Shown here piece by piece: positions 1 through 64,000 of a stretch of DNA of 64,000 nucleotides (position 1 is its first letter; every line of letters starts with the position of its first letter). This DNA is from a bacterium. Lineage in GTDB: Bacteria > RUG730 > JBDRED01 > JBHPKP01. The DNA lies in the NCBI GenBank assembly GCA_042566505.1, contig JBHPKP010000002.1:14848-78847 (forward strand), in the 5' to 3' direction. A model generated the notes under the pieces. The model was not told the DNA's origin and made no database searches. It was given only the letters and a program-made list of their open reading frames with translations. The translations under genes were made by a program, and so were the position numbers.

Positions 1-845
1 TTAAGCTCATTGGTTTCTCCTGCAAAAATAATTCTATTCTCCAAAAAAGTATTCTTTATTCTATTTGCATAAGACTTTACATCATCTCGTCCAAAAACAA
101 ATAAATATATGTTTTCATTCTGCAACTCAAACAAAGCGTCAATTGCAATATCCAACCCCTTTCTTTTGAACTCATGTCCTGCAAAAACCAAAACAATATC
201 ATCTTCCTTAAAATTGTATTTAGATCTAAGACTAGTTCTAAATTTTTCTTTTTGCTGCGAATTGAATAAATCCACATCCACCCCATTAGGAATGTTTATA
301 ACATCACTTTCAGAAACTTTATAATATCTGCGTACTTCTTCTTTTGTCTGTTTTGAAACTGCAATTATTTTTTTATAATTAGCTTTTGTATAATTTTTTT
401 TCTCGATTAGACAAACTAAAAAATGAAGCGGATTAAATCGTGATTTGAAGATTTTTTTTAAAATATTTCTTTCATTTTTACGAGCCATAGTTATCCATGC
501 CAAATGACAACTATGCGCTGTCCGAATATCCGGTTGAAATAGCGCCGCACCTTGTGTGTGCACAATATCATATTTTTTCTTATTTATCATAAACAATGTC
601 ATAATAAAAAAAGACCAAACCTCGAACATAACAGACAGTGAAAAAAGGCTTAATTGAGAAAATAGTTTTACTCGAATCATTGGCACATGACGGATAATTA
701 AGTTATCTATTTTTGGCGCTGCAAAATCATTTGTAAACAAATGTACTTCATGATTGTGACTACACATATATTTACACAATTCATATACATACTTTGATAT
801 TCCACCTGTAACATTTACAGTTCTGCATGTAATACATATTTTCAT
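1..845 (-). CDS. GT4-type (GT-B fold) glycosyltransferase, C-terminus cut by window edge
   Basis: Absent from the supplied ORF track because it runs off the window. Manual minus-strand translation from ATG 845..843 gives MKICITCRTVNVTGGISKYVYELCKYMCSHNHEVHLFTNDF...DIVHTQGAALFQPDIRTAHS...IVLVFAGHEFKRKGLDIAIDAL...IIFAGETNEL. The frame is open to position 1 and GGAG lies ~8 nt upstream. The N-terminal GG loop and AGxxxxRKG region are typical of GT4 enzymes. Confidence 0.75.
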   Translation of the reverse strand, partial: MKICITCRTVNVTGGISKYVYELCKYMCSHNHEVHLFTNDFAAPKIDNLIIRHVPMIRVKLFSQLSLFSLSVMFEVWSFFIMTLFMINKKKYDIVHTQGAALFQPDIRTAHSCHLAWITMARKNERNILKKIFKSRFNPLHFLVCLIEKKNYTKANYKKIIAVSKQTKEEVRRYYKVSESDVINIPNGVDVDLFNSQQKEKFRTSLRSKYNFKEDDIVLVFAGHEFKRKGLDIAIDALFELQNENIYLFVFGRDDVKSYANRIKNTFLENRIIFAGETNEL

Positions 846-942
846 TATTAGACTCCATAACAAGCTGCGCTTGATGCAATTATTGGAACTCTTAAGTACG
901 AGTTAGTTAGTGTGCTCCTGCGTCGCTTAGACAAATGTTACA

Positions 943-971
943 CTTATATTTTTTTCAAATTCCTGCTGCAA
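943..971 (-). promoter_or_regulatory. Candidate sigma70-like promoter (TTGCAG-17 nt-TATAAG) upstream of the GT4 gene
   Basis: On the minus strand TTGCAG (971..966) is followed by a 17-nt spacer and TATAAG (948..943). It sits in the 145-nt gap between the stop at 991 and the ATG at 845. Motif match only. Confidence 0.25.
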
Positions 972-990
972 CAAATTAAAACTTACTGTT

Positions 991-2820
991 CTAAATTTCC
1001 AAAACTTCTCTATCTTTTAATCTATACAAATAATTCACATCATGTTTTGCAATCAATTCAAAATTTTTGTTTAAAACTTTTGCATCAGTCAAAAGCGTAG
1101 GTCTCTGATGCTTTTGAAAATAATCTGATCTACTAACAAACATATACTTAATCTGTTTTTCATAAAATTTCTTTATCAGATTTTTTTCGTCAGATATTGA
1201 ATGGACAAACGATCCAAACTTTGAACTACTTGTCTTTATAAAAATCGGTTCATAATAATAGCCTCTTGTTTCATTTATTGAAAGGATTTTATCATTTTCA
1301 TTTAAATTTTCATTTATATACGGCATGTAAAAATTTGCATACTTCTCTAAATACTCATGTTTTGAATATTTTCCTAAAAAATATTTTATCCCGTCTCTAC
1401 TAGCCAAACTTAGGACTAATTCATAAGAACGATTGCCAATGGATCCGACAAGAAAAAGAATAATAAATATTTTAATCAATTTATTCCGTTTCATCATATC
1501 CACAGAACTAACAACACCTATTGCAATAACAAATGGTATCACAACCACAAAAAACCTTGTTATATGAGGAAAAATAAACGTACCAACTAACAAATAAGTA
1601 AAAACATAATATATGATAAATTTAAAATGATAATTTTTATTTCGGTAAAAAGGAAATAATAGAAACAAAAACATAGTAGGTTCTGCAATAAATAACTCAA
1701 AAATATACGTAAAGTAACTCATGAAGTTTTTGATGTTTTTACATGCAATAAAGTGATTTTTCATATCTAAAATGAGAAAAGAATTTAAACTTTTATCATT
1801 AAAAATTGAATTTAAAAATGGAGAAAAAGGATTATTTGTAAATATATAATTTCTCAAAAGCCATGGAAAAACAGGAATAAAAACACAAAACAAAATCAAA
1901 ATCAGTTTACTATTGTTTTTATTAAAAAATCTTTTATGAACTATCTGAATCAAAAAATAGCCGACCGGAATTATGAATGCAATAACTCCGGTATATTTAA
2001 CAGCAAAACAAAAACCCAAAAAAATAGACATAAGACAAAACCATTTATTATGCTTTGTATCATACCATTTCAAAAATGTATAAAGAACTAACGTAAAATA
2101 CAACAACACAAAGAAATCTATCATTGCAGTACCAAATTGTGTACTAAAATAACTTGATAATAAAAATAGCAATGCAGATAAAAGTGCAGATGTTAAATTG
2201 AAATATTTTCTAATCATAACAAAGACTATAAATACAGATAAAAAACCTGCCAAAAGATGAATTTGCTGCACTAATATTTCGTCTTTCAAACCTAATGCCA
2301 AAACATACAACATCTCACCAAACTGAGGAAAACTAGCATACTGCTGAAACTCTGAAATATTGATCATTTTATGTGCATTTAGAAAATATTTTGCAACAGG
2401 CAAGTGATAGCATAAAGAATCACTATCAAATGTCGGTTTCGATGTAGCAATTATATAAACTAAACTCGAAAATATAATTAGAAAAATCATAAGTTTTAAC
2501 TCGAAAGTATAATCGGATAATTTTCCAAAATTATTACTTATACATATTTTTTTATTTTTTATAATAATTAATAATATCGGAACAAATATTAAGATTAGAA
2601 ATACACTTTTATAAAGCAGTCCTAAAATCGCACAAAAAAATATCATATAGGACATTATTCCCAGTCCCAAACCCATATTAATTAAAAGATTTTCCTCGAA
2701 CGATTCAGATTTTAAAAAAGAATCTCTTATAACCAGCTTTGACATACAAAAACACGAAACAACTATTATCATCAAAAACAAAAAACTTATCATTTGAACA
2801 ACCTTTATTTTAACCTGCAA
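991..2820 (-). CDS. Polytopic membrane protein, putative GT-C-fold glycosyltransferase/polymerase (ArnT/PMT-like architecture)
   Basis: 609-aa ORF with about 12 hydrophobic helices followed by a ~150-aa soluble C-terminal domain. The track start at 2820 is TTG; an ATG giving MISFLFLMII lies at 2793. Function is inferred from topology and context only. Confidence 0.5.
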   Translation of the reverse strand: MQVKIKVVQMISFLFLMIIVVSCFCMSKLVIRDSFLKSESFEENLLINMGLGLGIMSYMIFFCAILGLLYKSVFLILIFVPILLIIIKNKKICISNNFGKLSDYTFELKLMIFLIIFSSLVYIIATSKPTFDSDSLCYHLPVAKYFLNAHKMINISEFQQYASFPQFGEMLYVLALGLKDEILVQQIHLLAGFLSVFIVFVMIRKYFNLTSALLSALLFLLSSYFSTQFGTAMIDFFVLLYFTLVLYTFLKWYDTKHNKWFCLMSIFLGFCFAVKYTGVIAFIIPVGYFLIQIVHKRFFNKNNSKLILILFCVFIPVFPWLLRNYIFTNNPFSPFLNSIFNDKSLNSFLILDMKNHFIACKNIKNFMSYFTYIFELFIAEPTMFLFLLFPFYRNKNYHFKFIIYYVFTYLLVGTFIFPHITRFFVVVIPFVIAIGVVSSVDMMKRNKLIKIFIILFLVGSIGNRSYELVLSLASRDGIKYFLGKYSKHEYLEKYANFYMPYINENLNENDKILSINETRGYYYEPIFIKTSSSKFGSFVHSISDEKNLIKKFYEKQIKYMFVSRSDYFQKHQRPTLLTDAKVLNKNFELIAKHDVNYLYRLKDREVLEI

Positions 2821-2839
2821 AAATAGAAGAATAGAATTT

Positions 2840-4354
2840 TTATAATGATTTTTTAATTTTTAGAGTCGATAAAATTAAACCAAAAATATCTTTATTGAAT
2901 TTTCTTAACAATAAAATATATACACAAAGCAACAAAAACATACCTGCTGCAAAAGTTACGTTAGTTGGAAATTGATTTACAAAATAAAGAACCATTGAAA
3001 ACACCACAAAAAGAGAACTCGTTATTTTCCACACACTTTTGAGCCATTCTATTAAATTTATCCCGCTCTCTCTAACACGTAGTGATCTCAAAAGTAAAAC
3101 AAACATCAGAAAATATGCAATACTAGTCGCAAGTGTAATACCTGCAACTCCCATATAATTCGATAAAATTATGTTTAGCAAAATATTAATAATCAAACTT
3201 ATGCTCGATATATAAATCATATGTTTTATTTTTTTTAGACTAAAGAGTGCATGAGTAAGTATGTAATTTATTGATATAAAAAATGCTGCAAATGAATAAT
3301 ATCTTAAAGCTTGAGAAGTTATGGCTGTTGAAGCAACATCAAATGATCCACGTTCGAATATTATTGAAACAACATATTGCGGAAAAAACAAAAATACAAG
3401 CATTATCGGCAGTGTTGCTATAAAGATCACATTCAAACCTTTTTTCAATGCATCTCCAAAATTTTTCCAATCCCCTTCAAATGATTTCTTTGATAGACGT
3501 GGAAAAACTACAGTTACAACTGAAACTGCAATTATACTTTTTGCCAAATCCATCAAACGCATTGAATATCCAAGCGCTGAAATATTACCCTCGCCAAGAT
3601 ATGAGCCAATCATATTATCAACTATATAAGTCAATTCAATAAAAAACATAACAATAAGCATTGGCAAAAATATTTTTAAAAACTTTTGAAAATATTCGTT
3701 CTTCAAATTAATTTTAAAATTTATAGAACCGATTTTTTTTAATGTTTGTGGGAACTGGATAGCAAGTGGAATTATTCCGCCAAGCAAAAAGCCCAAACTA
3801 AGCGCAAATATGCCAAATTTTTCACTAAATAAAACCATGCAGATTATCAAACTTAAGTTCAATAATGTTTGATGCAAACCCGGTAAAAAAAACTTTTCAT
3901 GTGTATTCAATACCGACTTTGAAATGGAAATCATACTAATGATTAATATCGTCGGAAGAACCATATAATTCATCAAAATAGCTTTATCATGACTCACAAC
4001 ATTCAAGCCAGGTGCTAAAGCTCCTACAAGTTGTCTCGAAAACAAAATTCCAAACAGAATCATCAAACCAGCAATAATAAAAGTAATATTAATAATCTGC
4101 CAAGCAAACTGTTTTCTTTCGTGTTCTTTTTGAACGGAAATAAGCTCTGAATAGATAGGAATAAATGCTGCAGCAAATGCACCGCCAAGCAAAAAATGTG
4201 CAAGATTGAGAGCTATCGTCGTAGAAAAAACATATACGTCGTAATCCGCATTTGTACCATAATTATAGGCGATCAGAATCTCTCGAGATAGCCCCAAAAA
4301 TTTACTAAACATCGCTATTAAAATTAATATTAAACCTGATTTTTTAAGTGACAT
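2840..4354 (-). CDS. MurJ/MviN-family (MOP superfamily) lipid-linked glycan flippase
   Basis: 504 aa with ~14 TM segments. The N-terminus KFLGLSREILIAYNYGTNADYDVYVF matches the MurJ-family signature (GFxRExxxAxxFGxxxxxDAF). Confidence 0.75.
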   Translation of the reverse strand: MSLKKSGLILILIAMFSKFLGLSREILIAYNYGTNADYDVYVFSTTIALNLAHFLLGGAFAAAFIPIYSELISVQKEHERKQFAWQIINITFIIAGLMILFGILFSRQLVGALAPGLNVVSHDKAILMNYMVLPTILIISMISISKSVLNTHEKFFLPGLHQTLLNLSLIICMVLFSEKFGIFALSLGFLLGGIIPLAIQFPQTLKKIGSINFKINLKNEYFQKFLKIFLPMLIVMFFIELTYIVDNMIGSYLGEGNISALGYSMRLMDLAKSIIAVSVVTVVFPRLSKKSFEGDWKNFGDALKKGLNVIFIATLPIMLVFLFFPQYVVSIIFERGSFDVASTAITSQALRYYSFAAFFISINYILTHALFSLKKIKHMIYISSISLIINILLNIILSNYMGVAGITLATSIAYFLMFVLLLRSLRVRESGINLIEWLKSVWKITSSLFVVFSMVLYFVNQFPTNVTFAAGMFLLLCVYILLLRKFNKDIFGLILSTLKIKKSL

Positions 4355-4367
4355 AATTAAAACTCAT

Positions 4368-6401
4368 CTAAATTCTTTTTTTGAACAATTTCATTTTTCC
4401 ATTCTCTGAAACAGATGAAACAAAATACAATTCTTGTAGTAATGAATCAAAATATTCTGACATCCTTGTAGTATCATAAAATATTTTAATCTCTTGATTG
4501 TTTATAATAAATTTAATCATCTTGTCAAAATCTCTTCTATAAAGTAAATCAATAATACCTGGGTTAAATGGTGAAAATGTTCTTGTTTCCACATGATATA
4601 AACCTTGCATTTCTGAAAGTATTAAAACCTTCTCATGTTTTTTTGTATGAAGTTTAATAAATTCTACATTTAATATAAAATCATTTTTCTGCTTATTTAT
4701 AAACACATTATCCAGTTTGTTTACGTGTTTAAAATGCCACTTAATTTCCTTTAATTGAAAAACCATAATTATAAATGAAATCCCTAATATAAAAATAATT
4801 AATGTAAACAATATTTTCTTAAAATCGAAAATATTTTTATCTAGTCTAATTACATTTAGCAATTTATCAGCAAAAATAGACAACAGGACAATTGCAGGCC
4901 AGCAAGCATGCAAAAGATTAACATCTCTATTTCGTCCAAGAAAATAAACAAACAGCCCTAAACCTAAAAATGAAAGGTATAAAATAATCAAACCATCAAA
5001 CTGATATTCATCAGACTCGACCAAAAAAGAATAACAAATTCCAATAAGGTATGTAATAATTACTAACATCCACGGATGCAAAATTACCGTTGGAACCATT
5101 TTGTATCCAACTTTTGCAAAAATATTAACAGATGTAAATAGAGTTAATACATTTGGAAAAGCTCCAAAAAATAAGTATATTCCGACCGAATAAACTACAA
5201 AAACCACAGCCAATATTAAAAATAGTTTTAAAAATATAGCCAAGACTTTCTTGAGATAATTTACTTTAGATTGAAAAATAAATTCTTTAAATGCTAAAAA
5301 AAGCACCCAAGCTCCAAACGTCGCTACTCCAGACTCAGGATTCCATAAAATACCAATAGAAGCAATCAAGCTTATAACATAAAACCCCAGTTTAGATTTA
5401 CCATTATCTTCTCTTTGTAATTGTAAATACTTAATTACCAAATACAAGACCAAAACAGGAAATAAAAACCTAATAGGATGATATTGAAAATAAAAATCAT
5501 GGATTCTTATTCTATAACGTAAATATGCAAAATAAAAAAAACTTGTAAAACCAAAAAATAAAATTAACTTATTTTTTATAATTTCCTTCATAGACTTATT
5601 AAGTAAAACAAAAGAAAAAACTATCAGCAAACTCATTACTACTGAAAATGAAAATAAATTGAATGGAAATATTTTAAATAGTGGCTGTAAAATATGAGCA
5701 TATAATCCATAAGTATTATGAAATCCATCTATAAGTATTGGAAATCCATTTTTTATCTGCTGCATTGAGTATATTACTGCCTCAACGTGATAACTATATG
5801 GATCAAGATCACCAGAAACAGAATAAGCACTAAAAATATTCATAAAAAATGTCAATATAATCAAAGAAATTGAATATATTGACATAGATTTTACTAAATA
5901 TTTATTTATGCTATCCAAATTTTTTGAATACATAAAATATTGAATGATAAACGGAAAGACAAACAAAGAGTAACCTAACAACACATATGGATTAAACATT
6001 CCACTATAAAATTTTATTGTCATAGTATCTATTATTTTCCCTACAATTAAATACCCAACAATAAGAACCAAAACAAAAAAAATCCATTGTACACAATTTA
6101 GCAAAACTCTAATTTTATCATTTGATAAATTTTTCAAAATTTTAGAAAAATATTTAGTTAATAAAAATATCGTAATCGAAAAAAAAACCCAACCAAATAA
6201 GTATATTGTCTGTTCCAATGGTTCCGGTCTAAACTCCGATATTGGATGTATAGATATAGTTTTAGCAAGTTCAAGTGCTTGAGCAATATCAAACTTCGCA
6301 AATCTTGCAATAAGTATAGACAAAGTAAGAAAACCCAAAATAGAAAATATTAACGATAAAAATCCATTTATAAATTTTCTATTTACATCGACTACTTGCA
6401 T
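4368..6401 (-). CDS. Polytopic membrane protein (677 aa), putative extracytoplasmic glycosyltransferase/polymerase
   Basis: Long ORF with ATG at 6401 and GGAG 8 nt upstream. More than 12 hydrophobic helices precede a ~130-aa soluble C-terminal domain. I recognised no diagnostic motif. Confidence 0.45.
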   Translation of the reverse strand: MQVVDVNRKFINGFLSLIFSILGFLTLSILIARFAKFDIAQALELAKTISIHPISEFRPEPLEQTIYLFGWVFFSITIFLLTKYFSKILKNLSNDKIRVLLNCVQWIFFVLVLIVGYLIVGKIIDTMTIKFYSGMFNPYVLLGYSLFVFPFIIQYFMYSKNLDSINKYLVKSMSIYSISLIILTFFMNIFSAYSVSGDLDPYSYHVEAVIYSMQQIKNGFPILIDGFHNTYGLYAHILQPLFKIFPFNLFSFSVVMSLLIVFSFVLLNKSMKEIIKNKLILFFGFTSFFYFAYLRYRIRIHDFYFQYHPIRFLFPVLVLYLVIKYLQLQREDNGKSKLGFYVISLIASIGILWNPESGVATFGAWVLFLAFKEFIFQSKVNYLKKVLAIFLKLFLILAVVFVVYSVGIYLFFGAFPNVLTLFTSVNIFAKVGYKMVPTVILHPWMLVIITYLIGICYSFLVESDEYQFDGLIILYLSFLGLGLFVYFLGRNRDVNLLHACWPAIVLLSIFADKLLNVIRLDKNIFDFKKILFTLIIFILGISFIIMVFQLKEIKWHFKHVNKLDNVFINKQKNDFILNVEFIKLHTKKHEKVLILSEMQGLYHVETRTFSPFNPGIIDLLYRRDFDKMIKFIINNQEIKIFYDTTRMSEYFDSLLQELYFVSSVSENGKMKLFKKRI

Positions 6402-6566
6402 AAATTATCTCCAAATCGTGCTGACTAATAGAAAGATTATGGCATATTTTTTTTATGTTTTCCAGTAAAGGGAAATCGTAGGTATAATACCAATTCATGA
6501 ATTTAACTATACAAAAGGCTCGTCGATAAATGTGTATAATTAATTTTGAAAAACGGTATAAGTTAT

Positions 6567-6614
6567 ATAAATAAAAAAATGGACCACCTTTAACATGCAT
6601 CAAAAATGGTCCAT
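6567..6614 (-). terminator. Rho-independent-terminator-like hairpin after rfbH
   Basis: On the minus strand ATGGACCA (6614..6607) and TGGTCCAT (6586..6579) are separated by a 20-nt partly self-pairing loop. TTTTTTATTTAT follows immediately. The hairpin begins 28 nt after the rfbH stop, in the largest intergenic gap of the locus (240 nt). Confidence 0.55.
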
Positions 6615-6642
6615 TAAATTACAATCAAAAATAAAACTCTAC

Positions 6643-7986
6643 TTATTTATTATTCGCTACAAATTCTTTAATAGAACTAACGATATATTCTAAAGCCTCT
6701 TTCTTCATGCCAGGATATACACCAACCCAAAAACTATCATTCATGATCTTGTCAGTATTTGTCAAATCGCCAACAACTCTATAATCCTTACCCAACTCCA
6801 AATCATCAAACAGAGGTTGCCTCACCATATTACCACCAAAAAGATTACGTGTTTGAATATTGCAGCCTTCCAAAAATTCTGCCAAATCATTTCGCTTAAA
6901 ACTTATCCCATCTTTTAATGTAATCAAAAAACCAAACCAAGATGGTTCACTTTTATCAGTTGCCTTTGGAAGTACAAAATATTCACTCAAATCGTTTAAA
7001 CCATCATATAAAACTTGAAAATTTTCTCTACGTTTCTGAATAAATCCTTCGAGCTTATCAAGCTGCGCACAACCAATTGCAGCCTGCATATCAGTAGGTT
7101 TTAGGTTATATCCAAAGTGACTATACACATACTTATGGTCATATCCGAATGGCAATGTCCCGAATTGCTGCGAAAACCTTTGACCACAAGTATTGTCTGC
7201 ACCTGAATCGCACCAGCAGTCACGACCCCAATCACGAACTGAAAGCAAAATCTTTTTCAGAAGTGCATCATTTGTATAAACAGCTCCACCTTCACCCATT
7301 GTCATATGATGCGGCGGATAAAAACTACTGGTTCCAATATCACCCCAAGTACCTGTATATTTCCCGTTATAAACACTACCTAATGCATCACAATTATCTT
7401 CAATAAGCCAAAGACTATTTTTCTTACAAAATTCTTTTACCTTTGCAATATCAAATGGATTCCCAAGTGTGTGAGCAATCATTACAGCTTTAGTTTTATC
7501 AGATAATGCCGAATCCAATTTATTCACATCGATATTTGCAGTTTCAAGATCAATATCAATAAACACTGGCAATGCTCCATACTGCACAATCGGCGCCATT
7601 GTGGTCGGGAATCCGCATGCTATAGTTATCACTTCATCACCACGATTGATTCTGCGATCTTTCAAAAGAGGTGATGTGAGCGCCATGAATGCCAAAAGAT
7701 TCGCAGATGACCCGGAATTCACCAAAAGAGCAGACTTCACACCTAAAAACTTTGCAAGTTTTTCCTCAAACATCTTTGAATATCTTCCATATGTAAGCCA
7801 AAACTCCAAACTTGAGTCGACAAGATTCATCATCTCTTTCTCATCAAATACACGACCGGCATAATTCACACGACTGGTTTTTGGGACGAATTCACTCTTT
7901 GACTCCTCTTCAATCGCTTTATAATACTCTTTCGTTTTTTCAAGTATTTCTTGTACAAGTTTTTGTTTTTTAGTAACTGTAGTCAT
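6643..7986 (-). CDS. rfbH: CDP-4-keto-6-deoxy-D-glucose 3-dehydrase (E1; RfbH/DdhC), DegT/DnrJ/EryC1 fold
   Basis: Contains VNYAGRVFDEKE...LVNSGSSANLLA...SFYPPHHMTMGEGG, with His-His where the PLP lysine normally sits. The Cys pattern C-X57-C-X1-C-X7-C (NC...RDCWCDSGADNTC) was counted by hand. ATG at 7986 has AGGAG 9 nt upstream, whereas the track start at 8019 is TTG. Confidence 0.88.
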   Translation of the reverse strand: MTTVTKKQKLVQEILEKTKEYYKAIEEESKSEFVPKTSRVNYAGRVFDEKEMMNLVDSSLEFWLTYGRYSKMFEEKLAKFLGVKSALLVNSGSSANLLAFMALTSPLLKDRRINRGDEVITIACGFPTTMAPIVQYGALPVFIDIDLETANIDVNKLDSALSDKTKAVMIAHTLGNPFDIAKVKEFCKKNSLWLIEDNCDALGSVYNGKYTGTWGDIGTSSFYPPHHMTMGEGGAVYTNDALLKKILLSVRDWGRDCWCDSGADNTCGQRFSQQFGTLPFGYDHKYVYSHFGYNLKPTDMQAAIGCAQLDKLEGFIQKRRENFQVLYDGLNDLSEYFVLPKATDKSEPSWFGFLITLKDGISFKRNDLAEFLEGCNIQTRNLFGGNMVRQPLFDDLELGKDYRVVGDLTNTDKIMNDSFWVGVYPGMKKEALEYIVSSIKEFVANNK

Positions 7987-8068
7987 TTTTATTCTCCTAA
8001 ACCTTTGAATAGTAAACAATTCAAGAAAGGTATTTTATAGAATTCTAGCTAAAAACGCAAAAAAAATA

Positions 8069-8752
8069 TCACCTATTAAAAAATCGTAACTTAAGTAGTG
8101 TAAACATGTAAGTAATTATGAAAGTGACTAAATTACGCTTTGTATTTCCAAACATTCGCTCTTTAAAAACATATGGGATTTCTTTAATCATCATATCTTT
8201 TTTTATTTTTTTTATTTTAAATAAAATTTCCTCTACAACATTAATACTTTTTAATAAATCAGCTCGATATAATTTAAAACTATTTGACACATCTTTACAT
8301 TTCAAACCTAACACCAATGAATAAATAAAATTGACCATCCAACTCATTAGTATCAATATTTTCTTATTGTCAGAACCTCCACCTTTTACATATCTGGAAG
8401 CTATAATAACATCTGAATCATCCTTATATGCATACATCTTTATGATGAATTCTGGCGAATGTGATCCATCTGCATCCATAAAAATAATATATTTACCATT
8501 TGCAAATTTAATTCCCGTTCTAATTGCATCACCATATGAATCACCAAACTCTCTATTAACATAAACAACATTATTCTCACTACATACTTCTTTTGTGTGG
8601 TCCCTTGAACTTTGAGTATCAACCACAAAAATTTCATACTTATTGCTGTAATCCTTTTTTAAAACAATATTCAACCTTGGAAGAATTAATCTCAAATTTT
8701 CTTCTTCCAAGTACGCTGGTATAATGACACTCAATTCCATTTCCTTACTCAT
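8069..8752 (-). CDS. GT2 glycosyltransferase, Dpm1-like polyprenyl-phosphate hexose synthase type
   Basis: Motifs [26 protein letters not shown] and FMDADGSH (DxD), then a hydrophobic C-terminal segment. Confidence 0.7.
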
Positions 8753-9770
8753 AACTTTCCGTCCACTGTAACATTTTTTTTATGCCTTCCTCTCTACTAA
8801 TTTTGGGGTGCCATCCAATCAAATTTTCAACTTTCGTAAGATCTGCAACAAACACCTTTTGATCACTCTCCCTTACCGGAAGTTTTTCATAAGAAAGTTT
8901 TATATTTAATTCTTTCTCAAGAAAATCAAATAATTCTAATAAAGACAAACTATTGCTCATTCCTCCACCAATATTAAATGCATGCCCTTTTGCTTTATCA
9001 ATATTTTTTATAGTCTCAAAATACAGATTTACCATATCGTCTGCATACAACACATCTCTTACCTGCTTACCATTCCCTGAAATAGTAAATGGCTCCTTTA
9101 ATTGTCCATTCTTTGTTTCAATAGCTTTTTGGCAAAACCAACCTATCCAACCCTGATCATAAGTTGAGAACTGCCGACCTCCAAACATAGATGAATGTCT
9201 AAACACAACTGTTCTTATACCAAAGATTCTATAGTAATCCAGCATATACTGATCTGCAGCACCTTTTGAACATCCATAAGGAGAATGAAACTCTAACTGA
9301 ATATTTTCATTAAACCCATTGGGAAAATCTTTTGCAATACATCTCGTATCATTTTCCTCATATTTTACCCATTCTAAATCACCATAAACTTTATTTGTTG
9401 ATGAATAAAAAACTATGGTTTCAGGACTGTATTTACGCACAGCTTCCAAAACATTAAATGATCCTAAAATATTTATTTCCATATCAAGCTTTGGGTCACT
9501 AATTGAAGTAGTCATGGCAACCTGACCTGCAAGATGAAAAAGCACATCAGGTTTTGTTTCTTTTATCACCTTCTCAATTTCTTCAGAAGTTCTTATATCT
9601 TTTTCAAAAAAAATAAACTTTCCTTGTTCCTTTAACCACTGTAGATTTTTTTCTGAACCCTGCCTATATAGATTATCGAATATGAATAGTTCATCATTTC
9701 CTTCATTTAATATCTTACATGCTAAATTTGAGCCTAAAAATCCACACCCACCTATAATTAATATTTTCAT
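8745..9770 (-). CDS. rfbE: CDP-paratose 2-epimerase (CDP-tyvelose 2-epimerase)
   Basis: [87 protein letters not shown] and [15 protein letters not shown] are near-identical to blocks I recall from Salmonella RfbE. ATG at 9770 overlaps the upstream stop (ATGA) with AAGGAG 11 nt upstream; the track start at 9782 is GTG. Confidence 0.85.
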
Positions 9771-10660
9771 TTCCCCAAACACTCCTTCTCGAATTTAACA
9801 ATTTTACGCAGCCCATCTTCCAGTGAAATTTTAGGTGACCAACCAAGTTTTTTTATTTCTCTTATATTGACATCATGCTTCATAATTTCAAATTTCCTAT
9901 ATGGAAGTACTCCAAAATTTAAGATAGTTTTATCATTTCCGACAATTTGTTTTACAAGCTCAATAAAATCTTTTATTTTTATATTTTTGCCTGTCCCTAT
10001 TTCATAATCATAATAACCCTTATCTAAATCTTTTGATTTATTTAGTATCTTAATAAATGCATCCACCACATCATCTATATAAATAAAATCACGTTCTTGT
10101 TCACCTTTAGTTAACTCCAGCTTATCCACATTCTCCAATAAACTCTCAATTATAAAAGTAACAAACTTTGACTTATCATCCATTGGTCCATAAAAATGCT
10201 CTAATGCAACATCAAGACATACCATTTTTTCTTTATAAACCGTCAGCCAATCTCTAAACTGACTTTTTGAAAGTGAATATAGATTCACACGTTTATCAAG
10301 TATAGTATCTGTATTTATGAAAGTTTTAACACCATTTTTGCAGCCTATTTCTAAAAGCTGTAGTGGCAAAATAAGATTAGCCTCTATTAGAGACAAAGGT
10401 TCAATTTCTCGTCGACCATATATTGTCGCACAATGAATTATTGTATCAATTTTATTTTCTTTAAATACCAGATCAACATTAGTTAGTTTATCTAAATCAT
10501 AATATTTAATTTTATCTATTATAGAATTTATTCGAAATGTATTTGAAAAGCTTCGTTTGAGAACTATTACATTATAATTTTCTGTTTCTGCTACGAGCCT
10601 TTTAAGAAGATTGCTACCAAGAAATCCTGTAGCTCCAGTAAGAAGGATTGTTTTATTCAT
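9767..10660 (-). CDS. CDP-paratose/abequose synthase-like (RfbS/RfbJ family) NDP-4-keto-3,6-dideoxyhexose reductase
   Basis: Contains [27 protein letters not shown] and [14 protein letters not shown]. It has the same block structure as RfbS/RfbJ and sits beside rfbE. Confidence 0.7.
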
Positions 10661-10774
10661 GGGAGGGTATCCTATTTCTTCTAAAATTTATATTTTTTAT
10701 AGAAGACCTAAAATAAACAAGAAAAGTAATCTCCTCTTATTTTTATATAATACTCTTCCTTAAATATATCTATT

Positions 10775-12736
10775 TCAATTAATTTTTTTATAAATAAAAA
10801 TTTTATAATAAGCATTCACTCTATAGGTCTGTATTTTTTTGTAATGCCCTTTCTGAATATATTCATTCAATACATTCATTATCGCACGTTGCCCCAATGG
10901 TCTTCCACCTCCAAAATATTTCTCATGTCGCTTAAAATCCTCCATATCTTTCCTTTCCCCCCACACAATAATTTTAGGAGGATTATCGCTCAAAATTTTG
11001 GCATCTTTTAAACATGTCTTTCTATCTATCATATCCCACCAATGTACAAATGAAAATGTTTTTGGATATCTGTCAGCAATTAAATATAAAACAGGCATAT
11101 GCGGAAAAACAAATATGCTGTCTTCTTTTGTAGAATTTTTTTCTATTAAATATTTTGTAAATAAAATCATCTCCGTCGTATTCTCACTTAAAATAAAACC
11201 TTTAAAGTATTTTCCATCCATTTTGTATTTACTTTCTTTTATATGTGGCTCACTATAGCCCCACCATTCATACGGTACACGATATTTCCCCAGAGCAACA
11301 GAAGAGATAAACAGAAAAGATAGCCCCACAATCGCCATTCTAACTACTAAATATTGGGTTCTGAAAAGCAAATAACCAAACAAAATCCCAATTGATACCA
11401 TTAGTGAATAGTGATTAATTCCGCCGGAAGTACCACTAGCAAAGAGAAAAGAAACTGAAACGACACTAAGTATAAATAAAGGTTTATAAAAAATATTTTC
11501 TTTTGGTCTATCATTAAAAATTAGTTTATACATAGAGATAAATAAAAATAAAAACACTATTATTACTGATATAGTTATAATAAAAAAATTAACGCTATTG
11601 TATGATAATATTATTTTTGACAAATCAACATCAACCAATGGGTAACATATACTAAGCATAGAAAAAACAACTAAAGCAAAAATACATCTTACACATGTTG
11701 AAAAAGAATTTTGTGTATTTTCTTCTAATCGATAATTAAATATCTTACGTGGATAAAAAATTATCAAAAATACCAAAAATCGTAATAGGTATTTCAGGTT
11801 ACGTACAAGTCCGAAATGCAATTTAATAAAATTCTTAATCCATAAAAAAAATATTGTAGTTATATCGCCTTTAGATTCTACATTTAAATATACCTGTTCA
11901 ATAAAAGGTATTAGTGCATGATAATACGTTACCCACAGTAAAATTATTAATGTAGGGGTTAAAAAACCAATCATAAAATATAAAAATGACATAAACAAAT
12001 ATTTTAATGTTCTTTTATATGTAAAGAAAAACAATATAAAAGTATTTGCAATAAAACAAAACAGCCCGGCATTTTGTTTTGTAAAAAAGCAAAATGCTGT
12101 CAGTATACCTGCAATTATCAAGTGTATTTTCTGCCTCCCAGTAATATCTTGATTTTCCATATCATCTATAAATCTTAACAAAGTATATGCACTTAAAATA
12201 GCATAAAGATATATAAATTCATTGAAATCATACATAATTATAGGATTCAAAGAATAGCGTGTAAACATAGACAAAATTGCTGCAAGTGCAGCTATCCAAG
12301 AAGAAAATATTCTAGAAAACAATACGAATAAAAAACCTGTTGTCAAGAGAGAGACAAAAACTCCGAGAATTCTGAGTAATATAAATTCATACCCAAACAA
12401 GGAATGAAAAATGAACATCTTGATAGGATACAATGGTGGCAAAACAAGATAAAAATCTCGATAAGGCATTAACCCTTTCTGCATATATTTAGCAACTAAA
12501 CTCCACCAACCCTCAGTAAGAGGAAAAAAACGATTAAAAATAATTAAATTAAAAACCAATACAATAAAAAGTGAAGCTAGCATTCCGCAAAGAAGAGACA
12601 AACAATTATTAGGATTACTCTTTAAATATTTATTTTCTAATTTATTCTTCAACATTATTAACTTTTCATAATAAACTTTAATTTTTGTTGTTTTTGAAGC
12701 CAAAAACAACAAAAATGAACGTATAATATTTTTCAT
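10775..12736 (-). CDS. GT-C fold membrane glycosyltransferase (PMT_2/ArnT-like, GT39/83-like)
   Basis: 653 aa and polytopic. The first loop, TEGWWSLVAKYMQKGLMPYRDFYLVLPPLYP, resembles the DE..Y...A......PY.D...PPL loop of ArnT/PMT-type enzymes. There is a soluble C-terminal domain. Confidence 0.6.
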   Translation of the reverse strand: MKNIIRSFLLFLASKTTKIKVYYEKLIMLKNKLENKYLKSNPNNCLSLLCGMLASLFIVLVFNLIIFNRFFPLTEGWWSLVAKYMQKGLMPYRDFYLVLPPLYPIKMFIFHSLFGYEFILLRILGVFVSLLTTGFLFVLFSRIFSSWIAALAAILSMFTRYSLNPIIMYDFNEFIYLYAILSAYTLLRFIDDMENQDITGRQKIHLIIAGILTAFCFFTKQNAGLFCFIANTFILFFFTYKRTLKYLFMSFLYFMIGFLTPTLIILLWVTYYHALIPFIEQVYLNVESKGDITTIFFLWIKNFIKLHFGLVRNLKYLLRFLVFLIIFYPRKIFNYRLEENTQNSFSTCVRCIFALVVFSMLSICYPLVDVDLSKIILSYNSVNFFIITISVIIVFLFLFISMYKLIFNDRPKENIFYKPLFILSVVSVSFLFASGTSGGINHYSLMVSIGILFGYLLFRTQYLVVRMAIVGLSFLFISSVALGKYRVPYEWWGYSEPHIKESKYKMDGKYFKGFILSENTTEMILFTKYLIEKNSTKEDSIFVFPHMPVLYLIADRYPKTFSFVHWWDMIDRKTCLKDAKILSDNPPKIIVWGERKDMEDFKRHEKYFGGGRPLGQRAIMNVLNEYIQKGHYKKIQTYRVNAYYKIFIYKKIN

Positions 12737-12743
12737 TAATGAA

Positions 12744-13838
12744 TTATCCTTTTTTTACACAACTGATATAATTGCTCAAGTTAAGAATAGAAGTGAGGTG
12801 TTTTGAAACATAATACTGCTCATACCACTCAACTGTTTTTTTGAACGTCATTTCATTATCCCACACATTTTTCCACTTCAAAATAAAATGCGCTTTTGAA
12901 CAATCAAGTTTTAACAGACCTGCTTCATGTGGTTGGTTTTCATTAGATTGGATTTCAAACTCTATCATGTCCCATTCTTTTTTCATCATAGTTAAAACAT
13001 CAACTACTCGCAGATTTGCCTCATCGCCCGGTCCAAAGTTCCAAGCCTGTGCAAATTCAGTTTTACCTTCGAGTAGTTTTTGTCCTACCAATAGATATCC
13101 ACTCAAAGGCTCGAGCACATGCTGCCATGGACGGGTTGCATTTGGATTTCGAATGATTACTTTTTCACCCTTTGCAATTGCGCGCATAATATCCGGAATC
13201 AGTCTATCCTCTGCCCAATCACCACCACCAATTACATTCCCTGCTCTACCACTTGCCAACAACACATTATGATTCTGTCCATAATCTTTAACATTAAAAA
13301 ATGAATTCCTGTATGATGTAGTTATAAGCTCCGCACAACCTTTAGAAGAGCTATATGGATCATAACCACCCATGGGATCATTTTCGCGATAGCCCCAGAC
13401 CCATTCCTTGTTCTCATAACATTTGTCACTTGTAATATTTACGATAGCTTTAACTGAATCAATATTGCGACACGCTTCAAACACATTAAGTGTACCCATC
13501 ACATTTGTTTCGTATGTTTCAATTGGATTTTTGTAGGAATATCTCACAAGCGGCTGCGCAGCCATATGAAAAACAATTTCAGGTTTGGTTTGGTTAAAAA
13601 TTTCAAAAAGTTTATCTTTATCACGAATATCAGCAATCACTGAATTCATATCTAAATCAAGTAATTTAAAATGATTAGGTTCGCCTGGAAAATCTTTTGA
13701 ATATCCAGTTACATTTGCACCCATTTGCGTAAGCCATAAACAAAGCCATGATCCCTTGAATCCTGTATGACCTGTAACCAAAACATTTTTTCCTTTATAT
13801 TCACCATTAAAAAGTTTCTTTTCTACCAAACTTTCCAT
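12744..13838 (-). CDS. rfbG: CDP-glucose 4,6-dehydratase
   Basis: Contains GKNVLVTGHTGFKGSWLCLWLTQMGANVTGYS, VFHMAAQPLVRYSY, NITSDKCYENKEWVWGYRENDPMGGYDPYSSSKGCAEL and RPWQHVLEPLSGYL. These are nearly block-for-block with RfbG/DdhB. Confidence 0.92.
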   Translation of the reverse strand: MESLVEKKLFNGEYKGKNVLVTGHTGFKGSWLCLWLTQMGANVTGYSKDFPGEPNHFKLLDLDMNSVIADIRDKDKLFEIFNQTKPEIVFHMAAQPLVRYSYKNPIETYETNVMGTLNVFEACRNIDSVKAIVNITSDKCYENKEWVWGYRENDPMGGYDPYSSSKGCAELITTSYRNSFFNVKDYGQNHNVLLASGRAGNVIGGGDWAEDRLIPDIMRAIAKGEKVIIRNPNATRPWQHVLEPLSGYLLVGQKLLEGKTEFAQAWNFGPGDEANLRVVDVLTMMKKEWDMIEFEIQSNENQPHEAGLLKLDCSKAHFILKWKNVWDNEMTFKKTVEWYEQYYVSKHLTSILNLSNYISCVKKG

Positions 13839-14596
13839 TTAGCACCACCTTTATCCCATATACTATTAAGTTCATTTTTATCATTTAAGTTATCCATACA
13901 CTTCCAAAAACCTTCATGTTTATAAGCATATAATTCATTATCTTTCGCCATCTCTTCCAATGGTTTTCTCTCAAATATTGTATTATCACCGTCTTTAATA
14001 TAATCAAAAACTTTTGGCTCACACACAAAGAATCCGCCATTTATCCACGCTCCATCGCCTTTTGTTTTCTCTGCAAAACTCAATATTTTGTTATCATTTG
14101 CAATATCCAATTTACCAAATCTTCCTTCCGGCTGTATTGATGTAATTGTAATCAATTTTCCATGATTCTCATGAAATTTTGCTAGCTGCCCAATATCCAC
14201 ATCAGCTACAGCATCACCATATGTAAGCATGAACCTTTCGTTATTTACATACTCTTTTGCACGCAAAATTCGACCACCGGTAAGTGTATTATTTCCCGTA
14301 TCTAAGAGTGTGATTTTCCATGGTTCACATTTATGCTTATGAATCTGCATATCATTATTAACCAAATCAATTGTCATATCACTTTGATGCAAGAAATAAT
14401 TTGAAAAATATTCTTTAATATAATAACCCTTATAACCGAGTAAAACTACAAACTCATTAAAACCATAATTAGAATACATTTTCATGATATGCCATAAAAT
14501 AGGTTTTCCACCTATTTCTACCATAGGTTTAGGTCTAATATCTGTTTCTTCGCTAAGACGTGTTCCAAATCCACCAGCTAAAATTAATACTTTCAT
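13823..14596 (-). CDS. rfbF: Glucose-1-phosphate cytidylyltransferase
   Basis: MKVLILAGGFGTRLSEETDIRPKPMVEIGGKPILWHIMKMYSNYGFNEFVVLLGYKGYYIKEYF is the classic RfbF/DdhA N-terminus. The protein is 257 aa. Confidence 0.92.
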   Translation of the reverse strand: MKVLILAGGFGTRLSEETDIRPKPMVEIGGKPILWHIMKMYSNYGFNEFVVLLGYKGYYIKEYFSNYFLHQSDMTIDLVNNDMQIHKHKCEPWKITLLDTGNNTLTGGRILRAKEYVNNERFMLTYGDAVADVDIGQLAKFHENHGKLITITSIQPEGRFGKLDIANDNKILSFAEKTKGDGAWINGGFFVCEPKVFDYIKDGDNTIFERKPLEEMAKDNELYAYKHEGFWKCMDNLNDKNELNSIWDKGGAKWKVW

Positions 14597-15045
14597 TATT
14601 CTACTCCCTCCATCACAATATCATTATCACTTAAAATAGATTCATTATTATTTTTTTCAAATACAAAATTTTTATTTAGAAAATACGAAAGAATCGCAAT
14701 AGGCATTATAAGTATTGCACCACCTATATAATTCGATATATCAAATATATTAAATATTTTTAGTCCTAGAACATTCACTACATATACAACTGAATAAACC
14801 ACAAAAAATTTAAATATTAATTGGTTATTATGATTTTTAAAAACAATCTTGCCTATTGTCTTGAAATTAAATAAAACACCAATAGTTGTAGCTATCAAAA
14901 CAGCAATTGCATAGTGCAAACCAAGAAAAATACATAAAGAAAAAAGTGAATAGCCAAACAGTGTATTTAACCCACCAACAAATAAAAATCTAATAAATCG
15001 GATTCTAAACATTTTCTTAATCAAAATTAATCCTCTCTTCTTCAA
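14596..15045 (-). CDS. GtrA-like small membrane protein (polyprenyl-P-sugar flippase family)
   Basis: Contains FIRFLFVGGLNTLFGYSLF and four TM segments over ~140 aa. The likely true start is the internal ATG at 15012 (MFRIRFIRF...). It lies immediately downstream of a GtrB-like GT2. Confidence 0.7.
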   Translation of the reverse strand: MKKRGLILIKKMFRIRFIRFLFVGGLNTLFGYSLFSLCIFLGLHYAIAVLIATTIGVLFNFKTIGKIVFKNHNNQLIFKFFVVYSVVYVVNVLGLKIFNIFDISNYIGGAILIMPIAILSYFLNKNFVFEKNNNESILSDNDIVMEGVE

Positions 15046-15949
15046 TCACCAATGGTCTATTTTTCACTTGTGTATATATAGAGCCAATATACTCGCCAAT
15101 AATTCCAATAAAACAAAGCTGTACAGACACAAAAAAGAAAAGACCAATTATTAGAGGCGCAACACCCACACTAAACCTTTCCCAATAAATAATCTTATAC
15201 ACTAAATATCCTATTGCTATTAAGAAACTGAACATTGCCATTCCAAATCCAAAAAAACTTGCCATTCTCAATGGATATTTTGAATGATTCACAAAACCAA
15301 GCATTGCCATATCATAAAGCGAATAAAAATTATTTTTTGTTTTTCCTTTTTTCCTTTTTGGTTGCGTATATGTTATTTCGGACCTTTTAAATCCCAACTC
15401 TGTTATTAGTCCGCGAAAATATGGATATGGATCTTTTAGAGTTCTTAAAACATCAATGAATTTTTTGTCATATAAACCAAAACCTGTAAAATTTTTCACC
15501 TGCTCAACTTCCGAATATCTGGCAAGTAAAACATAATAAAGTTTTCGCACTAAAAACATGAGTGGATTTTCACGGCTTTTTTTCTTAATACCAATTACTA
15601 TGTCATAACCTTGTTCCCATTTCTCTAAAAATTCATTTATCATTTCAGGTGGATCTTGAAAATCTGCCACTAAAGAAATCACAGCATCACCTTTGGTTTG
15701 AAGAATTCCATAATTTGGGGAACGAATATGTCCAAAATTTCTAGTATTAAAAATCACTTTAACTTTTTTATCATTTTTTGCTATTTCTCTAAGGATTGTT
15801 TTTGTTTGATCAGTCGAGGAATTATCTATAAAGACATGCTCGTAATCATATTGCGGCAAGTCATTGAAGATTTGTTTTACCTTTTCATAAAGAGGTCTGA
15901 CATTTTCCTCTTCATTGTAGCAAGCTGTAAAAATACTAACTAATTTCAT
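15017..15949 (-). CDS. GT2 polyprenyl-phosphate glycosyltransferase (GtrB/ArnC/CsbB-like)
   Basis: Contains SIFTACYNEEENV and IDNSSTDQT, with two C-terminal TM helices (MAMFSFLIAIGYLVY..., LIIGLFFFVSVQLCFIGIIGEYIG). This is the typical GtrB/ArnC layout. Confidence 0.75.
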   Translation of the reverse strand: MKLVSIFTACYNEEENVRPLYEKVKQIFNDLPQYDYEHVFIDNSSTDQTKTILREIAKNDKKVKVIFNTRNFGHIRSPNYGILQTKGDAVISLVADFQDPPEMINEFLEKWEQGYDIVIGIKKKSRENPLMFLVRKLYYVLLARYSEVEQVKNFTGFGLYDKKFIDVLRTLKDPYPYFRGLITELGFKRSEITYTQPKRKKGKTKNNFYSLYDMAMLGFVNHSKYPLRMASFFGFGMAMFSFLIAIGYLVYKIIYWERFSVGVAPLIIGLFFFVSVQLCFIGIIGEYIGSIYTQVKNRPLVIEEERINFD

Positions 15950-15958
15950 AAAAACACC

Positions 15959-17041
15959 TTAGTTACTATATTTATTTTTATAATCTTCCAGAGCATCAAC
16001 AATTTCCGTTTCTTTCAAATCATCTATTCGAACCATCTCGTAATTATTATCAATCATGACTAATGCAAAATCTTTAGTAACCCGTTTTTTATCGCGTTTC
16101 ATAGCACTTATTACTTCTTGTGAATCAATTTTTACTTTCAATAAATTTTTATCTATTACTGGTAATAGAACTTTATTGTTAAAAGAATTAGCCAATTCAG
16201 TATTTAAAATTCCTCTTTTAACTGCTGCATAATTTGCAAGAATAATCCCAATAGCTACCGCTTGTCCGTGAGGCACGACAAAATCCGTAGCACTTTCTAT
16301 CGCATGACCAAAACAATGCCCAAAATTAAGCATATTGCGTTTGCCTTGATCAAATTCATCATCCTCAATATAAGCTTTTTTAATTGCCAAACACTTTTTT
16401 ATCATATCCAAAAGAACATTTTCATCTCGCCCATTTATCGCATCTATGTTGTCCACAAAAAAATTAATACTTTCTTTTCCTCCCATCATATGAAGTTTTG
16501 CTGATTCCCCAACACCACTTAGATAATCCACATCCTCTAATGTTTTCAAAAATGGAGTATAAATATGAACTGAAGTAGGTGGATAAAAAGTACCAATTAA
16601 ATTTTTGTATTGCTTAAAATTAAGAGAGGTTTTTGCACCAATACAACTATCATCCTGAGCCAAAAGAGTAGTTGGAACATATACCCACTTAACACCTCGA
16701 AATAATGTTGAAGCTAAAAAACCTGTAATATCTTGAGTAATTCCTCCACCTATTGAAATAATTGTAGTCTTTTTGTTCGGCATTTTTTTTATGATTTTAT
16801 CGAACAACTCAAGAACTGTATTGATATTTTTTACTTCTTCACTAATAGGTAAGATAATTACATTTAAATTTTCAAAAACTGACAAAGCATTCTTTGAATG
16901 ACATTTGTAAACGTTTTCATCGATTATTACTATATTATTTTTGTTTTCCTTAATTATTTCATCAATAAAATTTTCATTTACATCAAAACTAACATCATAA
17001 TTTCTAATATTAGATTTAATTGTTATATTGTTCATAGACAT
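15959..17041 (-). CDS. 3-dehydroquinate synthase-like / sugar-phosphate cyclase superfamily enzyme
   Basis: Contains ISIGGGITQDITGFLASTLFRGVKWVYVPTTLLAQDDSCIGAKTSLN and LNFGHCFGHAIES...PHGQAVAIG, which are DHQS-family nucleotide- and metal-binding blocks. Confidence 0.7.
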   Translation of the reverse strand: MSMNNITIKSNIRNYDVSFDVNENFIDEIIKENKNNIVIIDENVYKCHSKNALSVFENLNVIILPISEEVKNINTVLELFDKIIKKMPNKKTTIISIGGGITQDITGFLASTLFRGVKWVYVPTTLLAQDDSCIGAKTSLNFKQYKNLIGTFYPPTSVHIYTPFLKTLEDVDYLSGVGESAKLHMMGGKESINFFVDNIDAINGRDENVLLDMIKKCLAIKKAYIEDDEFDQGKRNMLNFGHCFGHAIESATDFVVPHGQAVAIGIILANYAAVKRGILNTELANSFNNKVLLPVIDKNLLKVKIDSQEVISAMKRDKKRVTKDFALVMIDNNYEMVRIDDLKETEIVDALEDYKNKYSN

Positions 17042-17694
17042 GTATATCCACCATCAATAAAAATTGTTTGACCTGTTATGTATGAATTTTTTGCAGAACA
17101 TAAGAAGAATACTAATTCAGCTATTTCTTTTGTTTCAGCAAGCCTTCCAAGAGGAATTCCTGTTTTTATATTGTTAATAGCTTCCTCACTATTATTTTGC
17201 CTGGTTAGTTCAGTATTAACATAACCCGGTGCAACTGCATTTACTAAAATATTATCACTTCCCAATTCCAAAGCTAATGTTCGAGTAATTGCATTGATTG
17301 CACCCTTTGTTGCAGAATAACTAACTCTACCCGGTTTGGATACCTTACTCCAGATTGAACTTATATTAACAATCCGACCGAATTTATTTTTTTTCATTTG
17401 AGGTATAACTGCTTTAATCAATTTTATTGGTGAGGTAAGATTTACTTTGATTGTGTCAGCAAGATCATTATCAGATACCTCAGCAATCTCAGCTACTGGA
17501 TTAATACCAGCGTTATTAATCAAAATATCCACATTCAATGATTTGCAATAGTTATCAATTGATTCATCCGACAATAAATTTAATTCTGATCTTGTAGGTG
17601 TAATGATATCATAACCTTCAGCTTTGAATTTTTTTGAAATTGCCAGTCCAATGCCTCGAGAAGCACCGGTAATTAATGCAACCGGTGTAGTCAT
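17032..17694 (-). CDS. Short-chain dehydrogenase/reductase (FabG-like, classical SDR)
   Basis: Contains ALITGASRGIGLAI, NNAG and YSATKGAINAITRTLALEL (YxxxK). Confidence 0.8.
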   Translation of the reverse strand: MTTPVALITGASRGIGLAISKKFKAEGYDIITPTRSELNLLSDESIDNYCKSLNVDILINNAGINPVAEIAEVSDNDLADTIKVNLTSPIKLIKAVIPQMKKNKFGRIVNISSIWSKVSKPGRVSYSATKGAINAITRTLALELGSDNILVNAVAPGYVNTELTRQNNSEEAINNIKTGIPLGRLAETKEIAELVFFLCSAKNSYITGQTIFIDGGYTCL

Positions 17695-18509
17695 TATGCG
17701 TCTACTCCACCTGCTTCTTTTATGAGTTTATGATATCTTGTCTCCAACATATCAAGTCTGTGCTTATCTTCATCAAAAATCATTCCATAAAATTCTCGTT
17801 TATTTTTTAACCACATAAGCTCAAATCCAACAGCTTTTAATATGCCTTTATCTGCATCCGCATCTAATCCTCCTGGGCATTCAAAAATAACCTTTCTAGT
17901 TTCATAATGATCTAATGTTCCTTCAGGTAATCTCTTAAAAAACGGCAATGATTCAGCAGAAACTCCACCACCTATTACACATTCCAAATCTCTTTTCTTT
18001 GCTTTTGGTAATAACGTATTCGCTATCTCAAATACCTCATCTGAATTGATACTGTCCCTTGTTAACCCCATAGAACCTGTCATGTCTACTCGTCCCAATA
18101 CAACACCATCTAATTCATTAATTTCCGGAAGTTCTAACATTTGGTCAATATTCTTAAAACCAGTCATTGTCTCAACATTTATCAACAATGACACATCCTT
18201 TAATTCTTCTTTAGGAAATGCCAATTTTGCAGATCCTAAAAATTTCTTTAATGCATATGCTGACTCAATCATCGGAGCAACAATCCTGCTCACACCAATA
18301 GCTCTAGAATCAAACATATCTTTCAAAGCTTCACATCCACCGATTTTTATCGTTAGTTCGAGTCCCGCTCTAGTAACAACCTCTTTGAGCCTCAAAGCTT
18401 CTTCCATTCTTGTTCCTTCAGCTTCAAATTCAGCTTTAACCCCAACAACACTATGATTCTCTTTCAAATCCTTAAGTGTGTCTACCATTCTTTTTTCCAA
18501 ATTATTCAT
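17694..18509 (-). CDS. HpcH/HpaI-type (class II, pyruvate-dependent) aldolase / citrate-lyase-beta-like protein
   Basis: 271 aa. Contains GVKAEFEAEGTRMEE and RIVAPMIESAYALKKF, resembling the PMVES/T block of the HpcH family. This is a fold-level call only. Confidence 0.5.
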   Translation of the reverse strand: MNNLEKRMVDTLKDLKENHSVVGVKAEFEAEGTRMEEALRLKEVVTRAGLELTIKIGGCEALKDMFDSRAIGVSRIVAPMIESAYALKKFLGSAKLAFPKEELKDVSLLINVETMTGFKNIDQMLELPEINELDGVVLGRVDMTGSMGLTRDSINSDEVFEIANTLLPKAKKRDLECVIGGGVSAESLPFFKRLPEGTLDHYETRKVIFECPGGLDADADKGILKAVGFELMWLKNKREFYGMIFDEDKHRLDMLETRYHKLIKEAGGVDA

Positions 18510-18528
18510 TTCCTACCTCCTGGTATTC

Positions 18529-18552
18529 TAGTGTTGATCTTATCAAACACTA
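18529..18552 (-). promoter_or_regulatory. Intercistronic hairpin (7-bp stem) directly upstream of the aldolase RBS
   Basis: On the minus strand TAGTGTT-gataagatc-AACACTA is followed by AGGAGG and the ATG at 18509. Confidence 0.3.
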
Positions 18553-18561
18553 AAATACATT

Positions 18562-20376
18562 TTATTTTTTATTAAAAGATTCTACTATGATATTTTTCTC
18601 AAATTCCTTGCGATCAAGAAATGGCCACATGTCTTCCAATGGCTTTGAAATCATTTTCCCATCCGGGAGACGTTCAGAAGACAGTTTTGGACTAAATTTA
18701 TAGTCCTTTTGCAGCATAACCTCACAAACTATTGCTTGTTTACTGTCAAATATAAAGTTTATATTATTGCAAATCTGATCATTATTTTCAATCATTTTGT
18801 ATTGTAAATCAAAGCTTTTTGCAATTTTTTCAAAGTTTGGAAATCCAACACCTGATTTATCATCACATGCAACAAATCTTTTATCAAAAAAGTTTTCCTG
18901 AGTTTGTCTGATCGAAATATAGCCATTATTATTTAAAATGAATATTTTCATTGGAATTTTATAATAAGCTATAGTTGCAAGCTCCTGCAGATTCATCATA
19001 ATACTTCCGTCACCTGCTATACACACAATGTGTTTTGTTTTGTCAGCAAAATATGCGCCAATTGCACTCGGCAAATCGTATCCCATAGATGCGCACCCGG
19101 AATTCCACCACATTTTCTGATTCTCCTTCACAATACCAGCCTGGAACAAAGCAACACATGCAGTTCCATTTGCTGATGTTACAATAGAATTTTCCGGCAA
19201 AAACTCTGTTAATTGCTGAATAAAATAATACGGCTGTACACCACCTTTTGCATCTTTATATTCAGGTAAAACAACCGGATACTTTTTCCTTCTTTCCAAA
19301 CACCACTCAAGCCAGTTACTAAAACCAGACAACAACACTTGATCAAGCTGCCTCAATAATTCTTCTAAAAATATTTTTACATCAAGATTAACCGAAACAT
19401 CTGGTTTCAATGTAGGTTTTTGCAATTCTTTATCGTCGATATCAACAATAATCTTTTTTGCATTGCGTGCATACATTTGCCAGTTATAACTTATTTGCCG
19501 AATATTGTTTCTCGAACCTACTGATAAGTATACATCTGAATTTTGTACTGCAAAATTGCCAGCACGATCTCCAATAGTTCCAACTCGTCCTATAAACAAC
19601 GGGTGACCTGACGGTATCAAATCCACAGCATTAAATGTAGAAACAACCGGAACCCCTAGCTTTTCTACGACTTTTAGAAATAATTCTTCAGCACCTGCAA
19701 TCCTTATTCCCCTACCAGCAACAAAAACCGGTCTTTCACAGTTTTTCAATGTTTCCAAAACTTCACTAACTTTTGTTTTGATATATTCACTTTCAAACTT
19801 AATTTCATCTTCAGAAGAATCATATTCAACTAAATCATTTTCATCAATCATTGCACCCTGCACATTCAATGGAACATCCAACCACACCGGTCCCGGTCTG
19901 CCATGAGTAGCTATATATATCGCTTTATCAACCTCTTTTTTTACTTCTTTTGGATCTTTTATCATGTTCGCATACTTAGTAACTGGTTTGACCATATCAA
20001 CTATATTTATCTCTTGGTCACCTATTTGACGCAAACCTTCAATATCATAATTTTTTATGCAAGTCTCAAGCTTCACCTGACCTGAAATATATAGAACCGG
20101 CACTGAATCAAGCCATTGACCAATAACACCTGTTAAAGTATTCGTTCCGCCCGGACCAGTAGTCACATTCACAACTCCAAACTTTCCACTTACACGAGCA
20201 TAACCCTCAGCTGCAATTGCACATGCTTGTTCATGATGATTACAAATGTACTCAATATCTTTGTTTTTACCAATTGAATCATTCAGGTGCATAGAACCAC
20301 CACCTGAGACTAAAAAAATGTGTTTTGTGCCATGTTCCACTAACCTTTTTATTATATAATCTGAAACTTTCATCAT
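18562..20376 (-). CDS. Thiamine-diphosphate enzyme, acetolactate-synthase-like (YerE-like candidate)
   Basis: About 604 aa. Contains IFLVSGGGSMHLNDS, TTGPGGTNTLTGV, and a ThDP/Mg motif region IAGDGSIMMNLQELATI...ILNNNGY (GDG-X24-NN). The ATG pair lies at 20376/20373; the track start at 20397 is TTG. Confidence 0.8.
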   Translation of the reverse strand: MMKVSDYIIKRLVEHGTKHIFLVSGGGSMHLNDSIGKNKDIEYICNHHEQACAIAAEGYARVSGKFGVVNVTTGPGGTNTLTGVIGQWLDSVPVLYISGQVKLETCIKNYDIEGLRQIGDQEINIVDMVKPVTKYANMIKDPKEVKKEVDKAIYIATHGRPGPVWLDVPLNVQGAMIDENDLVEYDSSEDEIKFESEYIKTKVSEVLETLKNCERPVFVAGRGIRIAGAEELFLKVVEKLGVPVVSTFNAVDLIPSGHPLFIGRVGTIGDRAGNFAVQNSDVYLSVGSRNNIRQISYNWQMYARNAKKIIVDIDDKELQKPTLKPDVSVNLDVKIFLEELLRQLDQVLLSGFSNWLEWCLERRKKYPVVLPEYKDAKGGVQPYYFIQQLTEFLPENSIVTSANGTACVALFQAGIVKENQKMWWNSGCASMGYDLPSAIGAYFADKTKHIVCIAGDGSIMMNLQELATIAYYKIPMKIFILNNNGYISIRQTQENFFDKRFVACDDKSGVGFPNFEKIAKSFDLQYKMIENNDQICNNINFIFDSKQAIVCEVMLQKDYKFSPKLSSERLPDGKMISKPLEDMWPFLDRKEFEKNIIVESFNKK

Positions 20377-20386
20377 GATTTTTACC

Positions 20387-21268
20387 TTATTTATCAACTA
20401 ATATTTGCTCTTTCTTAATTTTATCTTTAATAGATAAGTAATAATTATATAATTCCTCTATTGCCTCGTCAATATCAGTAAATATGACTTGTGTCATCTC
20501 GGTTTTGAGTAGAGAATTATCACCACTATACTCCGAACCTAAACCATCTTTTTTAATAATTATTGGCAAATCTTTTCCGGAAATCTTTTTTATTTTTTCT
20601 GCCAATTCTAAAAGTTCAATAGAATTATCCGGCGTAACATTATAGGCAGAGTGATTGGCATCATGTTGAATGAAATAATCTAATACAGGCATTAGATCAT
20701 CAATATAGAGATAATCAAATTTTTTATTCTGATTTATTGTAAGCGGCACGTCAAAAATGACTTTACATATCAAATTTGAAATAAATCGTATTGCATAATC
20801 CTCGTACTTTCCAAAAATTCCAAATATTCGAAGATCAATTATATTATCAGTTTTTTCAATATATTTTTCGCAAACATACTTACTAAAACCATGCTCATCA
20901 ATTGGTACATGATCACCAAAATATTCTTCCTTCATCTTTGGTTTATAATGTCTCATATCATAAATCGCACCAGAACCTGTTATAATCATCTTTTTGAATT
21001 TATTTGAATTGCGAGCTAGATTAAAAAACATGCGGGTATTATTAAAAAATATTCCTGATGAATCCTTTGCATTTCTATGACCAGGCTTGCATGCTGAATG
21101 AAGCACAATATCTATTTTGTTCTTATCAAAAAAAGCCTGAACAGCATCCTCATCTGTTAAATCCAAATCTTTATGACTAGGCGCTATGATCTCATATTTT
21201 TTTGAAAGACATGATCCTAAAATATTCTTTCCAATAAAACCGCTGCCGCCTGTAAGTAAGATTTTCAT
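20387..21268 (-). CDS. NAD(P)-dependent sugar epimerase/reductase (extended SDR)
   Basis: Contains MKILLTGGSGFIGKNI and FSKYVCEKY (YxxxK). 293 aa. Confidence 0.75.
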   Translation of the reverse strand: MKILLTGGSGFIGKNILGSCLSKKYEIIAPSHKDLDLTDEDAVQAFFDKNKIDIVLHSACKPGHRNAKDSSGIFFNNTRMFFNLARNSNKFKKMIITGSGAIYDMRHYKPKMKEEYFGDHVPIDEHGFSKYVCEKYIEKTDNIIDLRIFGIFGKYEDYAIRFISNLICKVIFDVPLTINQNKKFDYLYIDDLMPVLDYFIQHDANHSAYNVTPDNSIELLELAEKIKKISGKDLPIIIKKDGLGSEYSGDNSLLKTEMTQVIFTDIDEAIEELYNYYLSIKDKIKKEQILVDK

Positions 21269-21295
21269 GATCTTCTGCCTCTTAGTTTTACTATT

Positions 21296-22330
21296 TTAAA
21301 TTTTACTTTTCCATGTTGTTAAACCATGGTGAGTAAATCTATATCTTCTGAACTCACCGCCAAACTTTTGCAAAGAACTTATGGTTGCATATCTTGTATT
21401 CCCCGGACAATAAAACATCATAAAGCCACCGCCACCTGCACCTGAAATTTTACCGCCAGTTGCGCCCGATTTAATTGCAGTATCATAAATCTGATCAATT
21501 AATTCATTTGTTATCTCATCAGCAGATTTTTTTTTGTGATGCCAGCCAAAATTAAGTATCTCTCCAATTTTATTAAAATGACCTTTTAGTATAGCCTCTT
21601 TCATCATAACAGCCTGTTCCTTTAGTTTGTGCATAGAAAACACAGATTGATGCCCTTTCTCTTTACATTTAACATTTTTTGATTGGGCAATAATAATATC
21701 AGAAGACAATCTACTCGTACCAGTATAATAAAGTAGCATATTGAATTCTAACTCATTTACATATTCTTGTTTTATTCTCAATGGATTGACAATAACTTTA
21801 TCATTTTCAGCAAACTCCATAAAATTAAATCCACCAAATGTACTAGCATATTGATCCTGCTTTCCACCGGCCATATTCAAATCTTTTCTTTCGATATCAA
21901 ATGCCAATTGCGCAATATCATACTCCCCTAACGGAAGTTTAAGCCATTCAGTAAATGCACCAATAACAGCTACTGTCAATGTAGACGATGATCCCAAGCC
22001 CGAACCAGACGGTGCATCAACATACGTCGACAACTCAAAAGCTAATGGTTTTTTTGTAAAATCTTTTACAACTCTATTATATGCAGCCTTTAATAAATCT
22101 AATTTCCCATCTATTTCAAAGCATTCTTGTGCATCAAACTCTAGTCTTTCATTCCTATCAATTGCATTAAGAACTATTTTATTATCATATCTTGGAACAA
22201 TTGTTGCATATGCATACATCGTTATAGTTGCATTAAGTATTGCACCACCGTATTTATCCGAATATGCTGACAAATCAGTTCCACCACCTGCAAGTCCCAA
22301 ACGTAAAGGCGCTCTAGAACGTATAATCAT
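21296..22330 (-). CDS. GHMP-family sugar kinase (HddA / heptose-7-P kinase-like, anomeric sugar kinase)
   Basis: MIIRSRAPLRLGLAGGGTDLSAYSDKYGGAILNATI is the HddA-type N-terminus. Also contains PSGSGLGSSSTLTVAVIGA (GHMP motif II) and KISGAGGGGFMMFY. Confidence 0.8.
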   Translation of the reverse strand: MIIRSRAPLRLGLAGGGTDLSAYSDKYGGAILNATITMYAYATIVPRYDNKIVLNAIDRNERLEFDAQECFEIDGKLDLLKAAYNRVVKDFTKKPLAFELSTYVDAPSGSGLGSSSTLTVAVIGAFTEWLKLPLGEYDIAQLAFDIERKDLNMAGGKQDQYASTFGGFNFMEFAENDKVIVNPLRIKQEYVNELEFNMLLYYTGTSRLSSDIIIAQSKNVKCKEKGHQSVFSMHKLKEQAVMMKEAILKGHFNKIGEILNFGWHHKKKSADEITNELIDQIYDTAIKSGATGGKISGAGGGGFMMFYCPGNTRYATISSLQKFGGEFRRYRFTHHGLTTWKSKI

Positions 22331-22342
22331 ATTTACCCCTAT

Positions 22343-23071
22343 CTAATCTGAATTTAATTCTGCAATTTCATTTTTATCCTCAAAAAGTTCATAAGAACCT
22401 GATTTCTTTAATTGCAAAATTTTATCAGCGTATTTTTTTAAAAATTCTAAATCATGCATTATCATAATTATAGTCTTCTTCTGCTCAATTAAATTATGAA
22501 ATGAGTTAAAACATTTTTTTTGAAAATTACTATCGCCTACAGCTAATATCTCATCAAATATAAAAATATCTCCATTTGCATGCATTGCAATTGAAAATGC
22601 CAACCGCATCTGCATACCAGAAGAGAAATATTTTAATGGAGTATCAATAAAATCCTGAACCTCTGCAAACTCAAATATTTTATTAAAATTTTCTTTTATG
22701 TATTTTAAACTCAAGCCCAACAAAACACCGTTCAAGAAAACATTGTCTTTGGCAGTAAGTTCGCTGCTAAATGCTACACCCAACTCTAAAAATGGAACGA
22801 TCCTTCCTTTTGTGATGATCTCACCAACATCAGGACTTACAGTTCCTGCTATAAGTTTTGCTAACGTAGATTTACCCACACCATTAGGCCCAATAATTCC
22901 TAAAATCTCTCCTTCTGCTATTTCAATACTAAAGTTTTTTATCACATTTAAAACTTTAATTTTATTAGTTTGTTTTTTGTATTCTTTCAAATTTATTAAA
23001 AAACTTTTCAAAGAATTTAATGGGACTGTATAGGTTTTATAAGATTTAGAAATATTGTTAATTTTTATCAT
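22343..23071 (-). CDS. wzt: Polysaccharide/teichoic-acid ABC exporter ATP-binding protein (Wzt/TagH-like, short form)
   Basis: Walker A GIIGPNGVGKST, signature FSSGMQMRLAF and Walker B IFIFDEIL. At 242 aa it has no C-terminal carbohydrate-binding extension. Confidence 0.85.
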   Translation of the reverse strand: MIKINNISKSYKTYTVPLNSLKSFLINLKEYKKQTNKIKVLNVIKNFSIEIAEGEILGIIGPNGVGKSTLAKLIAGTVSPDVGEIITKGRIVPFLELGVAFSSELTAKDNVFLNGVLLGLSLKYIKENFNKIFEFAEVQDFIDTPLKYFSSGMQMRLAFSIAMHANGDIFIFDEILAVGDSNFQKKCFNSFHNLIEQKKTIIMIMHDLEFLKKYADKILQLKKSGSYELFEDKNEIAELNSD

Positions 23072-23898
23072 AAATAATCTACTACTTTCTTATTTAGTTT
23101 TTTGTTTATAAGCAATGAAACAACAAACAAGAGTATAACCAAAGAACTATGTTGAAACATAAGCATTGGATTTTTATACAAATGAACATCATAATTAAAA
23201 AAAACAGTCTTTAAGTTTTCTAGTGGAACAACTAACAAATTGAGAGAATAATAAAGTGATCTGTATTTTTCCGGAACCGGAATATTATAAATTATTGGCG
23301 TTAAAAATACACCATAAGTCAAAATTAATTCCCAAATTTGCTGAATATCTCTAAATAATACATTTAGATTTGAAATAAGAATATTCAATGCAATAATTAA
23401 CATGCTAAGAGTTATAAATGAAAAAGAAAAAATTAATAATTTTGTAATTGTGTAAATTTTACTTGGATTTTCAATTAGCAAATGAAAGATTAAAAAAAAC
23501 ACTAAAAAATTTAGAAAGAAATTTATCAAAGGTGCAACGTAAGCAGAAATAGGAATTAGAATATTATTAACTTTAATCTTAGTTACAATAGATTTTTTAC
23601 CAATAAAAGAAGTTAAGGCAAGGCTGGTTGATTCTGAAAAAAAAACCCATATAATAATACCGAAGAAAAGTCTGAGTGGATATTCCTTTCCAGCACCAAC
23701 CTTTAAAATTAATCCAAAAATGGTAAAATAAACTAAAAATTGCGATAAAGGTTTAATGAAAGACCACAAAAAACCTAATTTACTATTTTGATATTTAAGT
23801 TTTACATCCATCAATCCCAAAATTGAGACTATCTCAATATTATGATTCAATTTCAACCCCTTGCTCATTTTTTTCAAAAATCGATTTATATAATTCAA
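23068..23898 (-). CDS. wzm: ABC-2 type polysaccharide exporter permease (Wzm/TagG-like)
   Basis: Six TM segments. Contains KYQNSKLGFLWSFIKPL, typical of ABC-2 permeases. It overlaps wzt by 4 nt. The true start may be the internal ATG (MSKGLKL...). Confidence 0.8.
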   Translation of the reverse strand: MNYINRFLKKMSKGLKLNHNIEIVSILGLMDVKLKYQNSKLGFLWSFIKPLSQFLVYFTIFGLILKVGAGKEYPLRLFFGIIIWVFFSESTSLALTSFIGKKSIVTKIKVNNILIPISAYVAPLINFFLNFLVFFLIFHLLIENPSKIYTITKLLIFSFSFITLSMLIIALNILISNLNVLFRDIQQIWELILTYGVFLTPIIYNIPVPEKYRSLYYSLNLLVVPLENLKTVFFNYDVHLYKNPMLMFQHSSLVILLFVVSLLINKKLNKKVVDYL

Positions 23899-25066
23899 TA
23901 TTAGTCTCGAGATTGTACTTTTCGTAAAACATCTCTAATTTTCCCGAAAAATCATACTTATAATTTAGAATTTTGTCAGCTAATTCGAGATAATTTCCTA
24001 TGTCAAATGTCTCAAATGCTCCCGGATAATATCTAGCTAATTCCCTAAAAGTATAGTTATTTGAAAACAATACTTTTACCTTTGTCTCTAGTGTTAGTGC
24101 TGCAATCCCAGATGCACTTTGATTTGTTTCAATATATGGCAAAACAGTAAAATCACATGCATATAAAGCTTTTATAAAATCATCGTCTTTTAACGTACCA
24201 GCAAAAACTATTCGATCCTTAAGATTATTATCGCCTATTATTTGTATTATATCATCTATATCTTTACTAATTTCATTGAAAACCTGCACACTGTGAGGAT
24301 GCTGCGAACCAAAAATTATTAACTTATAATTTTTAGGCAAATAGTTTAAAGCATTAATTATAGTATTATAACCTTTGTATGAAGAAATAAATCCAAATAT
24401 ACCAATCAAAAGGTCATTTTTATTGAATCCAAACTTTCCTTCAATATCTTTTCTAGTATTAGCTTGTGAATAAACAGCTCTAATATTTCTATTTAAAAAT
24501 GTAATGGGATGATCGTAAACATTTTGAATGCTATAAACTAAATTCATTAATTCTTTCTCGCGTTTAGTATGAACCATAAAACTTGTTTGACCTTTTCTAT
24601 ACTTTTTACAAAAATTTATTATTTCTTTATATATACGCGCAAAACTATTTTGTTTTATTTGTCTCAAACTTCTTTTAAATCCAAAATTCATAAATATATC
24701 TTTAATAAATTCTTTATCGAATATTGACTTTTTTATATCCAGTCTATGTAATGTAATAATCAGATTGTTTGAAGCATTCATTAAAATCTTCATTCTCTTA
24801 ATAATATCTTTTGGATATACACCAAATAATCCAGCTTCAAACTGAATATTTACATAATCAAATTCTTTCAATCTACTAGAAATATCCATAATATGTTTAT
24901 TTGCAACTCGTTTCATATATCGATTATTATTATTTAGTAATCTGACATTAAGCGGAAGAATAGTTACATCATAATATTTTTCAAATTCTTCAGTTAAAAC
25001 TTTTGAATATGTAGCATTACCACATAATTCATTATAACTACTAATAATTGCTAACTTTTTTTTCAC
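23840..25066 (-). CDS. GT-B fold glycosyltransferase (GT1/GT4 family)
   Basis: 408 aa. The N-terminus is KLAIISSYNELCGNATYSK and the C-terminal half contains PYIETNQSASGIAALTLE, an E-x7-E-like region. Confidence 0.6.
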   Translation of the reverse strand: MKKKLAIISSYNELCGNATYSKVLTEEFEKYYDVTILPLNVRLLNNNNRYMKRVANKHIMDISSRLKEFDYVNIQFEAGLFGVYPKDIIKRMKILMNASNNLIITLHRLDIKKSIFDKEFIKDIFMNFGFKRSLRQIKQNSFARIYKEIINFCKKYRKGQTSFMVHTKREKELMNLVYSIQNVYDHPITFLNRNIRAVYSQANTRKDIEGKFGFNKNDLLIGIFGFISSYKGYNTIINALNYLPKNYKLIIFGSQHPHSVQVFNEISKDIDDIIQIIGDNNLKDRIVFAGTLKDDDFIKALYACDFTVLPYIETNQSASGIAALTLETKVKVLFSNNYTFRELARYYPGAFETFDIGNYLELADKILNYKYDFSGKLEMFYEKYNLETNIELYKSIFEKNEQGVEIES

Positions 25067-25078
25067 TTCTTTCCCTCT

Positions 25079-27487
25079 CTATTTATACTCGAATTTAAAT
25101 GTTTCAAAATTCATATATATGTATTTTGGATTTACAAGTTTTCTAACTTTATCAGAATGTGAATATTGAATGAAGTTTTCGTCTTTTTTATCAGCCATAA
25201 TAGTTGGTTTACCTAAAACCATAGAACTAAGTCTATTGAATATACCCATTTCATTATATACATAATCACATTTTATCAATTCATTATAATTTTTTAATAA
25301 GAATTTATTATAATTATCTCCTAATTCTGTATACATTATACTTTTCAAAATAGGTTCTGTGCTTGAAAGTTCAAATTTATGAACTCCTTGATATATTTCA
25401 CCATTTATTTCTTTGGCATTTTTTAAAAGAGTCGTAAATCTTTCAATGTAATCCAAAAACTCTTCTTCGAGAAACCTATCCTCAACTTTTTCTTTAAGAA
25501 TTTTTTCTTCATATACATCTAATGCCCTATAAACTTCTACTACAAATTTTTGTTTATTTAATTTTTCTATATCACTAAAATTATTTGGAATAACTAGAAC
25601 CTTTATTAAACATCTTGGGTACTTATCAATATTAACAAAGACCTCTTTATCTCCATCATCAACTTTAATAATATCTAAAATACGTCCTTTTTCTCTCTTA
25701 TCTACTTCTAGATTGTCAACTTGAGAATTTCTTTCAATATATATATAAAAGCCTTTATATTCTAGTAATGTCTCAGAAACTTTGACTCCAATATATTTTA
25801 ATTTATCATCTGTTTTATCAATTACTACAGAATAACTGTCTTTTCTATTTAACACATCAATCTTTGCTGATGCATGGAATATAGCTTCTTGAATATTTGG
25901 GAGAAATCCAAGAATAATTATCATAAAAATAAATATTTTTTTTATTAACAGTATAAAATTATTCATACTTATCATACAGTATTTATTAATAGTTTCATTT
26001 AATAAAAATATACCTCTTGCAATTATTATAATCCCAAATATCCAAGCAAGATATATAGTTCTATATAAAGCATACGTAGAATCTAAATCATACCCAGCAT
26101 CAAATCTTAATATATAATATACGCCAAAAGAAAAAAGTATATATAGTAAACTAAAACTTTCAAATGTCTTTAACAGATTCTTTTTTCTTAATATCCAAAT
26201 TGCAAAAAGTAATAAACACAGAAATAACGGCACTTCGTAATTCATATGAATAATAATACTAAAAATAAAATTTATAATATTAAATACAGGTGCAATAAAA
26301 TAATCCTGACTAATACCAAAAAAACTATTTAAAATTCCATAAGCATTAAGAGCATATTTAATTAAAATTTCTGGTTTTTGATTTGTTAGTATATAAAACT
26401 TATAAATTAATGTGACTGGAATTAAAACCATTACAGCATTTACAGTATCTAAAAATGAAAATTTATAAACTGGCTTTATGTTTTTGTCTCTATTAAAAAA
26501 ACATAAATAAACTATGTATGTTGTACAAAATACCAATAAAGATAAAAATACTTGTGAAGAAATAAAATAGACACTAAAAAAATATAGAATTAATCGAGAA
26601 ACTTTAAAATTCTTAGAAAAAACCTCTCCAGCAAAAAGAAATAATATACATACTGCAAAAATATGCTGAGGAACCCAAATTATAGATGTGAAAAATGAAT
26701 TTATTTTAAGTATAACATCCGTTGTATGAGTAAATAAAGTTCCCCAATCAATATGAGCTACAGGAAATCCTAACATTTTTGTAGGAATATTTGATAATGA
26801 CCAGACTTTAAATATTTTAAACGTGAAGGGTATTAAAATTAAATACCAAACAATTCTCATGTCCAGTTTAAAATCAAATTTCCCTTCGAAAACACTGATT
26901 AATAAACTAACTGATATACAAAATAATATAAATACTAAAGTCAGCATGCACAGCATTGCCAAAACAATGCTTTTTGCAATTGAGATGGATAAAACAACTG
27001 AAAATATTTTTGCAAATGATGCTGTTATAAAATAAAAAAACAAATAATAGCAGTAATTGTATTCAGGGAATAAAACATTCGTTAAATGTGTATCTTCTGA
27101 AACAAGAAGAGTCAATGTCCTTAGATAATGATCATAGTAATCACCAATATAATAAAATGTTTTTGTAAAATATGAAATTATCGTATTGTCCGAATCTAAA
27201 ATTGAACTAACACTTACATTAGAAAAAGCAATGAGAAAAAAACTAGATAGAATAATGAATACAATAAATTTATTTTGTAAAATATAATTTAAAATATCTT
27301 CCTTATGTTTAATAAGAAAATAAACTAAATAACATGCTGCAAAAACAATAAACATAAGATTCAATATTAAAACGTACTGATTATGAATAATATTCTCTTT
27401 TCTAGCTAAAAAGAAAAAGTATAAACCATATTCAAAAAGAAAAAATGCTAACAAAAAATTAAATATTTTTTTGATTGATAATATCAT
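25079..27487 (-). CDS. Large polytopic membrane protein (802 aa) with ~270-aa soluble C-terminal domain
   Basis: More than 14 hydrophobic helices, then a charged C-terminal domain (KDSYSVVIDKTDDK...). No diagnostic motif was recognised, so function is inferred from context. Confidence 0.4.
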   Translation of the reverse strand: MILSIKKIFNFLLAFFLFEYGLYFFFLARKENIIHNQYVLILNLMFIVFAACYLVYFLIKHKEDILNYILQNKFIVFIILSSFFLIAFSNVSVSSILDSDNTIISYFTKTFYYIGDYYDHYLRTLTLLVSEDTHLTNVLFPEYNYCYYLFFYFITASFAKIFSVVLSISIAKSIVLAMLCMLTLVFILFCISVSLLISVFEGKFDFKLDMRIVWYLILIPFTFKIFKVWSLSNIPTKMLGFPVAHIDWGTLFTHTTDVILKINSFFTSIIWVPQHIFAVCILFLFAGEVFSKNFKVSRLILYFFSVYFISSQVFLSLLVFCTTYIVYLCFFNRDKNIKPVYKFSFLDTVNAVMVLIPVTLIYKFYILTNQKPEILIKYALNAYGILNSFFGISQDYFIAPVFNIINFIFSIIIHMNYEVPLFLCLLLFAIWILRKKNLLKTFESFSLLYILFSFGVYYILRFDAGYDLDSTYALYRTIYLAWIFGIIIIARGIFLLNETINKYCMISMNNFILLIKKIFIFMIIILGFLPNIQEAIFHASAKIDVLNRKDSYSVVIDKTDDKLKYIGVKVSETLLEYKGFYIYIERNSQVDNLEVDKREKGRILDIIKVDDGDKEVFVNIDKYPRCLIKVLVIPNNFSDIEKLNKQKFVVEVYRALDVYEEKILKEKVEDRFLEEEFLDYIERFTTLLKNAKEINGEIYQGVHKFELSSTEPILKSIMYTELGDNYNKFLLKNYNELIKCDYVYNEMGIFNRLSSMVLGKPTIMADKKDENFIQYSHSDKVRKLVNPKYIYMNFETFKFEYK

Positions 27488-28178
27488 ATTCTCTCCATAC
27501 TAACTTAAATAATTCTGCAATTGTTTGAAATGGGGGAAGTTTACTCTCACCTGATATTCGTTCTTCTTCAATAGTCGGTAGTTCTTTTACCTTGCAGCCA
27601 GCTTTTAACATTTTTATCGTAGATTCTAACTCTATCCCGTGAAAATTTTCTCGTGTTTTTAAATCCATAAATCTTTTTCTATTTATTGCCCTAAAACCAT
27701 TCCAACAATCTGTTATTTTTTCATCAGTTCTGTTGAAAAACATATTTGTTATTAAATTAAACAATTTAAGAATAAATAGTCTTGGAATATACTTAGGATT
27801 ATATCTACTCTTAAAATAATTCCCATTTTTTAATCGTGACATAATTATTAGATCATATTCTTCAGGCAAAGCATTTTTTAATAAACTAAATAATTCAAGC
27901 AAATCCTCAAAAGACTCTTCCCCATCAGAACTAAATAAAATTACATAATCAGCATCCACTTCTCTGCAAGCCAACCTAAAAGCATTTCCTCTGCCTCTTT
28001 TTTCTTGTATCAAAAAATCGAATCCACTATTTCTTATGATTTCTAATGTATCATCTGTTGATTGTCCATCGATAATCAAAACATCATTTTTATCAATTTT
28101 TGAATCATTGAATTTTTTTAAAGTTATCTCTACAGACTCAGCATCATTTCTAGTCAATAAAGCAATTTTTACACTCAT
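27459..28178 (-). CDS. GT2-family glycosyltransferase (small, soluble)
   Basis: Contains IALLTRNDAESVEITL, IIDGQSTDDT and ILFSSDGEE (DxD-like). 239 aa. Confidence 0.6.
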   Translation of the reverse strand: MSVKIALLTRNDAESVEITLKKFNDSKIDKNDVLIIDGQSTDDTLEIIRNSGFDFLIQEKRGRGNAFRLACREVDADYVILFSSDGEESFEDLLELFSLLKNALPEEYDLIIMSRLKNGNYFKSRYNPKYIPRLFILKLFNLITNMFFNRTDEKITDCWNGFRAINRKRFMDLKTRENFHGIELESTIKMLKAGCKVKELPTIEEERISGESKLPPFQTIAELFKLVWREYDIINQKNI

Positions 28179-28200
28179 TTAGTCAAACCTCATCCCCTAA

Positions 28201-28228
28201 CCCCTTCTCCTAAACTCAGCAGAAGGGG
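28201..28228 (-). promoter_or_regulatory. GC-rich 8-bp-stem hairpin in the intercistronic gap
   Basis: ccccttct (28201..28208) pairs with agaagggg (28221..28228) around a 12-nt loop. On the minus strand it is followed by TTAGGGGATGAGG and then the ATG at 28178. It is the only G/C-rich stem I saw in this AT-rich locus. Confidence 0.45.
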
Positions 28229-28257
28229 AATAAATTAAAGATTAATTTTTATTTTAT

Positions 28258-29154
28258 TTATAACTCCAACAACAATCTATGTATATCTAACAATTGTTTA
28301 AGTTTTGTGTTATCAAGTAAAACTTTTTGCGCTCTTTTTTCTTTGAAAAAATTATTGTCTGCAAACTTAATTGGTAATATATTTTTTTTATCCATTTTTT
28401 TTAGTTCAGAAATTTTAAGCGCAACATCATACTTAGAAAGAACTTCATCTGTACCAATATTTACAATGCCTACTTGTTTATTGCCAAACTTTTCAATTAA
28501 ATCAAGCGTCACTTTTGATGCCTGCTCAAAGCTAATAGCAGACCTTAAAGAATCAGATAACATTTCAATTGATTTATTCTCATTCAAATCATCAACAATA
28601 TGGTCATAAAAATGCTTTTTAAACGTTAAACTTTTCCCAATTAAAAACGAATATCTTACTACATTGAATCCATAGGATAAAACAATTTGCTCAGCCAAAG
28701 CTTTTTGTTTTCCATATTCATTAATGGGACTGAGCTGCTCATCTTCACGAAAAAAATAATCTTTTTCTGAATCCTCATGTTGTCCGTAAACAACATCAGA
28801 TGAAGTATAATATAAAGTGTTAATATTTTTGATTTTATTTATTAAGTAAGCTAATGAGACTATATTGATATCCCAAGCTAAACTCTTATTTTCTAATACT
28901 TTATCAGGATGATGATACGCAGCTAAATAAACTATATTAATTTTTTCATTAACATTATTTATTTTTTCTATAAAAGAATCCATTGAGTCAAAATCTGTCA
29001 AATATAACTCACACCAATCTATATTAGCCGAATCAAAATTCTCATTAGGTTTATCTGCATGAGTGCATATTATTGACTGCTCGTTATTTCTATCCAAAAT
29101 ATTCTTAATAAAATATGCCCCTAAAAAACCGCTTGCTCCGATAATCACATACAT
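28258..29154 (-). CDS. NAD(P)-dependent sugar epimerase/reductase (extended SDR, RmlD-like)
   Basis: Contains MYVIIGASGFLGAYF, YTSSDVVYG and YGKQKALAE (YxxxK). Confidence 0.7.
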   Translation of the reverse strand: MYVIIGASGFLGAYFIKNILDRNNEQSIICTHADKPNENFDSANIDWCELYLTDFDSMDSFIEKINNVNEKINIVYLAAYHHPDKVLENKSLAWDINIVSLAYLINKIKNINTLYYTSSDVVYGQHEDSEKDYFFREDEQLSPINEYGKQKALAEQIVLSYGFNVVRYSFLIGKSLTFKKHFYDHIVDDLNENKSIEMLSDSLRSAISFEQASKVTLDLIEKFGNKQVGIVNIGTDEVLSKYDVALKISELKKMDKKNILPIKFADNNFFKEKRAQKVLLDNTKLKQLLDIHRLLLEL

Positions 29155-30119
29155 TTCGTAGACTCCAATACATTTTCTTTTGAATATTTCTCACGCACCA
29201 AAAATATAGGCCTTTCTTTTGTTTCAATATAAGTCTTTGCAATATATTCGCCTATCATACCAATAAACAAACTCTGCAAACCTCCAAAAAGCATAACAAT
29301 AAACGAAAGGAAAGCCCATCCGGGTACATCAATCTTTTGAACCAATCTAACATACAATATAAACATGGTGCCTATAATCGATAAAACAAATAGAATGAAT
29401 CCAAATAAAGATATCATTCTAATTGGGATAACACTTAAAGAAGTAATGCCGTCTAACGCAAAATTTACAAGATGCTTAAGTGTGAATTTTGTTCTACCGG
29501 CTTTTCTTGCAATCCTATCATAATACACGCAAGCATATTTTGCATCTAACCCTAGAATTATTCCTCTAAGATATCTGTTTCGTTCAGGGAATTTTTTAAG
29601 CTCCTCAACCAACTGTTTACTTAACAACCTAAAATCTCCATGATTATGAACCGAATTGACACCTAACTTACTCAACATCCAATAATAAATATTTGCAGTA
29701 ACTCTTTTAAAAATAGAATCTTTTTTTCTATCCCCTCTAACCCCTAGAACCATTTCGTAGCCTTCGTAATACTTTTCGATCATATCTTTTATTTTATTCG
29801 GATCATCCTGCAAATCCGTATCAATTGTCACTACCATATCTTTTGCCGCATGAAATAAGCCCGCTGTAATCGAGCCCTGGTAACCATAATTACTTCTCAA
29901 ATCTAATATAACAATGTTCTTATCCTTTTCATATAATTCCAGCATCTTAGTTAGTGTATCATCTGTAGAACCATTGTTAACCATAACTATTTCATATTCG
30001 GAAATAATCGAATCTTGCCACCTTTCAAGTAATTCCTTCAATTTATTATATGAATCTTGAATTACCAATTCTTCATTATGGCATGGTAAAACTATTGATA
30101 AAGAAGCTAATTTTTTCAT
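29145..30119 (-). CDS. GT2 polyprenyl-phosphate glycosyltransferase (GtrB/ArnC-like), second copy
   Basis: Contains LSIVLPCHNEELVI, NNGSTDDT and TIDTDLQDDP, with two C-terminal TM helices ending GMIGEYIAKTY. It has the same layout as 15017..15949. Confidence 0.75.
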   Translation of the reverse strand: MKKLASLSIVLPCHNEELVIQDSYNKLKELLERWQDSIISEYEIVMVNNGSTDDTLTKMLELYEKDKNIVILDLRSNYGYQGSITAGLFHAAKDMVVTIDTDLQDDPNKIKDMIEKYYEGYEMVLGVRGDRKKDSIFKRVTANIYYWMLSKLGVNSVHNHGDFRLLSKQLVEELKKFPERNRYLRGIILGLDAKYACVYYDRIARKAGRTKFTLKHLVNFALDGITSLSVIPIRMISLFGFILFVLSIIGTMFILYVRLVQKIDVPGWAFLSFIVMLFGGLQSLFIGMIGEYIAKTYIETKERPIFLVREKYSKENVLESTKCM

Positions 30120-31006
30120 GTTACCAGTTCCTTTTTTTTACTTAGTATTGTTTTATTTAATCCTTCTTCAATAGACGTATTGGGTTTCCAGTTTACGAAC
30201 CTAAAAAGTGGTTCAACATCAGCCTTTGATTCCATAATTTCATTTTTTCTATATTCATGCTTACCAAACAAAAGCTTACTTTTACTGTTTGTAATGGTAT
30301 GGATAGTTGTTACAAAATCTTTAATCGTTGTAAATTGTCCAGTACCTATTTCGAATTCACTAAAATTATATATCAATCTGTCAAGATTCGACAAAACAAG
30401 CATATATGCTTTTACAACATCATCAATATACACAAAATCTCTTTTCTGTTCACCAAAGGTTAGAGCTATCTCCGGCTCATTATTTGACAACTTAGTTATC
30501 ATCCCACTTACAAATTTCATATGATTATCGCCTGAACCATACACATGTTCAAGCTTCATATTTACAATAGTTATATCTTTACTACTTAACTTTAACCACT
30601 CAAACATATGCTTTTTTGATAGAGCATAACTTGTCAAATAATCGTATGTTATTGTACCGGTATTATAAAATGAATCAGTACTTATAAAATATTTAGTATT
30701 ATGTTTCTGCGCCAACTCTAAAAGTTCTAAAGGAAGTAAAATATTCGACAAAATGACTGGTTTAATGCCATTTCTTCCATAATTAGTAGCTACATGAATA
30801 ATAGTGTCAATCTTGTTTTCAACAAAAATTAAATCTAACTCTACTTTATCAATATCATAATATTTAACTTTGTCTAATAAATCCTCTATCCTCTTCGTAT
30901 GAGAAAAACTCCTCTTCAAAATTACAACATTATATTCTTTTATCAAGCTCCTTAATAAATGCGAACCTATAAAAGAAGTAGCCCCTGTTAATAAAATCGT
31001 TTTCAT
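30116..31006 (-). CDS. RfbS/RfbJ-like NDP-4-keto-dideoxyhexose reductase, paralogue of 9767..10660
   Basis: Contains [47 protein letters not shown] and GEQKRDFVYIDDVV. It is colinear with the 9767..10660 product and, by eye, identical at roughly 40-45% of positions. Confidence 0.65.
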   Translation of the reverse strand: MKTILLTGATSFIGSHLLRSLIKEYNVVILKRSFSHTKRIEDLLDKVKYYDIDKVELDLIFVENKIDTIIHVATNYGRNGIKPVILSNILLPLELLELAQKHNTKYFISTDSFYNTGTITYDYLTSYALSKKHMFEWLKLSSKDITIVNMKLEHVYGSGDNHMKFVSGMITKLSNNEPEIALTFGEQKRDFVYIDDVVKAYMLVLSNLDRLIYNFSEFEIGTGQFTTIKDFVTTIHTITNSKSKLLFGKHEYRKNEIMESKADVEPLFRFVNWKPNTSIEEGLNKTILSKKKELVT

Positions 31007-31012
31007 AATTCT

Positions 31013-32017
31013 TTATCCTTTGCTTTCATCAATCAAAAATTTTCTCTTAATAATTGCCCAATTATTTACTATTTCTTGCTCGGTAATTTCACCATTGTAA
31101 ATCAATACTTCTCTTATTTCTCCATTAAATTTTCGATTATGCCCAAACCAATTACCTATATAAAAATCACTAGCTGAATTCACTAAATTCCCCAAAGTCT
31201 TTTGAGCTGATATCAAACTTGCATTCAAATATATTCTGGTATAAGCTTCATTAAAAATAATAACTAAATAATTCCAAGTATCACTTTTTAATTGAAAATG
31301 TTTACTCACATACCACTTCAGCCCATCACCATAAAAGAAAGTATAATAATTACTTTCTTTATTATCTTTTTCTATGGTTATACCGTAAAAATCTTTATGA
31401 TTTGAGACAATATCAGCAAAATCTACTTGTAAAGGAGCGGGCTTCAGAACACATTGGATCACAAATGCATTATCAAATTGCAAAACTCCTTTGTTCAAAA
31501 TATAATTATCTTTTGCAATTTGTTTAATTCCCGTATGAACCAAAGGAACATTTCTCGACTTTAATATAAATCCTCCTGTCCTTTCAGGGGCACCTGAAAA
31601 ATAATAATATATTTTATCATTGACTGCTTCATTACTCATACTCGAAGGGATACATATTAAAGTTATGAACAAAGAAACCACTACCAAAGTTCCTAAAACA
31701 AAAAAAATGTTCTTTTGTAATACATTTAATAAAAATTTTACCTTCTTTTGCACATTATTTGTTATAAAAAAGATTAGAATGATTGCTGTAAAGGTAAGTA
31801 TTAATGAAAACAATATACTATGAATTAAGTGATTAGTAATTATTGCAAAATAATTTATAAAGAAAAGCCCCAGAATAAAACTAATCAACATAACTATCTT
31901 AGGGTAATTAGTAATTTTCTTTTTACAAAAGCTTGTTAGCAATGATACCCCAAAAAGCAACGAACCAATAAGAACAACAGAAAAAACAATTAAAACATAG
32001 ATAAATCTAATTAACAT
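31013..32017 (-). CDS. Membrane-anchored (4 TM) LamG/concanavalin-A-like lectin-domain protein
   Basis: The N-terminal ~125 aa are hydrophobic. The C-terminus ends FYIGNWFGHNRKFNGEIREVLIYNGEITEQEI, matching the LamG_3 signature (F.G.IDEVRIYN..L...EI). Confidence 0.6.
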   Translation of the reverse strand: MLIRFIYVLIVFSVVLIGSLLFGVSLLTSFCKKKITNYPKIVMLISFILGLFFINYFAIITNHLIHSILFSLILTFTAIILIFFITNNVQKKVKFLLNVLQKNIFFVLGTLVVVSLFITLICIPSSMSNEAVNDKIYYYFSGAPERTGGFILKSRNVPLVHTGIKQIAKDNYILNKGVLQFDNAFVIQCVLKPAPLQVDFADIVSNHKDFYGITIEKDNKESNYYTFFYGDGLKWYVSKHFQLKSDTWNYLVIIFNEAYTRIYLNASLISAQKTLGNLVNSASDFYIGNWFGHNRKFNGEIREVLIYNGEITEQEIVNNWAIIKRKFLIDESKG

Positions 32018-34652
32018 AAGACCCTCCTCGTATATAATTTTTTTTAATATAATATAAAATCAGAACAAAATACAAAGTAAAATAAATCAATAACATAAAA
32101 TTGAAAAAAGAAAGAAGTCCATTTGAGTACTTTAATAATATCTTATACTTTCCCTGATGGAGTGTAAAGTTTAGCAGATTTTCTGTATCTTCTGAAATAA
32201 ACCTTTTACCGTTTATAAATACTTTAATATTTTTTATAGGAAAAAGCTGATAATAAATATTTATAGGATTTTTGTCAACAGTAACATCAAAACTAACTCG
32301 CTTAGAATAATCCGTATAAAAATTATTTAATGTCATATTGGAAATATCTCCTACGATTTTAATTATTCCATTATCAAATACTTTCTCCGTATCCTCATTT
32401 ATATTCCAGGTACGTTTGATTCGAACTGTTCCTTTTGTATTTTTCAAGTAGCGTCTCCAACCATCCGGAAGGCTCTCTAGTGAAGTATAATTATTATCAA
32501 ATTCTATTAATGCTATAGGAATGTATTTAATATTATTATTTAGGTCATATCCTCGTATATAAAGATTTTTTATCATTACATCTTCATCACTATTTTTTTC
32601 AATTACCAGATCAATACTATCCATATCAAATTCAGTAGTAAAATTAAATTTTATAAAAGCAGAAGACGGGCCAGTCTTCACTTCATATTCTTTTCCATGT
32701 ATTGTAATTGTAAGAATCGTTTCCTTTTGAGAAGATGTTTCCAAAGCAAAAAGATATTTATTAGGTTTAAAAGACCTAGTCATTGGTTTTAGACGATACA
32801 TTCTACTACCATCATACAATTTATAATTCAAATTTTTATCAATAAACATATCTAAATATATTTTATGTTTCTCATATGTTTTATTGTCACAGATAACAAA
32901 ATCCACTCCTGTTTTCCATAACCATTCAAAATTTATTCTTTCATAAAAAGGAAATTTTTCTCTATATCGCAAGTCAGAAGCTAAATGCAGTTCATAACCT
33001 AAATAGTTAGATAATTTTATCTCTTTTTGAACCATCCATGGATAATTTCTCGGGATATAAACATTGCGTGGATTTGGCATGAGGTTTACATATTTGATAA
33101 GTTCCTTTTGTGAATTAGTTTTAATAAAATTTATCATACCTTTTTCATCATCTTTATGTAGATATATATAGTCCTTTGCATAAACATGATTAGCATCTGT
33201 ATATGCATAAAAATAGGTTGTATTAAGAATAAAAATCAATACTATTCCTACATAAAATATCCATTTTCTTGATAATTTCAAATATGCTATGAAAAAGAAC
33301 ATTAGAAATAAAATTTCAACAAGCACGGTATTAAACCTAATCAAGTGTAAACTAGCTGTATTCCCTAAATAAATAAATATATTTAAAAATAGAAATAATA
33401 TCACAGACAGTATAATAAGAACTTTTCCAATTCTATAATCCTTTTTCTTTAATGCGCTAGAAAATAAAATAGTCACTAACAATGAAAAAAATACATTCGT
33501 AATAAGCATGTATCTTGCATACAAATGCATACCACCAAGCCCCGGAACTAACGAATAAAAAACACTACTTAAACCAAACATATCACCGAACGATATCAAA
33601 AATGAAATAAGAACAATAGGCAGTATAATAGCAATGAGCCTTTTCTGAAATGAACGCAGCTTACCTTTATTACTATTAGAAAAAACATAAATAAAAATAG
33701 CAACAATAGGAATCAGCCCTATATACAAAGTAGTTATTTCGATCTCTTTTATTCTAAAAATACCGTATGAAAAAATCGTTAACAAATCTGAAAGCTGCAA
33801 ACAAACAGAATGCGCAATTGTTTTTATATCAGCTGGCATTGTTGATGCAATTTTATGATACTTTAATATTGCAAAATAAAAAGGTCCAACAACAACAGAT
33901 GCTATGCCTACAGGTATAAATAATCGCACTAAACCAGGCAATGATTTTTTTACATATCCCTTTTTGTTAATATAAATATGATATAAACTCACAAAAATTA
34001 TAGTTATTACAACAGATGCTAAAGCTAATGGAATATACCCAGTCAAAAACATCAAAACATAAACACCTGAAATAAAAAATAATGATATTCGATTTTTAAT
34101 TGATAATGAACTAAGTGATACATACATAAGCAGCGGAATGAGCATGACCATATAATAGAATGGAGGAAATTGTTTAGCAGTCATAGTTTTGGAAGAAAAA
34201 ACAAGAAAAACAGCAAAAAAAAGTGATGCAACAGTAGAAAATCTAAAAAACTTTTTTGCCAGTATCTGAGCAAAAAACATAGCTATACTTGCATGAAAAA
34301 ATATAATAAAAAGCATTAATAGGAAAAATCCTTCAATACCACGAATATTTGTTAGAAAAGATATTAAAAAATATATTGGGTAAGCGGTTACGATATTTGG
34401 ACGCAAAAAGAATTCAGAAGAACCATTTGCAGTAAAAAAATCTATACCGGAAAAAATAATATTTTTGGAAGAAAAATAACTATGCATAAATTGTGGAACG
34501 TACAAACATAATTCATCAATAAAATAATAATACAATCTTTCATTCCCTTTTCCAAATACTCTTAAATATGGAGCATAATAAAAAAATGGAAACAAAAATG
34601 ATGCACTCAACTGAAAATAATATTTTTTCCAAAATCGAATAAGGCTTTTCAT
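32007..34652 (-). CDS. Large polytopic membrane protein, YfhO-like/GT-C candidate (tandem paralogue B, 881 aa)
   Basis: About 14 TM segments followed by a ~400-aa soluble C-terminal domain. It is colinear with 34649..37312 from the N-terminus (YLRVFGKGNERLYYYFIDELCLYVPQF) to the C-terminus (YQLFPIKNIKVFINGKRF). The YfhO assignment rests on size and topology only. Confidence 0.45.
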   Translation of the reverse strand: MKSLIRFWKKYYFQLSASFLFPFFYYAPYLRVFGKGNERLYYYFIDELCLYVPQFMHSYFSSKNIIFSGIDFFTANGSSEFFLRPNIVTAYPIYFLISFLTNIRGIEGFFLLMLFIIFFHASIAMFFAQILAKKFFRFSTVASLFFAVFLVFSSKTMTAKQFPPFYYMVMLIPLLMYVSLSSLSIKNRISLFFISGVYVLMFLTGYIPLALASVVITIIFVSLYHIYINKKGYVKKSLPGLVRLFIPVGIASVVVGPFYFAILKYHKIASTMPADIKTIAHSVCLQLSDLLTIFSYGIFRIKEIEITTLYIGLIPIVAIFIYVFSNSNKGKLRSFQKRLIAIILPIVLISFLISFGDMFGLSSVFYSLVPGLGGMHLYARYMLITNVFFSLLVTILFSSALKKKDYRIGKVLIILSVILFLFLNIFIYLGNTASLHLIRFNTVLVEILFLMFFFIAYLKLSRKWIFYVGIVLIFILNTTYFYAYTDANHVYAKDYIYLHKDDEKGMINFIKTNSQKELIKYVNLMPNPRNVYIPRNYPWMVQKEIKLSNYLGYELHLASDLRYREKFPFYERINFEWLWKTGVDFVICDNKTYEKHKIYLDMFIDKNLNYKLYDGSRMYRLKPMTRSFKPNKYLFALETSSQKETILTITIHGKEYEVKTGPSSAFIKFNFTTEFDMDSIDLVIEKNSDEDVMIKNLYIRGYDLNNNIKYIPIALIEFDNNYTSLESLPDGWRRYLKNTKGTVRIKRTWNINEDTEKVFDNGIIKIVGDISNMTLNNFYTDYSKRVSFDVTVDKNPINIYYQLFPIKNIKVFINGKRFISEDTENLLNFTLHQGKYKILLKYSNGLLSFFNFMLLIYFTLYFVLILYYIKKNYIRGGSYVN

Positions 34653-37312
34653 AAAATCCCTTTTTTATTTTCTCTTATGAACTTAATTAGCCGAGATATA
34701 CCAATCCACAACAAACAAGTTATATATAAAAAAAACATTGTATTAAACAAAGCAAGTAAAGAATGCTTATAAACAATCTTCACCTTATGTTCTCCTTTTG
34801 GAACTACAAACTCTAATAAGTCTTCATTAATTTTATACGAAACTTTTTTCCCATCAATATAAACACGAATATTTTTTATCGGAAAAAGTTGGTAAGTTAT
34901 TTTTAACGATTTTTCACTTTGCGTATTGAATTTAACCTTTTTTGCATAATCAGTGTAAAAATTACTTATTGCATTATCCGGACATTTTTCAATTTTAATA
35001 ATACCATTATCAAAGCCCACTTGTGTTTTCACTATTCCTATATCACTCGTTCTGAAAATATTGACAATGCCTTTTTGTCCAATTAAAAATCTCCTCCAGC
35101 CATTTTTTAAAGATTCAAAATTACTAAATCTATTATCAAAATCGATTTTTTTTATTGGAATCCATTTATGCTCATATTCACCTAAGAAAATATTTTTTAT
35201 CATTAAATTTTCCAGGTTATTTCTATCTACTTCCAGTTCCATGGATTCAACGTCATCTTTTATCTCAAATGGTATACCTACAACATTTCCAAGTTTTTTA
35301 ATTTCTACTTCATAACTTTTAGAATCAATAGTAATAAAGATTATACCGTCCTTATCAGCAGAAGTTGTAAAACGAAGAAAATAAGAACCTTTGCTAAAAC
35401 CATCTTTTAAATTTATTTTTTTTGTTTTATATATTTTCGTGCTGTCTTGTAATTGATAATAAACATCTTTATCAATATATTTATTAATTAATTTTTCATA
35501 TTTCCTATCGGTTGTCTCATCAACAATTATAAAATCACAGCCTGTTTTTAAAAGCCAATTAAAATTAATATTTCCATAGTATGGCATTCTTTCTCTATAC
35601 CCCAAATAAGATGCGAGATGTAATTCATATCCATAATAATTTGAAACTCTAAACTTATTTTGCACTAACCAAGGAAAATTTCTTGGAACAAAAGAATAAA
35701 CCTCTTTAGAAGTATTGACATATTTAGGTAATGCTTTATCAGTATTTTTATCAATAAAATCGATCAATCCGTGTACCTTTTCTTGATGCAAAATAATATT
35801 ATCTTTTGATTGATAATACACTCTATTTGAATCCATAATAAAGAAAGCATAAGTAGTATTAATTATAAAAACCGCACCTATAATAGAAAACATTACATAC
35901 CTGCGACTTGCTTTAATATACATAACCAAGAAAAACATAAATAGAATTAATTCCCCAATAATAAGTCTCATATTAATTAAATACGTTAACGGTGACCAAA
36001 TTTTCATGTGAATCATATATTGATAAATCCACATAAAAACCAGCAACAAAAAACTCAAAATCAATGCTATTTTGGCAAAATTTAACGCCCTTTTTTTTAC
36101 AAGAATATCTAATATAATCGTAATAAATAAAAAGAAGAAAATATTTGTAAGCATCATATATCTACCATACTCGTGCATCCCACCAAGACCCGGAACCAGA
36201 GTATAAAAAATATCTGCCAATCCAATATTCAATCCAAAAGAAATCAAAAATGAAAAAATAAAAATTAGTAATCCAATAATAATAAGTCGCTTATTTAGTG
36301 AGCTTAGCTTCATATTTTTTTTAGAGCTGATTACAAAAGCAAAGATTAAACTTAATGGAATTAACCCAACATATAATGTTCCGACACCATTTGTTTTGAT
36401 ATTTTTAATACCATATGAAATCATTGTTAAAATATCTGAAGGTGAAAATGCCAAATCTCGAGCAATTGTTCTCAAATTGGCACTTACAGTTGAGGCTAGT
36501 CCATGATAGCTCATTACAGCCAAATAAAATGGCACAGCAACGATAGAAGCAATAGCCACAGGTATAATCAGTTGTATAATGCCTTTCAAAGCTTTTCTCC
36601 AATAACCATCATTATTTATGTATACATGGTAAAAAACCGCAAACAATATGGCTATTATTACTCCTCCCACAGCCATAGGAATATACCCGCTTAAGAATGC
36701 TAATAAATAAACAAATGAAAATATAATTAATGATTTTTTGTTCTTAGATTCCAAAGAAAGCATTGCAGTATATATAAGCAATGGCATGAGCATAACAATG
36801 TAAAAAAATGGAGGAAATGGTTTGGCAAAAATAGTTTTGGATGAAAATATCACAAAAACCGCAAATAATAGAGCTAATAATTTTTCAAATTTAAAAAACC
36901 TCAATGCTAAAAGCTGTGAGAAAAACATTCCTAGAATCATATGTGCAAACATAATGATTAATAAAACTAATGCAAGGGTTTCGATACTTGTAATTTTTAG
37001 AATATAAGAAACACAAAATGATAGATAATAAACAGGATATGCAGCAACAATATTTGGTCTTAAGAAAAATAACGATGAACCATTCGCAGTCAAAAAATCT
37101 GTGCCGGAAAAAATCATATTCTTAAAAAGAAAATAGCTGTTTATAAATTGAGGAAGATAAAGATTGAGTTCATCAAGAAAAAAATAATGAAACCTATCAG
37201 ACCCTTTACCAAATACCTTTAGGTATGGTGAGAAAAAAAGAAAAGGAAAAATAACCGATGTAGTTATTTGAAATAAATATTTTTTAATAAATTGAACAAA
37301 GTGAAATCGCAT
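34649..37312 (-). CDS. Large polytopic membrane protein, YfhO-like/GT-C candidate (tandem paralogue A, 887 aa)
   Basis: Paralogue of 32007..34652 (YLKVFGKGSDRFHYFFLDELNLYLPQF ... YQLFPIKNIRVYIDGKKV). It joins the downstream copy through an ATGA overlap. Confidence 0.45.
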   Translation of the reverse strand: MRFHFVQFIKKYLFQITTSVIFPFLFFSPYLKVFGKGSDRFHYFFLDELNLYLPQFINSYFLFKNMIFSGTDFLTANGSSLFFLRPNIVAAYPVYYLSFCVSYILKITSIETLALVLLIIMFAHMILGMFFSQLLALRFFKFEKLLALLFAVFVIFSSKTIFAKPFPPFFYIVMLMPLLIYTAMLSLESKNKKSLIIFSFVYLLAFLSGYIPMAVGGVIIAILFAVFYHVYINNDGYWRKALKGIIQLIIPVAIASIVAVPFYLAVMSYHGLASTVSANLRTIARDLAFSPSDILTMISYGIKNIKTNGVGTLYVGLIPLSLIFAFVISSKKNMKLSSLNKRLIIIGLLIFIFSFLISFGLNIGLADIFYTLVPGLGGMHEYGRYMMLTNIFFFLFITIILDILVKKRALNFAKIALILSFLLLVFMWIYQYMIHMKIWSPLTYLINMRLIIGELILFMFFLVMYIKASRRYVMFSIIGAVFIINTTYAFFIMDSNRVYYQSKDNIILHQEKVHGLIDFIDKNTDKALPKYVNTSKEVYSFVPRNFPWLVQNKFRVSNYYGYELHLASYLGYRERMPYYGNINFNWLLKTGCDFIIVDETTDRKYEKLINKYIDKDVYYQLQDSTKIYKTKKINLKDGFSKGSYFLRFTTSADKDGIIFITIDSKSYEVEIKKLGNVVGIPFEIKDDVESMELEVDRNNLENLMIKNIFLGEYEHKWIPIKKIDFDNRFSNFESLKNGWRRFLIGQKGIVNIFRTSDIGIVKTQVGFDNGIIKIEKCPDNAISNFYTDYAKKVKFNTQSEKSLKITYQLFPIKNIRVYIDGKKVSYKINEDLLEFVVPKGEHKVKIVYKHSLLALFNTMFFLYITCLLWIGISRLIKFIRENKKGIL

Positions 37313-37316
37313 AATT

Positions 37317-38012
37317 TTAAACTCCTAAGATAGAGTTAATTCCCAAGACATATTTTGATACTTTAGAAGGAGAAACCGCAAGTGTTTGCATAACATTTTC
37401 TGCTAAATACAAATCTTCTGCTGCAAACTTAAATTCCATAATAACAATATCAGGCGCTATATTTTTGTACTTTTTATTTGCGTGTTTTAGAAACCTTTGA
37501 TCATAAAAAGATATGTCTTTATCGAGAGTAATCCTAATTTTATTATTATATGAAACAAAATAATCACGCGCATAACTATTAATTAACACCGGAATATTGC
37601 TCATTAAAAATCGCTGCTTTAGTCCATCATGCAATTGGTCAATAATATCATTTCTAATTTCAGACAGTGAAATATCACTAAGATTTTCAGAAAACTTAAC
37701 AGCTTGCGAAGACTTCCAACCCAATCGGTTCCTCTTAATTTTCAGCTCTAATACAAAATCTTTTAATGCTATACTTTCACCATACCAACGCAGTCTAAAT
37801 TTAGTTCTTGAAGATTTACCTGATAAGTTTTCCCAATACGAATCTAAATCAATCGTATCATAATAAATATTATTAACAATTCTAGGAGGATATGCTTTTT
37901 TAAACATCATTTCTTGAGTATATATCCAAGTTTTAAGATGATTGTACATATTCACATTTGTAACAAATTTTATTTCACACCTGGCTTTCTCTAACACATC
38001 TGATTTAATCAT
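37317..38012 (-). CDS. VTC-domain (polyphosphate-polymerase-like, triphosphate-tunnel fold) protein
   Basis: 231 aa with no TM segment. Contains ARCEIKF, IVNNIYYDTIDLDSYWENLSGKSSRTKFRLRWYG and VLELKIKRNRLGWKS. This is the pattern of bacterial VTC proteins (ExK; Y.V.S.YFDT; R.K.R.R.Y; lE.K). It overlaps the CotH gene by 4 nt. Confidence 0.72.
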   Translation of the reverse strand: MIKSDVLEKARCEIKFVTNVNMYNHLKTWIYTQEMMFKKAYPPRIVNNIYYDTIDLDSYWENLSGKSSRTKFRLRWYGESIALKDFVLELKIKRNRLGWKSSQAVKFSENLSDISLSEIRNDIIDQLHDGLKQRFLMSNIPVLINSYARDYFVSYNNKIRITLDKDISFYDQRFLKHANKKYKNIAPDIVIMEFKFAAEDLYLAENVMQTLAVSPSKVSKYVLGINSILGV

Positions 38013-40741
38013 TTTCTCATATACCCTTCTTTATACAATTTATCAATATTCACTTTCTGTGTTTTAATTCTCTTACTATCTAATATAATTCTACTTCTTT
38101 TCTGAGCAACGATTGCATTTTTCGAGTCTTGAAATGTAATATCACCTGCAATGATTTTCCCGCCGCCATATTCCGGTTTTTTCATATATGCCATAAGAAC
38201 GGAATGTTCAACATTTTCAAATATTCCATTTTTAAGATATGTTGTTGATCCATCCTTGCTGGCTACTCCTGTCCCAACTTTGTCCGCATGTACATTTTCT
38301 ACATTCAAAACTGTTCCTTCTCCTGCAGAAATAGCCTTATCATGGATATTTGTAAACTTACAATCTTTAACTTTCACATCAGAACCACTAAAATCAACTG
38401 CGTCTCCACCTATATCTTTAAATAAGCAATCCTTAATTAAACCTTCTGAAAAATCGCTATCAAATGCATCTGATTTAGATTTTTTTATCTCCACAGAATC
38501 CATATTAAATTTACTATTAGCAATATTAAGTGCATCCTCCGCAATAGTTCTATCAAAAGTAACATTTTGTAAATCTACATCTGATTTATAAAATGTTACA
38601 GCTCCTGTAATCTCCCAACCATTATATCTTGGAAAATTTGTGTTTTTAATAATAACGTTTTTTAATAGAGACTTTTGTCCACTTGAATAATAATTAGCAT
38701 TTATGACCGCTATGCCCTTCCAAGAATCATCTTTACTCGATGTAATTGACTCTAAAATAATAGGATTTTTTTTCTTACCCTTGCAATACAGATTTCCATA
38801 AATAATAAATCCTGCATCCTTTCTAAATTTTAATATTGTTCCGGACTCTATCTTTATACTCATACCTTCAGGAAATATAATCATATCTTTTATTTCCCAT
38901 TTTCCTTTTTTTATTACCAATTCATTCTCCGTATCAACTGATAATTGTAAAAATACATTTTCATTCAATAATTTTTCTAAACTTTCCGAAGCTATGGGAT
39001 GCTTTTCTAAAGTTGGAAAGTAGTGTAATGCCTGAAATTCATAATTAATATGTTGACTCACAGGACTCGCAATACCCGATATTTCAACTTTGTCATCTAG
39101 CTTAATATTACTAAGTCCCATTCGTACTAAATTCGGAGCTTTTATAGTAAAAGTTGGAGGTAAAGATATTGGTAAACTTTTAGTTAAAATCTCAGAAGTT
39201 TTTTTCTCTATTCCATTTATTTTTATATTTAACGACTTAATAATTATTTTTTCAGATAGTATATTGCTAAATTCAAGATATGAACTATTATCCTCTTTTA
39301 AAATATATGCATACACAATTGCAGGTAATTTAACATTATCTTTATATTTTGCTGCCTTTGACATGGTTCTCTCACGAAGTTCCGGCTTTAAAAAATACCT
39401 ATCCGTCATAATCTTGTTAATATTTTTTTGTAAATAATTTTTCATACCTTTAAAATACATTTCCGGTAAAGCAAAAAACTCCTGTCGTAAAATTTTTAAG
39501 TATTCCCTTTCCTTCTTTTGAATTTGCAATAAAAAGCTATTCTCTTCAATATTTAACATTTCACTATTCAGCTGAAATATATACTCTTTAAATCTGTTAT
39601 AAATCTTATTGTCTTGCAGCATCAGACTCACTATTTCCAAATTTCTTGAAACAGTTGCAGAAGCTAAAGCAAGTTTTATTTGTCCGTTAAAATCGAATAC
39701 AATTGGTTCTAATTTCAAAGTAATCGGATTAAGATAAAATCTAAGATTTATCGACATTATTGTATGATTTGCTTCAAAAAATGTTAAAAGCGCTAAATAT
39801 GCAGCTGTTTTATCAATATCAAAAACTTCTGAAGCTTTTAATCTTCCCTGCATAACACTTCGGATAAGTCCTATTCCGATTTCTTTTTGTTTTGACAATG
39901 CTTTAGATTTAGCTATTTTTTTTGATTTGTATGCGCGAATCGGAACATTCAATCCATTTAAATACATTGATGTAGGAATTGTCTCATCTTTCCCAACCCA
40001 ACCGAATTTCAGAACTGCTTTCCAAAAATCATTTTCATAAAATTTAAAAATTACACCTTCTTTTCTGCCCTGCGATTCAAGCAACTCCTTAGAAAAATGT
40101 TCCTCTAATGCCATAATCCCTATTGATTCCCCATTTATTGACACATCTATAAAGAAATATCTGAGCCTTAGCACATCAAATAATGTACATGCATAGGATA
40201 AAACCGCTTCATATTGATAGCCTCTAACCTTTGGATGCTGAATAGAAAAGTTGCGCATATGAAATAGAGTTTTTCCCTTTTTCACATTGATCCTGAATGA
40301 CCATTTTTTAGGATCATCTCGATGATCTCCTTGATCACCTTTGAGTCTCATCTCAGCTTTTACAGTTTTACCTTTATGCTGCACTGTAACCGGCACATAA
40401 TCTTTTCCACTTGCATATAAATTTGTGCCCATCGCATCCAAACGTCTTTTTTTTATTTTTTCCCAAGACTGAAAATCAACATTAATGTTTATTTTTTCAA
40501 TGACTATTTTTCCTAAAAGTGAAGAAAGTCGGGCAGCTAAAGTTTCAAATACTGCTTTTTTATATATTTTTTTATAGGTTGTTGTGTCTTTATTAACATC
40601 ATATCGACTCATCATGCCATAGTATTTGTTCTTTCTGTAAATCTCTTTAATATCTTTTTCATTAACTTTATCGAATTTATTTAAATAAATTTTAGCAAAT
40701 AATATTAATCCAATAATTAGTAAAAAAATATATAAAACCAA
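38009..40741 (-). CDS. Membrane-anchored CotH-kinase-like protein with C-terminal right-handed beta-helix (PbH1) repeats
   Basis: 910 aa with a TTG start. There is one N-terminal TM (VLYIFLLIIGLILFAKIYL). The central region NFSIQHPKVRGYQYEAVLSYACTLFDVLRLRYFFIDVSINGESIGIMALEEHFSKELLE fits the CotH-family core. The last ~280 aa carry repeated xxDAxDxSxS/V-x-V-x-N units (DALNIANS, DAFDSDFS, DAVDFSGS, KAISAGEG) typical of parallel beta-helices. Confidence 0.6.
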   Translation of the reverse strand: MVLYIFLLIIGLILFAKIYLNKFDKVNEKDIKEIYRKNKYYGMMSRYDVNKDTTTYKKIYKKAVFETLAARLSSLLGKIVIEKININVDFQSWEKIKKRRLDAMGTNLYASGKDYVPVTVQHKGKTVKAEMRLKGDQGDHRDDPKKWSFRINVKKGKTLFHMRNFSIQHPKVRGYQYEAVLSYACTLFDVLRLRYFFIDVSINGESIGIMALEEHFSKELLESQGRKEGVIFKFYENDFWKAVLKFGWVGKDETIPTSMYLNGLNVPIRAYKSKKIAKSKALSKQKEIGIGLIRSVMQGRLKASEVFDIDKTAAYLALLTFFEANHTIMSINLRFYLNPITLKLEPIVFDFNGQIKLALASATVSRNLEIVSLMLQDNKIYNRFKEYIFQLNSEMLNIEENSFLLQIQKKEREYLKILRQEFFALPEMYFKGMKNYLQKNINKIMTDRYFLKPELRERTMSKAAKYKDNVKLPAIVYAYILKEDNSSYLEFSNILSEKIIIKSLNIKINGIEKKTSEILTKSLPISLPPTFTIKAPNLVRMGLSNIKLDDKVEISGIASPVSQHINYEFQALHYFPTLEKHPIASESLEKLLNENVFLQLSVDTENELVIKKGKWEIKDMIIFPEGMSIKIESGTILKFRKDAGFIIYGNLYCKGKKKNPIILESITSSKDDSWKGIAVINANYYSSGQKSLLKNVIIKNTNFPRYNGWEITGAVTFYKSDVDLQNVTFDRTIAEDALNIANSKFNMDSVEIKKSKSDAFDSDFSEGLIKDCLFKDIGGDAVDFSGSDVKVKDCKFTNIHDKAISAGEGTVLNVENVHADKVGTGVASKDGSTTYLKNGIFENVEHSVLMAYMKKPEYGGGKIIAGDITFQDSKNAIVAQKRSRIILDSKRIKTQKVNIDKLYKEGYMRK

Positions 40742-40800
40742 TATCTCTTTTTTAAAAATGATTTTTGTACTTTTTTATCTATAATAACCATCATAACCTA

Positions 40801-41733
40801 CTATTTTTCTTTTTCTTTATATCCTCTGGGATAAAACCATTTACTATTGTAAGGAAGGGATAAGGTTTTCACAATTACATTAAAACTATTGTCTTTGACT
40901 TCAATGATGTTATAAGAAAGAAGAGGTGAGCCTGCTGTTGTAAGAAATCGCGGACACGTACCAAATGAATTTCGATAATAAGGAATGCCATCAACTTCAG
41001 CATAAGCATTTGGTCCAAAAGCACTCCAATCACCACCAAATATTGCAGAAATTTTACCTTTGGTTAATTCTCTCACTTTATCATTCCATATCTTTGAATG
41101 ACGCCTCTTATCTTCATGAAATTCTTCTAAACTTTTATATTCATATTTATCATATACGCCACCCTCTATACCAATAACATCTAAGTTATGATGCATAAAA
41201 ATAAATCGTAATTTTTTATCATCCTTCGTATCAGGAATTTCATCTAATAGAGCAATGCTGTCTTTATCTAAACCATTTCCTTGAATAGTTCGCCACCAAT
41301 CGTATTCCATATTGGCGCCTTTCACTGTATTCAACAAATACAATTCAGAGAACCCTAAATCAACTATTTTTGATGTGTATCCAACATTTTTCATCCAATT
41401 TTCTTCTGCATTTTCACCTGACTCACGCTGCAAGTCATGATTACCCGTAACAAAATATTTTTTCATCTTTAATTTTGACAATATTTTTTCATCAAAATTC
41501 TTCCAATCAGTCATTGTCCCATAAGCAGTAATATCACCCATAAATACGATTGCATCAGCATTGCTTTTATTCATCTCTTCAACAAAAATTTCCTGAATAT
41601 CCGGAAAATTTTGAATACTATAAAAATGCCCAACCGCTATTATCCGGTTCACTTTTCCTTTAAAAATACCGCAACTCGAAAACAACACCATTAAGAAAAG
41701 TATACTAATTAGAAAACTGGTTCTTTTTTTCAT
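40801..41733 (-). CDS. Exported (lipoprotein) calcineurin-like metallophosphoesterase
   Basis: MKKRTSFLISILFLMVLFSSC is a signal peptide with a lipobox-like Cys. Also contains VGHFY, MGDITAYG, TGNHDL and MHHN metallophosphoesterase motifs. ATG at 41733 has GGAG 7 nt upstream; the track start at 41751 is less likely. Confidence 0.7.
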   Translation of the reverse strand: MKKRTSFLISILFLMVLFSSCGIFKGKVNRIIAVGHFYSIQNFPDIQEIFVEEMNKSNADAIVFMGDITAYGTMTDWKNFDEKILSKLKMKKYFVTGNHDLQRESGENAEENWMKNVGYTSKIVDLGFSELYLLNTVKGANMEYDWWRTIQGNGLDKDSIALLDEIPDTKDDKKLRFIFMHHNLDVIGIEGGVYDKYEYKSLEEFHEDKRRHSKIWNDKVRELTKGKISAIFGGDWSAFGPNAYAEVDGIPYYRNSFGTCPRFLTTAGSPLLSYNIIEVKDNSFNVIVKTLSLPYNSKWFYPRGYKEKEK

Positions 41734-41788
41734 ATTAACTCCATTTAACATTTATTTTTATTTAGTAAAGCAAAAAGGCAAAAAGCAC

Positions 41789-42463
41789 TCAAACTCCAGG
41801 TATACGACTTTGATCAATAAATGAAACTTCAACCTTTGCATGTTTCTCTTTAATGTGGTCAACCAATCGAAAGACTTTATTTGAATCATCTATATTGATC
41901 ATATACATCACATGTACAGAATCTTGACTGGAATCTAGCCGCTTCATATCGCAAAGGTCTGTATAGTCAGAAATTATATTGCTTATTTCCTCTGCTGAAA
42001 TTGTTTTTTCTTTATGGTCCCAAGTCAATGATACATACAAATCTTTATTATCATATTTATTAAATTTCCACTTTAAAACAGCAATAACCGTTAAAATAAA
42101 CAAACTTGAAACAACAGTGAGTAAAGTCTGATTTGCGCCCAACCCTAATCCAATTGCAATTGCCATAAAAATATACACCAACTCTTCCGGTTCTTTAATA
42201 GGTGTACGAAATCTAACAATTGATAATGCACCCACTAAACCCAAAGATAATGCTAATGACGACTTAACAACCGAGATAATCAAACAAATAATAAGTACCA
42301 AAAAAGGGAAAATTCTTGATATTTCCTTTTTTCCGGACAATGTTGATGAAAACCTTTCGAAATGATACTTAAGCACCATAGAAAGAACTGTCCCCACTAA
42401 TAAATTAATAAGAATCGTTTGAATAGCTAATGGATCTTCCGTAAAAGTAAATAAATTGTTCAT
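41789..42463 (-). CDS. DUF4956-family integral membrane protein
   Basis: Four TM segments. SLALSLGLVGALSIVRFRTPIKEPEELVYIFMAIAIGLGLGAN is the hallmark DUF4956 block (SIVRFRT.IK.P). There is a ~95-aa soluble C-terminal domain. Confidence 0.7.
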   Translation of the reverse strand: MNNLFTFTEDPLAIQTILINLLVGTVLSMVLKYHFERFSSTLSGKKEISRIFPFLVLIICLIISVVKSSLALSLGLVGALSIVRFRTPIKEPEELVYIFMAIAIGLGLGANQTLLTVVSSLFILTVIAVLKWKFNKYDNKDLYVSLTWDHKEKTISAEEISNIISDYTDLCDMKRLDSSQDSVHVMYMINIDDSNKVFRLVDHIKEKHAKVEVSFIDQSRIPGV

Positions 42464-42525
42464 TTTCTTCTCCTTTTTAAATTTTTTTTATTCAATCTCT
42501 ATTTTCAATTTTAAAATTAACAAAA

Positions 42526-42531
42526 ATTATA
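42526..42531 (-). promoter_or_regulatory. Perfect TATAAT -10 box in the 130-nt gap upstream of the DUF4956 gene
   Basis: The minus strand reads ...TTTAGT-ttacataaaaagatttg-TATAAT..., about 60 nt upstream of the ATG at 42463. The -35 element is weak. Motif only. Confidence 0.25.
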
Positions 42532-42593
42532 CAAATCTTTTTATGTAAACTAAAAGTATTGATCTATTAAAAAAACTAGTATCCATTATTATT

Positions 42594-44912
42594 TTATTTT
42601 AGTTTTAGTGTTTTTTTAATTATTTCCCAATTTTTATTTATTTGCTTTTCATCTAAGACCCCATTAATAATTAAAATTTCCAATATTTCCCCATTAAAAT
42701 CCCTGTTATTTGTTGCACCAGATGCACCTATATAAAGCATTTTATCTGAGTTTTGTACAAATCTATCACTTTTGCTTACAGCTATCTTTTCTCCATTATG
42801 ATAAATAGTCATCATTTTATCTTGTACAGTAATCGTTAAATAATTCCAAACATTACTCATTAATTCAAAACTTGGACTTATTATCCATCCACCACCCATG
42901 CCTTGATAAAATAAATAATTAGAATTATTTTTTCCATTCCCTTCTATTGCTATCCCTTTGTGATCAAAATGATTTGATAATATATCTGCATACGGAACCT
43001 GTTTACTACCTGGTTTTACAATAATTTGAATATTAAAATTATTTTCTAATTTCAATTTATCCTCAACTACTATAAAATTATCTTTGAAATTTCCGGTAAA
43101 TCCTGTATGCAGCACTATTTGATCTTGTGTAGTTAAGATAAAATCTTCGACCTTTTTTTTATGCACATTTGAATACTTATTCAGAAGTTTAGAAGTTACT
43201 TCTACATTTCTACCTACATATCCCGATACTCTGGTAATGACATTAAGTGTTTTCCCTTGTATTAAATAGCGCGGACTCACAGATAATGATAAACTCATAA
43301 TGGGACCTATTGTCATAATCCCAACAATAAAAAAAATAATAATTTTCATAGCTTTTTTTGATGTAGTATTATTAAATATTTTTGATAAAGCTAAAATCAA
43401 GCATAATACTCCTAAAAAATTACCACTCATTAAGAATCTACTAAGTTCCCATTTATGATTTGTAATTGCAATAAAAAAATTTATACTAAAACCTATAATA
43501 AAAACTCCAGATGAAAATAATAAAAGAAACTTCTCTTGAATTATTTTCTTATTATCAAGTATTTTTAACTTTTCGTAACTTTTTGTAAAAAGCAGTAAAA
43601 ACATTAGTATAAAACCCAAAACTGGCCAAAAAGTTAATCTAAGTGCTTCCCAAAGATTTTTTTCGAAACCAACGATAAATTCATAAAAAAATGAATCCAC
43701 ATTTTTAACTTTTGATATATCAACTCTATGATAATTACGTTCCCACTTTCTACCAAATCCTGTATGATGAACAAATGCCGGATTAAATGAAACAATCTTT
43801 GATAAAGTACTCACTACCTTATGCACTCCCTCTAATTGCAATCTGTCTTGTTTGTTATCTAGAGTTAGCATACCACCTTGAAATATGCCTATTGATACAG
43901 CAATAAAAAACAAGATACTAACAATAGTAATTTTAGTCATATATTTAAATTTTCTAATAAAAGCAAAAAATAGAATAATCAAAAATAAAGGTATCACAAG
44001 TACAATATTTTGTGCTCCACAAAGATTCCAACTTATACCGATTGATAAAGCCGCTAATACATTAACGAATAAAGAAATATTCTTTTCAGAGAAGCATGAC
44101 TTAATCCAAAATAGAAAAAAGAAAAAACTTCCTATTGCAAAAATTGAATCTGTATATCCATTGAAAGCAAGTGGATTCATCGAATCAAGAACAAGTATAT
44201 GACCCAGAGTCAATGCAGTATTACCAACCATTAAAACAAATACTCCTAAAATAGCTGAAAAAATATTAAGTTTAAAATATCTTAAAACTCCATAACTTAA
44301 AAAAATCAAAAAACTAATTGAAAAAATTAACCAAATAGTTAAATTCAGAAAAGGTGTTTTAATACCAAAAAACAAGGGAATAGATGATAAAATAGATTGT
44401 CCAAAACTTTGTCCAAGTATAGGTATTCTATTACTTTCTACAATATATGTTATGATATTAACATGTCTCCCAGAATTTATCGTACCTATATCATGATAAG
44501 CACTTGTATAAACATCTGCTATAGAAAAACTCCCCATCCACTTCAATGCAACTATACTTGCAACTAAAATAAAAATTATTAAAATTATCCATTTATATTT
44601 ATTTATTGTATTAATAACTTCCTGAATCAATTCAGTACTTCTTTCTTTTTTAAATAATACAATCGATATTATCATTAAAAATATATTTGTAATGTAAAAA
44701 GAAAATATTGCATTCCCAAGAACAAAAGATGTTAGTCTCCACAATGAAAGCAATAAAGCAATACCAGCAAAATAACTAAGTCCCAAAAACAACGGCATTA
44801 CTCTGTTTTTTTTATCTGTATATAAAAGTTGAATAATTGATACACCATAAAAAATAACCATGCTTACAACAACTGAAATACTCAGTACTGCACTAAACAA
44901 TGGCAACCACAT
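42594..44912 (-). CDS. Polytopic membrane protein (~14 TM) with C-terminal LamG/ConA-like lectin domain
   Basis: 772 aa. The C-terminal ~190 aa are colinear with the C-terminus of 31013..32017 (ADILSNHFDHKGIAIEG...WNYLTITV...RDFNGEILEILIINGVLDEKQI). Confidence 0.55.
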   Translation of the reverse strand: MWLPLFSAVLSISVVVSMVIFYGVSIIQLLYTDKKNRVMPLFLGLSYFAGIALLLSLWRLTSFVLGNAIFSFYITNIFLMIISIVLFKKERSTELIQEVINTINKYKWIILIIFILVASIVALKWMGSFSIADVYTSAYHDIGTINSGRHVNIITYIVESNRIPILGQSFGQSILSSIPLFFGIKTPFLNLTIWLIFSISFLIFLSYGVLRYFKLNIFSAILGVFVLMVGNTALTLGHILVLDSMNPLAFNGYTDSIFAIGSFFFFLFWIKSCFSEKNISLFVNVLAALSIGISWNLCGAQNIVLVIPLFLIILFFAFIRKFKYMTKITIVSILFFIAVSIGIFQGGMLTLDNKQDRLQLEGVHKVVSTLSKIVSFNPAFVHHTGFGRKWERNYHRVDISKVKNVDSFFYEFIVGFEKNLWEALRLTFWPVLGFILMFLLLFTKSYEKLKILDNKKIIQEKFLLLFSSGVFIIGFSINFFIAITNHKWELSRFLMSGNFLGVLCLILALSKIFNNTTSKKAMKIIIFFIVGIMTIGPIMSLSLSVSPRYLIQGKTLNVITRVSGYVGRNVEVTSKLLNKYSNVHKKKVEDFILTTQDQIVLHTGFTGNFKDNFIVVEDKLKLENNFNIQIIVKPGSKQVPYADILSNHFDHKGIAIEGNGKNNSNYLFYQGMGGGWIISPSFELMSNVWNYLTITVQDKMMTIYHNGEKIAVSKSDRFVQNSDKMLYIGASGATNNRDFNGEILEILIINGVLDEKQINKNWEIIKKTLKLK

Positions 44913-44928
44913 AGAATACTCCTTTAGA

Positions 44929-45984
44929 TTACACTACAAAAATTCCTTTTATGTATGTATCTGTATTTTTTTTATTATTCTTAGATTTCTTCAAGTATAA
45001 TTTTTTTATCAAATCAGCCCCTTCGTTAAGTCGAACTTTATGTGTAATTAATTTTTGTATTATACTTTTGTTCCTCTTTAAAAACTTTATCGCATCATGC
45101 CAATCATCATTATTATCATGTAAATATTTTGAATTCCACACTCCTTTTATAGCTATTTCTCGTCTTAAAATATCACTAACCAATGCTTTTCCCAACAACA
45201 AATCTCCTACAATGTTCCCTACCCATATTGCTTGCCCATGACTTTTTAATATTTTTAATGAGTTTTTAAATGTATCCACTGCACCACATACCTCAAATAC
45301 AGTATCAACGCCTTGTGTTAGATTTAATATTTCATCTACCCAATTATCCTTTGCCAAAATTGTATTAACATTTGTAAATTTTATAAAAGAAAGTTTATCA
45401 CTATTTCGATCAATAACATAAATATTAGCATTCCTATTTTTTTCTAACAAAGAAATAGCTATTATCAAGCCTATTAATCCTGCTCCAATTATTGCTATGT
45501 TAGGATTATCTGAAACCTTAACTTTTTTTACAGCATGGAGCGCTACAGCAATTGGTTCAATTAAACTTGCTTCTTCAAATCCAATACTATTAGGAATTTT
45601 TAAAAGATTCCATTCTTTAACTGCAATATATTCTGCAAATGCTCCATTTCTACGTGAACCATAATAATCATATTTCAAACATTGTGCATATTTTTTCTGC
45701 TTACAAAAATCACATTCATTACATGGAATTAAAGGAAACACCACTACCCGATCACCCTCTTTAAAATCTTTCACACGATTCCCAACTTTCTTGATAACAC
45801 CAGAAAATTCGTGCCCCATAATCAAAGGATAAAAATAAGCTTCATTATTAAATGCTCTATAAATATCCGAATTACATATTCCTGCACATTTTACTTTTAT
45901 TAAACATTCGTCATCTTTAATCTTGGGATTCGGAACATTTGAAACTTTTAAATTAGAATTACCTTCTAAAACTAATGCCTTCAT
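44929..45984 (-). CDS. Zn-dependent medium-chain alcohol/polyol(-phosphate) dehydrogenase
   Basis: Contains CAGICNSDIY...GHEFSGVI for the catalytic Zn and CNECDFCKQKKYAQC for the structural Zn, plus the Rossmann motif IIGAGLIGL. Confidence 0.8.
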   Translation of the reverse strand: MKALVLEGNSNLKVSNVPNPKIKDDECLIKVKCAGICNSDIYRAFNNEAYFYPLIMGHEFSGVIKKVGNRVKDFKEGDRVVVFPLIPCNECDFCKQKKYAQCLKYDYYGSRRNGAFAEYIAVKEWNLLKIPNSIGFEEASLIEPIAVALHAVKKVKVSDNPNIAIIGAGLIGLIIAISLLEKNRNANIYVIDRNSDKLSFIKFTNVNTILAKDNWVDEILNLTQGVDTVFEVCGAVDTFKNSLKILKSHGQAIWVGNIVGDLLLGKALVSDILRREIAIKGVWNSKYLHDNNDDWHDAIKFLKRNKSIIQKLITHKVRLNEGADLIKKLYLKKSKNNKKNTDTYIKGIFVV

Positions 45985-46000
45985 TTTACTTCTCTTATAT

Positions 46001-46789
46001 TTAAAAAATATTTTTTATATTGATGTTGAATAGAGAAACAAATTTATAGATTTTATTATAAAAACTATATTTTTGTTTACAGTTTTTAATTGCCATTTTA
46101 TTTATACTTACTAGATATTTTAGTATTGTCTTGTATTTAGCAAGAATAGTTCCTCCCCAATTTGATTCACCATGAATTCTTGCTCCAAAATCAACCGGAA
46201 AAGTCACCAATTCGTACTCACAACACTTTGCTTTATACATAACATAAACATCAAATGAAAAATCCGTTGGTGGATTCACAAAACTATCTAACAAAACTTT
46301 AGAGAACATTTTAGGTTGTCCATTTATATCTTCTAAGTTATATCCCAATATAATTTTAACTACTTTTGCTAATGATTTTGCAAGAAATAATTCATTACTT
46401 CTTCTATTTAGCCTTAAACCCTTAACTAGTATTTTTTCTCTATGTTTTGCCTGTTCTTTATAAATATCAAATGCTTTAAAAATATCTTCAGGTGGAGTTT
46501 GTATATCAGCATGTGAATATGAAACAATATTAGACTTACTTTGTTTCAATCCTTCAAAAACACCATGTCCATAACCAATATTTTTTTCAATTTTTATTAT
46601 GCGGATAATATCCGGATATTTTAGCTGCAAATCTTCTAAAACTTCTTGAGAATTATCTAAAGACCCATTATTAACAAGTATTAGTTCAAAATTATATTTT
46701 GGCCAATACGTCTGAAATTTCTCTACAATAAGTGGAATGTTTTTACTTTCATTATAGCAAGGCAAAATAACTGAAAAGCCTCTTAACAT
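46001..46789 (-). CDS. GT2-family glycosyltransferase (Dpm1/dolichyl-P-glucose synthase-like, soluble)
   Basis: Contains FSVILPCYNESKNI, VNNGSLDNS and YSHADIQTPPED. Confidence 0.65.
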   Translation of the reverse strand: MLRGFSVILPCYNESKNIPLIVEKFQTYWPKYNFELILVNNGSLDNSQEVLEDLQLKYPDIIRIIKIEKNIGYGHGVFEGLKQSKSNIVSYSHADIQTPPEDIFKAFDIYKEQAKHREKILVKGLRLNRRSNELFLAKSLAKVVKIILGYNLEDINGQPKMFSKVLLDSFVNPPTDFSFDVYVMYKAKCCEYELVTFPVDFGARIHGESNWGGTILAKYKTILKYLVSINKMAIKNCKQKYSFYNKIYKFVSLFNINIKNIF

Positions 46790-46792
46790 AGA

Positions 46793-47593
46793 TTACCTCA
46801 TAATTAAATTAAAATTATTATACTTACTTTTATAATCATGATCTTGCAACTTTGTAAAATAGTCTTCCCAATAATGAAAAAGTTGAAGCTCAAATGGAGT
46901 CCCAAATGATATAAATTTATCAATTTCAAAAGCAACAACATTATAACCTTTCTCAATCAATTGATTAATACTTGTTGCAGCATAAAACTCATTATTAACT
47001 AGAATATTCTTTTTTATCATATTTTTTGCGCCTTCTATGAATAAAGAAGATTTTTTATATGTAAAGGAACCTACAACAGCTGGATCCAAATGAGGCAAGT
47101 CGCTTATAGTTCTTTTTTCAACAATTTCTGTGACACGATTTCCTTCTACTCTACAATATGCAAAATGTTCAGGATTTGCTTTTTTTATTGAGCCGATTTT
47201 AAATGTCCATATAATAACATCTATAGATGGATTATCGAGTAGTTTCTGATATTTTTCTTCATCATAAACCATCTGATAATCACAAGAAGCAATAAATAGT
47301 CCATTACTTTTTTCAATAAATTCTTCAGCAAGCAAACACGTACAAGCCTGACCTTGAGTTACTTCTTCAACTGTAATAATTTCCACATTAGATTTAAAAC
47401 TATCTACTATTTTTTTTAATTTATCATAATGCTGCTTACTGCACACAAATACATATGAATCAGCTGCAGGAAAAGTTTTTAAAGCAGCAATTATCATTGG
47501 TACATTCATTACTGGTATAAATGGTTTAGAAACTCTATATAATTTTTGGATAAAACGATTGCCTTTGCCGGCCATTGGAATAAGATTCAGCAT
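46793..47593 (-). CDS. Sugar/alditol-phosphate nucleotidyltransferase (GT-A-like NTP-transferase fold)
   Basis: The N-terminus is LNLIPMAGKGNRF...SKPFIPVMNVPMI. It is a paralogue of 47595..48377. Confidence 0.6.
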   Translation of the reverse strand: MLNLIPMAGKGNRFIQKLYRVSKPFIPVMNVPMIIAALKTFPAADSYVFVCSKQHYDKLKKIVDSFKSNVEIITVEEVTQGQACTCLLAEEFIEKSNGLFIASCDYQMVYDEEKYQKLLDNPSIDVIIWTFKIGSIKKANPEHFAYCRVEGNRVTEIVEKRTISDLPHLDPAVVGSFTYKKSSLFIEGAKNMIKKNILVNNEFYAATSINQLIEKGYNVVAFEIDKFISFGTPFELQLFHYWEDYFTKLQDHDYKSKYNNFNLIMR

Positions 47594-47594
47594 A

Positions 47595-48377
47595 TTATAA
47601 TTCCTTCCTCATAATCATATTTACATCATTAGAAAAATAACCGGACCAAAAAAGATATTCTTCCATATCCTCCGGTGTACCTAAACAAACAAATTTATCT
47701 ACTTCAAATAAACCAACTTTTAAATTATCCCGAATTAAATAATTATAAAGCAAACTACAGTAATATTCAGATGCTACTTTATCTTTTTTTTCTAATAATT
47801 CCGCAGCATATTTTTTATAACGATTCCAACTATCCAAATAATATACACCCGTTGATGCAAACTCACTTGCTCTATTGTCAGTAAAAGATTGTTTTTCTCT
47901 AAGTTCTTCCATTTCCAATTTATCATTTGCTTTTAGATATGCATAAAAAGTCGTGCCGTATGAAGCAGGATGAAACCCTTTAAAAACTGCAACAGCGCCT
48001 TCATACTGATGAGCCTTTAATAAAAATTTCCTATAATCCCATTCCATAAAAAAATCACAATAACTTATAATAATCGGCTCATTAACATTATTAATAGCTT
48101 CTTCTGCTTGTAAAGCGCTATACACAGGGCCTAATTCATGTGAATCAATTTCAACAATAGTAGATTTATGCACACACTTATCTAATATATGCCTATACTC
48201 TTTATTTATTAATTGATGCTTATTTGCTACAAAAATAAATTCATCTTTCGGATCAAACATTTGACAAACTCTTTCAATCATTGAAATTCCATTAACTTTA
48301 ATAAATTGTTTAGGATATTTATAACCAGCTTTTCTAAATCTTCTTGAGTGCCCTGCCATTGGTATAATAATTTTCAT
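47595..48377 (-). CDS. Sugar/alditol-phosphate nucleotidyltransferase (tandem paralogue)
   Basis: The N-terminus is MKIIIPMAGHSRRFRKAGYKYPKQFIKVNGISMI. Confidence 0.6.
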   Translation of the reverse strand: MKIIIPMAGHSRRFRKAGYKYPKQFIKVNGISMIERVCQMFDPKDEFIFVANKHQLINKEYRHILDKCVHKSTIVEIDSHELGPVYSALQAEEAINNVNEPIIISYCDFFMEWDYRKFLLKAHQYEGAVAVFKGFHPASYGTTFYAYLKANDKLEMEELREKQSFTDNRASEFASTGVYYLDSWNRYKKYAAELLEKKDKVASEYYCSLLYNYLIRDNLKVGLFEVDKFVCLGTPEDMEEYLFWSGYFSNDVNMIMRKEL

Positions 48378-48380
48378 ACA

Positions 48381-49298
48381 TTATGCTCCTGGTGAATTAA
48401 CAAAAGGTCTCCAATACTCAATAGACTCTTTTATATCATCAATTACTCTACTCTCAAACGGTTCCCTTTCTCTAAAACTTAATTCCAATAGTAGAGTTAT
48501 GTCTTTCACATTACTTTGATTTAAAGCATCTAATAGTTTTTTGGGGGTTATTTTTCCTTGTTCGTTATATTCTCTTGTAAATGGCCAGTGTCCACCTTTA
48601 TTTTCAAATGTTTGTTTTATATGTAGTAAAGCTGTTTGCTTTCCAAAAACTTCCAGCCATTTATATGGATCTGTATCATCAGGATTTTCAGACGATACAT
48701 CTCCATGATCAACATCTAAACATAATTTTATTGGTAAAACTGTATTCTCATTAAAAGCTTTTTGAATTCTTTTAGTTTCCTCAATAGTTTCGCCCATTTC
48801 TCGAGGTATAGACATTGGTTCCCATGTTAGATATTTAATTCCCTTTTCTTTTGCATATTTTGCAATATCGTGCCAAGCATCAACTACCTGCATAAAACGT
48901 TGCTCTTTTATGGATTGATTATTATTATTTTGGACACTAAATATCCCTGCATGACTACCCATACTTTCTGCTCCCAATTCAGATGATATATCAACAAACT
49001 TTTTAAACCAATTTTTCCAATATTTTCTGAGCAATGGATCAGGATGAGCAAGATGATTTACACGCGTAAATGCGCTTGTAAAACTATGTTTAAATTGTAT
49101 TTTATAATCTTTTGACAATTTTTTAAGGCGTAAAATATTGTCCTTTATTATATCATCCGGTAAACCTGGATTCAAAAGATCAGCTGTAAACTGAACAATC
49201 TCTAGTCCGAATTTATCTGCAACCAAAGGAATCCATTCTTCAGGCATTGGAAAACGATTTAATGCAAACCCTGTATTAATTCCCAACTTTACATTCAC
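48381..49298 (-). CDS. Xylose-isomerase-like TIM-barrel sugar(-phosphate) isomerase/epimerase
   Basis: 305 aa. Contains KLGINTGFALNRF, AESMGSHAG, YLTWEP and LCLDVDHGD, the metal-ligand pattern of this fold. Confidence 0.6.
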   Translation of the reverse strand: MNVKLGINTGFALNRFPMPEEWIPLVADKFGLEIVQFTADLLNPGLPDDIIKDNILRLKKLSKDYKIQFKHSFTSAFTRVNHLAHPDPLLRKYWKNWFKKFVDISSELGAESMGSHAGIFSVQNNNNQSIKEQRFMQVVDAWHDIAKYAKEKGIKYLTWEPMSIPREMGETIEETKRIQKAFNENTVLPIKLCLDVDHGDVSSENPDDTDPYKWLEVFGKQTALLHIKQTFENKGGHWPFTREYNEQGKITPKKLLDALNQSNVKDITLLLELSFREREPFESRVIDDIKESIEYWRPFVNSPGA

Positions 49299-49983
49299 TA
49301 TGTAAGCCTCCCTGAATATATCGTCTAAAATCTTGTATAGATTTTGCTAAAGGAACATCCTTCTTAAATAAACCCGAGGAACCCGCAATAAGAATATCAG
49401 ATCCTGCTTCTATCATTTTTGGTATATTTTGTTCATTCACATTCCCATCGATACTTATTTCAAAATTCATCTTTTCTTTTTCACGCAGCTTGTTTAATAG
49501 TTTTATTTTTTGAAGTGTCTGCGGAACTAATTTTTGACCGGTATAGCCCGGATTAACTGTCATTATTTTTATAACGTCAACTTCTTCTATAATATACTCG
49601 ATAGAAGTAATAGGTGTTGCAGGATTTAAAGCAACACCAGCTCTGAATCCCAGTTGTTTAATCTTAACCAAATCTCTATGCAGATTTCTACATGCTTCAT
49701 AATGAATAGTAAAAATATCTTCTTTGGTTCCACTTGGCTCAAATGTATTGAACATTCTAGAAGGCTCTTCTACCATTATGTGAAAATCCGACGGTAATGT
49801 TGTATTTTGGCGAACAGCATTAATTATATGCGTACCAAGACAATAGTCCGGACAAAAAAATCCGTCCATAACATCATAATGCAAATAATCAATATTTCCT
49901 TCTTCTAACTGCACAATATCATTCTTTAAATTCATCCAATCAGCACAAATAATCGATGCAGAAATTTTAATTTTTTTATCCAT
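49276..49983 (-). CDS. Ribulose-phosphate 3-epimerase family enzyme (Rpe/AlsE-like)
   Basis: Contains SASIICADWMNL...YLHYDVMDGFFCP, HIMVE, MTVNPGYTGQK and IDGNVN. Confidence 0.8.
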   Translation of the reverse strand: MDKKIKISASIICADWMNLKNDIVQLEEGNIDYLHYDVMDGFFCPDYCLGTHIINAVRQNTTLPSDFHIMVEEPSRMFNTFEPSGTKEDIFTIHYEACRNLHRDLVKIKQLGFRAGVALNPATPITSIEYIIEEVDVIKIMTVNPGYTGQKLVPQTLQKIKLLNKLREKEKMNFEISIDGNVNEQNIPKMIEAGSDILIAGSSGLFKKDVPLAKSIQDFRRYIQGGLHSECKVGN

Positions 49984-50001
49984 ATGAATTTCCTTACCAC
50001 G

Positions 50002-51039
50002 CTAAGGATTTACTATAACCTTTAATCCTTCTTTATTTTTTACGGACATAAGAGCCTTTTCAATATCATCTAATGAAAATTTATGTGTTATTAAATCACT
50101 TACATTTACACTTTCTGTCGCTATTAGTTCTAATGCTTTTTTGTGCTGCAAAGGAGTGGAACCATGAGAACCGGTTATATAAGCTTCTTTATAATGAATA
50201 TCATTAGAACTTATCGAAATATTTCTAGCTGTTTGCGATAGACCGCCAAAATAATTTATATATCCTCTTTTTGAAACTACTTTAAGAACATCTTCCTGTG
50301 CCTCAGGTGAAGGACAAGCTGTAAATACAACATCTACTCCTTTTTCATTTGTAATATCCATAATCCTGTCAAAAAGAACACTCTCCTTTGTATTAATAAT
50401 ATAATCCGAATTAAATTCTTTAGCTTGCTCTAGTCTTGTACTGTCTATGTCTGCCAAAATAACCAAAGAAGCTCCAAATGCGCGAGCTGCCTGCATAAGT
50501 AATATACCAATAGGTCCAGCTCCCATAATTAAAACTGTTTTTCCAGCTTTAAAAGAAACTCTTTCCAATCCATTAATACAGCATGCTAACGGTTCTGCAA
50601 GAGCTGCATGATCCATTTCTACTCCATCGGGAATTTTATTAATTGGGCCATATTTAATTACAGTTGGATTTAACAAACAATATTCTGCAAATCCGCCTTG
50701 AAACTGATAACCCATTGCATAGTTTATATCACAACAATTACCCATACCGTTTATACACCACTCACAATCTCCACAAGGAACGTCAGCACCGATTGCAATA
50801 TTTTCACCCACTTTAAAGTTCTTAACACCACTTCCAACCTCAACAATTGTACCCGCTATTTCATGCCCAATAATAGCCGGATAATTTACCCTCTTATTCC
50901 CTGTTTCATATATGCGCACATCAGAACCACATACAGCGCAAGAAGCTATCTTAACCAGCATATGCCCGTCTTTTATAACAGGTTTTGTCACTTCTTCTAC
51001 TTTTATATTTTTTAATCCTTTTAAAACAGCTGCTTTCAT
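50002..51039 (-). CDS. Zn-dependent medium-chain polyol(-phosphate)/sorbitol-type dehydrogenase
   Basis: Contains CAVCGSDVRIY...GHEIAGTIVEVG, CGDCEWCINGMGNCC and MGAGPIGIL. Confidence 0.8.
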   Translation of the reverse strand: MKAAVLKGLKNIKVEEVTKPVIKDGHMLVKIASCAVCGSDVRIYETGNKRVNYPAIIGHEIAGTIVEVGSGVKNFKVGENIAIGADVPCGDCEWCINGMGNCCDINYAMGYQFQGGFAEYCLLNPTVIKYGPINKIPDGVEMDHAALAEPLACCINGLERVSFKAGKTVLIMGAGPIGILLMQAARAFGASLVILADIDSTRLEQAKEFNSDYIINTKESVLFDRIMDITNEKGVDVVFTACPSPEAQEDVLKVVSKRGYINYFGGLSQTARNISISSNDIHYKEAYITGSHGSTPLQHKKALELIATESVNVSDLITHKFSLDDIEKALMSVKNKEGLKVIVNP

Positions 51040-51052
51040 AACTTTACTCCAA

Positions 51053-52570
51053 TCATCTTATCTTTTTACTTCTGTGAAACAAAAAATACTTAAAAAAGAA
51101 GGACATTGGCGCATTAGCATGAGCCTTAATATTTAAAAATCCTTCTGTAATTTTCCAGATTAATCTATAAATAAAATTATCTGGCAACTTAATTAATTTT
51201 TTAATAAACGATCGCAATACTGGAAAACGTATAGCCAAATGTGAAAATCTTGAAAGACGAACTAATAACTCACCTTCATGATCTACACGATAATTCTGAT
51301 AAAAACACATGTCCTTATATCCAATCCCCATATTCTCTTCTTTATTTCTTTTATGTTCTATTGAAACAACCTCATTTTGCTTCATTGCAGAAGGTTTGTC
51401 GTAAAGGGCAACATCTTCTTTACGATATTGTCCAAGATTTATACCGTGTTCTGTTATATCTAATCCTGGAAATGGTTTAAAAATATTTATAGCATGCACA
51501 CTATCTTTTGCAGATAGCTCACTAGCAAATTTTATAGTATCCCAAGCAAGTTCCAAAGTCTCTCCAGGAAGACCAAACATCATAGACATAGAATATCTGA
51601 TATTATATTTTCTCATCATCTCAGCACCCTGCCGCCATTGATCATTGGTAATATTTTTATTTAAAACTTTCTTACGAAATTCTTCATTTCCAGTCTCTAA
51701 TCCTAAACGAACTAAAGTACAACACTTTGTATCCGCTATAGCTTTACAAACATCCTCGTTCATCTCTGTAATAACAGCATTAATTGAAAATGGAATACTA
51801 ATTTTTTCTTTGTAAACTTTCAGAAAATCAAATATCCAACTTTTATTGTAAGTAAGTGTACTATCATTGAAAAAAATATATCTACTATTATACTTATTTT
51901 TTAAAAGTAATAATTCCTCAATAACATGTTCAACACTCCTTAGACAGCAATACTGTTTACTTCCCTCCTCCTGATATATCTTACGATAACCATGATTAAA
52001 GCAATAGCTGCACAAATAAGGACAACCCCTGCCTACAAGTACTTGTGTAAAAGGAATTATTTTGAAATAACTATCATAATCAAAGTATAAATCCCTATCA
52101 TCAAAAGGATAATCATCCGGATTAGTAACCCATTCTCGCATTTTATTTTTGTAAAGCTTATCTCCTTTTTTTACCCACAAATTAGCAATATGCGTATAAT
52201 CACGCTTTTCATCTATACAGTCACAAAGTTCGGCTAAAGCCTCTTCTCCTTCTCCACGACAAATAATATCAACATCAGAATGTTCAATTAAGTATGGTGT
52301 AAATGTTATATCATACCCGCCTGCAATTATAGGAGTTTCAATATCTGCATCACGTATAGCCTTTATTGCTTCGAGCATGTGGTTACGATAAGGGGTTAAA
52401 ACCGAAAAAGCAATTAAATCAGGTCTTTGTTCCTTAAGTTCTTTAACAACTTTCTTATTATCACCAATACTCAAACCTACTTTGTGCCCTCGTCTTTTTA
52501 AATATGCTGACAATCTTGCTGTACTTTGAAAAGGAAAATATATATCCTGAATAAACGTAACTTTTGCCAT
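51053..52570 (-). CDS. Cobalamin-binding-domain radical SAM enzyme (class B rSAM)
   Basis: The N-terminal B12-binding-like Rossmann domain reads LSAYLKRRGHKVGL...DLIAFSVLTP...IIAGGYDITF. The radical SAM cluster motif is GRGCPYLCSYCFN (CxxxCxxC). 505 aa. Confidence 0.8.
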   Translation of the reverse strand: MAKVTFIQDIYFPFQSTARLSAYLKRRGHKVGLSIGDNKKVVKELKEQRPDLIAFSVLTPYRNHMLEAIKAIRDADIETPIIAGGYDITFTPYLIEHSDVDIICRGEGEEALAELCDCIDEKRDYTHIANLWVKKGDKLYKNKMREWVTNPDDYPFDDRDLYFDYDSYFKIIPFTQVLVGRGCPYLCSYCFNHGYRKIYQEEGSKQYCCLRSVEHVIEELLLLKNKYNSRYIFFNDSTLTYNKSWIFDFLKVYKEKISIPFSINAVITEMNEDVCKAIADTKCCTLVRLGLETGNEEFRKKVLNKNITNDQWRQGAEMMRKYNIRYSMSMMFGLPGETLELAWDTIKFASELSAKDSVHAINIFKPFPGLDITEHGINLGQYRKEDVALYDKPSAMKQNEVVSIEHKRNKEENMGIGYKDMCFYQNYRVDHEGELLVRLSRFSHLAIRFPVLRSFIKKLIKLPDNFIYRLIWKITEGFLNIKAHANAPMSFFFKYFLFHRSKKIR

Positions 52571-52581
52571 ATTGCCTCCTT

Positions 52582-54459
52582 TTAGTTGATTCCTCTTAAA
52601 TAATAAATCTTCATATCCTCAGTATCTTTCATCTTAACAAACTCTATAGCAGGATTAATTTCATTCTTGGCTTGAATAATGCCAATATTTTTTATCTCTT
52701 CTTGTATTTGGATATTTCTAAATATATTTAAAATTCTATCTTTATATTCTCGCTCCTCGTTAGAGGCCAAAAAATGTCGATGCTCTAATAACCAATAACC
52801 AAAACCCTTAGTTAACATTTCATCTGAAATAATAAAATTATTTTTATTATACATTTCATAATATTTATGATCTGGCATCATAAAATCCAGAAACTGATCT
52901 TCATCCCACATAAAAATGTGCGCATAAATGACTAAACTTTTTAAAACATCTTTTTTCGGTACAACTGAGTTAAAACTTGAAATAAGTAATGAAGTCCTAT
53001 TAGTTTTCATTGGAACTAAAAGATTAACTGCAATATCTTCTGAAACAATTATTTTACTATCTTCTGTATAGTCTAACATTTCATCTAATCGATTGTGAAT
53101 AAGCTGCATACGAGAATCTGTTTGGTAATATTTCATAGTAAAATAATACTTCAAAGAAGATGTAAAAACTAAAAAACTTATCAAACCAATACCTAAAGAT
53201 GCTATAATTCGTCTATTCTGTATTATATATTTATAAAGAAAATCATGAATCACTGTAATAATCTTAGTCTTAGTATTTGAATGCATTAATTTTTTTACTG
53301 GTAAAGAAAAGAAATAAATAACCGGTACAAAATACAAATATCTAGAAAAGAAATTACCTATACGTATTGAAAACAAAGATGGTTGAATAGAAATGCCTAC
53401 CAACAAATGGGAATTCAATATGATAAGTTCTAAAATGATCATTATAAAAATCGGAGTAAACTTAAAAAATAATTCATAGTAATCAGCACAGTATACTATA
53501 ATGATTAAAAAAGTAATAATTAGAGGAAGAATATATGATATTAGCAGTCCCCAACTATTAAAAATTGCTCCACTGAATCTTTCTACTGTCCCTAATCCTC
53601 CAACAACCTCTTTTGATAAAAATAAAATTTTAATTAAAACCGGAAAAATAATAAAAAGAATTAAGATAATATTCACAAACAAGAGTTTAACAAGAGAAGA
53701 CAAATAATCAGATTTATTTTTATAGGAAAGATAATGAGTAAACACTACATATCCAAACCAAAACAATATTCCAACAATAAAATTATATTGATAAACATAT
53801 ATATTAGATGCCCATAAAAAACTTAATAATAAGTATTTTAAAAAAGATATTTTATAATTTTTAATCGATAAATAAAAACACAGAATAAAATATAAAAAAG
53901 AAAAAGAAGGAAAAGGAAACCTAGTAATCTCAACAGTATCCAAGCTTGCAGCACTTATCCATTGACTTGGATATTGTAATATATGCAAAAAATACTTTGC
54001 CAATGAAAAATTATTAAAAAACATTATACCCAAGAAAGCTAATAAAAGCGCCCAAGAAACTGAAATATATCTATTATAGATTAAGAAAATTATCCAAAAT
54101 GAAATTAGAGGAAAAGCAATATGAACCATCAATAAAAATATATCGATATTTGAATAACAAAAATAAAAAATTATTTTACCAACCAGCAAAAAAGCCGGCG
54201 GTATAATATAACCACCTGTAAAAAAATATTTAGTAATGTTCTCAATACTTAAATTACTTATCATAGGTAAATATAGATAAGTTTCTTCAAATGTTTGACG
54301 ACATGTATTTGTTACAGCATAGATATGAGAATAGTCTGAAAACATTAAAACCAAAATATCTTTCATGCCAAATAACACAACAAGTAAAACAGACATATAC
54401 CAAAAATATTTTTTTCTAATTAATTCATTTATCGTCAAAGATATCATACTTAAAGCCAC
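52582..54459 (-). CDS. Polytopic membrane protein (625 aa), putative extracytoplasmic glycosyltransferase/polymerase
   Basis: About 13 TM helices followed by a ~190-aa soluble C-terminal domain. No diagnostic motif was recognised. Confidence 0.4.
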   Translation of the reverse strand: MALSMISLTINELIRKKYFWYMSVLLVVLFGMKDILVLMFSDYSHIYAVTNTCRQTFEETYLYLPMISNLSIENITKYFFTGGYIIPPAFLLVGKIIFYFCYSNIDIFLLMVHIAFPLISFWIIFLIYNRYISVSWALLLAFLGIMFFNNFSLAKYFLHILQYPSQWISAASLDTVEITRFPFPSFSFLYFILCFYLSIKNYKISFLKYLLLSFLWASNIYVYQYNFIVGILFWFGYVVFTHYLSYKNKSDYLSSLVKLLFVNIILILFIIFPVLIKILFLSKEVVGGLGTVERFSGAIFNSWGLLISYILPLIITFLIIIVYCADYYELFFKFTPIFIMIILELIILNSHLLVGISIQPSLFSIRIGNFFSRYLYFVPVIYFFSLPVKKLMHSNTKTKIITVIHDFLYKYIIQNRRIIASLGIGLISFLVFTSSLKYYFTMKYYQTDSRMQLIHNRLDEMLDYTEDSKIIVSEDIAVNLLVPMKTNRTSLLISSFNSVVPKKDVLKSLVIYAHIFMWDEDQFLDFMMPDHKYYEMYNKNNFIISDEMLTKGFGYWLLEHRHFLASNEEREYKDRILNIFRNIQIQEEIKNIGIIQAKNEINPAIEFVKMKDTEDMKIYYLRGIN

Positions 54460-55037
54460 CTACCAACATTATAAATTTTAGAACAAACTGCATCTATTTT
54501 AATATTATTATCCACTAAATATTTTTTATATATTTCAATATCTTCATCCCTATTCTGTAATTCTGGAGAAACAAGACATAGTTTAAATCCTGCTTTTTGA
54601 AATACAGAGTAATTATCTTTATTAATCGGTAATTTTGTAAAACAATCAACCCAAATCCACTTAATCCTCCCTTCCATTGCTAAAACAGTATCTAAACCTT
54701 CATATTCAGAAAATCTAACAGCTATATTTTTTTCTCCTTTAGTACTCAAAAAATGTATCATTGGAAAAGAAGAATCTAAGAAAAAATATTTTAAAATATT
54801 ATATTTTTTTACAAGTTCTAATACTTTATGTTCTACTCGTTCACTTTTAATATTAAGAATCATTGTTCCGTGTCTATAATGCTTCAGATAATCTTCAAAA
54901 CTTTCACCAGCTTGAAATGGATCATGATTTAATATTAATTCATTTCCATAATCTCTAATGTCAATTTCAACCCCATATTTGAACGGTATTTTTTTTAATT
55001 CTTCTATTGTATTTATTCTATGAGCAATATATTCCAT
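54450..55037 (-). CDS. GDPD/PLC-like phosphodiesterase superfamily protein
   Basis: MEYIAHRINTIEEL...GVEIDIRDYGNELILNHDPF follows the HR...E.D.R...HD pattern of glycerophosphodiester phosphodiesterase-like TIM barrels. Confidence 0.5.
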   Translation of the reverse strand: MEYIAHRINTIEELKKIPFKYGVEIDIRDYGNELILNHDPFQAGESFEDYLKHYRHGTMILNIKSERVEHKVLELVKKYNILKYFFLDSSFPMIHFLSTKGEKNIAVRFSEYEGLDTVLAMEGRIKWIWVDCFTKLPINKDNYSVFQKAGFKLCLVSPELQNRDEDIEIYKKYLVDNNIKIDAVCSKIYNVGRWL

Positions 55038-55064
55038 TAAACTTACCTTCTAGATTTATTCCTT

Positions 55065-55445
55065 TTAATTTTTATCAATTTTCTTAAATAAACTTTTCTC
55101 ATATATATCCTTCTCATCACCTTTTACAACACCTTTATCATAAAAAGCAATAATATAGGTATCTTCGGTATAATTAAAAGTGTGCACAACATTCGGCTCT
55201 ACAACAAACATATCACCTGATTTGATATTAAAATTTTTTGTAACTTCATCTTTTTCTAAAACTAATTCAAAAGCGCCTTGAATCACATAAAACATTTCTG
55301 TATTGTTTTTATGATAGTGTCCACCTCTATTTGTCCCTTTCTCAGAAAAGATAACATTTGTCTGATTCCAACCACTGCTAACTAACTGTTTTAAATACCC
55401 TCTATCATCTGTATGCTCAAATTCAGGTTTTACAAAAGTAATCAT
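55065..55445 (-). CDS. Cupin-fold sugar-nucleotide isomerase/epimerase-like protein (WxcM/FdtA-like)
   Basis: 126 aa. Contains DDRGYLKQL...NRGGHYHKNNTEMFYVIQG...VVEPNVVH, a cupin two-His motif. Confidence 0.55.
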   Translation of the reverse strand: MITFVKPEFEHTDDRGYLKQLVSSGWNQTNVIFSEKGTNRGGHYHKNNTEMFYVIQGAFELVLEKDEVTKNFNIKSGDMFVVEPNVVHTFNYTEDTYIIAFYDKGVVKGDEKDIYEKSLFKKIDKN

Positions 55446-55455
55446 ATTAACACCT

Positions 55456-55513
55456 TATATTCATTTTGAATTTTCTCATAATCCTCAGGCACGCCTATAT
55501 CAATAAAATAGCT
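55456..55513. repeat. Direct repeat copy A (relic 3' end of the HddC-like gene)
   Basis: Identical at 56 of 58 positions to 56381..56438. Read on the minus strand it encodes SYFIDIGVPEDYEKIQNEY, then KVLI and a TGA that overlaps the cupin ATG. Confidence 0.9.
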
Positions 55514-55514
55514 T

Positions 55515-56318
55515 CTATTTTATCTGTTTTATATTTTTATCAATTGTTAATAATCTCATTTGCTGCACAGCAATTTGATTAAGTTTCAAGAGCCTTGTTT
55601 CTTGATTTAAACCTTCATCAATAAACAGAGCATTAATATTTTCAAGGTTTGAAAGGCAAACTAATTGTGAAATATCTGCATAATCTCTAATATTTCCTTT
55701 TTTGTCTGGATTTTTATCTCTCCAATCTTTCGCAGTTTCCCCAAATAAAGCCATATTTAAAACATCAGCTTCAGTTGCATAGACTAAAGAAATCTGTTTC
55801 TTACTAAGTTCTTTTGGAATTAAATTTTTCTTTATTGCATCTGTATGTATATTATAATTTATTTTAGCTAAGTTTCTTCTAATATCCCAGCCTAGTTGTT
55901 TCTTCTCATACTCTTTAAGTCTTTGAAACTCTTTTATTAGATAAAGTTTAAATTCAACAGAAATCCATGAAGCAAACTCAAAGGCAATATCTTTATGCGC
56001 ATAAGTTCCGCCATACCGTCCCGCTGCTGCTTTTAAACCAATCGCATTTGTTTTTTCAACCCATTCTTTTACACTTAATTTATAGCTATTTAAACCACTT
56101 TGACTTTTAATTATGGCAAATTCGCCATAATTAAAATTAGGATTAAAAATACTTTCCCAAACACCTAAAAATTCAACTGTATTTCTGTTTCTTAGCCAGT
56201 CAGATATAAAAAAATCACCATCTTTAGCTTTCAACATATCTGTAAGCGAAATATAATCATTGTTTTCACTAGACAGCACTGTAATCTCTTTACCTTGCAC
56301 TTCTATTTTTAACGTCAT
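55515..56318 (-). CDS. KilA-N domain-containing protein
   Basis: Contains YISLTDMLKAKDGDFFISDWLRNRNTVEFLGVWESIFNPNFNYGEF and AGRYGGTYAHKDIAFEFASWISVEFKLYLIKEFQRLKE, which are hallmark KilA-N family blocks. Confidence 0.85.
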   Translation of the reverse strand: MTLKIEVQGKEITVLSSENNDYISLTDMLKAKDGDFFISDWLRNRNTVEFLGVWESIFNPNFNYGEFAIIKSQSGLNSYKLSVKEWVEKTNAIGLKAAAGRYGGTYAHKDIAFEFASWISVEFKLYLIKEFQRLKEYEKKQLGWDIRRNLAKINYNIHTDAIKKNLIPKELSKKQISLVYATEADVLNMALFGETAKDWRDKNPDKKGNIRDYADISQLVCLSNLENINALFIDEGLNQETRLLKLNQIAVQQMRLLTIDKNIKQIK

Positions 56319-56357
56319 ACTTTTATACTCCCAATTTATGTTCTAAATCCATCGAAT

Positions 56358-57077
56358 TCAATGGGTTAAAAATAAATTCCTATATTCATTTTGAATTTTC
56401 TCATAGTCCTCAGGTACGCCTATATCAATAAAATAGCTGTCAAACTCACATCCATAAAACGCTTTTTTAGTATACATTGGTTCCAAGTAATCTTTTTCAA
56501 AGGAAAATATATCAGAAGTTACAATTTTATTAGTGGAAAATATTTTTTTGTTCACTAAATACACTCCGGCATTTATAAATCCTTGTTCTCCTATTTTCTT
56601 CTCCTGTATACTTATAATCTTTCTATTCTCGTCAACTTTTACAGTTCCGTACCTATCGCAATTTTCCATGTATTTCAAAGCTATAGTGCAAATTGAATTA
56701 TTCTCCAAATGACAATTTTCAAGTTTATCTAAATCTATTCCAAAAAATGTATCGCCATTCATAAAAAAAATATTCTCATTAGCTGTCAATTCTAATGCCT
56801 TTTTTAAAGCACCACCTGTACCCAAAGGTTCACTTTCAATTGAATAAACAAGTTCAATATTTTTAAATCTATCTTTAAAATAGTTTTGGATAATATCATA
56901 TTTATATCCAACAGACAAAATGACTCTAGTCATATTTTGTGAATTTAAGTAATCGAGAGTATATTCCAAAAAAGGTTTTCCATTAACCTGCGCCATAACC
57001 TTTGGAATATCATTAACTACACTTCTTAAACGTGTACCTAACCCACCTGCCAGTATAATTACTTCTTTTTCTTTCAT
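56358..57077 (-). CDS. Sugar-1-phosphate nucleotidyltransferase (HddC / heptose- or mannose-1-P guanylyltransferase-like)
   Basis: Contains VIILAGGLGTRLRSVVNDIPKVMAQVNGKPFLEY, PLGTGGAL, NGDTF and IDIGVPEDY. Confidence 0.75.
   Translation of the reverse strand: MKEKEVIILAGGLGTRLRSVVNDIPKVMAQVNGKPFLEYTLDYLNSQNMTRVILSVGYKYDIIQNYFKDRFKNIELVYSIESEPLGTGGALKKALELTANENIFFMNGDTFFGIDLDKLENCHLENNSICTIALKYMENCDRYGTVKVDENRKIISIQEKKIGEQGFINAGVYLVNKKIFSTNKIVTSDIFSFEKDYLEPMYTKKAFYGCEFDSYFIDIGVPEDYEKIQNEYRNLFLTH
56381..56438. repeat. Direct repeat copy B (inside 3' end of the HddC-like gene)
   Basis: The sequence is tatattcattttgaattttctcataGtcctcaggTacgcctatatcaataaaatagct. The two capitalised bases differ from copy A. 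Confidence 0.9.
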
Positions 57078-57080
57078 TTT

Positions 57081-58097
57081 TTATCTCGTTAAAACTTTCT
57101 GTCCTCTTTTTACTTTTTCACGCCAATAATTCAATAAATCCTGCATAGTTGTTTCAAATGGAATAATTGGTTTCCAGCCACTATGATCTGTAAATTTTTT
57201 CGTATCAGGAATCTGTAAGTCCGCATCAATTGGTCTAAGTCTGACTTCCTCCACTTCCACCTTTATTTCATCTTTTTTAGTCGATAAACTTATTAAATAA
57301 CTTAACATATCCTTTATTGTGCACGAATATGTTCCGCCAATATTATAATACTCCCCTGCAATCGGATTGTGTGTTGCCAGCATATAATATGCCCTAACAG
57401 CATCCCGAACATCTGCCCATGTACGCATGGAATCAAGGTTCCCAACTTTTACAATTGGCGACAACAAAACACCTTCTTCTATTAAAGCAATTTGTTTTGC
57501 AAATGTTGACTCTGCAAAAACATCACCACGCCTAGGACCGGTATGTGTAAACATTCGCGTTGTCATCACAGTCATTCCATAAGCCTCTGCATAAAATCTA
57601 CCAACCAAATCTGTTCCAACCTTTGATATTGCATATGGCGATGCAGGATGGAATGGCACATCCTCATGAATTGGCGTTAATTCTTTTGGAACCCTACCAA
57701 ACACCTCAGATGATGCACACACATGTATCACTGGCTTGAGTTCGCTTAATCTTATAGCTTCTAAAAGATTGTTTGTGCCAATAATGTTTGTTTGTAATGT
57801 ATCAGCAGGTGAATCAAAACTTGTTTTTGGGTAACTCTGAGCTGCCAAATGAAATACATAATCTGGACTGCTTTCTTTTATTACATGAACTAAAGATCCA
57901 AAGTCATTTAAATCACCATAAATAAAATATACTCTATCCTTATTATTTACCCTTTCTAATAAATGTTCAGTATTATCCAATGGACTGCGCCATCTTGCCA
58001 TACCATAAATATCCCAGTCAGTATTCTCCAACAAAAAGTCAGCTAAATGGGAACCTACCATTCCTGTTATTCCTGTAATTAATGCTCTTTTTTTCAT
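57081..58097 (-). CDS. GDP-mannose 4,6-dehydratase / GDP-4-keto-6-deoxyhexose reductase family (Gmd/Rmd/DmhA-like)
   Basis: Contains ALITGITGMVGSHLADFLL, VFHLAAQSYPKTSF, ASSEVFG, SPYAISKVGTDL (YxxxK) and MFTHTGPRRG. Confidence 0.75.
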   Translation of the reverse strand: MKKRALITGITGMVGSHLADFLLENTDWDIYGMARWRSPLDNTEHLLERVNNKDRVYFIYGDLNDFGSLVHVIKESSPDYVFHLAAQSYPKTSFDSPADTLQTNIIGTNNLLEAIRLSELKPVIHVCASSEVFGRVPKELTPIHEDVPFHPASPYAISKVGTDLVGRFYAEAYGMTVMTTRMFTHTGPRRGDVFAESTFAKQIALIEEGVLLSPIVKVGNLDSMRTWADVRDAVRAYYMLATHNPIAGEYYNIGGTYSCTIKDMLSYLISLSTKKDEIKVEVEEVRLRPIDADLQIPDTKKFTDHSGWKPIIPFETTMQDLLNYWREKVKRGQKVLTR

Positions 58098-58786
58098 ATC
58101 TTTACTCCCTTACTGTTCACCACTCCCACAAACTCATCCTTAAATGAGCATGCAAAAAATGGGTGCGATTTATAATTTTTTCCCAAATAATCTCGTTCAA
58201 AAGAAAATTTCTTTACCTGACTAACTTCTACTCCCTTTAGAATATCTCTTTTTATTAGACATATCCCTGTATTTATATGTCCACTTTTTACTGACTTCTG
58301 TTTTCTGATATTCACAATGCGTCCGTTATCAGCTGTTCGTATAGTATATGCTTTAGAAAAATTCTTCATGTGTTTTGTTGCCACTGTACAAAAAGAATTC
58401 TTTTCAAAATGGAATCCGAAAAGGTTATTTAAATCTATTTTGAACAAATTTCTTCCATCAACATATAAAACATCGTCATATATTGCATACTCTAAAGCTT
58501 TTAACAATGCATTCGCTGTGCCCAAATTTCTTTTTGTTACTGAATAAACTATTTTGGTATCTTTATAATCATTCTTAAAATGATTAAATATTTTTTTATA
58601 ATTAGCTCCCACACATAAAACTATTCGCTTAACATTTTGGTTATTTAAATATTTAACCACTTCCTCCAAAAATGGTTTTCCTTCAAATTTTCTCATGTAA
58701 TCCGGATATTTTCTAAAAACATCCAGAAAACTATTACTATATAAATCTGCCAAAACAATAGCTTCTTTACTTTTTATATTTTTCAT
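58094..58786 (-). CDS. Degenerate nucleotidyltransferase-fold paralogue (probable pseudoenzyme)
   Basis: Colinear with 56358..57077 (GKPFLE, RIVLCVG, IVYS, FSFERDYL), but LAGGLGTRL has become LADLYSNSF, GTGGA has become GTANA, NGDTF has become DGRNL, and IDIGVPEDY is lost. Confidence 0.6.
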   Translation of the reverse strand: MKNIKSKEAIVLADLYSNSFLDVFRKYPDYMRKFEGKPFLEEVVKYLNNQNVKRIVLCVGANYKKIFNHFKNDYKDTKIVYSVTKRNLGTANALLKALEYAIYDDVLYVDGRNLFKIDLNNLFGFHFEKNSFCTVATKHMKNFSKAYTIRTADNGRIVNIRKQKSVKSGHINTGICLIKRDILKGVEVSQVKKFSFERDYLGKNYKSHPFFACSFKDEFVGVVNSKGVKI

Positions 58787-58832
58787 TAAATTACTCTTTT
58801 CCTGAATTTTTGGACTCGCAATACTAAAATTC

Positions 58833-59759
58833 TTAGTTCTTTCTAAACCAATCTATTGTTCTGGTAAGCCCTTCTTCTATGTCAATCTGCGGCTGCCATT
58901 TTAAAACCTTTTTTGCTTTTCTTATGTCAGGTTGCCTAACCTTTGGATCATCGATAGGTAATGGTTCGAATACATTTTTTGCTTTTGATTTAGTGATTTT
59001 TTTTATTTTATTAGCGAGTTCTAATAATGACATTTCATTTGGATTTCCAATATTTACAGGCTCATTTTCCTTCGATAAAAGCAGGTTATATATACCACGT
59101 ACCAAATCAGAAATGTAGCAGAAGCTGCGTGTCTGTTTGCCTTTTCCGTATATAGTAATCGGTTTGTTTTTGATAGCTTGACACACAAAATTTGGAATTG
59201 CTCTCCCATCGTTTTTCCTCATACGCTCACCAAATGTATTAAAAATACGAACAATACGTGTATCTATTTTGTGATACCTGTGATAAGCAAGTGTTAAAGC
59301 CTCTGCGAACCTTTTGGCTTCGTCATAAACACCACGCGGACCTATTGGATTTACATTGCCCCAATAACTTTCGGGCTGTGGATGAACAAGAGGATCACCA
59401 TAAACCTCAGATGTTGATGCAAGCAAAAACTTAGCTTTCTTTTCCTTAGCAAGCCCCAAGACTTTATGAGTCCCCAATGCTCCAACTTTTAATGTTTGTA
59501 TTGGAAGCTTTAAATAATCGATCGGACTTGCAGGTGATGCAAAATGAAGAATAGCATCCAATTTCCCGGGTACATGTATAAATTCTGTCACATCCTGTTG
59601 AACAAACTTAAAATTTTTATTCCCAAAAAGGTGTTCAATGTTTTTTATATTGCCAGTCAAAAGATTATCCATGCAAATAACTTTATGCTTGTTCTCTAAA
59701 AAATAGTCACATAAATGAGACCCTATAAATCCTGCGCCACCGGTTATTAATACCTTCAT
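58833..59759 (-). CDS. uxs: UDP-glucuronate decarboxylase (UDP-xylose synthase)
   Basis: Contains [73 protein letters not shown] and [13 protein letters not shown]. Confidence 0.88.
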
Positions 59760-61054
59760 TATCGACCAACTCCTTTATAAATAAATTTCATATGTTCTAA
59801 CATTTCTTTATCATAAAAATTTCGCCCATCAATAATAATAGGCGTAATAAGAAGTTTTTTCACTTTATGAAAATCAATTTTTTTAAACTGCTTCCACTCA
59901 GTCAAAAGAATCATAGCATGAGTATCTTTGACAGCATCATATGGATCCTTGCAAAAAATGACAGACTCCGGCAAAACTTGCTTTGCTTTTTCCATTGCAA
60001 CAGGATCATAGACCTTTACCTTTGCACCTTCTTTAATGAGTTCATTAATTAAAAATATCGAAGGAGACTCGCGCATATCATCAGTTTCCGGCTTAAATGA
60101 AAGACCCAGGATCGAAACTGTTTTATCATTAAGCGTCCACAGTGCTTCACGAATTTTCTCGAGAAACGAAACTTTTTGTGAGTAATTAATCTCTTTTACA
60201 CATTTTAACAATTTAAAATCATAGCCATCTTTTCCGGCTATACTTATAAATGCTGACAAATCCTTTGGGAAACAGCTACCCCCAAAACCAACACCAGCAT
60301 TCAGAAAATCTTTTCCTATCCTATGATCAAATCCCATACCTTTTGCAACTTGCAAAACATCAGCCCCAACTTTTTCACAAAATTGTGCAACTGCATTTAT
60401 GTAAGATATTTTTAAAGCAAGAAATGAGTTTGATGCATGTTTTATAAGTTCAGCACTTTCAATATCAGTATGCAGAATCGGCGCTTTAATTTGTCTATAT
60501 ATTTTGTCCATAATTTTTTTTGCATTTTCAGATTCTGATCCTATCACAACTCTATCCGGCTTCATAAAATCTTTTACCGCACTTCCTTCACGCAAAAACT
60601 CAGGATTTGATACAACATCAAACTTAATATGTTTTTTGCAGTATAGATTAACAGCATCTTTTATTTTTTTACCGGTTTCTACAGGAACAGTACTTTTACT
60701 TACAATAATTTTGTATTCCGTCATATTTGTTGCAATCTCTCTGGATACATTTTCAACGTACGACATATCAACATCACCATTTTCTTTTGATGGAGTGTTT
60801 ACTGCAATGAAAATCACATCGCTTTTATGAACTGCATCATGTAAATCAGTTGTAAAGGTAAGTCTTTTATTGGCTGCATTCTTTTTTATGAGTTTATCTA
60901 AACCCGGCTCATAAATTGGAACTTTTCCCGTTTTCAAAAGTTCAATTTTCTCTTTATTATTATCTACACAAATAACTTTGTTCCCAATATCTGCAAGACA
61001 AGTACCACTAACTAACCCCACATAACCTGAACCAATTATTGAAATCTTAACCAC
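59759..61054 (-). CDS. ugd: UDP-glucose 6-dehydrogenase
   Basis: Contains [36 protein letters not shown] (catalytic Cys) and [13 protein letters not shown]. Confidence 0.9.
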
Positions 61055-62039
61055 TTTTTTCCTCCAGATTATCTTCCTGCATTTTCAAGTCACGAAAACT
61101 CATGCCTTCATTCCATAAGAAATAAAAACCTGCAATTGATATTACCAGAATCTGAAAAGCATGTACGAAAAGCGCAAAACTCAAGGCCTCTGTTTTGCCA
61201 ACACCCAAAACTGCAAATCCTGCAATTGTTGTTGCCTCAAAAACCCCAATATAACCGGGTGCAGAAGGAACCATCACACCAAGACATATCACAACCATCA
61301 AGAATAAGCATCCTGCATAACTTACAGAAATACCGAATGCTACTGTCAAAATATAATATACACCACCTTCAAAAAGCCAAATAAACAAAGAAAGTCCAAT
61401 TACTTGAATAAAGTGGTGCGCATGGCTAAAAGATTCCAAACCATCTAAAAACATATGAACTATATGAAGTAATTTATCTTTAAATTTAAATTTTGGGAGT
61501 TTTTCAAAAATATATACAATCAATCTCCGTTCTTTTCTGGAAATAAGAAGAACAATAAAAATAATTAATGTGATAGCAAGCAACACTACAGAACTATTTC
61601 TCACACTAATCGGTATAGCTATTTTTTTGAACAGAAAGAAAACCGAAAATAATATAGCTAACAAAGCAAGCATATCTAATATACGCTCAACAACAACAGT
61701 TGCTGCAACTTTACTATTTTTTAGTGAAAGTTTTTTTGATGTCAAATAAACTCTTAACACTTCCCCCATTCTAAACGGCAAAAAATTATTCGCCATAATA
61801 CCAATTGTAAAAAAATGCATAAGCCTGTATGTTGATATGTGTTTGGGTTTATTGAAGAGAATTTTCCATCTATATCCTTTTAGATACAAATTTACAATTA
61901 GAAGAACCGATACCAAAAGTATCCAAAGATAATTCACCCTTTTAAAACTAAGCATTAGTTCATGAAAATCAATTTTTCTAAAAATAAATATAATTAAAAC
62001 AATACTTATAATACTTCCGATACCTATGTGTTTTTTCAT
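61047..62039 (-). CDS. UPF0104 / lysyl-PG-synthase-TM-region-like (flippase-like) membrane protein
   Basis: 330 aa with ~8 TM segments. FRKIDFHELMLSFKRVNYLWILL...LKGYRWKILF is the typical N-terminal block of this family. It overlaps both ackA and ugd. Confidence 0.6.
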   Translation of the reverse strand: MKKHIGIGSIISIVLIIFIFRKIDFHELMLSFKRVNYLWILLVSVLLIVNLYLKGYRWKILFNKPKHISTYRLMHFFTIGIMANNFLPFRMGEVLRVYLTSKKLSLKNSKVAATVVVERILDMLALLAILFSVFFLFKKIAIPISVRNSSVVLLAITLIIFIVLLISRKERRLIVYIFEKLPKFKFKDKLLHIVHMFLDGLESFSHAHHFIQVIGLSLFIWLFEGGVYYILTVAFGISVSYAGCLFLMVVICLGVMVPSAPGYIGVFEATTIAGFAVLGVGKTEALSFALFVHAFQILVISIAGFYFLWNEGMSFRDLKMQEDNLEEKSG

Positions 62040-63259
62040 TTTTTATCCTTTATTTTTAATGAATCAACTATCGTTTTAGTATCACGTGCAATAAGCAATT
62101 CTTCATTCGTCGGTATAACCATAATAGGCACTTTTGATCTAAAACGTGAAATCAAGCCTTCTTTTCCGTCTATCATTTTGTTATTTTTATTTTTATCAAT
62201 TTTTATTCCAAAGAAATCCATGTCAGAACAAATTTTTTCACGAATATATGCACTATTTTCACCAACTCCTGCTGTAAAAACCAAAGCATCAAAACCATTG
62301 AGACTAGCAACATATGCACCAATATATTTTTTAATTCTATAACAATAAACACTTAATGCCAAGTTTGCACGATCACTGCCTTCATTTACAGATTTTATGA
62401 GTTCACGCATGTCATTACTAATACCTGACAATCCTAATAATCCACTATGTTTATTCAAAAGATTATCAACTTCAACTATTGTCATACCCATTTTTGATGC
62501 AAGATAGGTCACAATAGCAGGATCAATATCACCACAGCGTGTACCCATTACAAGACCTTCAAGCGGAGTAAAACCCATAGAAGTATCGACAGATTTACCT
62601 TTATCAACCGCTGTAATGCTAGCTCCATTACCAAGATGACATGTAATTATTTTGAGTTTATTAATTGATTTTTTTAAAAGCTTTGCGGCCCTATATGAAA
62701 CATATCTATGTGACGTACCATGAAAACCGTATCTTCGTATACTGTGCTTTAGATACTCTGAATATGGAAGACCATACAAATATGAAAAGTCAGGAAGCGT
62801 TTGATGAAATGCAGTATCAAAACTTGCAACCTGCGGTACTCCCGGAAGTATCTCATCTATTGCATTTATACCTCGAAAATTGTGAGGATTATGCAGTGGA
62901 GCAAGATCTATACAGTCACGTATCATAGCTTTTACTTCGTTATTTATCAAAACCGAACCGGAAAATTTGTCACCGCCATGCACAACTCTATGCCCAACAG
63001 CTTTTACATCCGTAATTTTTTTCAATGTACCGCATTCCGGGGCCAAAAGCATTTCAATAACCTTTTCAATACCTTTGCTATGATTCAAAATTTCACATAC
63101 TTTTTTAATATGTATATCATCACCACACCAATGGTTTAAAAGTGCATTAACTGTACCAATCCGTTCAATAACACCATGCGCTAAAAGCGTTTCATTGGTC
63201 ATTGAAATTAATTTATATTTTACTGATGAGCTGCCGCAATTAAGCACCAATATATTCAC
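62036..63259 (-). CDS. ackA: Acetate kinase
   Basis: Contains MNILVLNCGSSSVKYKL, VGHRVVHGG, HNP, FDTAFHQT, YGFHGTSH and CHLGNGASI. Confidence 0.93.
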   Translation of the reverse strand: MNILVLNCGSSSVKYKLISMTNETLLAHGVIERIGTVNALLNHWCGDDIHIKKVCEILNHSKGIEKVIEMLLAPECGTLKKITDVKAVGHRVVHGGDKFSGSVLINNEVKAMIRDCIDLAPLHNPHNFRGINAIDEILPGVPQVASFDTAFHQTLPDFSYLYGLPYSEYLKHSIRRYGFHGTSHRYVSYRAAKLLKKSINKLKIITCHLGNGASITAVDKGKSVDTSMGFTPLEGLVMGTRCGDIDPAIVTYLASKMGMTIVEVDNLLNKHSGLLGLSGISNDMRELIKSVNEGSDRANLALSVYCYRIKKYIGAYVASLNGFDALVFTAGVGENSAYIREKICSDMDFFGIKIDKNKNNKMIDGKEGLISRFRSKVPIMVIPTNEELLIARDTKTIVDSLKIKDKK

Positions 63260-63278
63260 TGTTCCTCCGAAACTTTTA

Positions 63279-63788
63279 TTATATTACACTTTTTCCTTTT
63301 GAGTCAATTCCTACGATCACAGGGAAATTTTCGATTGTAAGCTTGTATATAGCTTCGGACAAAAGTTCCGGGTATGCAACTGGTTCTATTTTTTTCACAC
63401 ATTCAGAAAGAAGCGCGCCGCATCCACCCGGCGCAACCAAATACACTGCTTTATACTTTTTGATAGCAGCCACAACATCCGGGGATCTTTTGCCTTTTCC
63501 GATCATTGCACACAAACCTTTTGAGAGAAGGTATGGTGTGAATGAGTCCATTCTCCCACTTGTTGTAGGCCCGCAAGAACCTATTATCCTGCCGGATGGA
63601 GCAGGAGTCGGTCCCACATAATATAGAGTTTGCTTATTAATATCGAAAGGGATTTTTTTTGAATCAAAGATTTTTTTATGAGCAGCATCGCGAGCTGTAT
63701 AAACTATTCCATTTAAACTCAGTTCGTCTCCTGCTTTTAAAGTTTTAATAATTTTATCTGAAAATGGTAATTGAATTTGTTTAATCAT
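63279..63788 (-). CDS. Fe-S hydro-lyase beta subunit (class I fumarate hydratase / tartrate dehydratase, C-terminal type)
   Basis: 169 aa. Contains NGIVYTARDAAHKK, YYVGPTPAP...GSCGPTTSGRMD and AMIGKGKRS. Confidence 0.85.
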   Translation of the reverse strand: MIKQIQLPFSDKIIKTLKAGDELSLNGIVYTARDAAHKKIFDSKKIPFDINKQTLYYVGPTPAPSGRIIGSCGPTTSGRMDSFTPYLLSKGLCAMIGKGKRSPDVVAAIKKYKAVYLVAPGGCGALLSECVKKIEPVAYPELLSEAIYKLTIENFPVIVGIDSKGKSVI

Positions 63789-63797
63789 AATTAAAAA

Positions 63798-64000
63798 CTA
63801 ACTCTCAACAAGAACTTCCGGCCTAGGTTCATGATTATTGTTTTTTGTGTAGTAAAAATGCCTTAATGCAGCCTTCGCAACATTAGCTAAATGATCACCA
63901 ACTTTTTCAAGATTATTTAAAAGGTTCACATATACCAAAGCACTTTCTGCAGTACACTTTTTATTAATTAACCTATCCGCATGTTTGTTTAAAAAATCTT
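63798..64000 (-). CDS. C-terminal fragment of a PhoU-domain protein (PhoU or Na/Pi-cotransporter C-terminal region), N-terminus outside window
   Basis: Manual minus-strand translation gives DFLNKHADRLINKKCTAESALVYVNLLNNLEKVGDHLANVAKAALRHFYYTKNNNHEPRPEVLVES, with stop TAG at 63800..63798. LEK(V/I)GDHxxN(V/I)A is the PhoU-repeat signature. Confidence 0.5.
   Translation of the reverse strand, partial: DFLNKHADRLINKKCTAESALVYVNLLNNLEKVGDHLANVAKAALRHFYYTKNNNHEPRPEVLVES

Follow-up and report, generated by a model that had tools for sequence, protein, structure and literature searches.

A widespread DUF4956, CotH/beta-helix and VTC operon in a bacterial glycan locus as a candidate membrane-spanning phosphate-polymer module

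The yeast VTC complex joins a TTM polymerase to a channel whose cytoplasmic mouth carries basic rings. Positions K200, R264, R266, K281, Y359, R361, E426, S457 and K458 of Vtc4 have been reported as critical for polyphosphate (polyP) synthesis, and K458 is the only critical position that differs in the inactive Vtc2/3. Among bacteria, a trio of VTC, CotH and DUF4956 genes has been described earlier next to pel operons of Gram-positive species, where it was given no function. The pel accessory genes SIR_1594-1592 of S. intermedius and the NELoc-2 genes of C. perfringens comprise the same three adjacent families, namely a CotH protein that is secreted, a VTC protein of the cytoplasm and a membrane protein combining four TM segments with an ACT domain, and both are linked to an exopolysaccharide synthase. 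The association of the trio with exopolysaccharide operons is previously published. A search of the literature found no experimentally assigned function for the trio, as the original prediction had held, and no biochemical data for any bacterial VTC-only protein.

The window considered here is a stretch of bacterial DNA of 64 kb that constitutes a genuine glycan locus, and the cassette of interest lies inside it (Table 1). An ORF check of the window reproduced the coordinates of all four consecutive minus-strand genes that had been described, and direct Pfam scans agreed with the VTC, DUF4956, metallophosphoesterase and beta-helix families proposed for them. The overlap of the CotH and VTC genes was read in the sequence as an ATGA junction of 4 nt, which suggests translational coupling. 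A terminator or gap was looked for at the 3' end of the cassette and neither is present; the next gene starts 4 nt past the VTC stop codon, so that the transcription unit to which the cassette belongs is longer than the cassette itself.

Table 1. Features of the cassette, with positions in the window
Feature	Residues	Window positions	Strand	Basis
Intergenic region upstream of DUF4956 gene, 130 nt		42464..42593	-	sequence read
DUF4956 membrane protein, 224 aa		41789..42463	-	PF16316 E=1e-15
Metallophosphoesterase, 316 aa		40801..41751	-	PF00149 E=6e-9
CotH/beta-helix protein, 910 aa, TTG start		38009..40741	-	PF13229 + PF12708
N-terminal TM of CotH/beta-helix protein	2-24		-	topology analysis
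CotH kinase-like domain	about 80-470	39332-40504	-	family profile and structure model
Beta-sandwich of CotH/beta-helix protein	about 476-570		-	
Right-handed beta-helix of CotH protein	about 598-895	38057-38950	-	
VTC protein, 231 aa		37317..38012	-	PF09359 E=7e-29

Attention had also been drawn to a perfect TATAAT in the gap ahead of the DUF4956 gene. Both gap and hexamer (42531-42526, minus strand) are present, as is a GGAG 8 nt ahead of the DUF4956 ATG; however, TATAAT occurs in the window at the frequency expected by chance (170 copies against 175+/-14) and is therefore uninformative. No properly spaced -35 was found for it, and promoter-like sites are not enriched in the window (41 against 36+/-5). 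The gap may conceivably act as an internal promoter.

The three genes other than the phosphoesterase form a widespread, conserved and tightly coupled operon, and with a gene order that recurs across phyla the cassette is far beyond chance. Of the 63 loci that could be assessed, 55 have the order DUF4956, CotH/beta-helix, VTC; the loci come from over 15 phyla, with some archaeal MAGs among them. The trio was likewise found at all four DUF4956 genes that were sampled independently of CotH. The expected cross-genome co-occurrence was thereby borne out. Order and strand are constant across the loci, with the DUF4956 gene, the first of the trio, directly upstream of the CotH gene in 52/67 and the VTC gene directly downstream of it in 55/71, and the commonest junction is again a 4-nt (ATGA) overlap.

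The VTC protein is soluble and has no TM segment. Its family profile matched Vtc2 and Vtc4 with E values of 3e-10 and 1.6e-8, respectively, and the mapped residues are K15, R73, R75, K91, Y147, R149, R160, E193, S219 and K220. By this mapping, the protein is identical to Vtc4 at every critical position listed above, including the Lys equivalent to K458 that is found in active Vtc4. The tunnel residues are all conserved, as had been anticipated, and by these residues the protein appears to be of the active Vtc4 type. The likeness to the eukaryotic complex (Vtc4/Vtc3 or Vtc2/Vtc1) extends from the homologous TTM domain, with its identical triphosphate- and Mn-binding residues, to a small polytopic membrane partner with a basic cluster at its cytoplasmic face. 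In contrast to that complex, the bacterial VTC protein lacks both an SPX domain and a fused TM domain, and the CotH/beta-helix protein, for which eukaryotes have no counterpart, is an obligatory third member of the operon.

DUF4956 shows an unusually high identity across phyla (about 50-60%). The SIVRFRTPIK motif corresponds to residues 81-90 and belongs to an invariant block, A71-LSLGLVGALSIVRFR-TPIK90, in which R84, R86 and K90 lie on the cytoplasmic face. From its loop charges the protein is predicted to be N-out/C-in, with a K/R count of 3.0-3.5 in each of three cytoplasmic segments. While the family and its sequence block stand as originally described, the four TM segments must be revised, as the predicted model (pLDDT 77.6) has five helices followed by a cytoplasmic C-terminal ACT-like domain at about residues 140-217. 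The original prediction further treated the tunnel domain and DUF4956 as a VTC complex split into two genes. No sequence or fold similarity was detected between DUF4956 and the TM domains of yeast Vtc1/3/4, and the term 'split VTC' describes an analogy and not a homology. In size, in its four or five N-terminal TM helices and in its cytoplasmic ACT-like C-terminal domain, DUF4956 resembles the MgtC/SapB family, although the SIVRFRTPIK block is its own. The weak fold matches that were obtained all fall in its C-terminal domain and are with ACT/PII-like folds and with 2LQJ, the C-terminal domain of MgtC. The Pfam MgtC match is below threshold (18.4 against a gathering threshold of 31.4). MgtC-type proteins have been described as regulators and not as channels, and we know of no MgtC gene in an operon with VTC or CotH.

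The CotH core of the 910-aa protein escaped both a direct search against Pfam, with the cut-off relaxed to E<=10, and a phmmer search of the PDB. The assignment was nevertheless upheld by less direct means: the family profile matched 5JD9 (E=5.4e-7), PF08757 was matched by 12 of 14 relatives, and a structure model (pLDDT 92, pTM 0.93) found 5JD9/5JDA as its top fold matches (Foldseek E about 1e-10, TM 0.60-0.64 on target). From family profile and modelled fold, a CotH fold is considered confirmed. Next among the fold matches were GH87, PL6, PL3 and tailspikes, and the C-terminal beta-helix repeats were found as described, both by Pfam and in the model. With the Bacillus CotH Ser/Thr kinase (5JD9/5JDA), the protein shares the R/K-G, H and KxS motifs of the N-lobe, an Asn (N332) and a metal-binding Asp (D350), so that part of the predicted catalytic set is retained. 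The catalytic Asp (Bs D228), however, is replaced across the clade by a His (H326) in a loop one residue longer; therefore, the domain may be no conventional kinase. The N-lobe motifs are nearly invariant, and so are H326, N332 and D350. In Chloroflexota loci, the middle position of the trio is filled by CotH paralogues that are fully degenerate. The Bacillus protein also assembles in the mother-cell cytoplasm and has no large C-terminal domains resembling glycan enzymes, whereas the location here is extracytoplasmic. A single N-terminal TM segment was found in 70 of 73 family members. K/R is enriched on its N-terminal side in 57 members and on its C-terminal side in 5, which points to an N-in/C-out orientation. 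This indicates a type-II anchored protein whose bulk is probably extracytoplasmic.

The pel and NELoc-2 CotH proteins are shorter, their only extra domain, where there is one, is FN3, and their catalytic residues are reportedly intact. The cassette protein, in comparison, is membrane-anchored, carries the His and has a beta-sandwich and a beta-helix of ~300 aa attached to its CotH domain. The beta-helix form is found chiefly in diderm and environmental phyla, with the order DUF4956-CotH-VTC and often with a dedicated metallophosphoesterase.

In the cassette, this metallophosphoesterase belongs to a divergent subfamily with GHxY in place of motif I (DxH); it keeps the GD and GNHD motifs, and its last motif is GD. 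The motifs are kept in 21 neighbours of trio loci from many phyla, one of which (locus L083) scored E=3e-46 against the subfamily HMM, and these sequences suggest a dedicated subfamily conserved across phyla. The neighbouring phosphoesterases bear signal or lipoprotein peptides. A lipoprotein signal had been proposed for the cassette enzyme. Its signal peptide ends in ...LFSSC, which could serve as a lipobox, although in the closest orthologue a Cys is missing at this position; the enzyme is probably exported and possibly lipid-anchored. As a component of the module it is present here and recurrent, but with a phosphoesterase within 6 kb of the trio in 18/63 loci (~29%) it is an accessory partner. 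From TM segments, K/R bias and signal peptides, the topology agrees with that expected, with VTC inside and the CotH/beta-helix protein and phosphoesterase outside.

With these features in mind, the cassette may be considered as a membrane-spanning phosphate-polymer module with a frequent accessory phosphoesterase, a reading to which a probability of roughly 0.4 is given. From the residues, topology and gene order we infer polyP synthesis, translocation by DUF4956 and a reaction at the CotH domain. Working on the inner side of a DUF4956 oligomer, the Vtc4-type tunnel enzyme of the cytoplasm would make polyP or a short oligophosphate from NTP. The R84/R86/K90 cluster and helices of small residues (Gly/Ala/Ser) would face the cytoplasm, and DUF4956 would conduct or pass the chain over the inner membrane. 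Outside, the membrane-anchored CotH-like/beta-helix enzyme would take the chain and either draw phosphoryl groups from it without need of ATP or anchor it, and the secreted metallophosphoesterase would trim the chain. Neighbours at two further loci, an inorganic pyrophosphatase at locus L085 and a PLD-like protein with a TagF-type transferase at locus L086, are in keeping with this in that they point to phosphoanhydride or phosphodiester chemistry. Export of polyP by the module is at present a plausible hypothesis. To our knowledge, no kinase of the CotH fold uses polyP as its donor. The yeast vacuolar polyphosphatase Ppn2 is reportedly a metallophosphoesterase, and the extracytoplasmic phosphoesterase here recalls it.

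A rather doubtful alternative is that the proteins are co-regulated and nothing crosses the membrane. VTC would make cytoplasmic polyP or hydrolyse triphosphate, DUF4956 would be an MgtC-like regulator or anchor with a metabolite-sensing ACT domain, and the exported CotH/beta-helix protein would act alone on an extracytoplasmic polymer, as a kinase with another donor or as a beta-helix lyase or hydrolase. The operon would then be shared because its genes serve a single programme of the cell, for instance envelope remodelling or the response to phosphate/Mg2+ stress. The MgtC resemblance of DUF4956 and its unlikeness to the VTC channel are in keeping with this, as are the beta-helix matches to glycan-cleaving enzymes and the absence of VTC-DUF4956 or VTC-CotH fusions among the best 120 matches of either family. 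The authors of a preprint on the streptococcal trio likewise assumed that polyP remains cytoplasmic. Yet a gene order kept strictly in over 15 phyla, together with translational coupling, suggests a stoichiometric complex over mere co-regulation, and a kinase-fold enzyme in an ATP-free compartment requires a donor. The conservation of DUF4956 around its cytoplasm-facing basic motif and the dedicated secreted phosphoesterase that accompanies the trio also speak against it.

The original prediction, taken as a whole, is partly supported. Its specific claim, that the module phosphorylates, caps or anchors the surface glycan of the surrounding locus with polyP as donor, is unlikely, and modification of that glycan cannot hold as a role of the module in general. 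In its favour are the nature of the window, a closest relative with the same glycan-locus arrangement, a beta-helix whose fold matches are of a glycan-binding type and the Gram-positive trios that adjoin pel or GT2 synthase genes. At least three glycan genes flank the trio in 10 of 36 long loci (~28%), and Wzy_C, Wzm/Wzt and TagF-like genes are among the further neighbours. Most loci, however, have no glycan genes nearby; the Moritella trio sits between recQ and uvrD and that of Ca. Uabimicrobium among unrelated genes. Thus the link with glycan genes recurs but is optional. The near-identical architecture across contexts points to a substrate that is probably independent of context, and in diderms the enzymes face the periplasm and not the cell surface.

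Outside-in signalling, in which the CotH/beta-helix protein is a sensor or pseudokinase for a polyanionic ligand, DUF4956 relays and VTC polyP is a stress-signal output, is very unlikely: the lost catalytic Asp, the degenerate paralogues and the regulatory-type ACT domain fit it, but the near-invariant CotH residues look as though selection maintains an active site, the scheme leaves the secreted phosphoesterase without a role and no known signalling domain is present.

The phosphate-polymer module would have been recruited into a glycan locus here, in the closest relative and in some other genomes, and in such carriers the acceptor could possibly be that glycan, which is not its general context. 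If the model holds, the module would carry phosphate chemistry across the membrane.

The cassette consists of four consecutive genes on the minus strand, and open reading frames (ORFs) for all four were found at the predicted places. The whole window runs in one direction: every one of its 52 ORFs that reach 150 aa lies on the minus strand, and the GC content is approximately 29%. The GC skew is negative throughout (1-64000), and the co-directional locus exceeds 64 kb. The VTC gene overlaps the CotH/β-helix gene by 4 nt, with ATGA visible at the junction, and the gene that follows begins 4 nt past the VTC stop, so that the cassette forms part of a longer transcription unit. The 130-nt gap upstream of the cassette contains GGAG and the TATAAT to which attention had been drawn (42531-42526); however, this motif says little since 170 copies are observed in the window against 175 ± 14 expected, no -35 element was found at the proper spacing to it, and promoter-like sites in the window are not enriched. 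As a result, it was discarded as evidence of a promoter.

Features of the window, of the 910-aa CotH/β-helix protein and of relatives' loci fetched for comparison (L-numbers)
Feature	Coordinates	Strand	Description
DUF4956	41789-42463	-	224 aa, PF16316 E=1e-15
Metallophosphoesterase	40801-41751	-	316 aa, PF00149 E=6e-9
CotH/β-helix	38009-40741	-	910 aa, TTG start; direct scan gives only PF13229 and PF12708
VTC	37317-38012	-	231 aa, PF09359 E=7e-29
TM	aa 2-24 of 910-aa protein	-	domain layout
CotH domain	about aa 80-470 of 910-aa protein	-	domain layout
β-sandwich	about aa 476-570 of 910-aa protein	-	domain layout
β-helix	about aa 598-895 of 910-aa protein	-	PF13229 E=5e-9, PF12708 E=8e-7, fold matches
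Tandem paralogues	32007-37312		881 and 887 aa, 46.6% identical over 869 aa
Laminin_G_3 proteins	31013-32017 and 42594-44912		two concanavalin-like proteins flanking the cassette region
Alditol-type set	44929-51039		two Zn-dependent alcohol dehydrogenases, two IspD/MobA-type nucleotidyltransferases, ribulose-phosphate 3-epimerase, xylose-isomerase-like TIM-barrel
Sugar-synthesis row	15959-20397		DHQ-synthase-like enzyme, SDR, HpcH/HpaI-type aldolase and TPP-dependent enzyme in tandem
Radical SAM enzyme	51053-52570		B12-binding
Gap and KilA-N protein	55038-56318		sole large intergenic gap of the locus (~477 nt), then KilA-N domain protein
CotH-like paralogue	L048 4202-5761; L049 4458-6029		~520 aa, between DUF4956 and VTC (Chloroflexota)
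725-aa ORF	L067 13058-15235; L079 13055-15232		overlaps VTC end (both Moritella)
Two complete trios	L078 9009-18963		convergent; Nanoarchaeota single-cell genome contig
Inorganic pyrophosphatase	L085 4302-4925		directly upstream of DUF4956
PLD-like (PLDc_2) protein	L086 9162-10415		overlaps VTC end
GT2 and TagF-type glycerophosphotransferase	L086 1047-3293		upstream

The order DUF4956, CotH/β-helix, VTC extends well beyond the window. A scan of 185,579 species-representative genomes for relatives of the CotH/β-helix protein confirmed 491, and 80 loci were fetched. The carriers belong to the Elusimicrobiota, Alpha-, Gamma- and Deltaproteobacteria, Nitrospirota, Nitrospinota, Myxococcota, Planctomycetota, Chloroflexota, Latescibacterota, Poribacteria, Omnitrophota, Ignavibacteria, Clostridia and Acidimicrobiia, together with a few archaeal MAGs, and include the cultured Moritella dasanensis, Moritella sp. 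PE36 and Ca. Uabimicrobium amorphum. From ORF calls made in this analysis and jackhmmer searches, DUF4956 lies directly upstream of CotH on the same strand at 52 of 67 assessable loci and VTC directly downstream at 55 of 71. The trio is complete in 55/63 loci and CotH stands alone in five, consistent with the co-occurrence that had been predicted. When the search was started from DUF4956 instead, a CotH protein of ~900 aa and then VTC followed in 4/4 sampled homologues. The commonest CotH-VTC spacing is the same 4-nt overlap that is seen in the window.

Clustering of all flanking ORFs identified the metallophosphoesterase as the sole further recurrent neighbour family, present within 6 kb at 18 of 63 loci and in variable positions; three other families that appeared to be conserved were antisense shadow ORFs. 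The closest relative, an Elusimicrobiota MAG (L001) whose proteins are 56–75% identical to those of the window, retains the order DUF4956, phosphoesterase, CotH, VTC, two ~880-aa multi-TM proteins and LamG. The multi-TM proteins match no Pfam family, and each has ~12 TM helices and one more TM at its C terminus; the pair was rejected as part of the module since among the loci it is present solely in L001. One of the two Laminin_G_3 proteins of the window is fused to a 14-TM N-terminal domain that has no Pfam match. In Moritella, the 725-aa ORF at the end of VTC has a signal-peptide-like amino terminus and no Pfam match, and may be a lineage-specific fourth component. Several other archaeal-labelled MAGs carry the trio, either by transfer or by binning contamination. 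Annotated plasmid-borne examples were sought by a tblastn search of DUF4956 against PLSDB, which gave no match.

The VTC protein scores 101.5 bits against PF09359 (cut-off 23), which recovers the triphosphate-tunnel domain named in the original prediction, and a family profile built from 21 sequences matches the solved TTM domains of Vtc2 (E=3e-10) and Vtc4 (E=1.6e-8). In the alignment with Vtc4, R11 corresponds to R196, K15 to K200, R73 to R264, R75 to R266, K91 to K281, Y147 to Y359, R149 to R361, R160 to R373, E193 to E426, K195 to K428, S219 to S457 and K220 to K458, the last inside an S-K-[YF] motif. All of the triphosphate- and Mn-binding positions of Vtc4 are identical, and each of these twelve residues is at least 95% conserved among 56 orthologues. 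In Vtc4, K200, R264, R266, K281, R361, K458, S457 and Y359 are critical for polyphosphate (polyP) synthesis and E426 chelates Mn2+; among the critical residues, K458 alone is replaced in Vtc2 (by Ile) and Vtc3 (by Leu), both of which are inactive (VTC cryo-EM preprint, bioRxiv 10.1101/2023.01.27.525886). The published dead mutant of Vtc4 is R264A/R266A/E426N. Since the critical residues are retained, including the K458 equivalent, the window VTC is predicted to be of the active Vtc4 type. It differs from the eukaryotic complex, which has SPX and a channel of three-helix Vtc1/3/4 TM domains, in being a single domain with neither SPX nor TM.

The DUF4956 protein scores 58.3 bits against PF16316 (cut-off 30.6) and belongs to a family of more than 8000 protein clusters, with approximately 50–60% identity across phyla and Gly-rich helices. 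The SIVRFRTPIK block that had been noticed by eye falls within a stretch from A71 to K90 that is invariant in 71 sequences, giving the signature A71-LSLGLVGALSIVRFR-TPIK90-EPEEL in the TM3-loop region. A model of the protein (pLDDT = 77.6) presents five helices followed by a β-α-β-β-α-β domain; thus, the description as a membrane protein stands, but not the count of four TM helices. Mean K/R counts across the family are 0.26 for the amino terminus, 3.5 for loop 1, 0.95 for the turn, 3.0 for loop 3, 0.05 for loop 4 and 3.2 after helix 5. This pattern of loop charges fits an N-out/C-in topology in which R84, R86 and K90 would face the cytoplasm.

It had also been proposed that the eukaryotic VTC is split here into a tunnel domain and a membrane partner. 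Neither a Foldseek search with the DUF4956 model nor a profile search of PDB sequences found similarity to the Vtc TM domains or to any Vtc chain. Homology to the Vtc channel was rejected on these grounds, and the split is an analogy only. Alternatively, DUF4956 may be an MgtC-like regulator. Any fold resemblance is confined to its C-terminal domain, which finds weak matches among ACT, PII-like and MgtC C-terminal folds (MgtC 2LQJ, E=0.02); the MgtC family profile (PF02308) scores 18.4 bits, which is below its gathering cut-off of 31.4.

The assignment of the 910-aa protein to the CotH fold required a family profile and a model, since a Pfam scan of the N-terminal 600 aa gave no CotH match, even at E≤10, and phmmer found no match among PDB sequences. 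The protein belongs to a family of ~900-aa proteins (557 hits), the closest being from an Elusimicrobiota MAG (56% identity). PF08757 is matched by 12 of 14 sampled relatives (best 7e-13), and the family profile matches B. cereus CotH (5JD9, E=5.4e-7, chain residues 24-330). An AlphaFold2 model calculated from a 105-sequence alignment (pLDDT = 92, pTM = 0.93) had 5JD9 and 5JDA as its best Foldseek matches in the PDB (E=7e-11 and 1e-10; TM 0.60 and 0.64 on the target). The predicted CotH-like core therefore holds by family profile and fold, but not by direct scan. The parallel β-helix of ~280 aa is recovered by direct scan and by fold, with fold matches to GH87, isopullulanase, PL6 and PL3 lyases, phage tailspikes and NosD.

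The substitutions D228Q and D251A abolish catalysis by B. subtilis CotH (PMC7821199); the residues that they affect correspond to D224 and D247 of the B. cereus protein. D350 aligns with the metal-binding Asp (Bc D247) and is invariant in the CotH/β-helix family, and N332 aligns with the catalytic-loop Asn (Bc N229) and is at least 90% conserved. The N-lobe motifs are kept as well (RLKGD..DH..KWSF versus YRGAH..KKSY). In contrast, the column of the catalytic Asp holds, in the alignment with 5JD9, a nearly invariant His (H326) within a loop that is one residue longer than that of CotH; the residue five before the conserved Asn is variable. Conservation of the catalytic residues is therefore partial, and the nearly invariant H326 identifies the clade, as judged from the alignment, as CotH-fold enzymes in which Asp has systematically given way to His. 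Since H326, N332 and D350 are all nearly invariant, the predicted enzyme is probably active, possibly by a different mechanism. The ~520-aa CotH-like paralogue of two Chloroflexota loci retains none of the His/Asp, Asn and metal-binding Asp residues and is an apparent pseudokinase; the full-length CotH/β-helix gene comes after VTC in both.

With regard to topology, a single N-terminal TM is present in 70 of 73 CotH family members. The 15 residues before it carry a mean of 4.1 K/R compared with 1.9 after; the stretch before the TM has the higher count in 57 members, and the stretch after it in five. This excess argues for an N-in/C-out orientation with the bulk of the protein predicted to be outside. 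The phosphoesterase scores 37 bits against PF00149 (cut-off 21.5). Its GD, GNHD and later His motifs are conserved, while motif I reads GHxY and lacks the Asp of the usual DxH, and the final motif is GD in place of GHxH; by these motifs, the trio-linked enzymes appear to be a subfamily of their own. The subfamily HMM matched a neighbour gene in one locus (L083, E=3e-46) and ruled out small genes between DUF4956 and CotH in two others (L084, L085) as divergent phosphoesterases. The signal peptide of the window protein ends in LFSS-C, and MKKRTSFLISILFLMVLFSS-C resembles a lipobox. The nearest orthologue also has a signal peptide but no Cys. The window phosphoesterase is predicted to be exported, and the lipoprotein of the original prediction stands as a candidate. 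Other trio-linked phosphoesterases have signal- or lipoprotein-like amino termini. In a diderm such as the Elusimicrobiota, both the CotH/β-helix protein and the phosphoesterase would face the periplasm, with the VTC protein, which has no TM, on the other side.

The cassette does lie in a genuine and very large glycan cluster. The window encodes several GT2 and one GT1/4 glycosyltransferases, ArnT/PMT-like GT-C proteins, a MurJ-like flippase, DegT, nucleotide-sugar dehydratases and epimerases, NTP-transferases, Wzm/Wzt, a GHMP kinase and a UDP-Glc dehydrogenase. With Ru5P epimerase, cytidylyltransferases and Zn-ADH, the alditol-type set resembles TarI/TarJ, which would make CDP-ribitol or another CDP-alditol; the locus glycan may thus already contain phosphodiester-linked alditols. 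The sugar-synthesis row suggests an unusual branched or carbocyclic sugar, and the KilA-N protein, unusual in a glycan operon, may be a mobile-element remnant. Elsewhere, linkage to glycan genes is optional. In the set of 36 loci spanning 18 kb or more, one or more GTs occur in 16, and 10 contain at least three glycan-type genes; in other loci, the Moritella trio sits between recQ and uvrD and that of Ca. Uabimicrobium among unrelated genes. Suggestive neighbours, besides the pyrophosphatase of L085 and the PLD-like and GT2/TagF-type proteins of L086, are Wzm/Wzt in L084 and, in L083, Wzy_C together with ATP-sulfurylase/APS kinase. Modification of the surrounding glycan, as was proposed, may hold in the window genome but cannot be the general function of the module.

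The evidence is read most economically as a module that spans the membrane, in which a phosphate polymer is made in the cytoplasm, passed outwards, and used or trimmed there. A probability of about 0.4 is given to this reading, in which we infer the synthesis, the translocation and the CotH reaction. It draws on a predicted intact Vtc4-type enzyme inside, a small and highly conserved DUF4956 membrane protein with a putative cytoplasmic basic cluster, a putatively exported kinase-fold/β-helix enzyme and phosphoesterase outside, and a strict operon order with translational coupling. Fusions of VTC with DUF4956 or CotH were absent from the 120 best hits of each of the two families and from 86 loci, and so lend no support to a physical complex of the three.

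A fuller version, in which bacteria and some archaea have a VTC-type polyP synthase-translocase that feeds the outer enzymes, is rather unlikely as a whole. The Vtc4-like tunnel enzyme would dock on an oligomeric DUF4956 conduit and extrude polyP to the periplasm or cell surface. There, the His-variant CotH-fold enzyme would take polyP as an ATP-independent phosphoryl donor, possibly via a phospho-His intermediate, and phosphorylate or polyphosphorylate envelope glycans or proteins, while the dedicated metallophosphoesterase would set the polyP chain length.

In prokaryotes, PPK1 and PPK2 are credited with polyP synthesis, and VTC is regarded as eukaryotic. If true, the fuller scheme would add a third prokaryotic polyP route and supply a compartment devoid of ATP with a currency of energy or phosphoryl groups.

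The gene trio itself has been described before. Genes for a 'polyphosphate polymerase', CotH and DUF4956, together with DUF4832, directly adjoin the pel operons of Gram-positive bacteria as accessory genes (Whitfield et al. 2020). An S. intermedius preprint describes a secreted CotH with FN3 (SIR_1594), a VTC-like protein (SIR_1593) and an MgtC-like protein of 4 TM plus ACT (SIR_1592); it gives the trio no function and supposes that polyP stays cytoplasmic. NELoc-2 of C. perfringens encodes VTC, a 222–226-aa membrane protein, CotH and a chitin-synthase-like GT. In agreement with the original prediction, a literature search found no experimental function for the trio, nor any proposal of export.

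A predicted intact Vtc4-type enzyme, whose gene shares a fixed operon with those for a membrane protein and an exported enzyme of kinase fold, points to a widespread phosphate pathway that has so far escaped recognition, with the CotH/β-helix clade alone present in at least 491 species-representative genomes. Cultured carriers, including Moritella, streptococci and C. perfringens, make the module testable, and the key residues are defined: K15, R73, R75, E193 and K220 of VTC, R84, R86 and K90 of DUF4956, and H326, N332 and D350 of CotH. The potential interest for polyP and envelope biology is high. The module could bear on the route by which polyP gets to the periplasm or cell surface, on the phosphoryl donor of secreted CotH-type kinases where ATP is absent, and on the role of the accessory genes in Gram-positive pel operons and C. 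perfringens NELoc-2.
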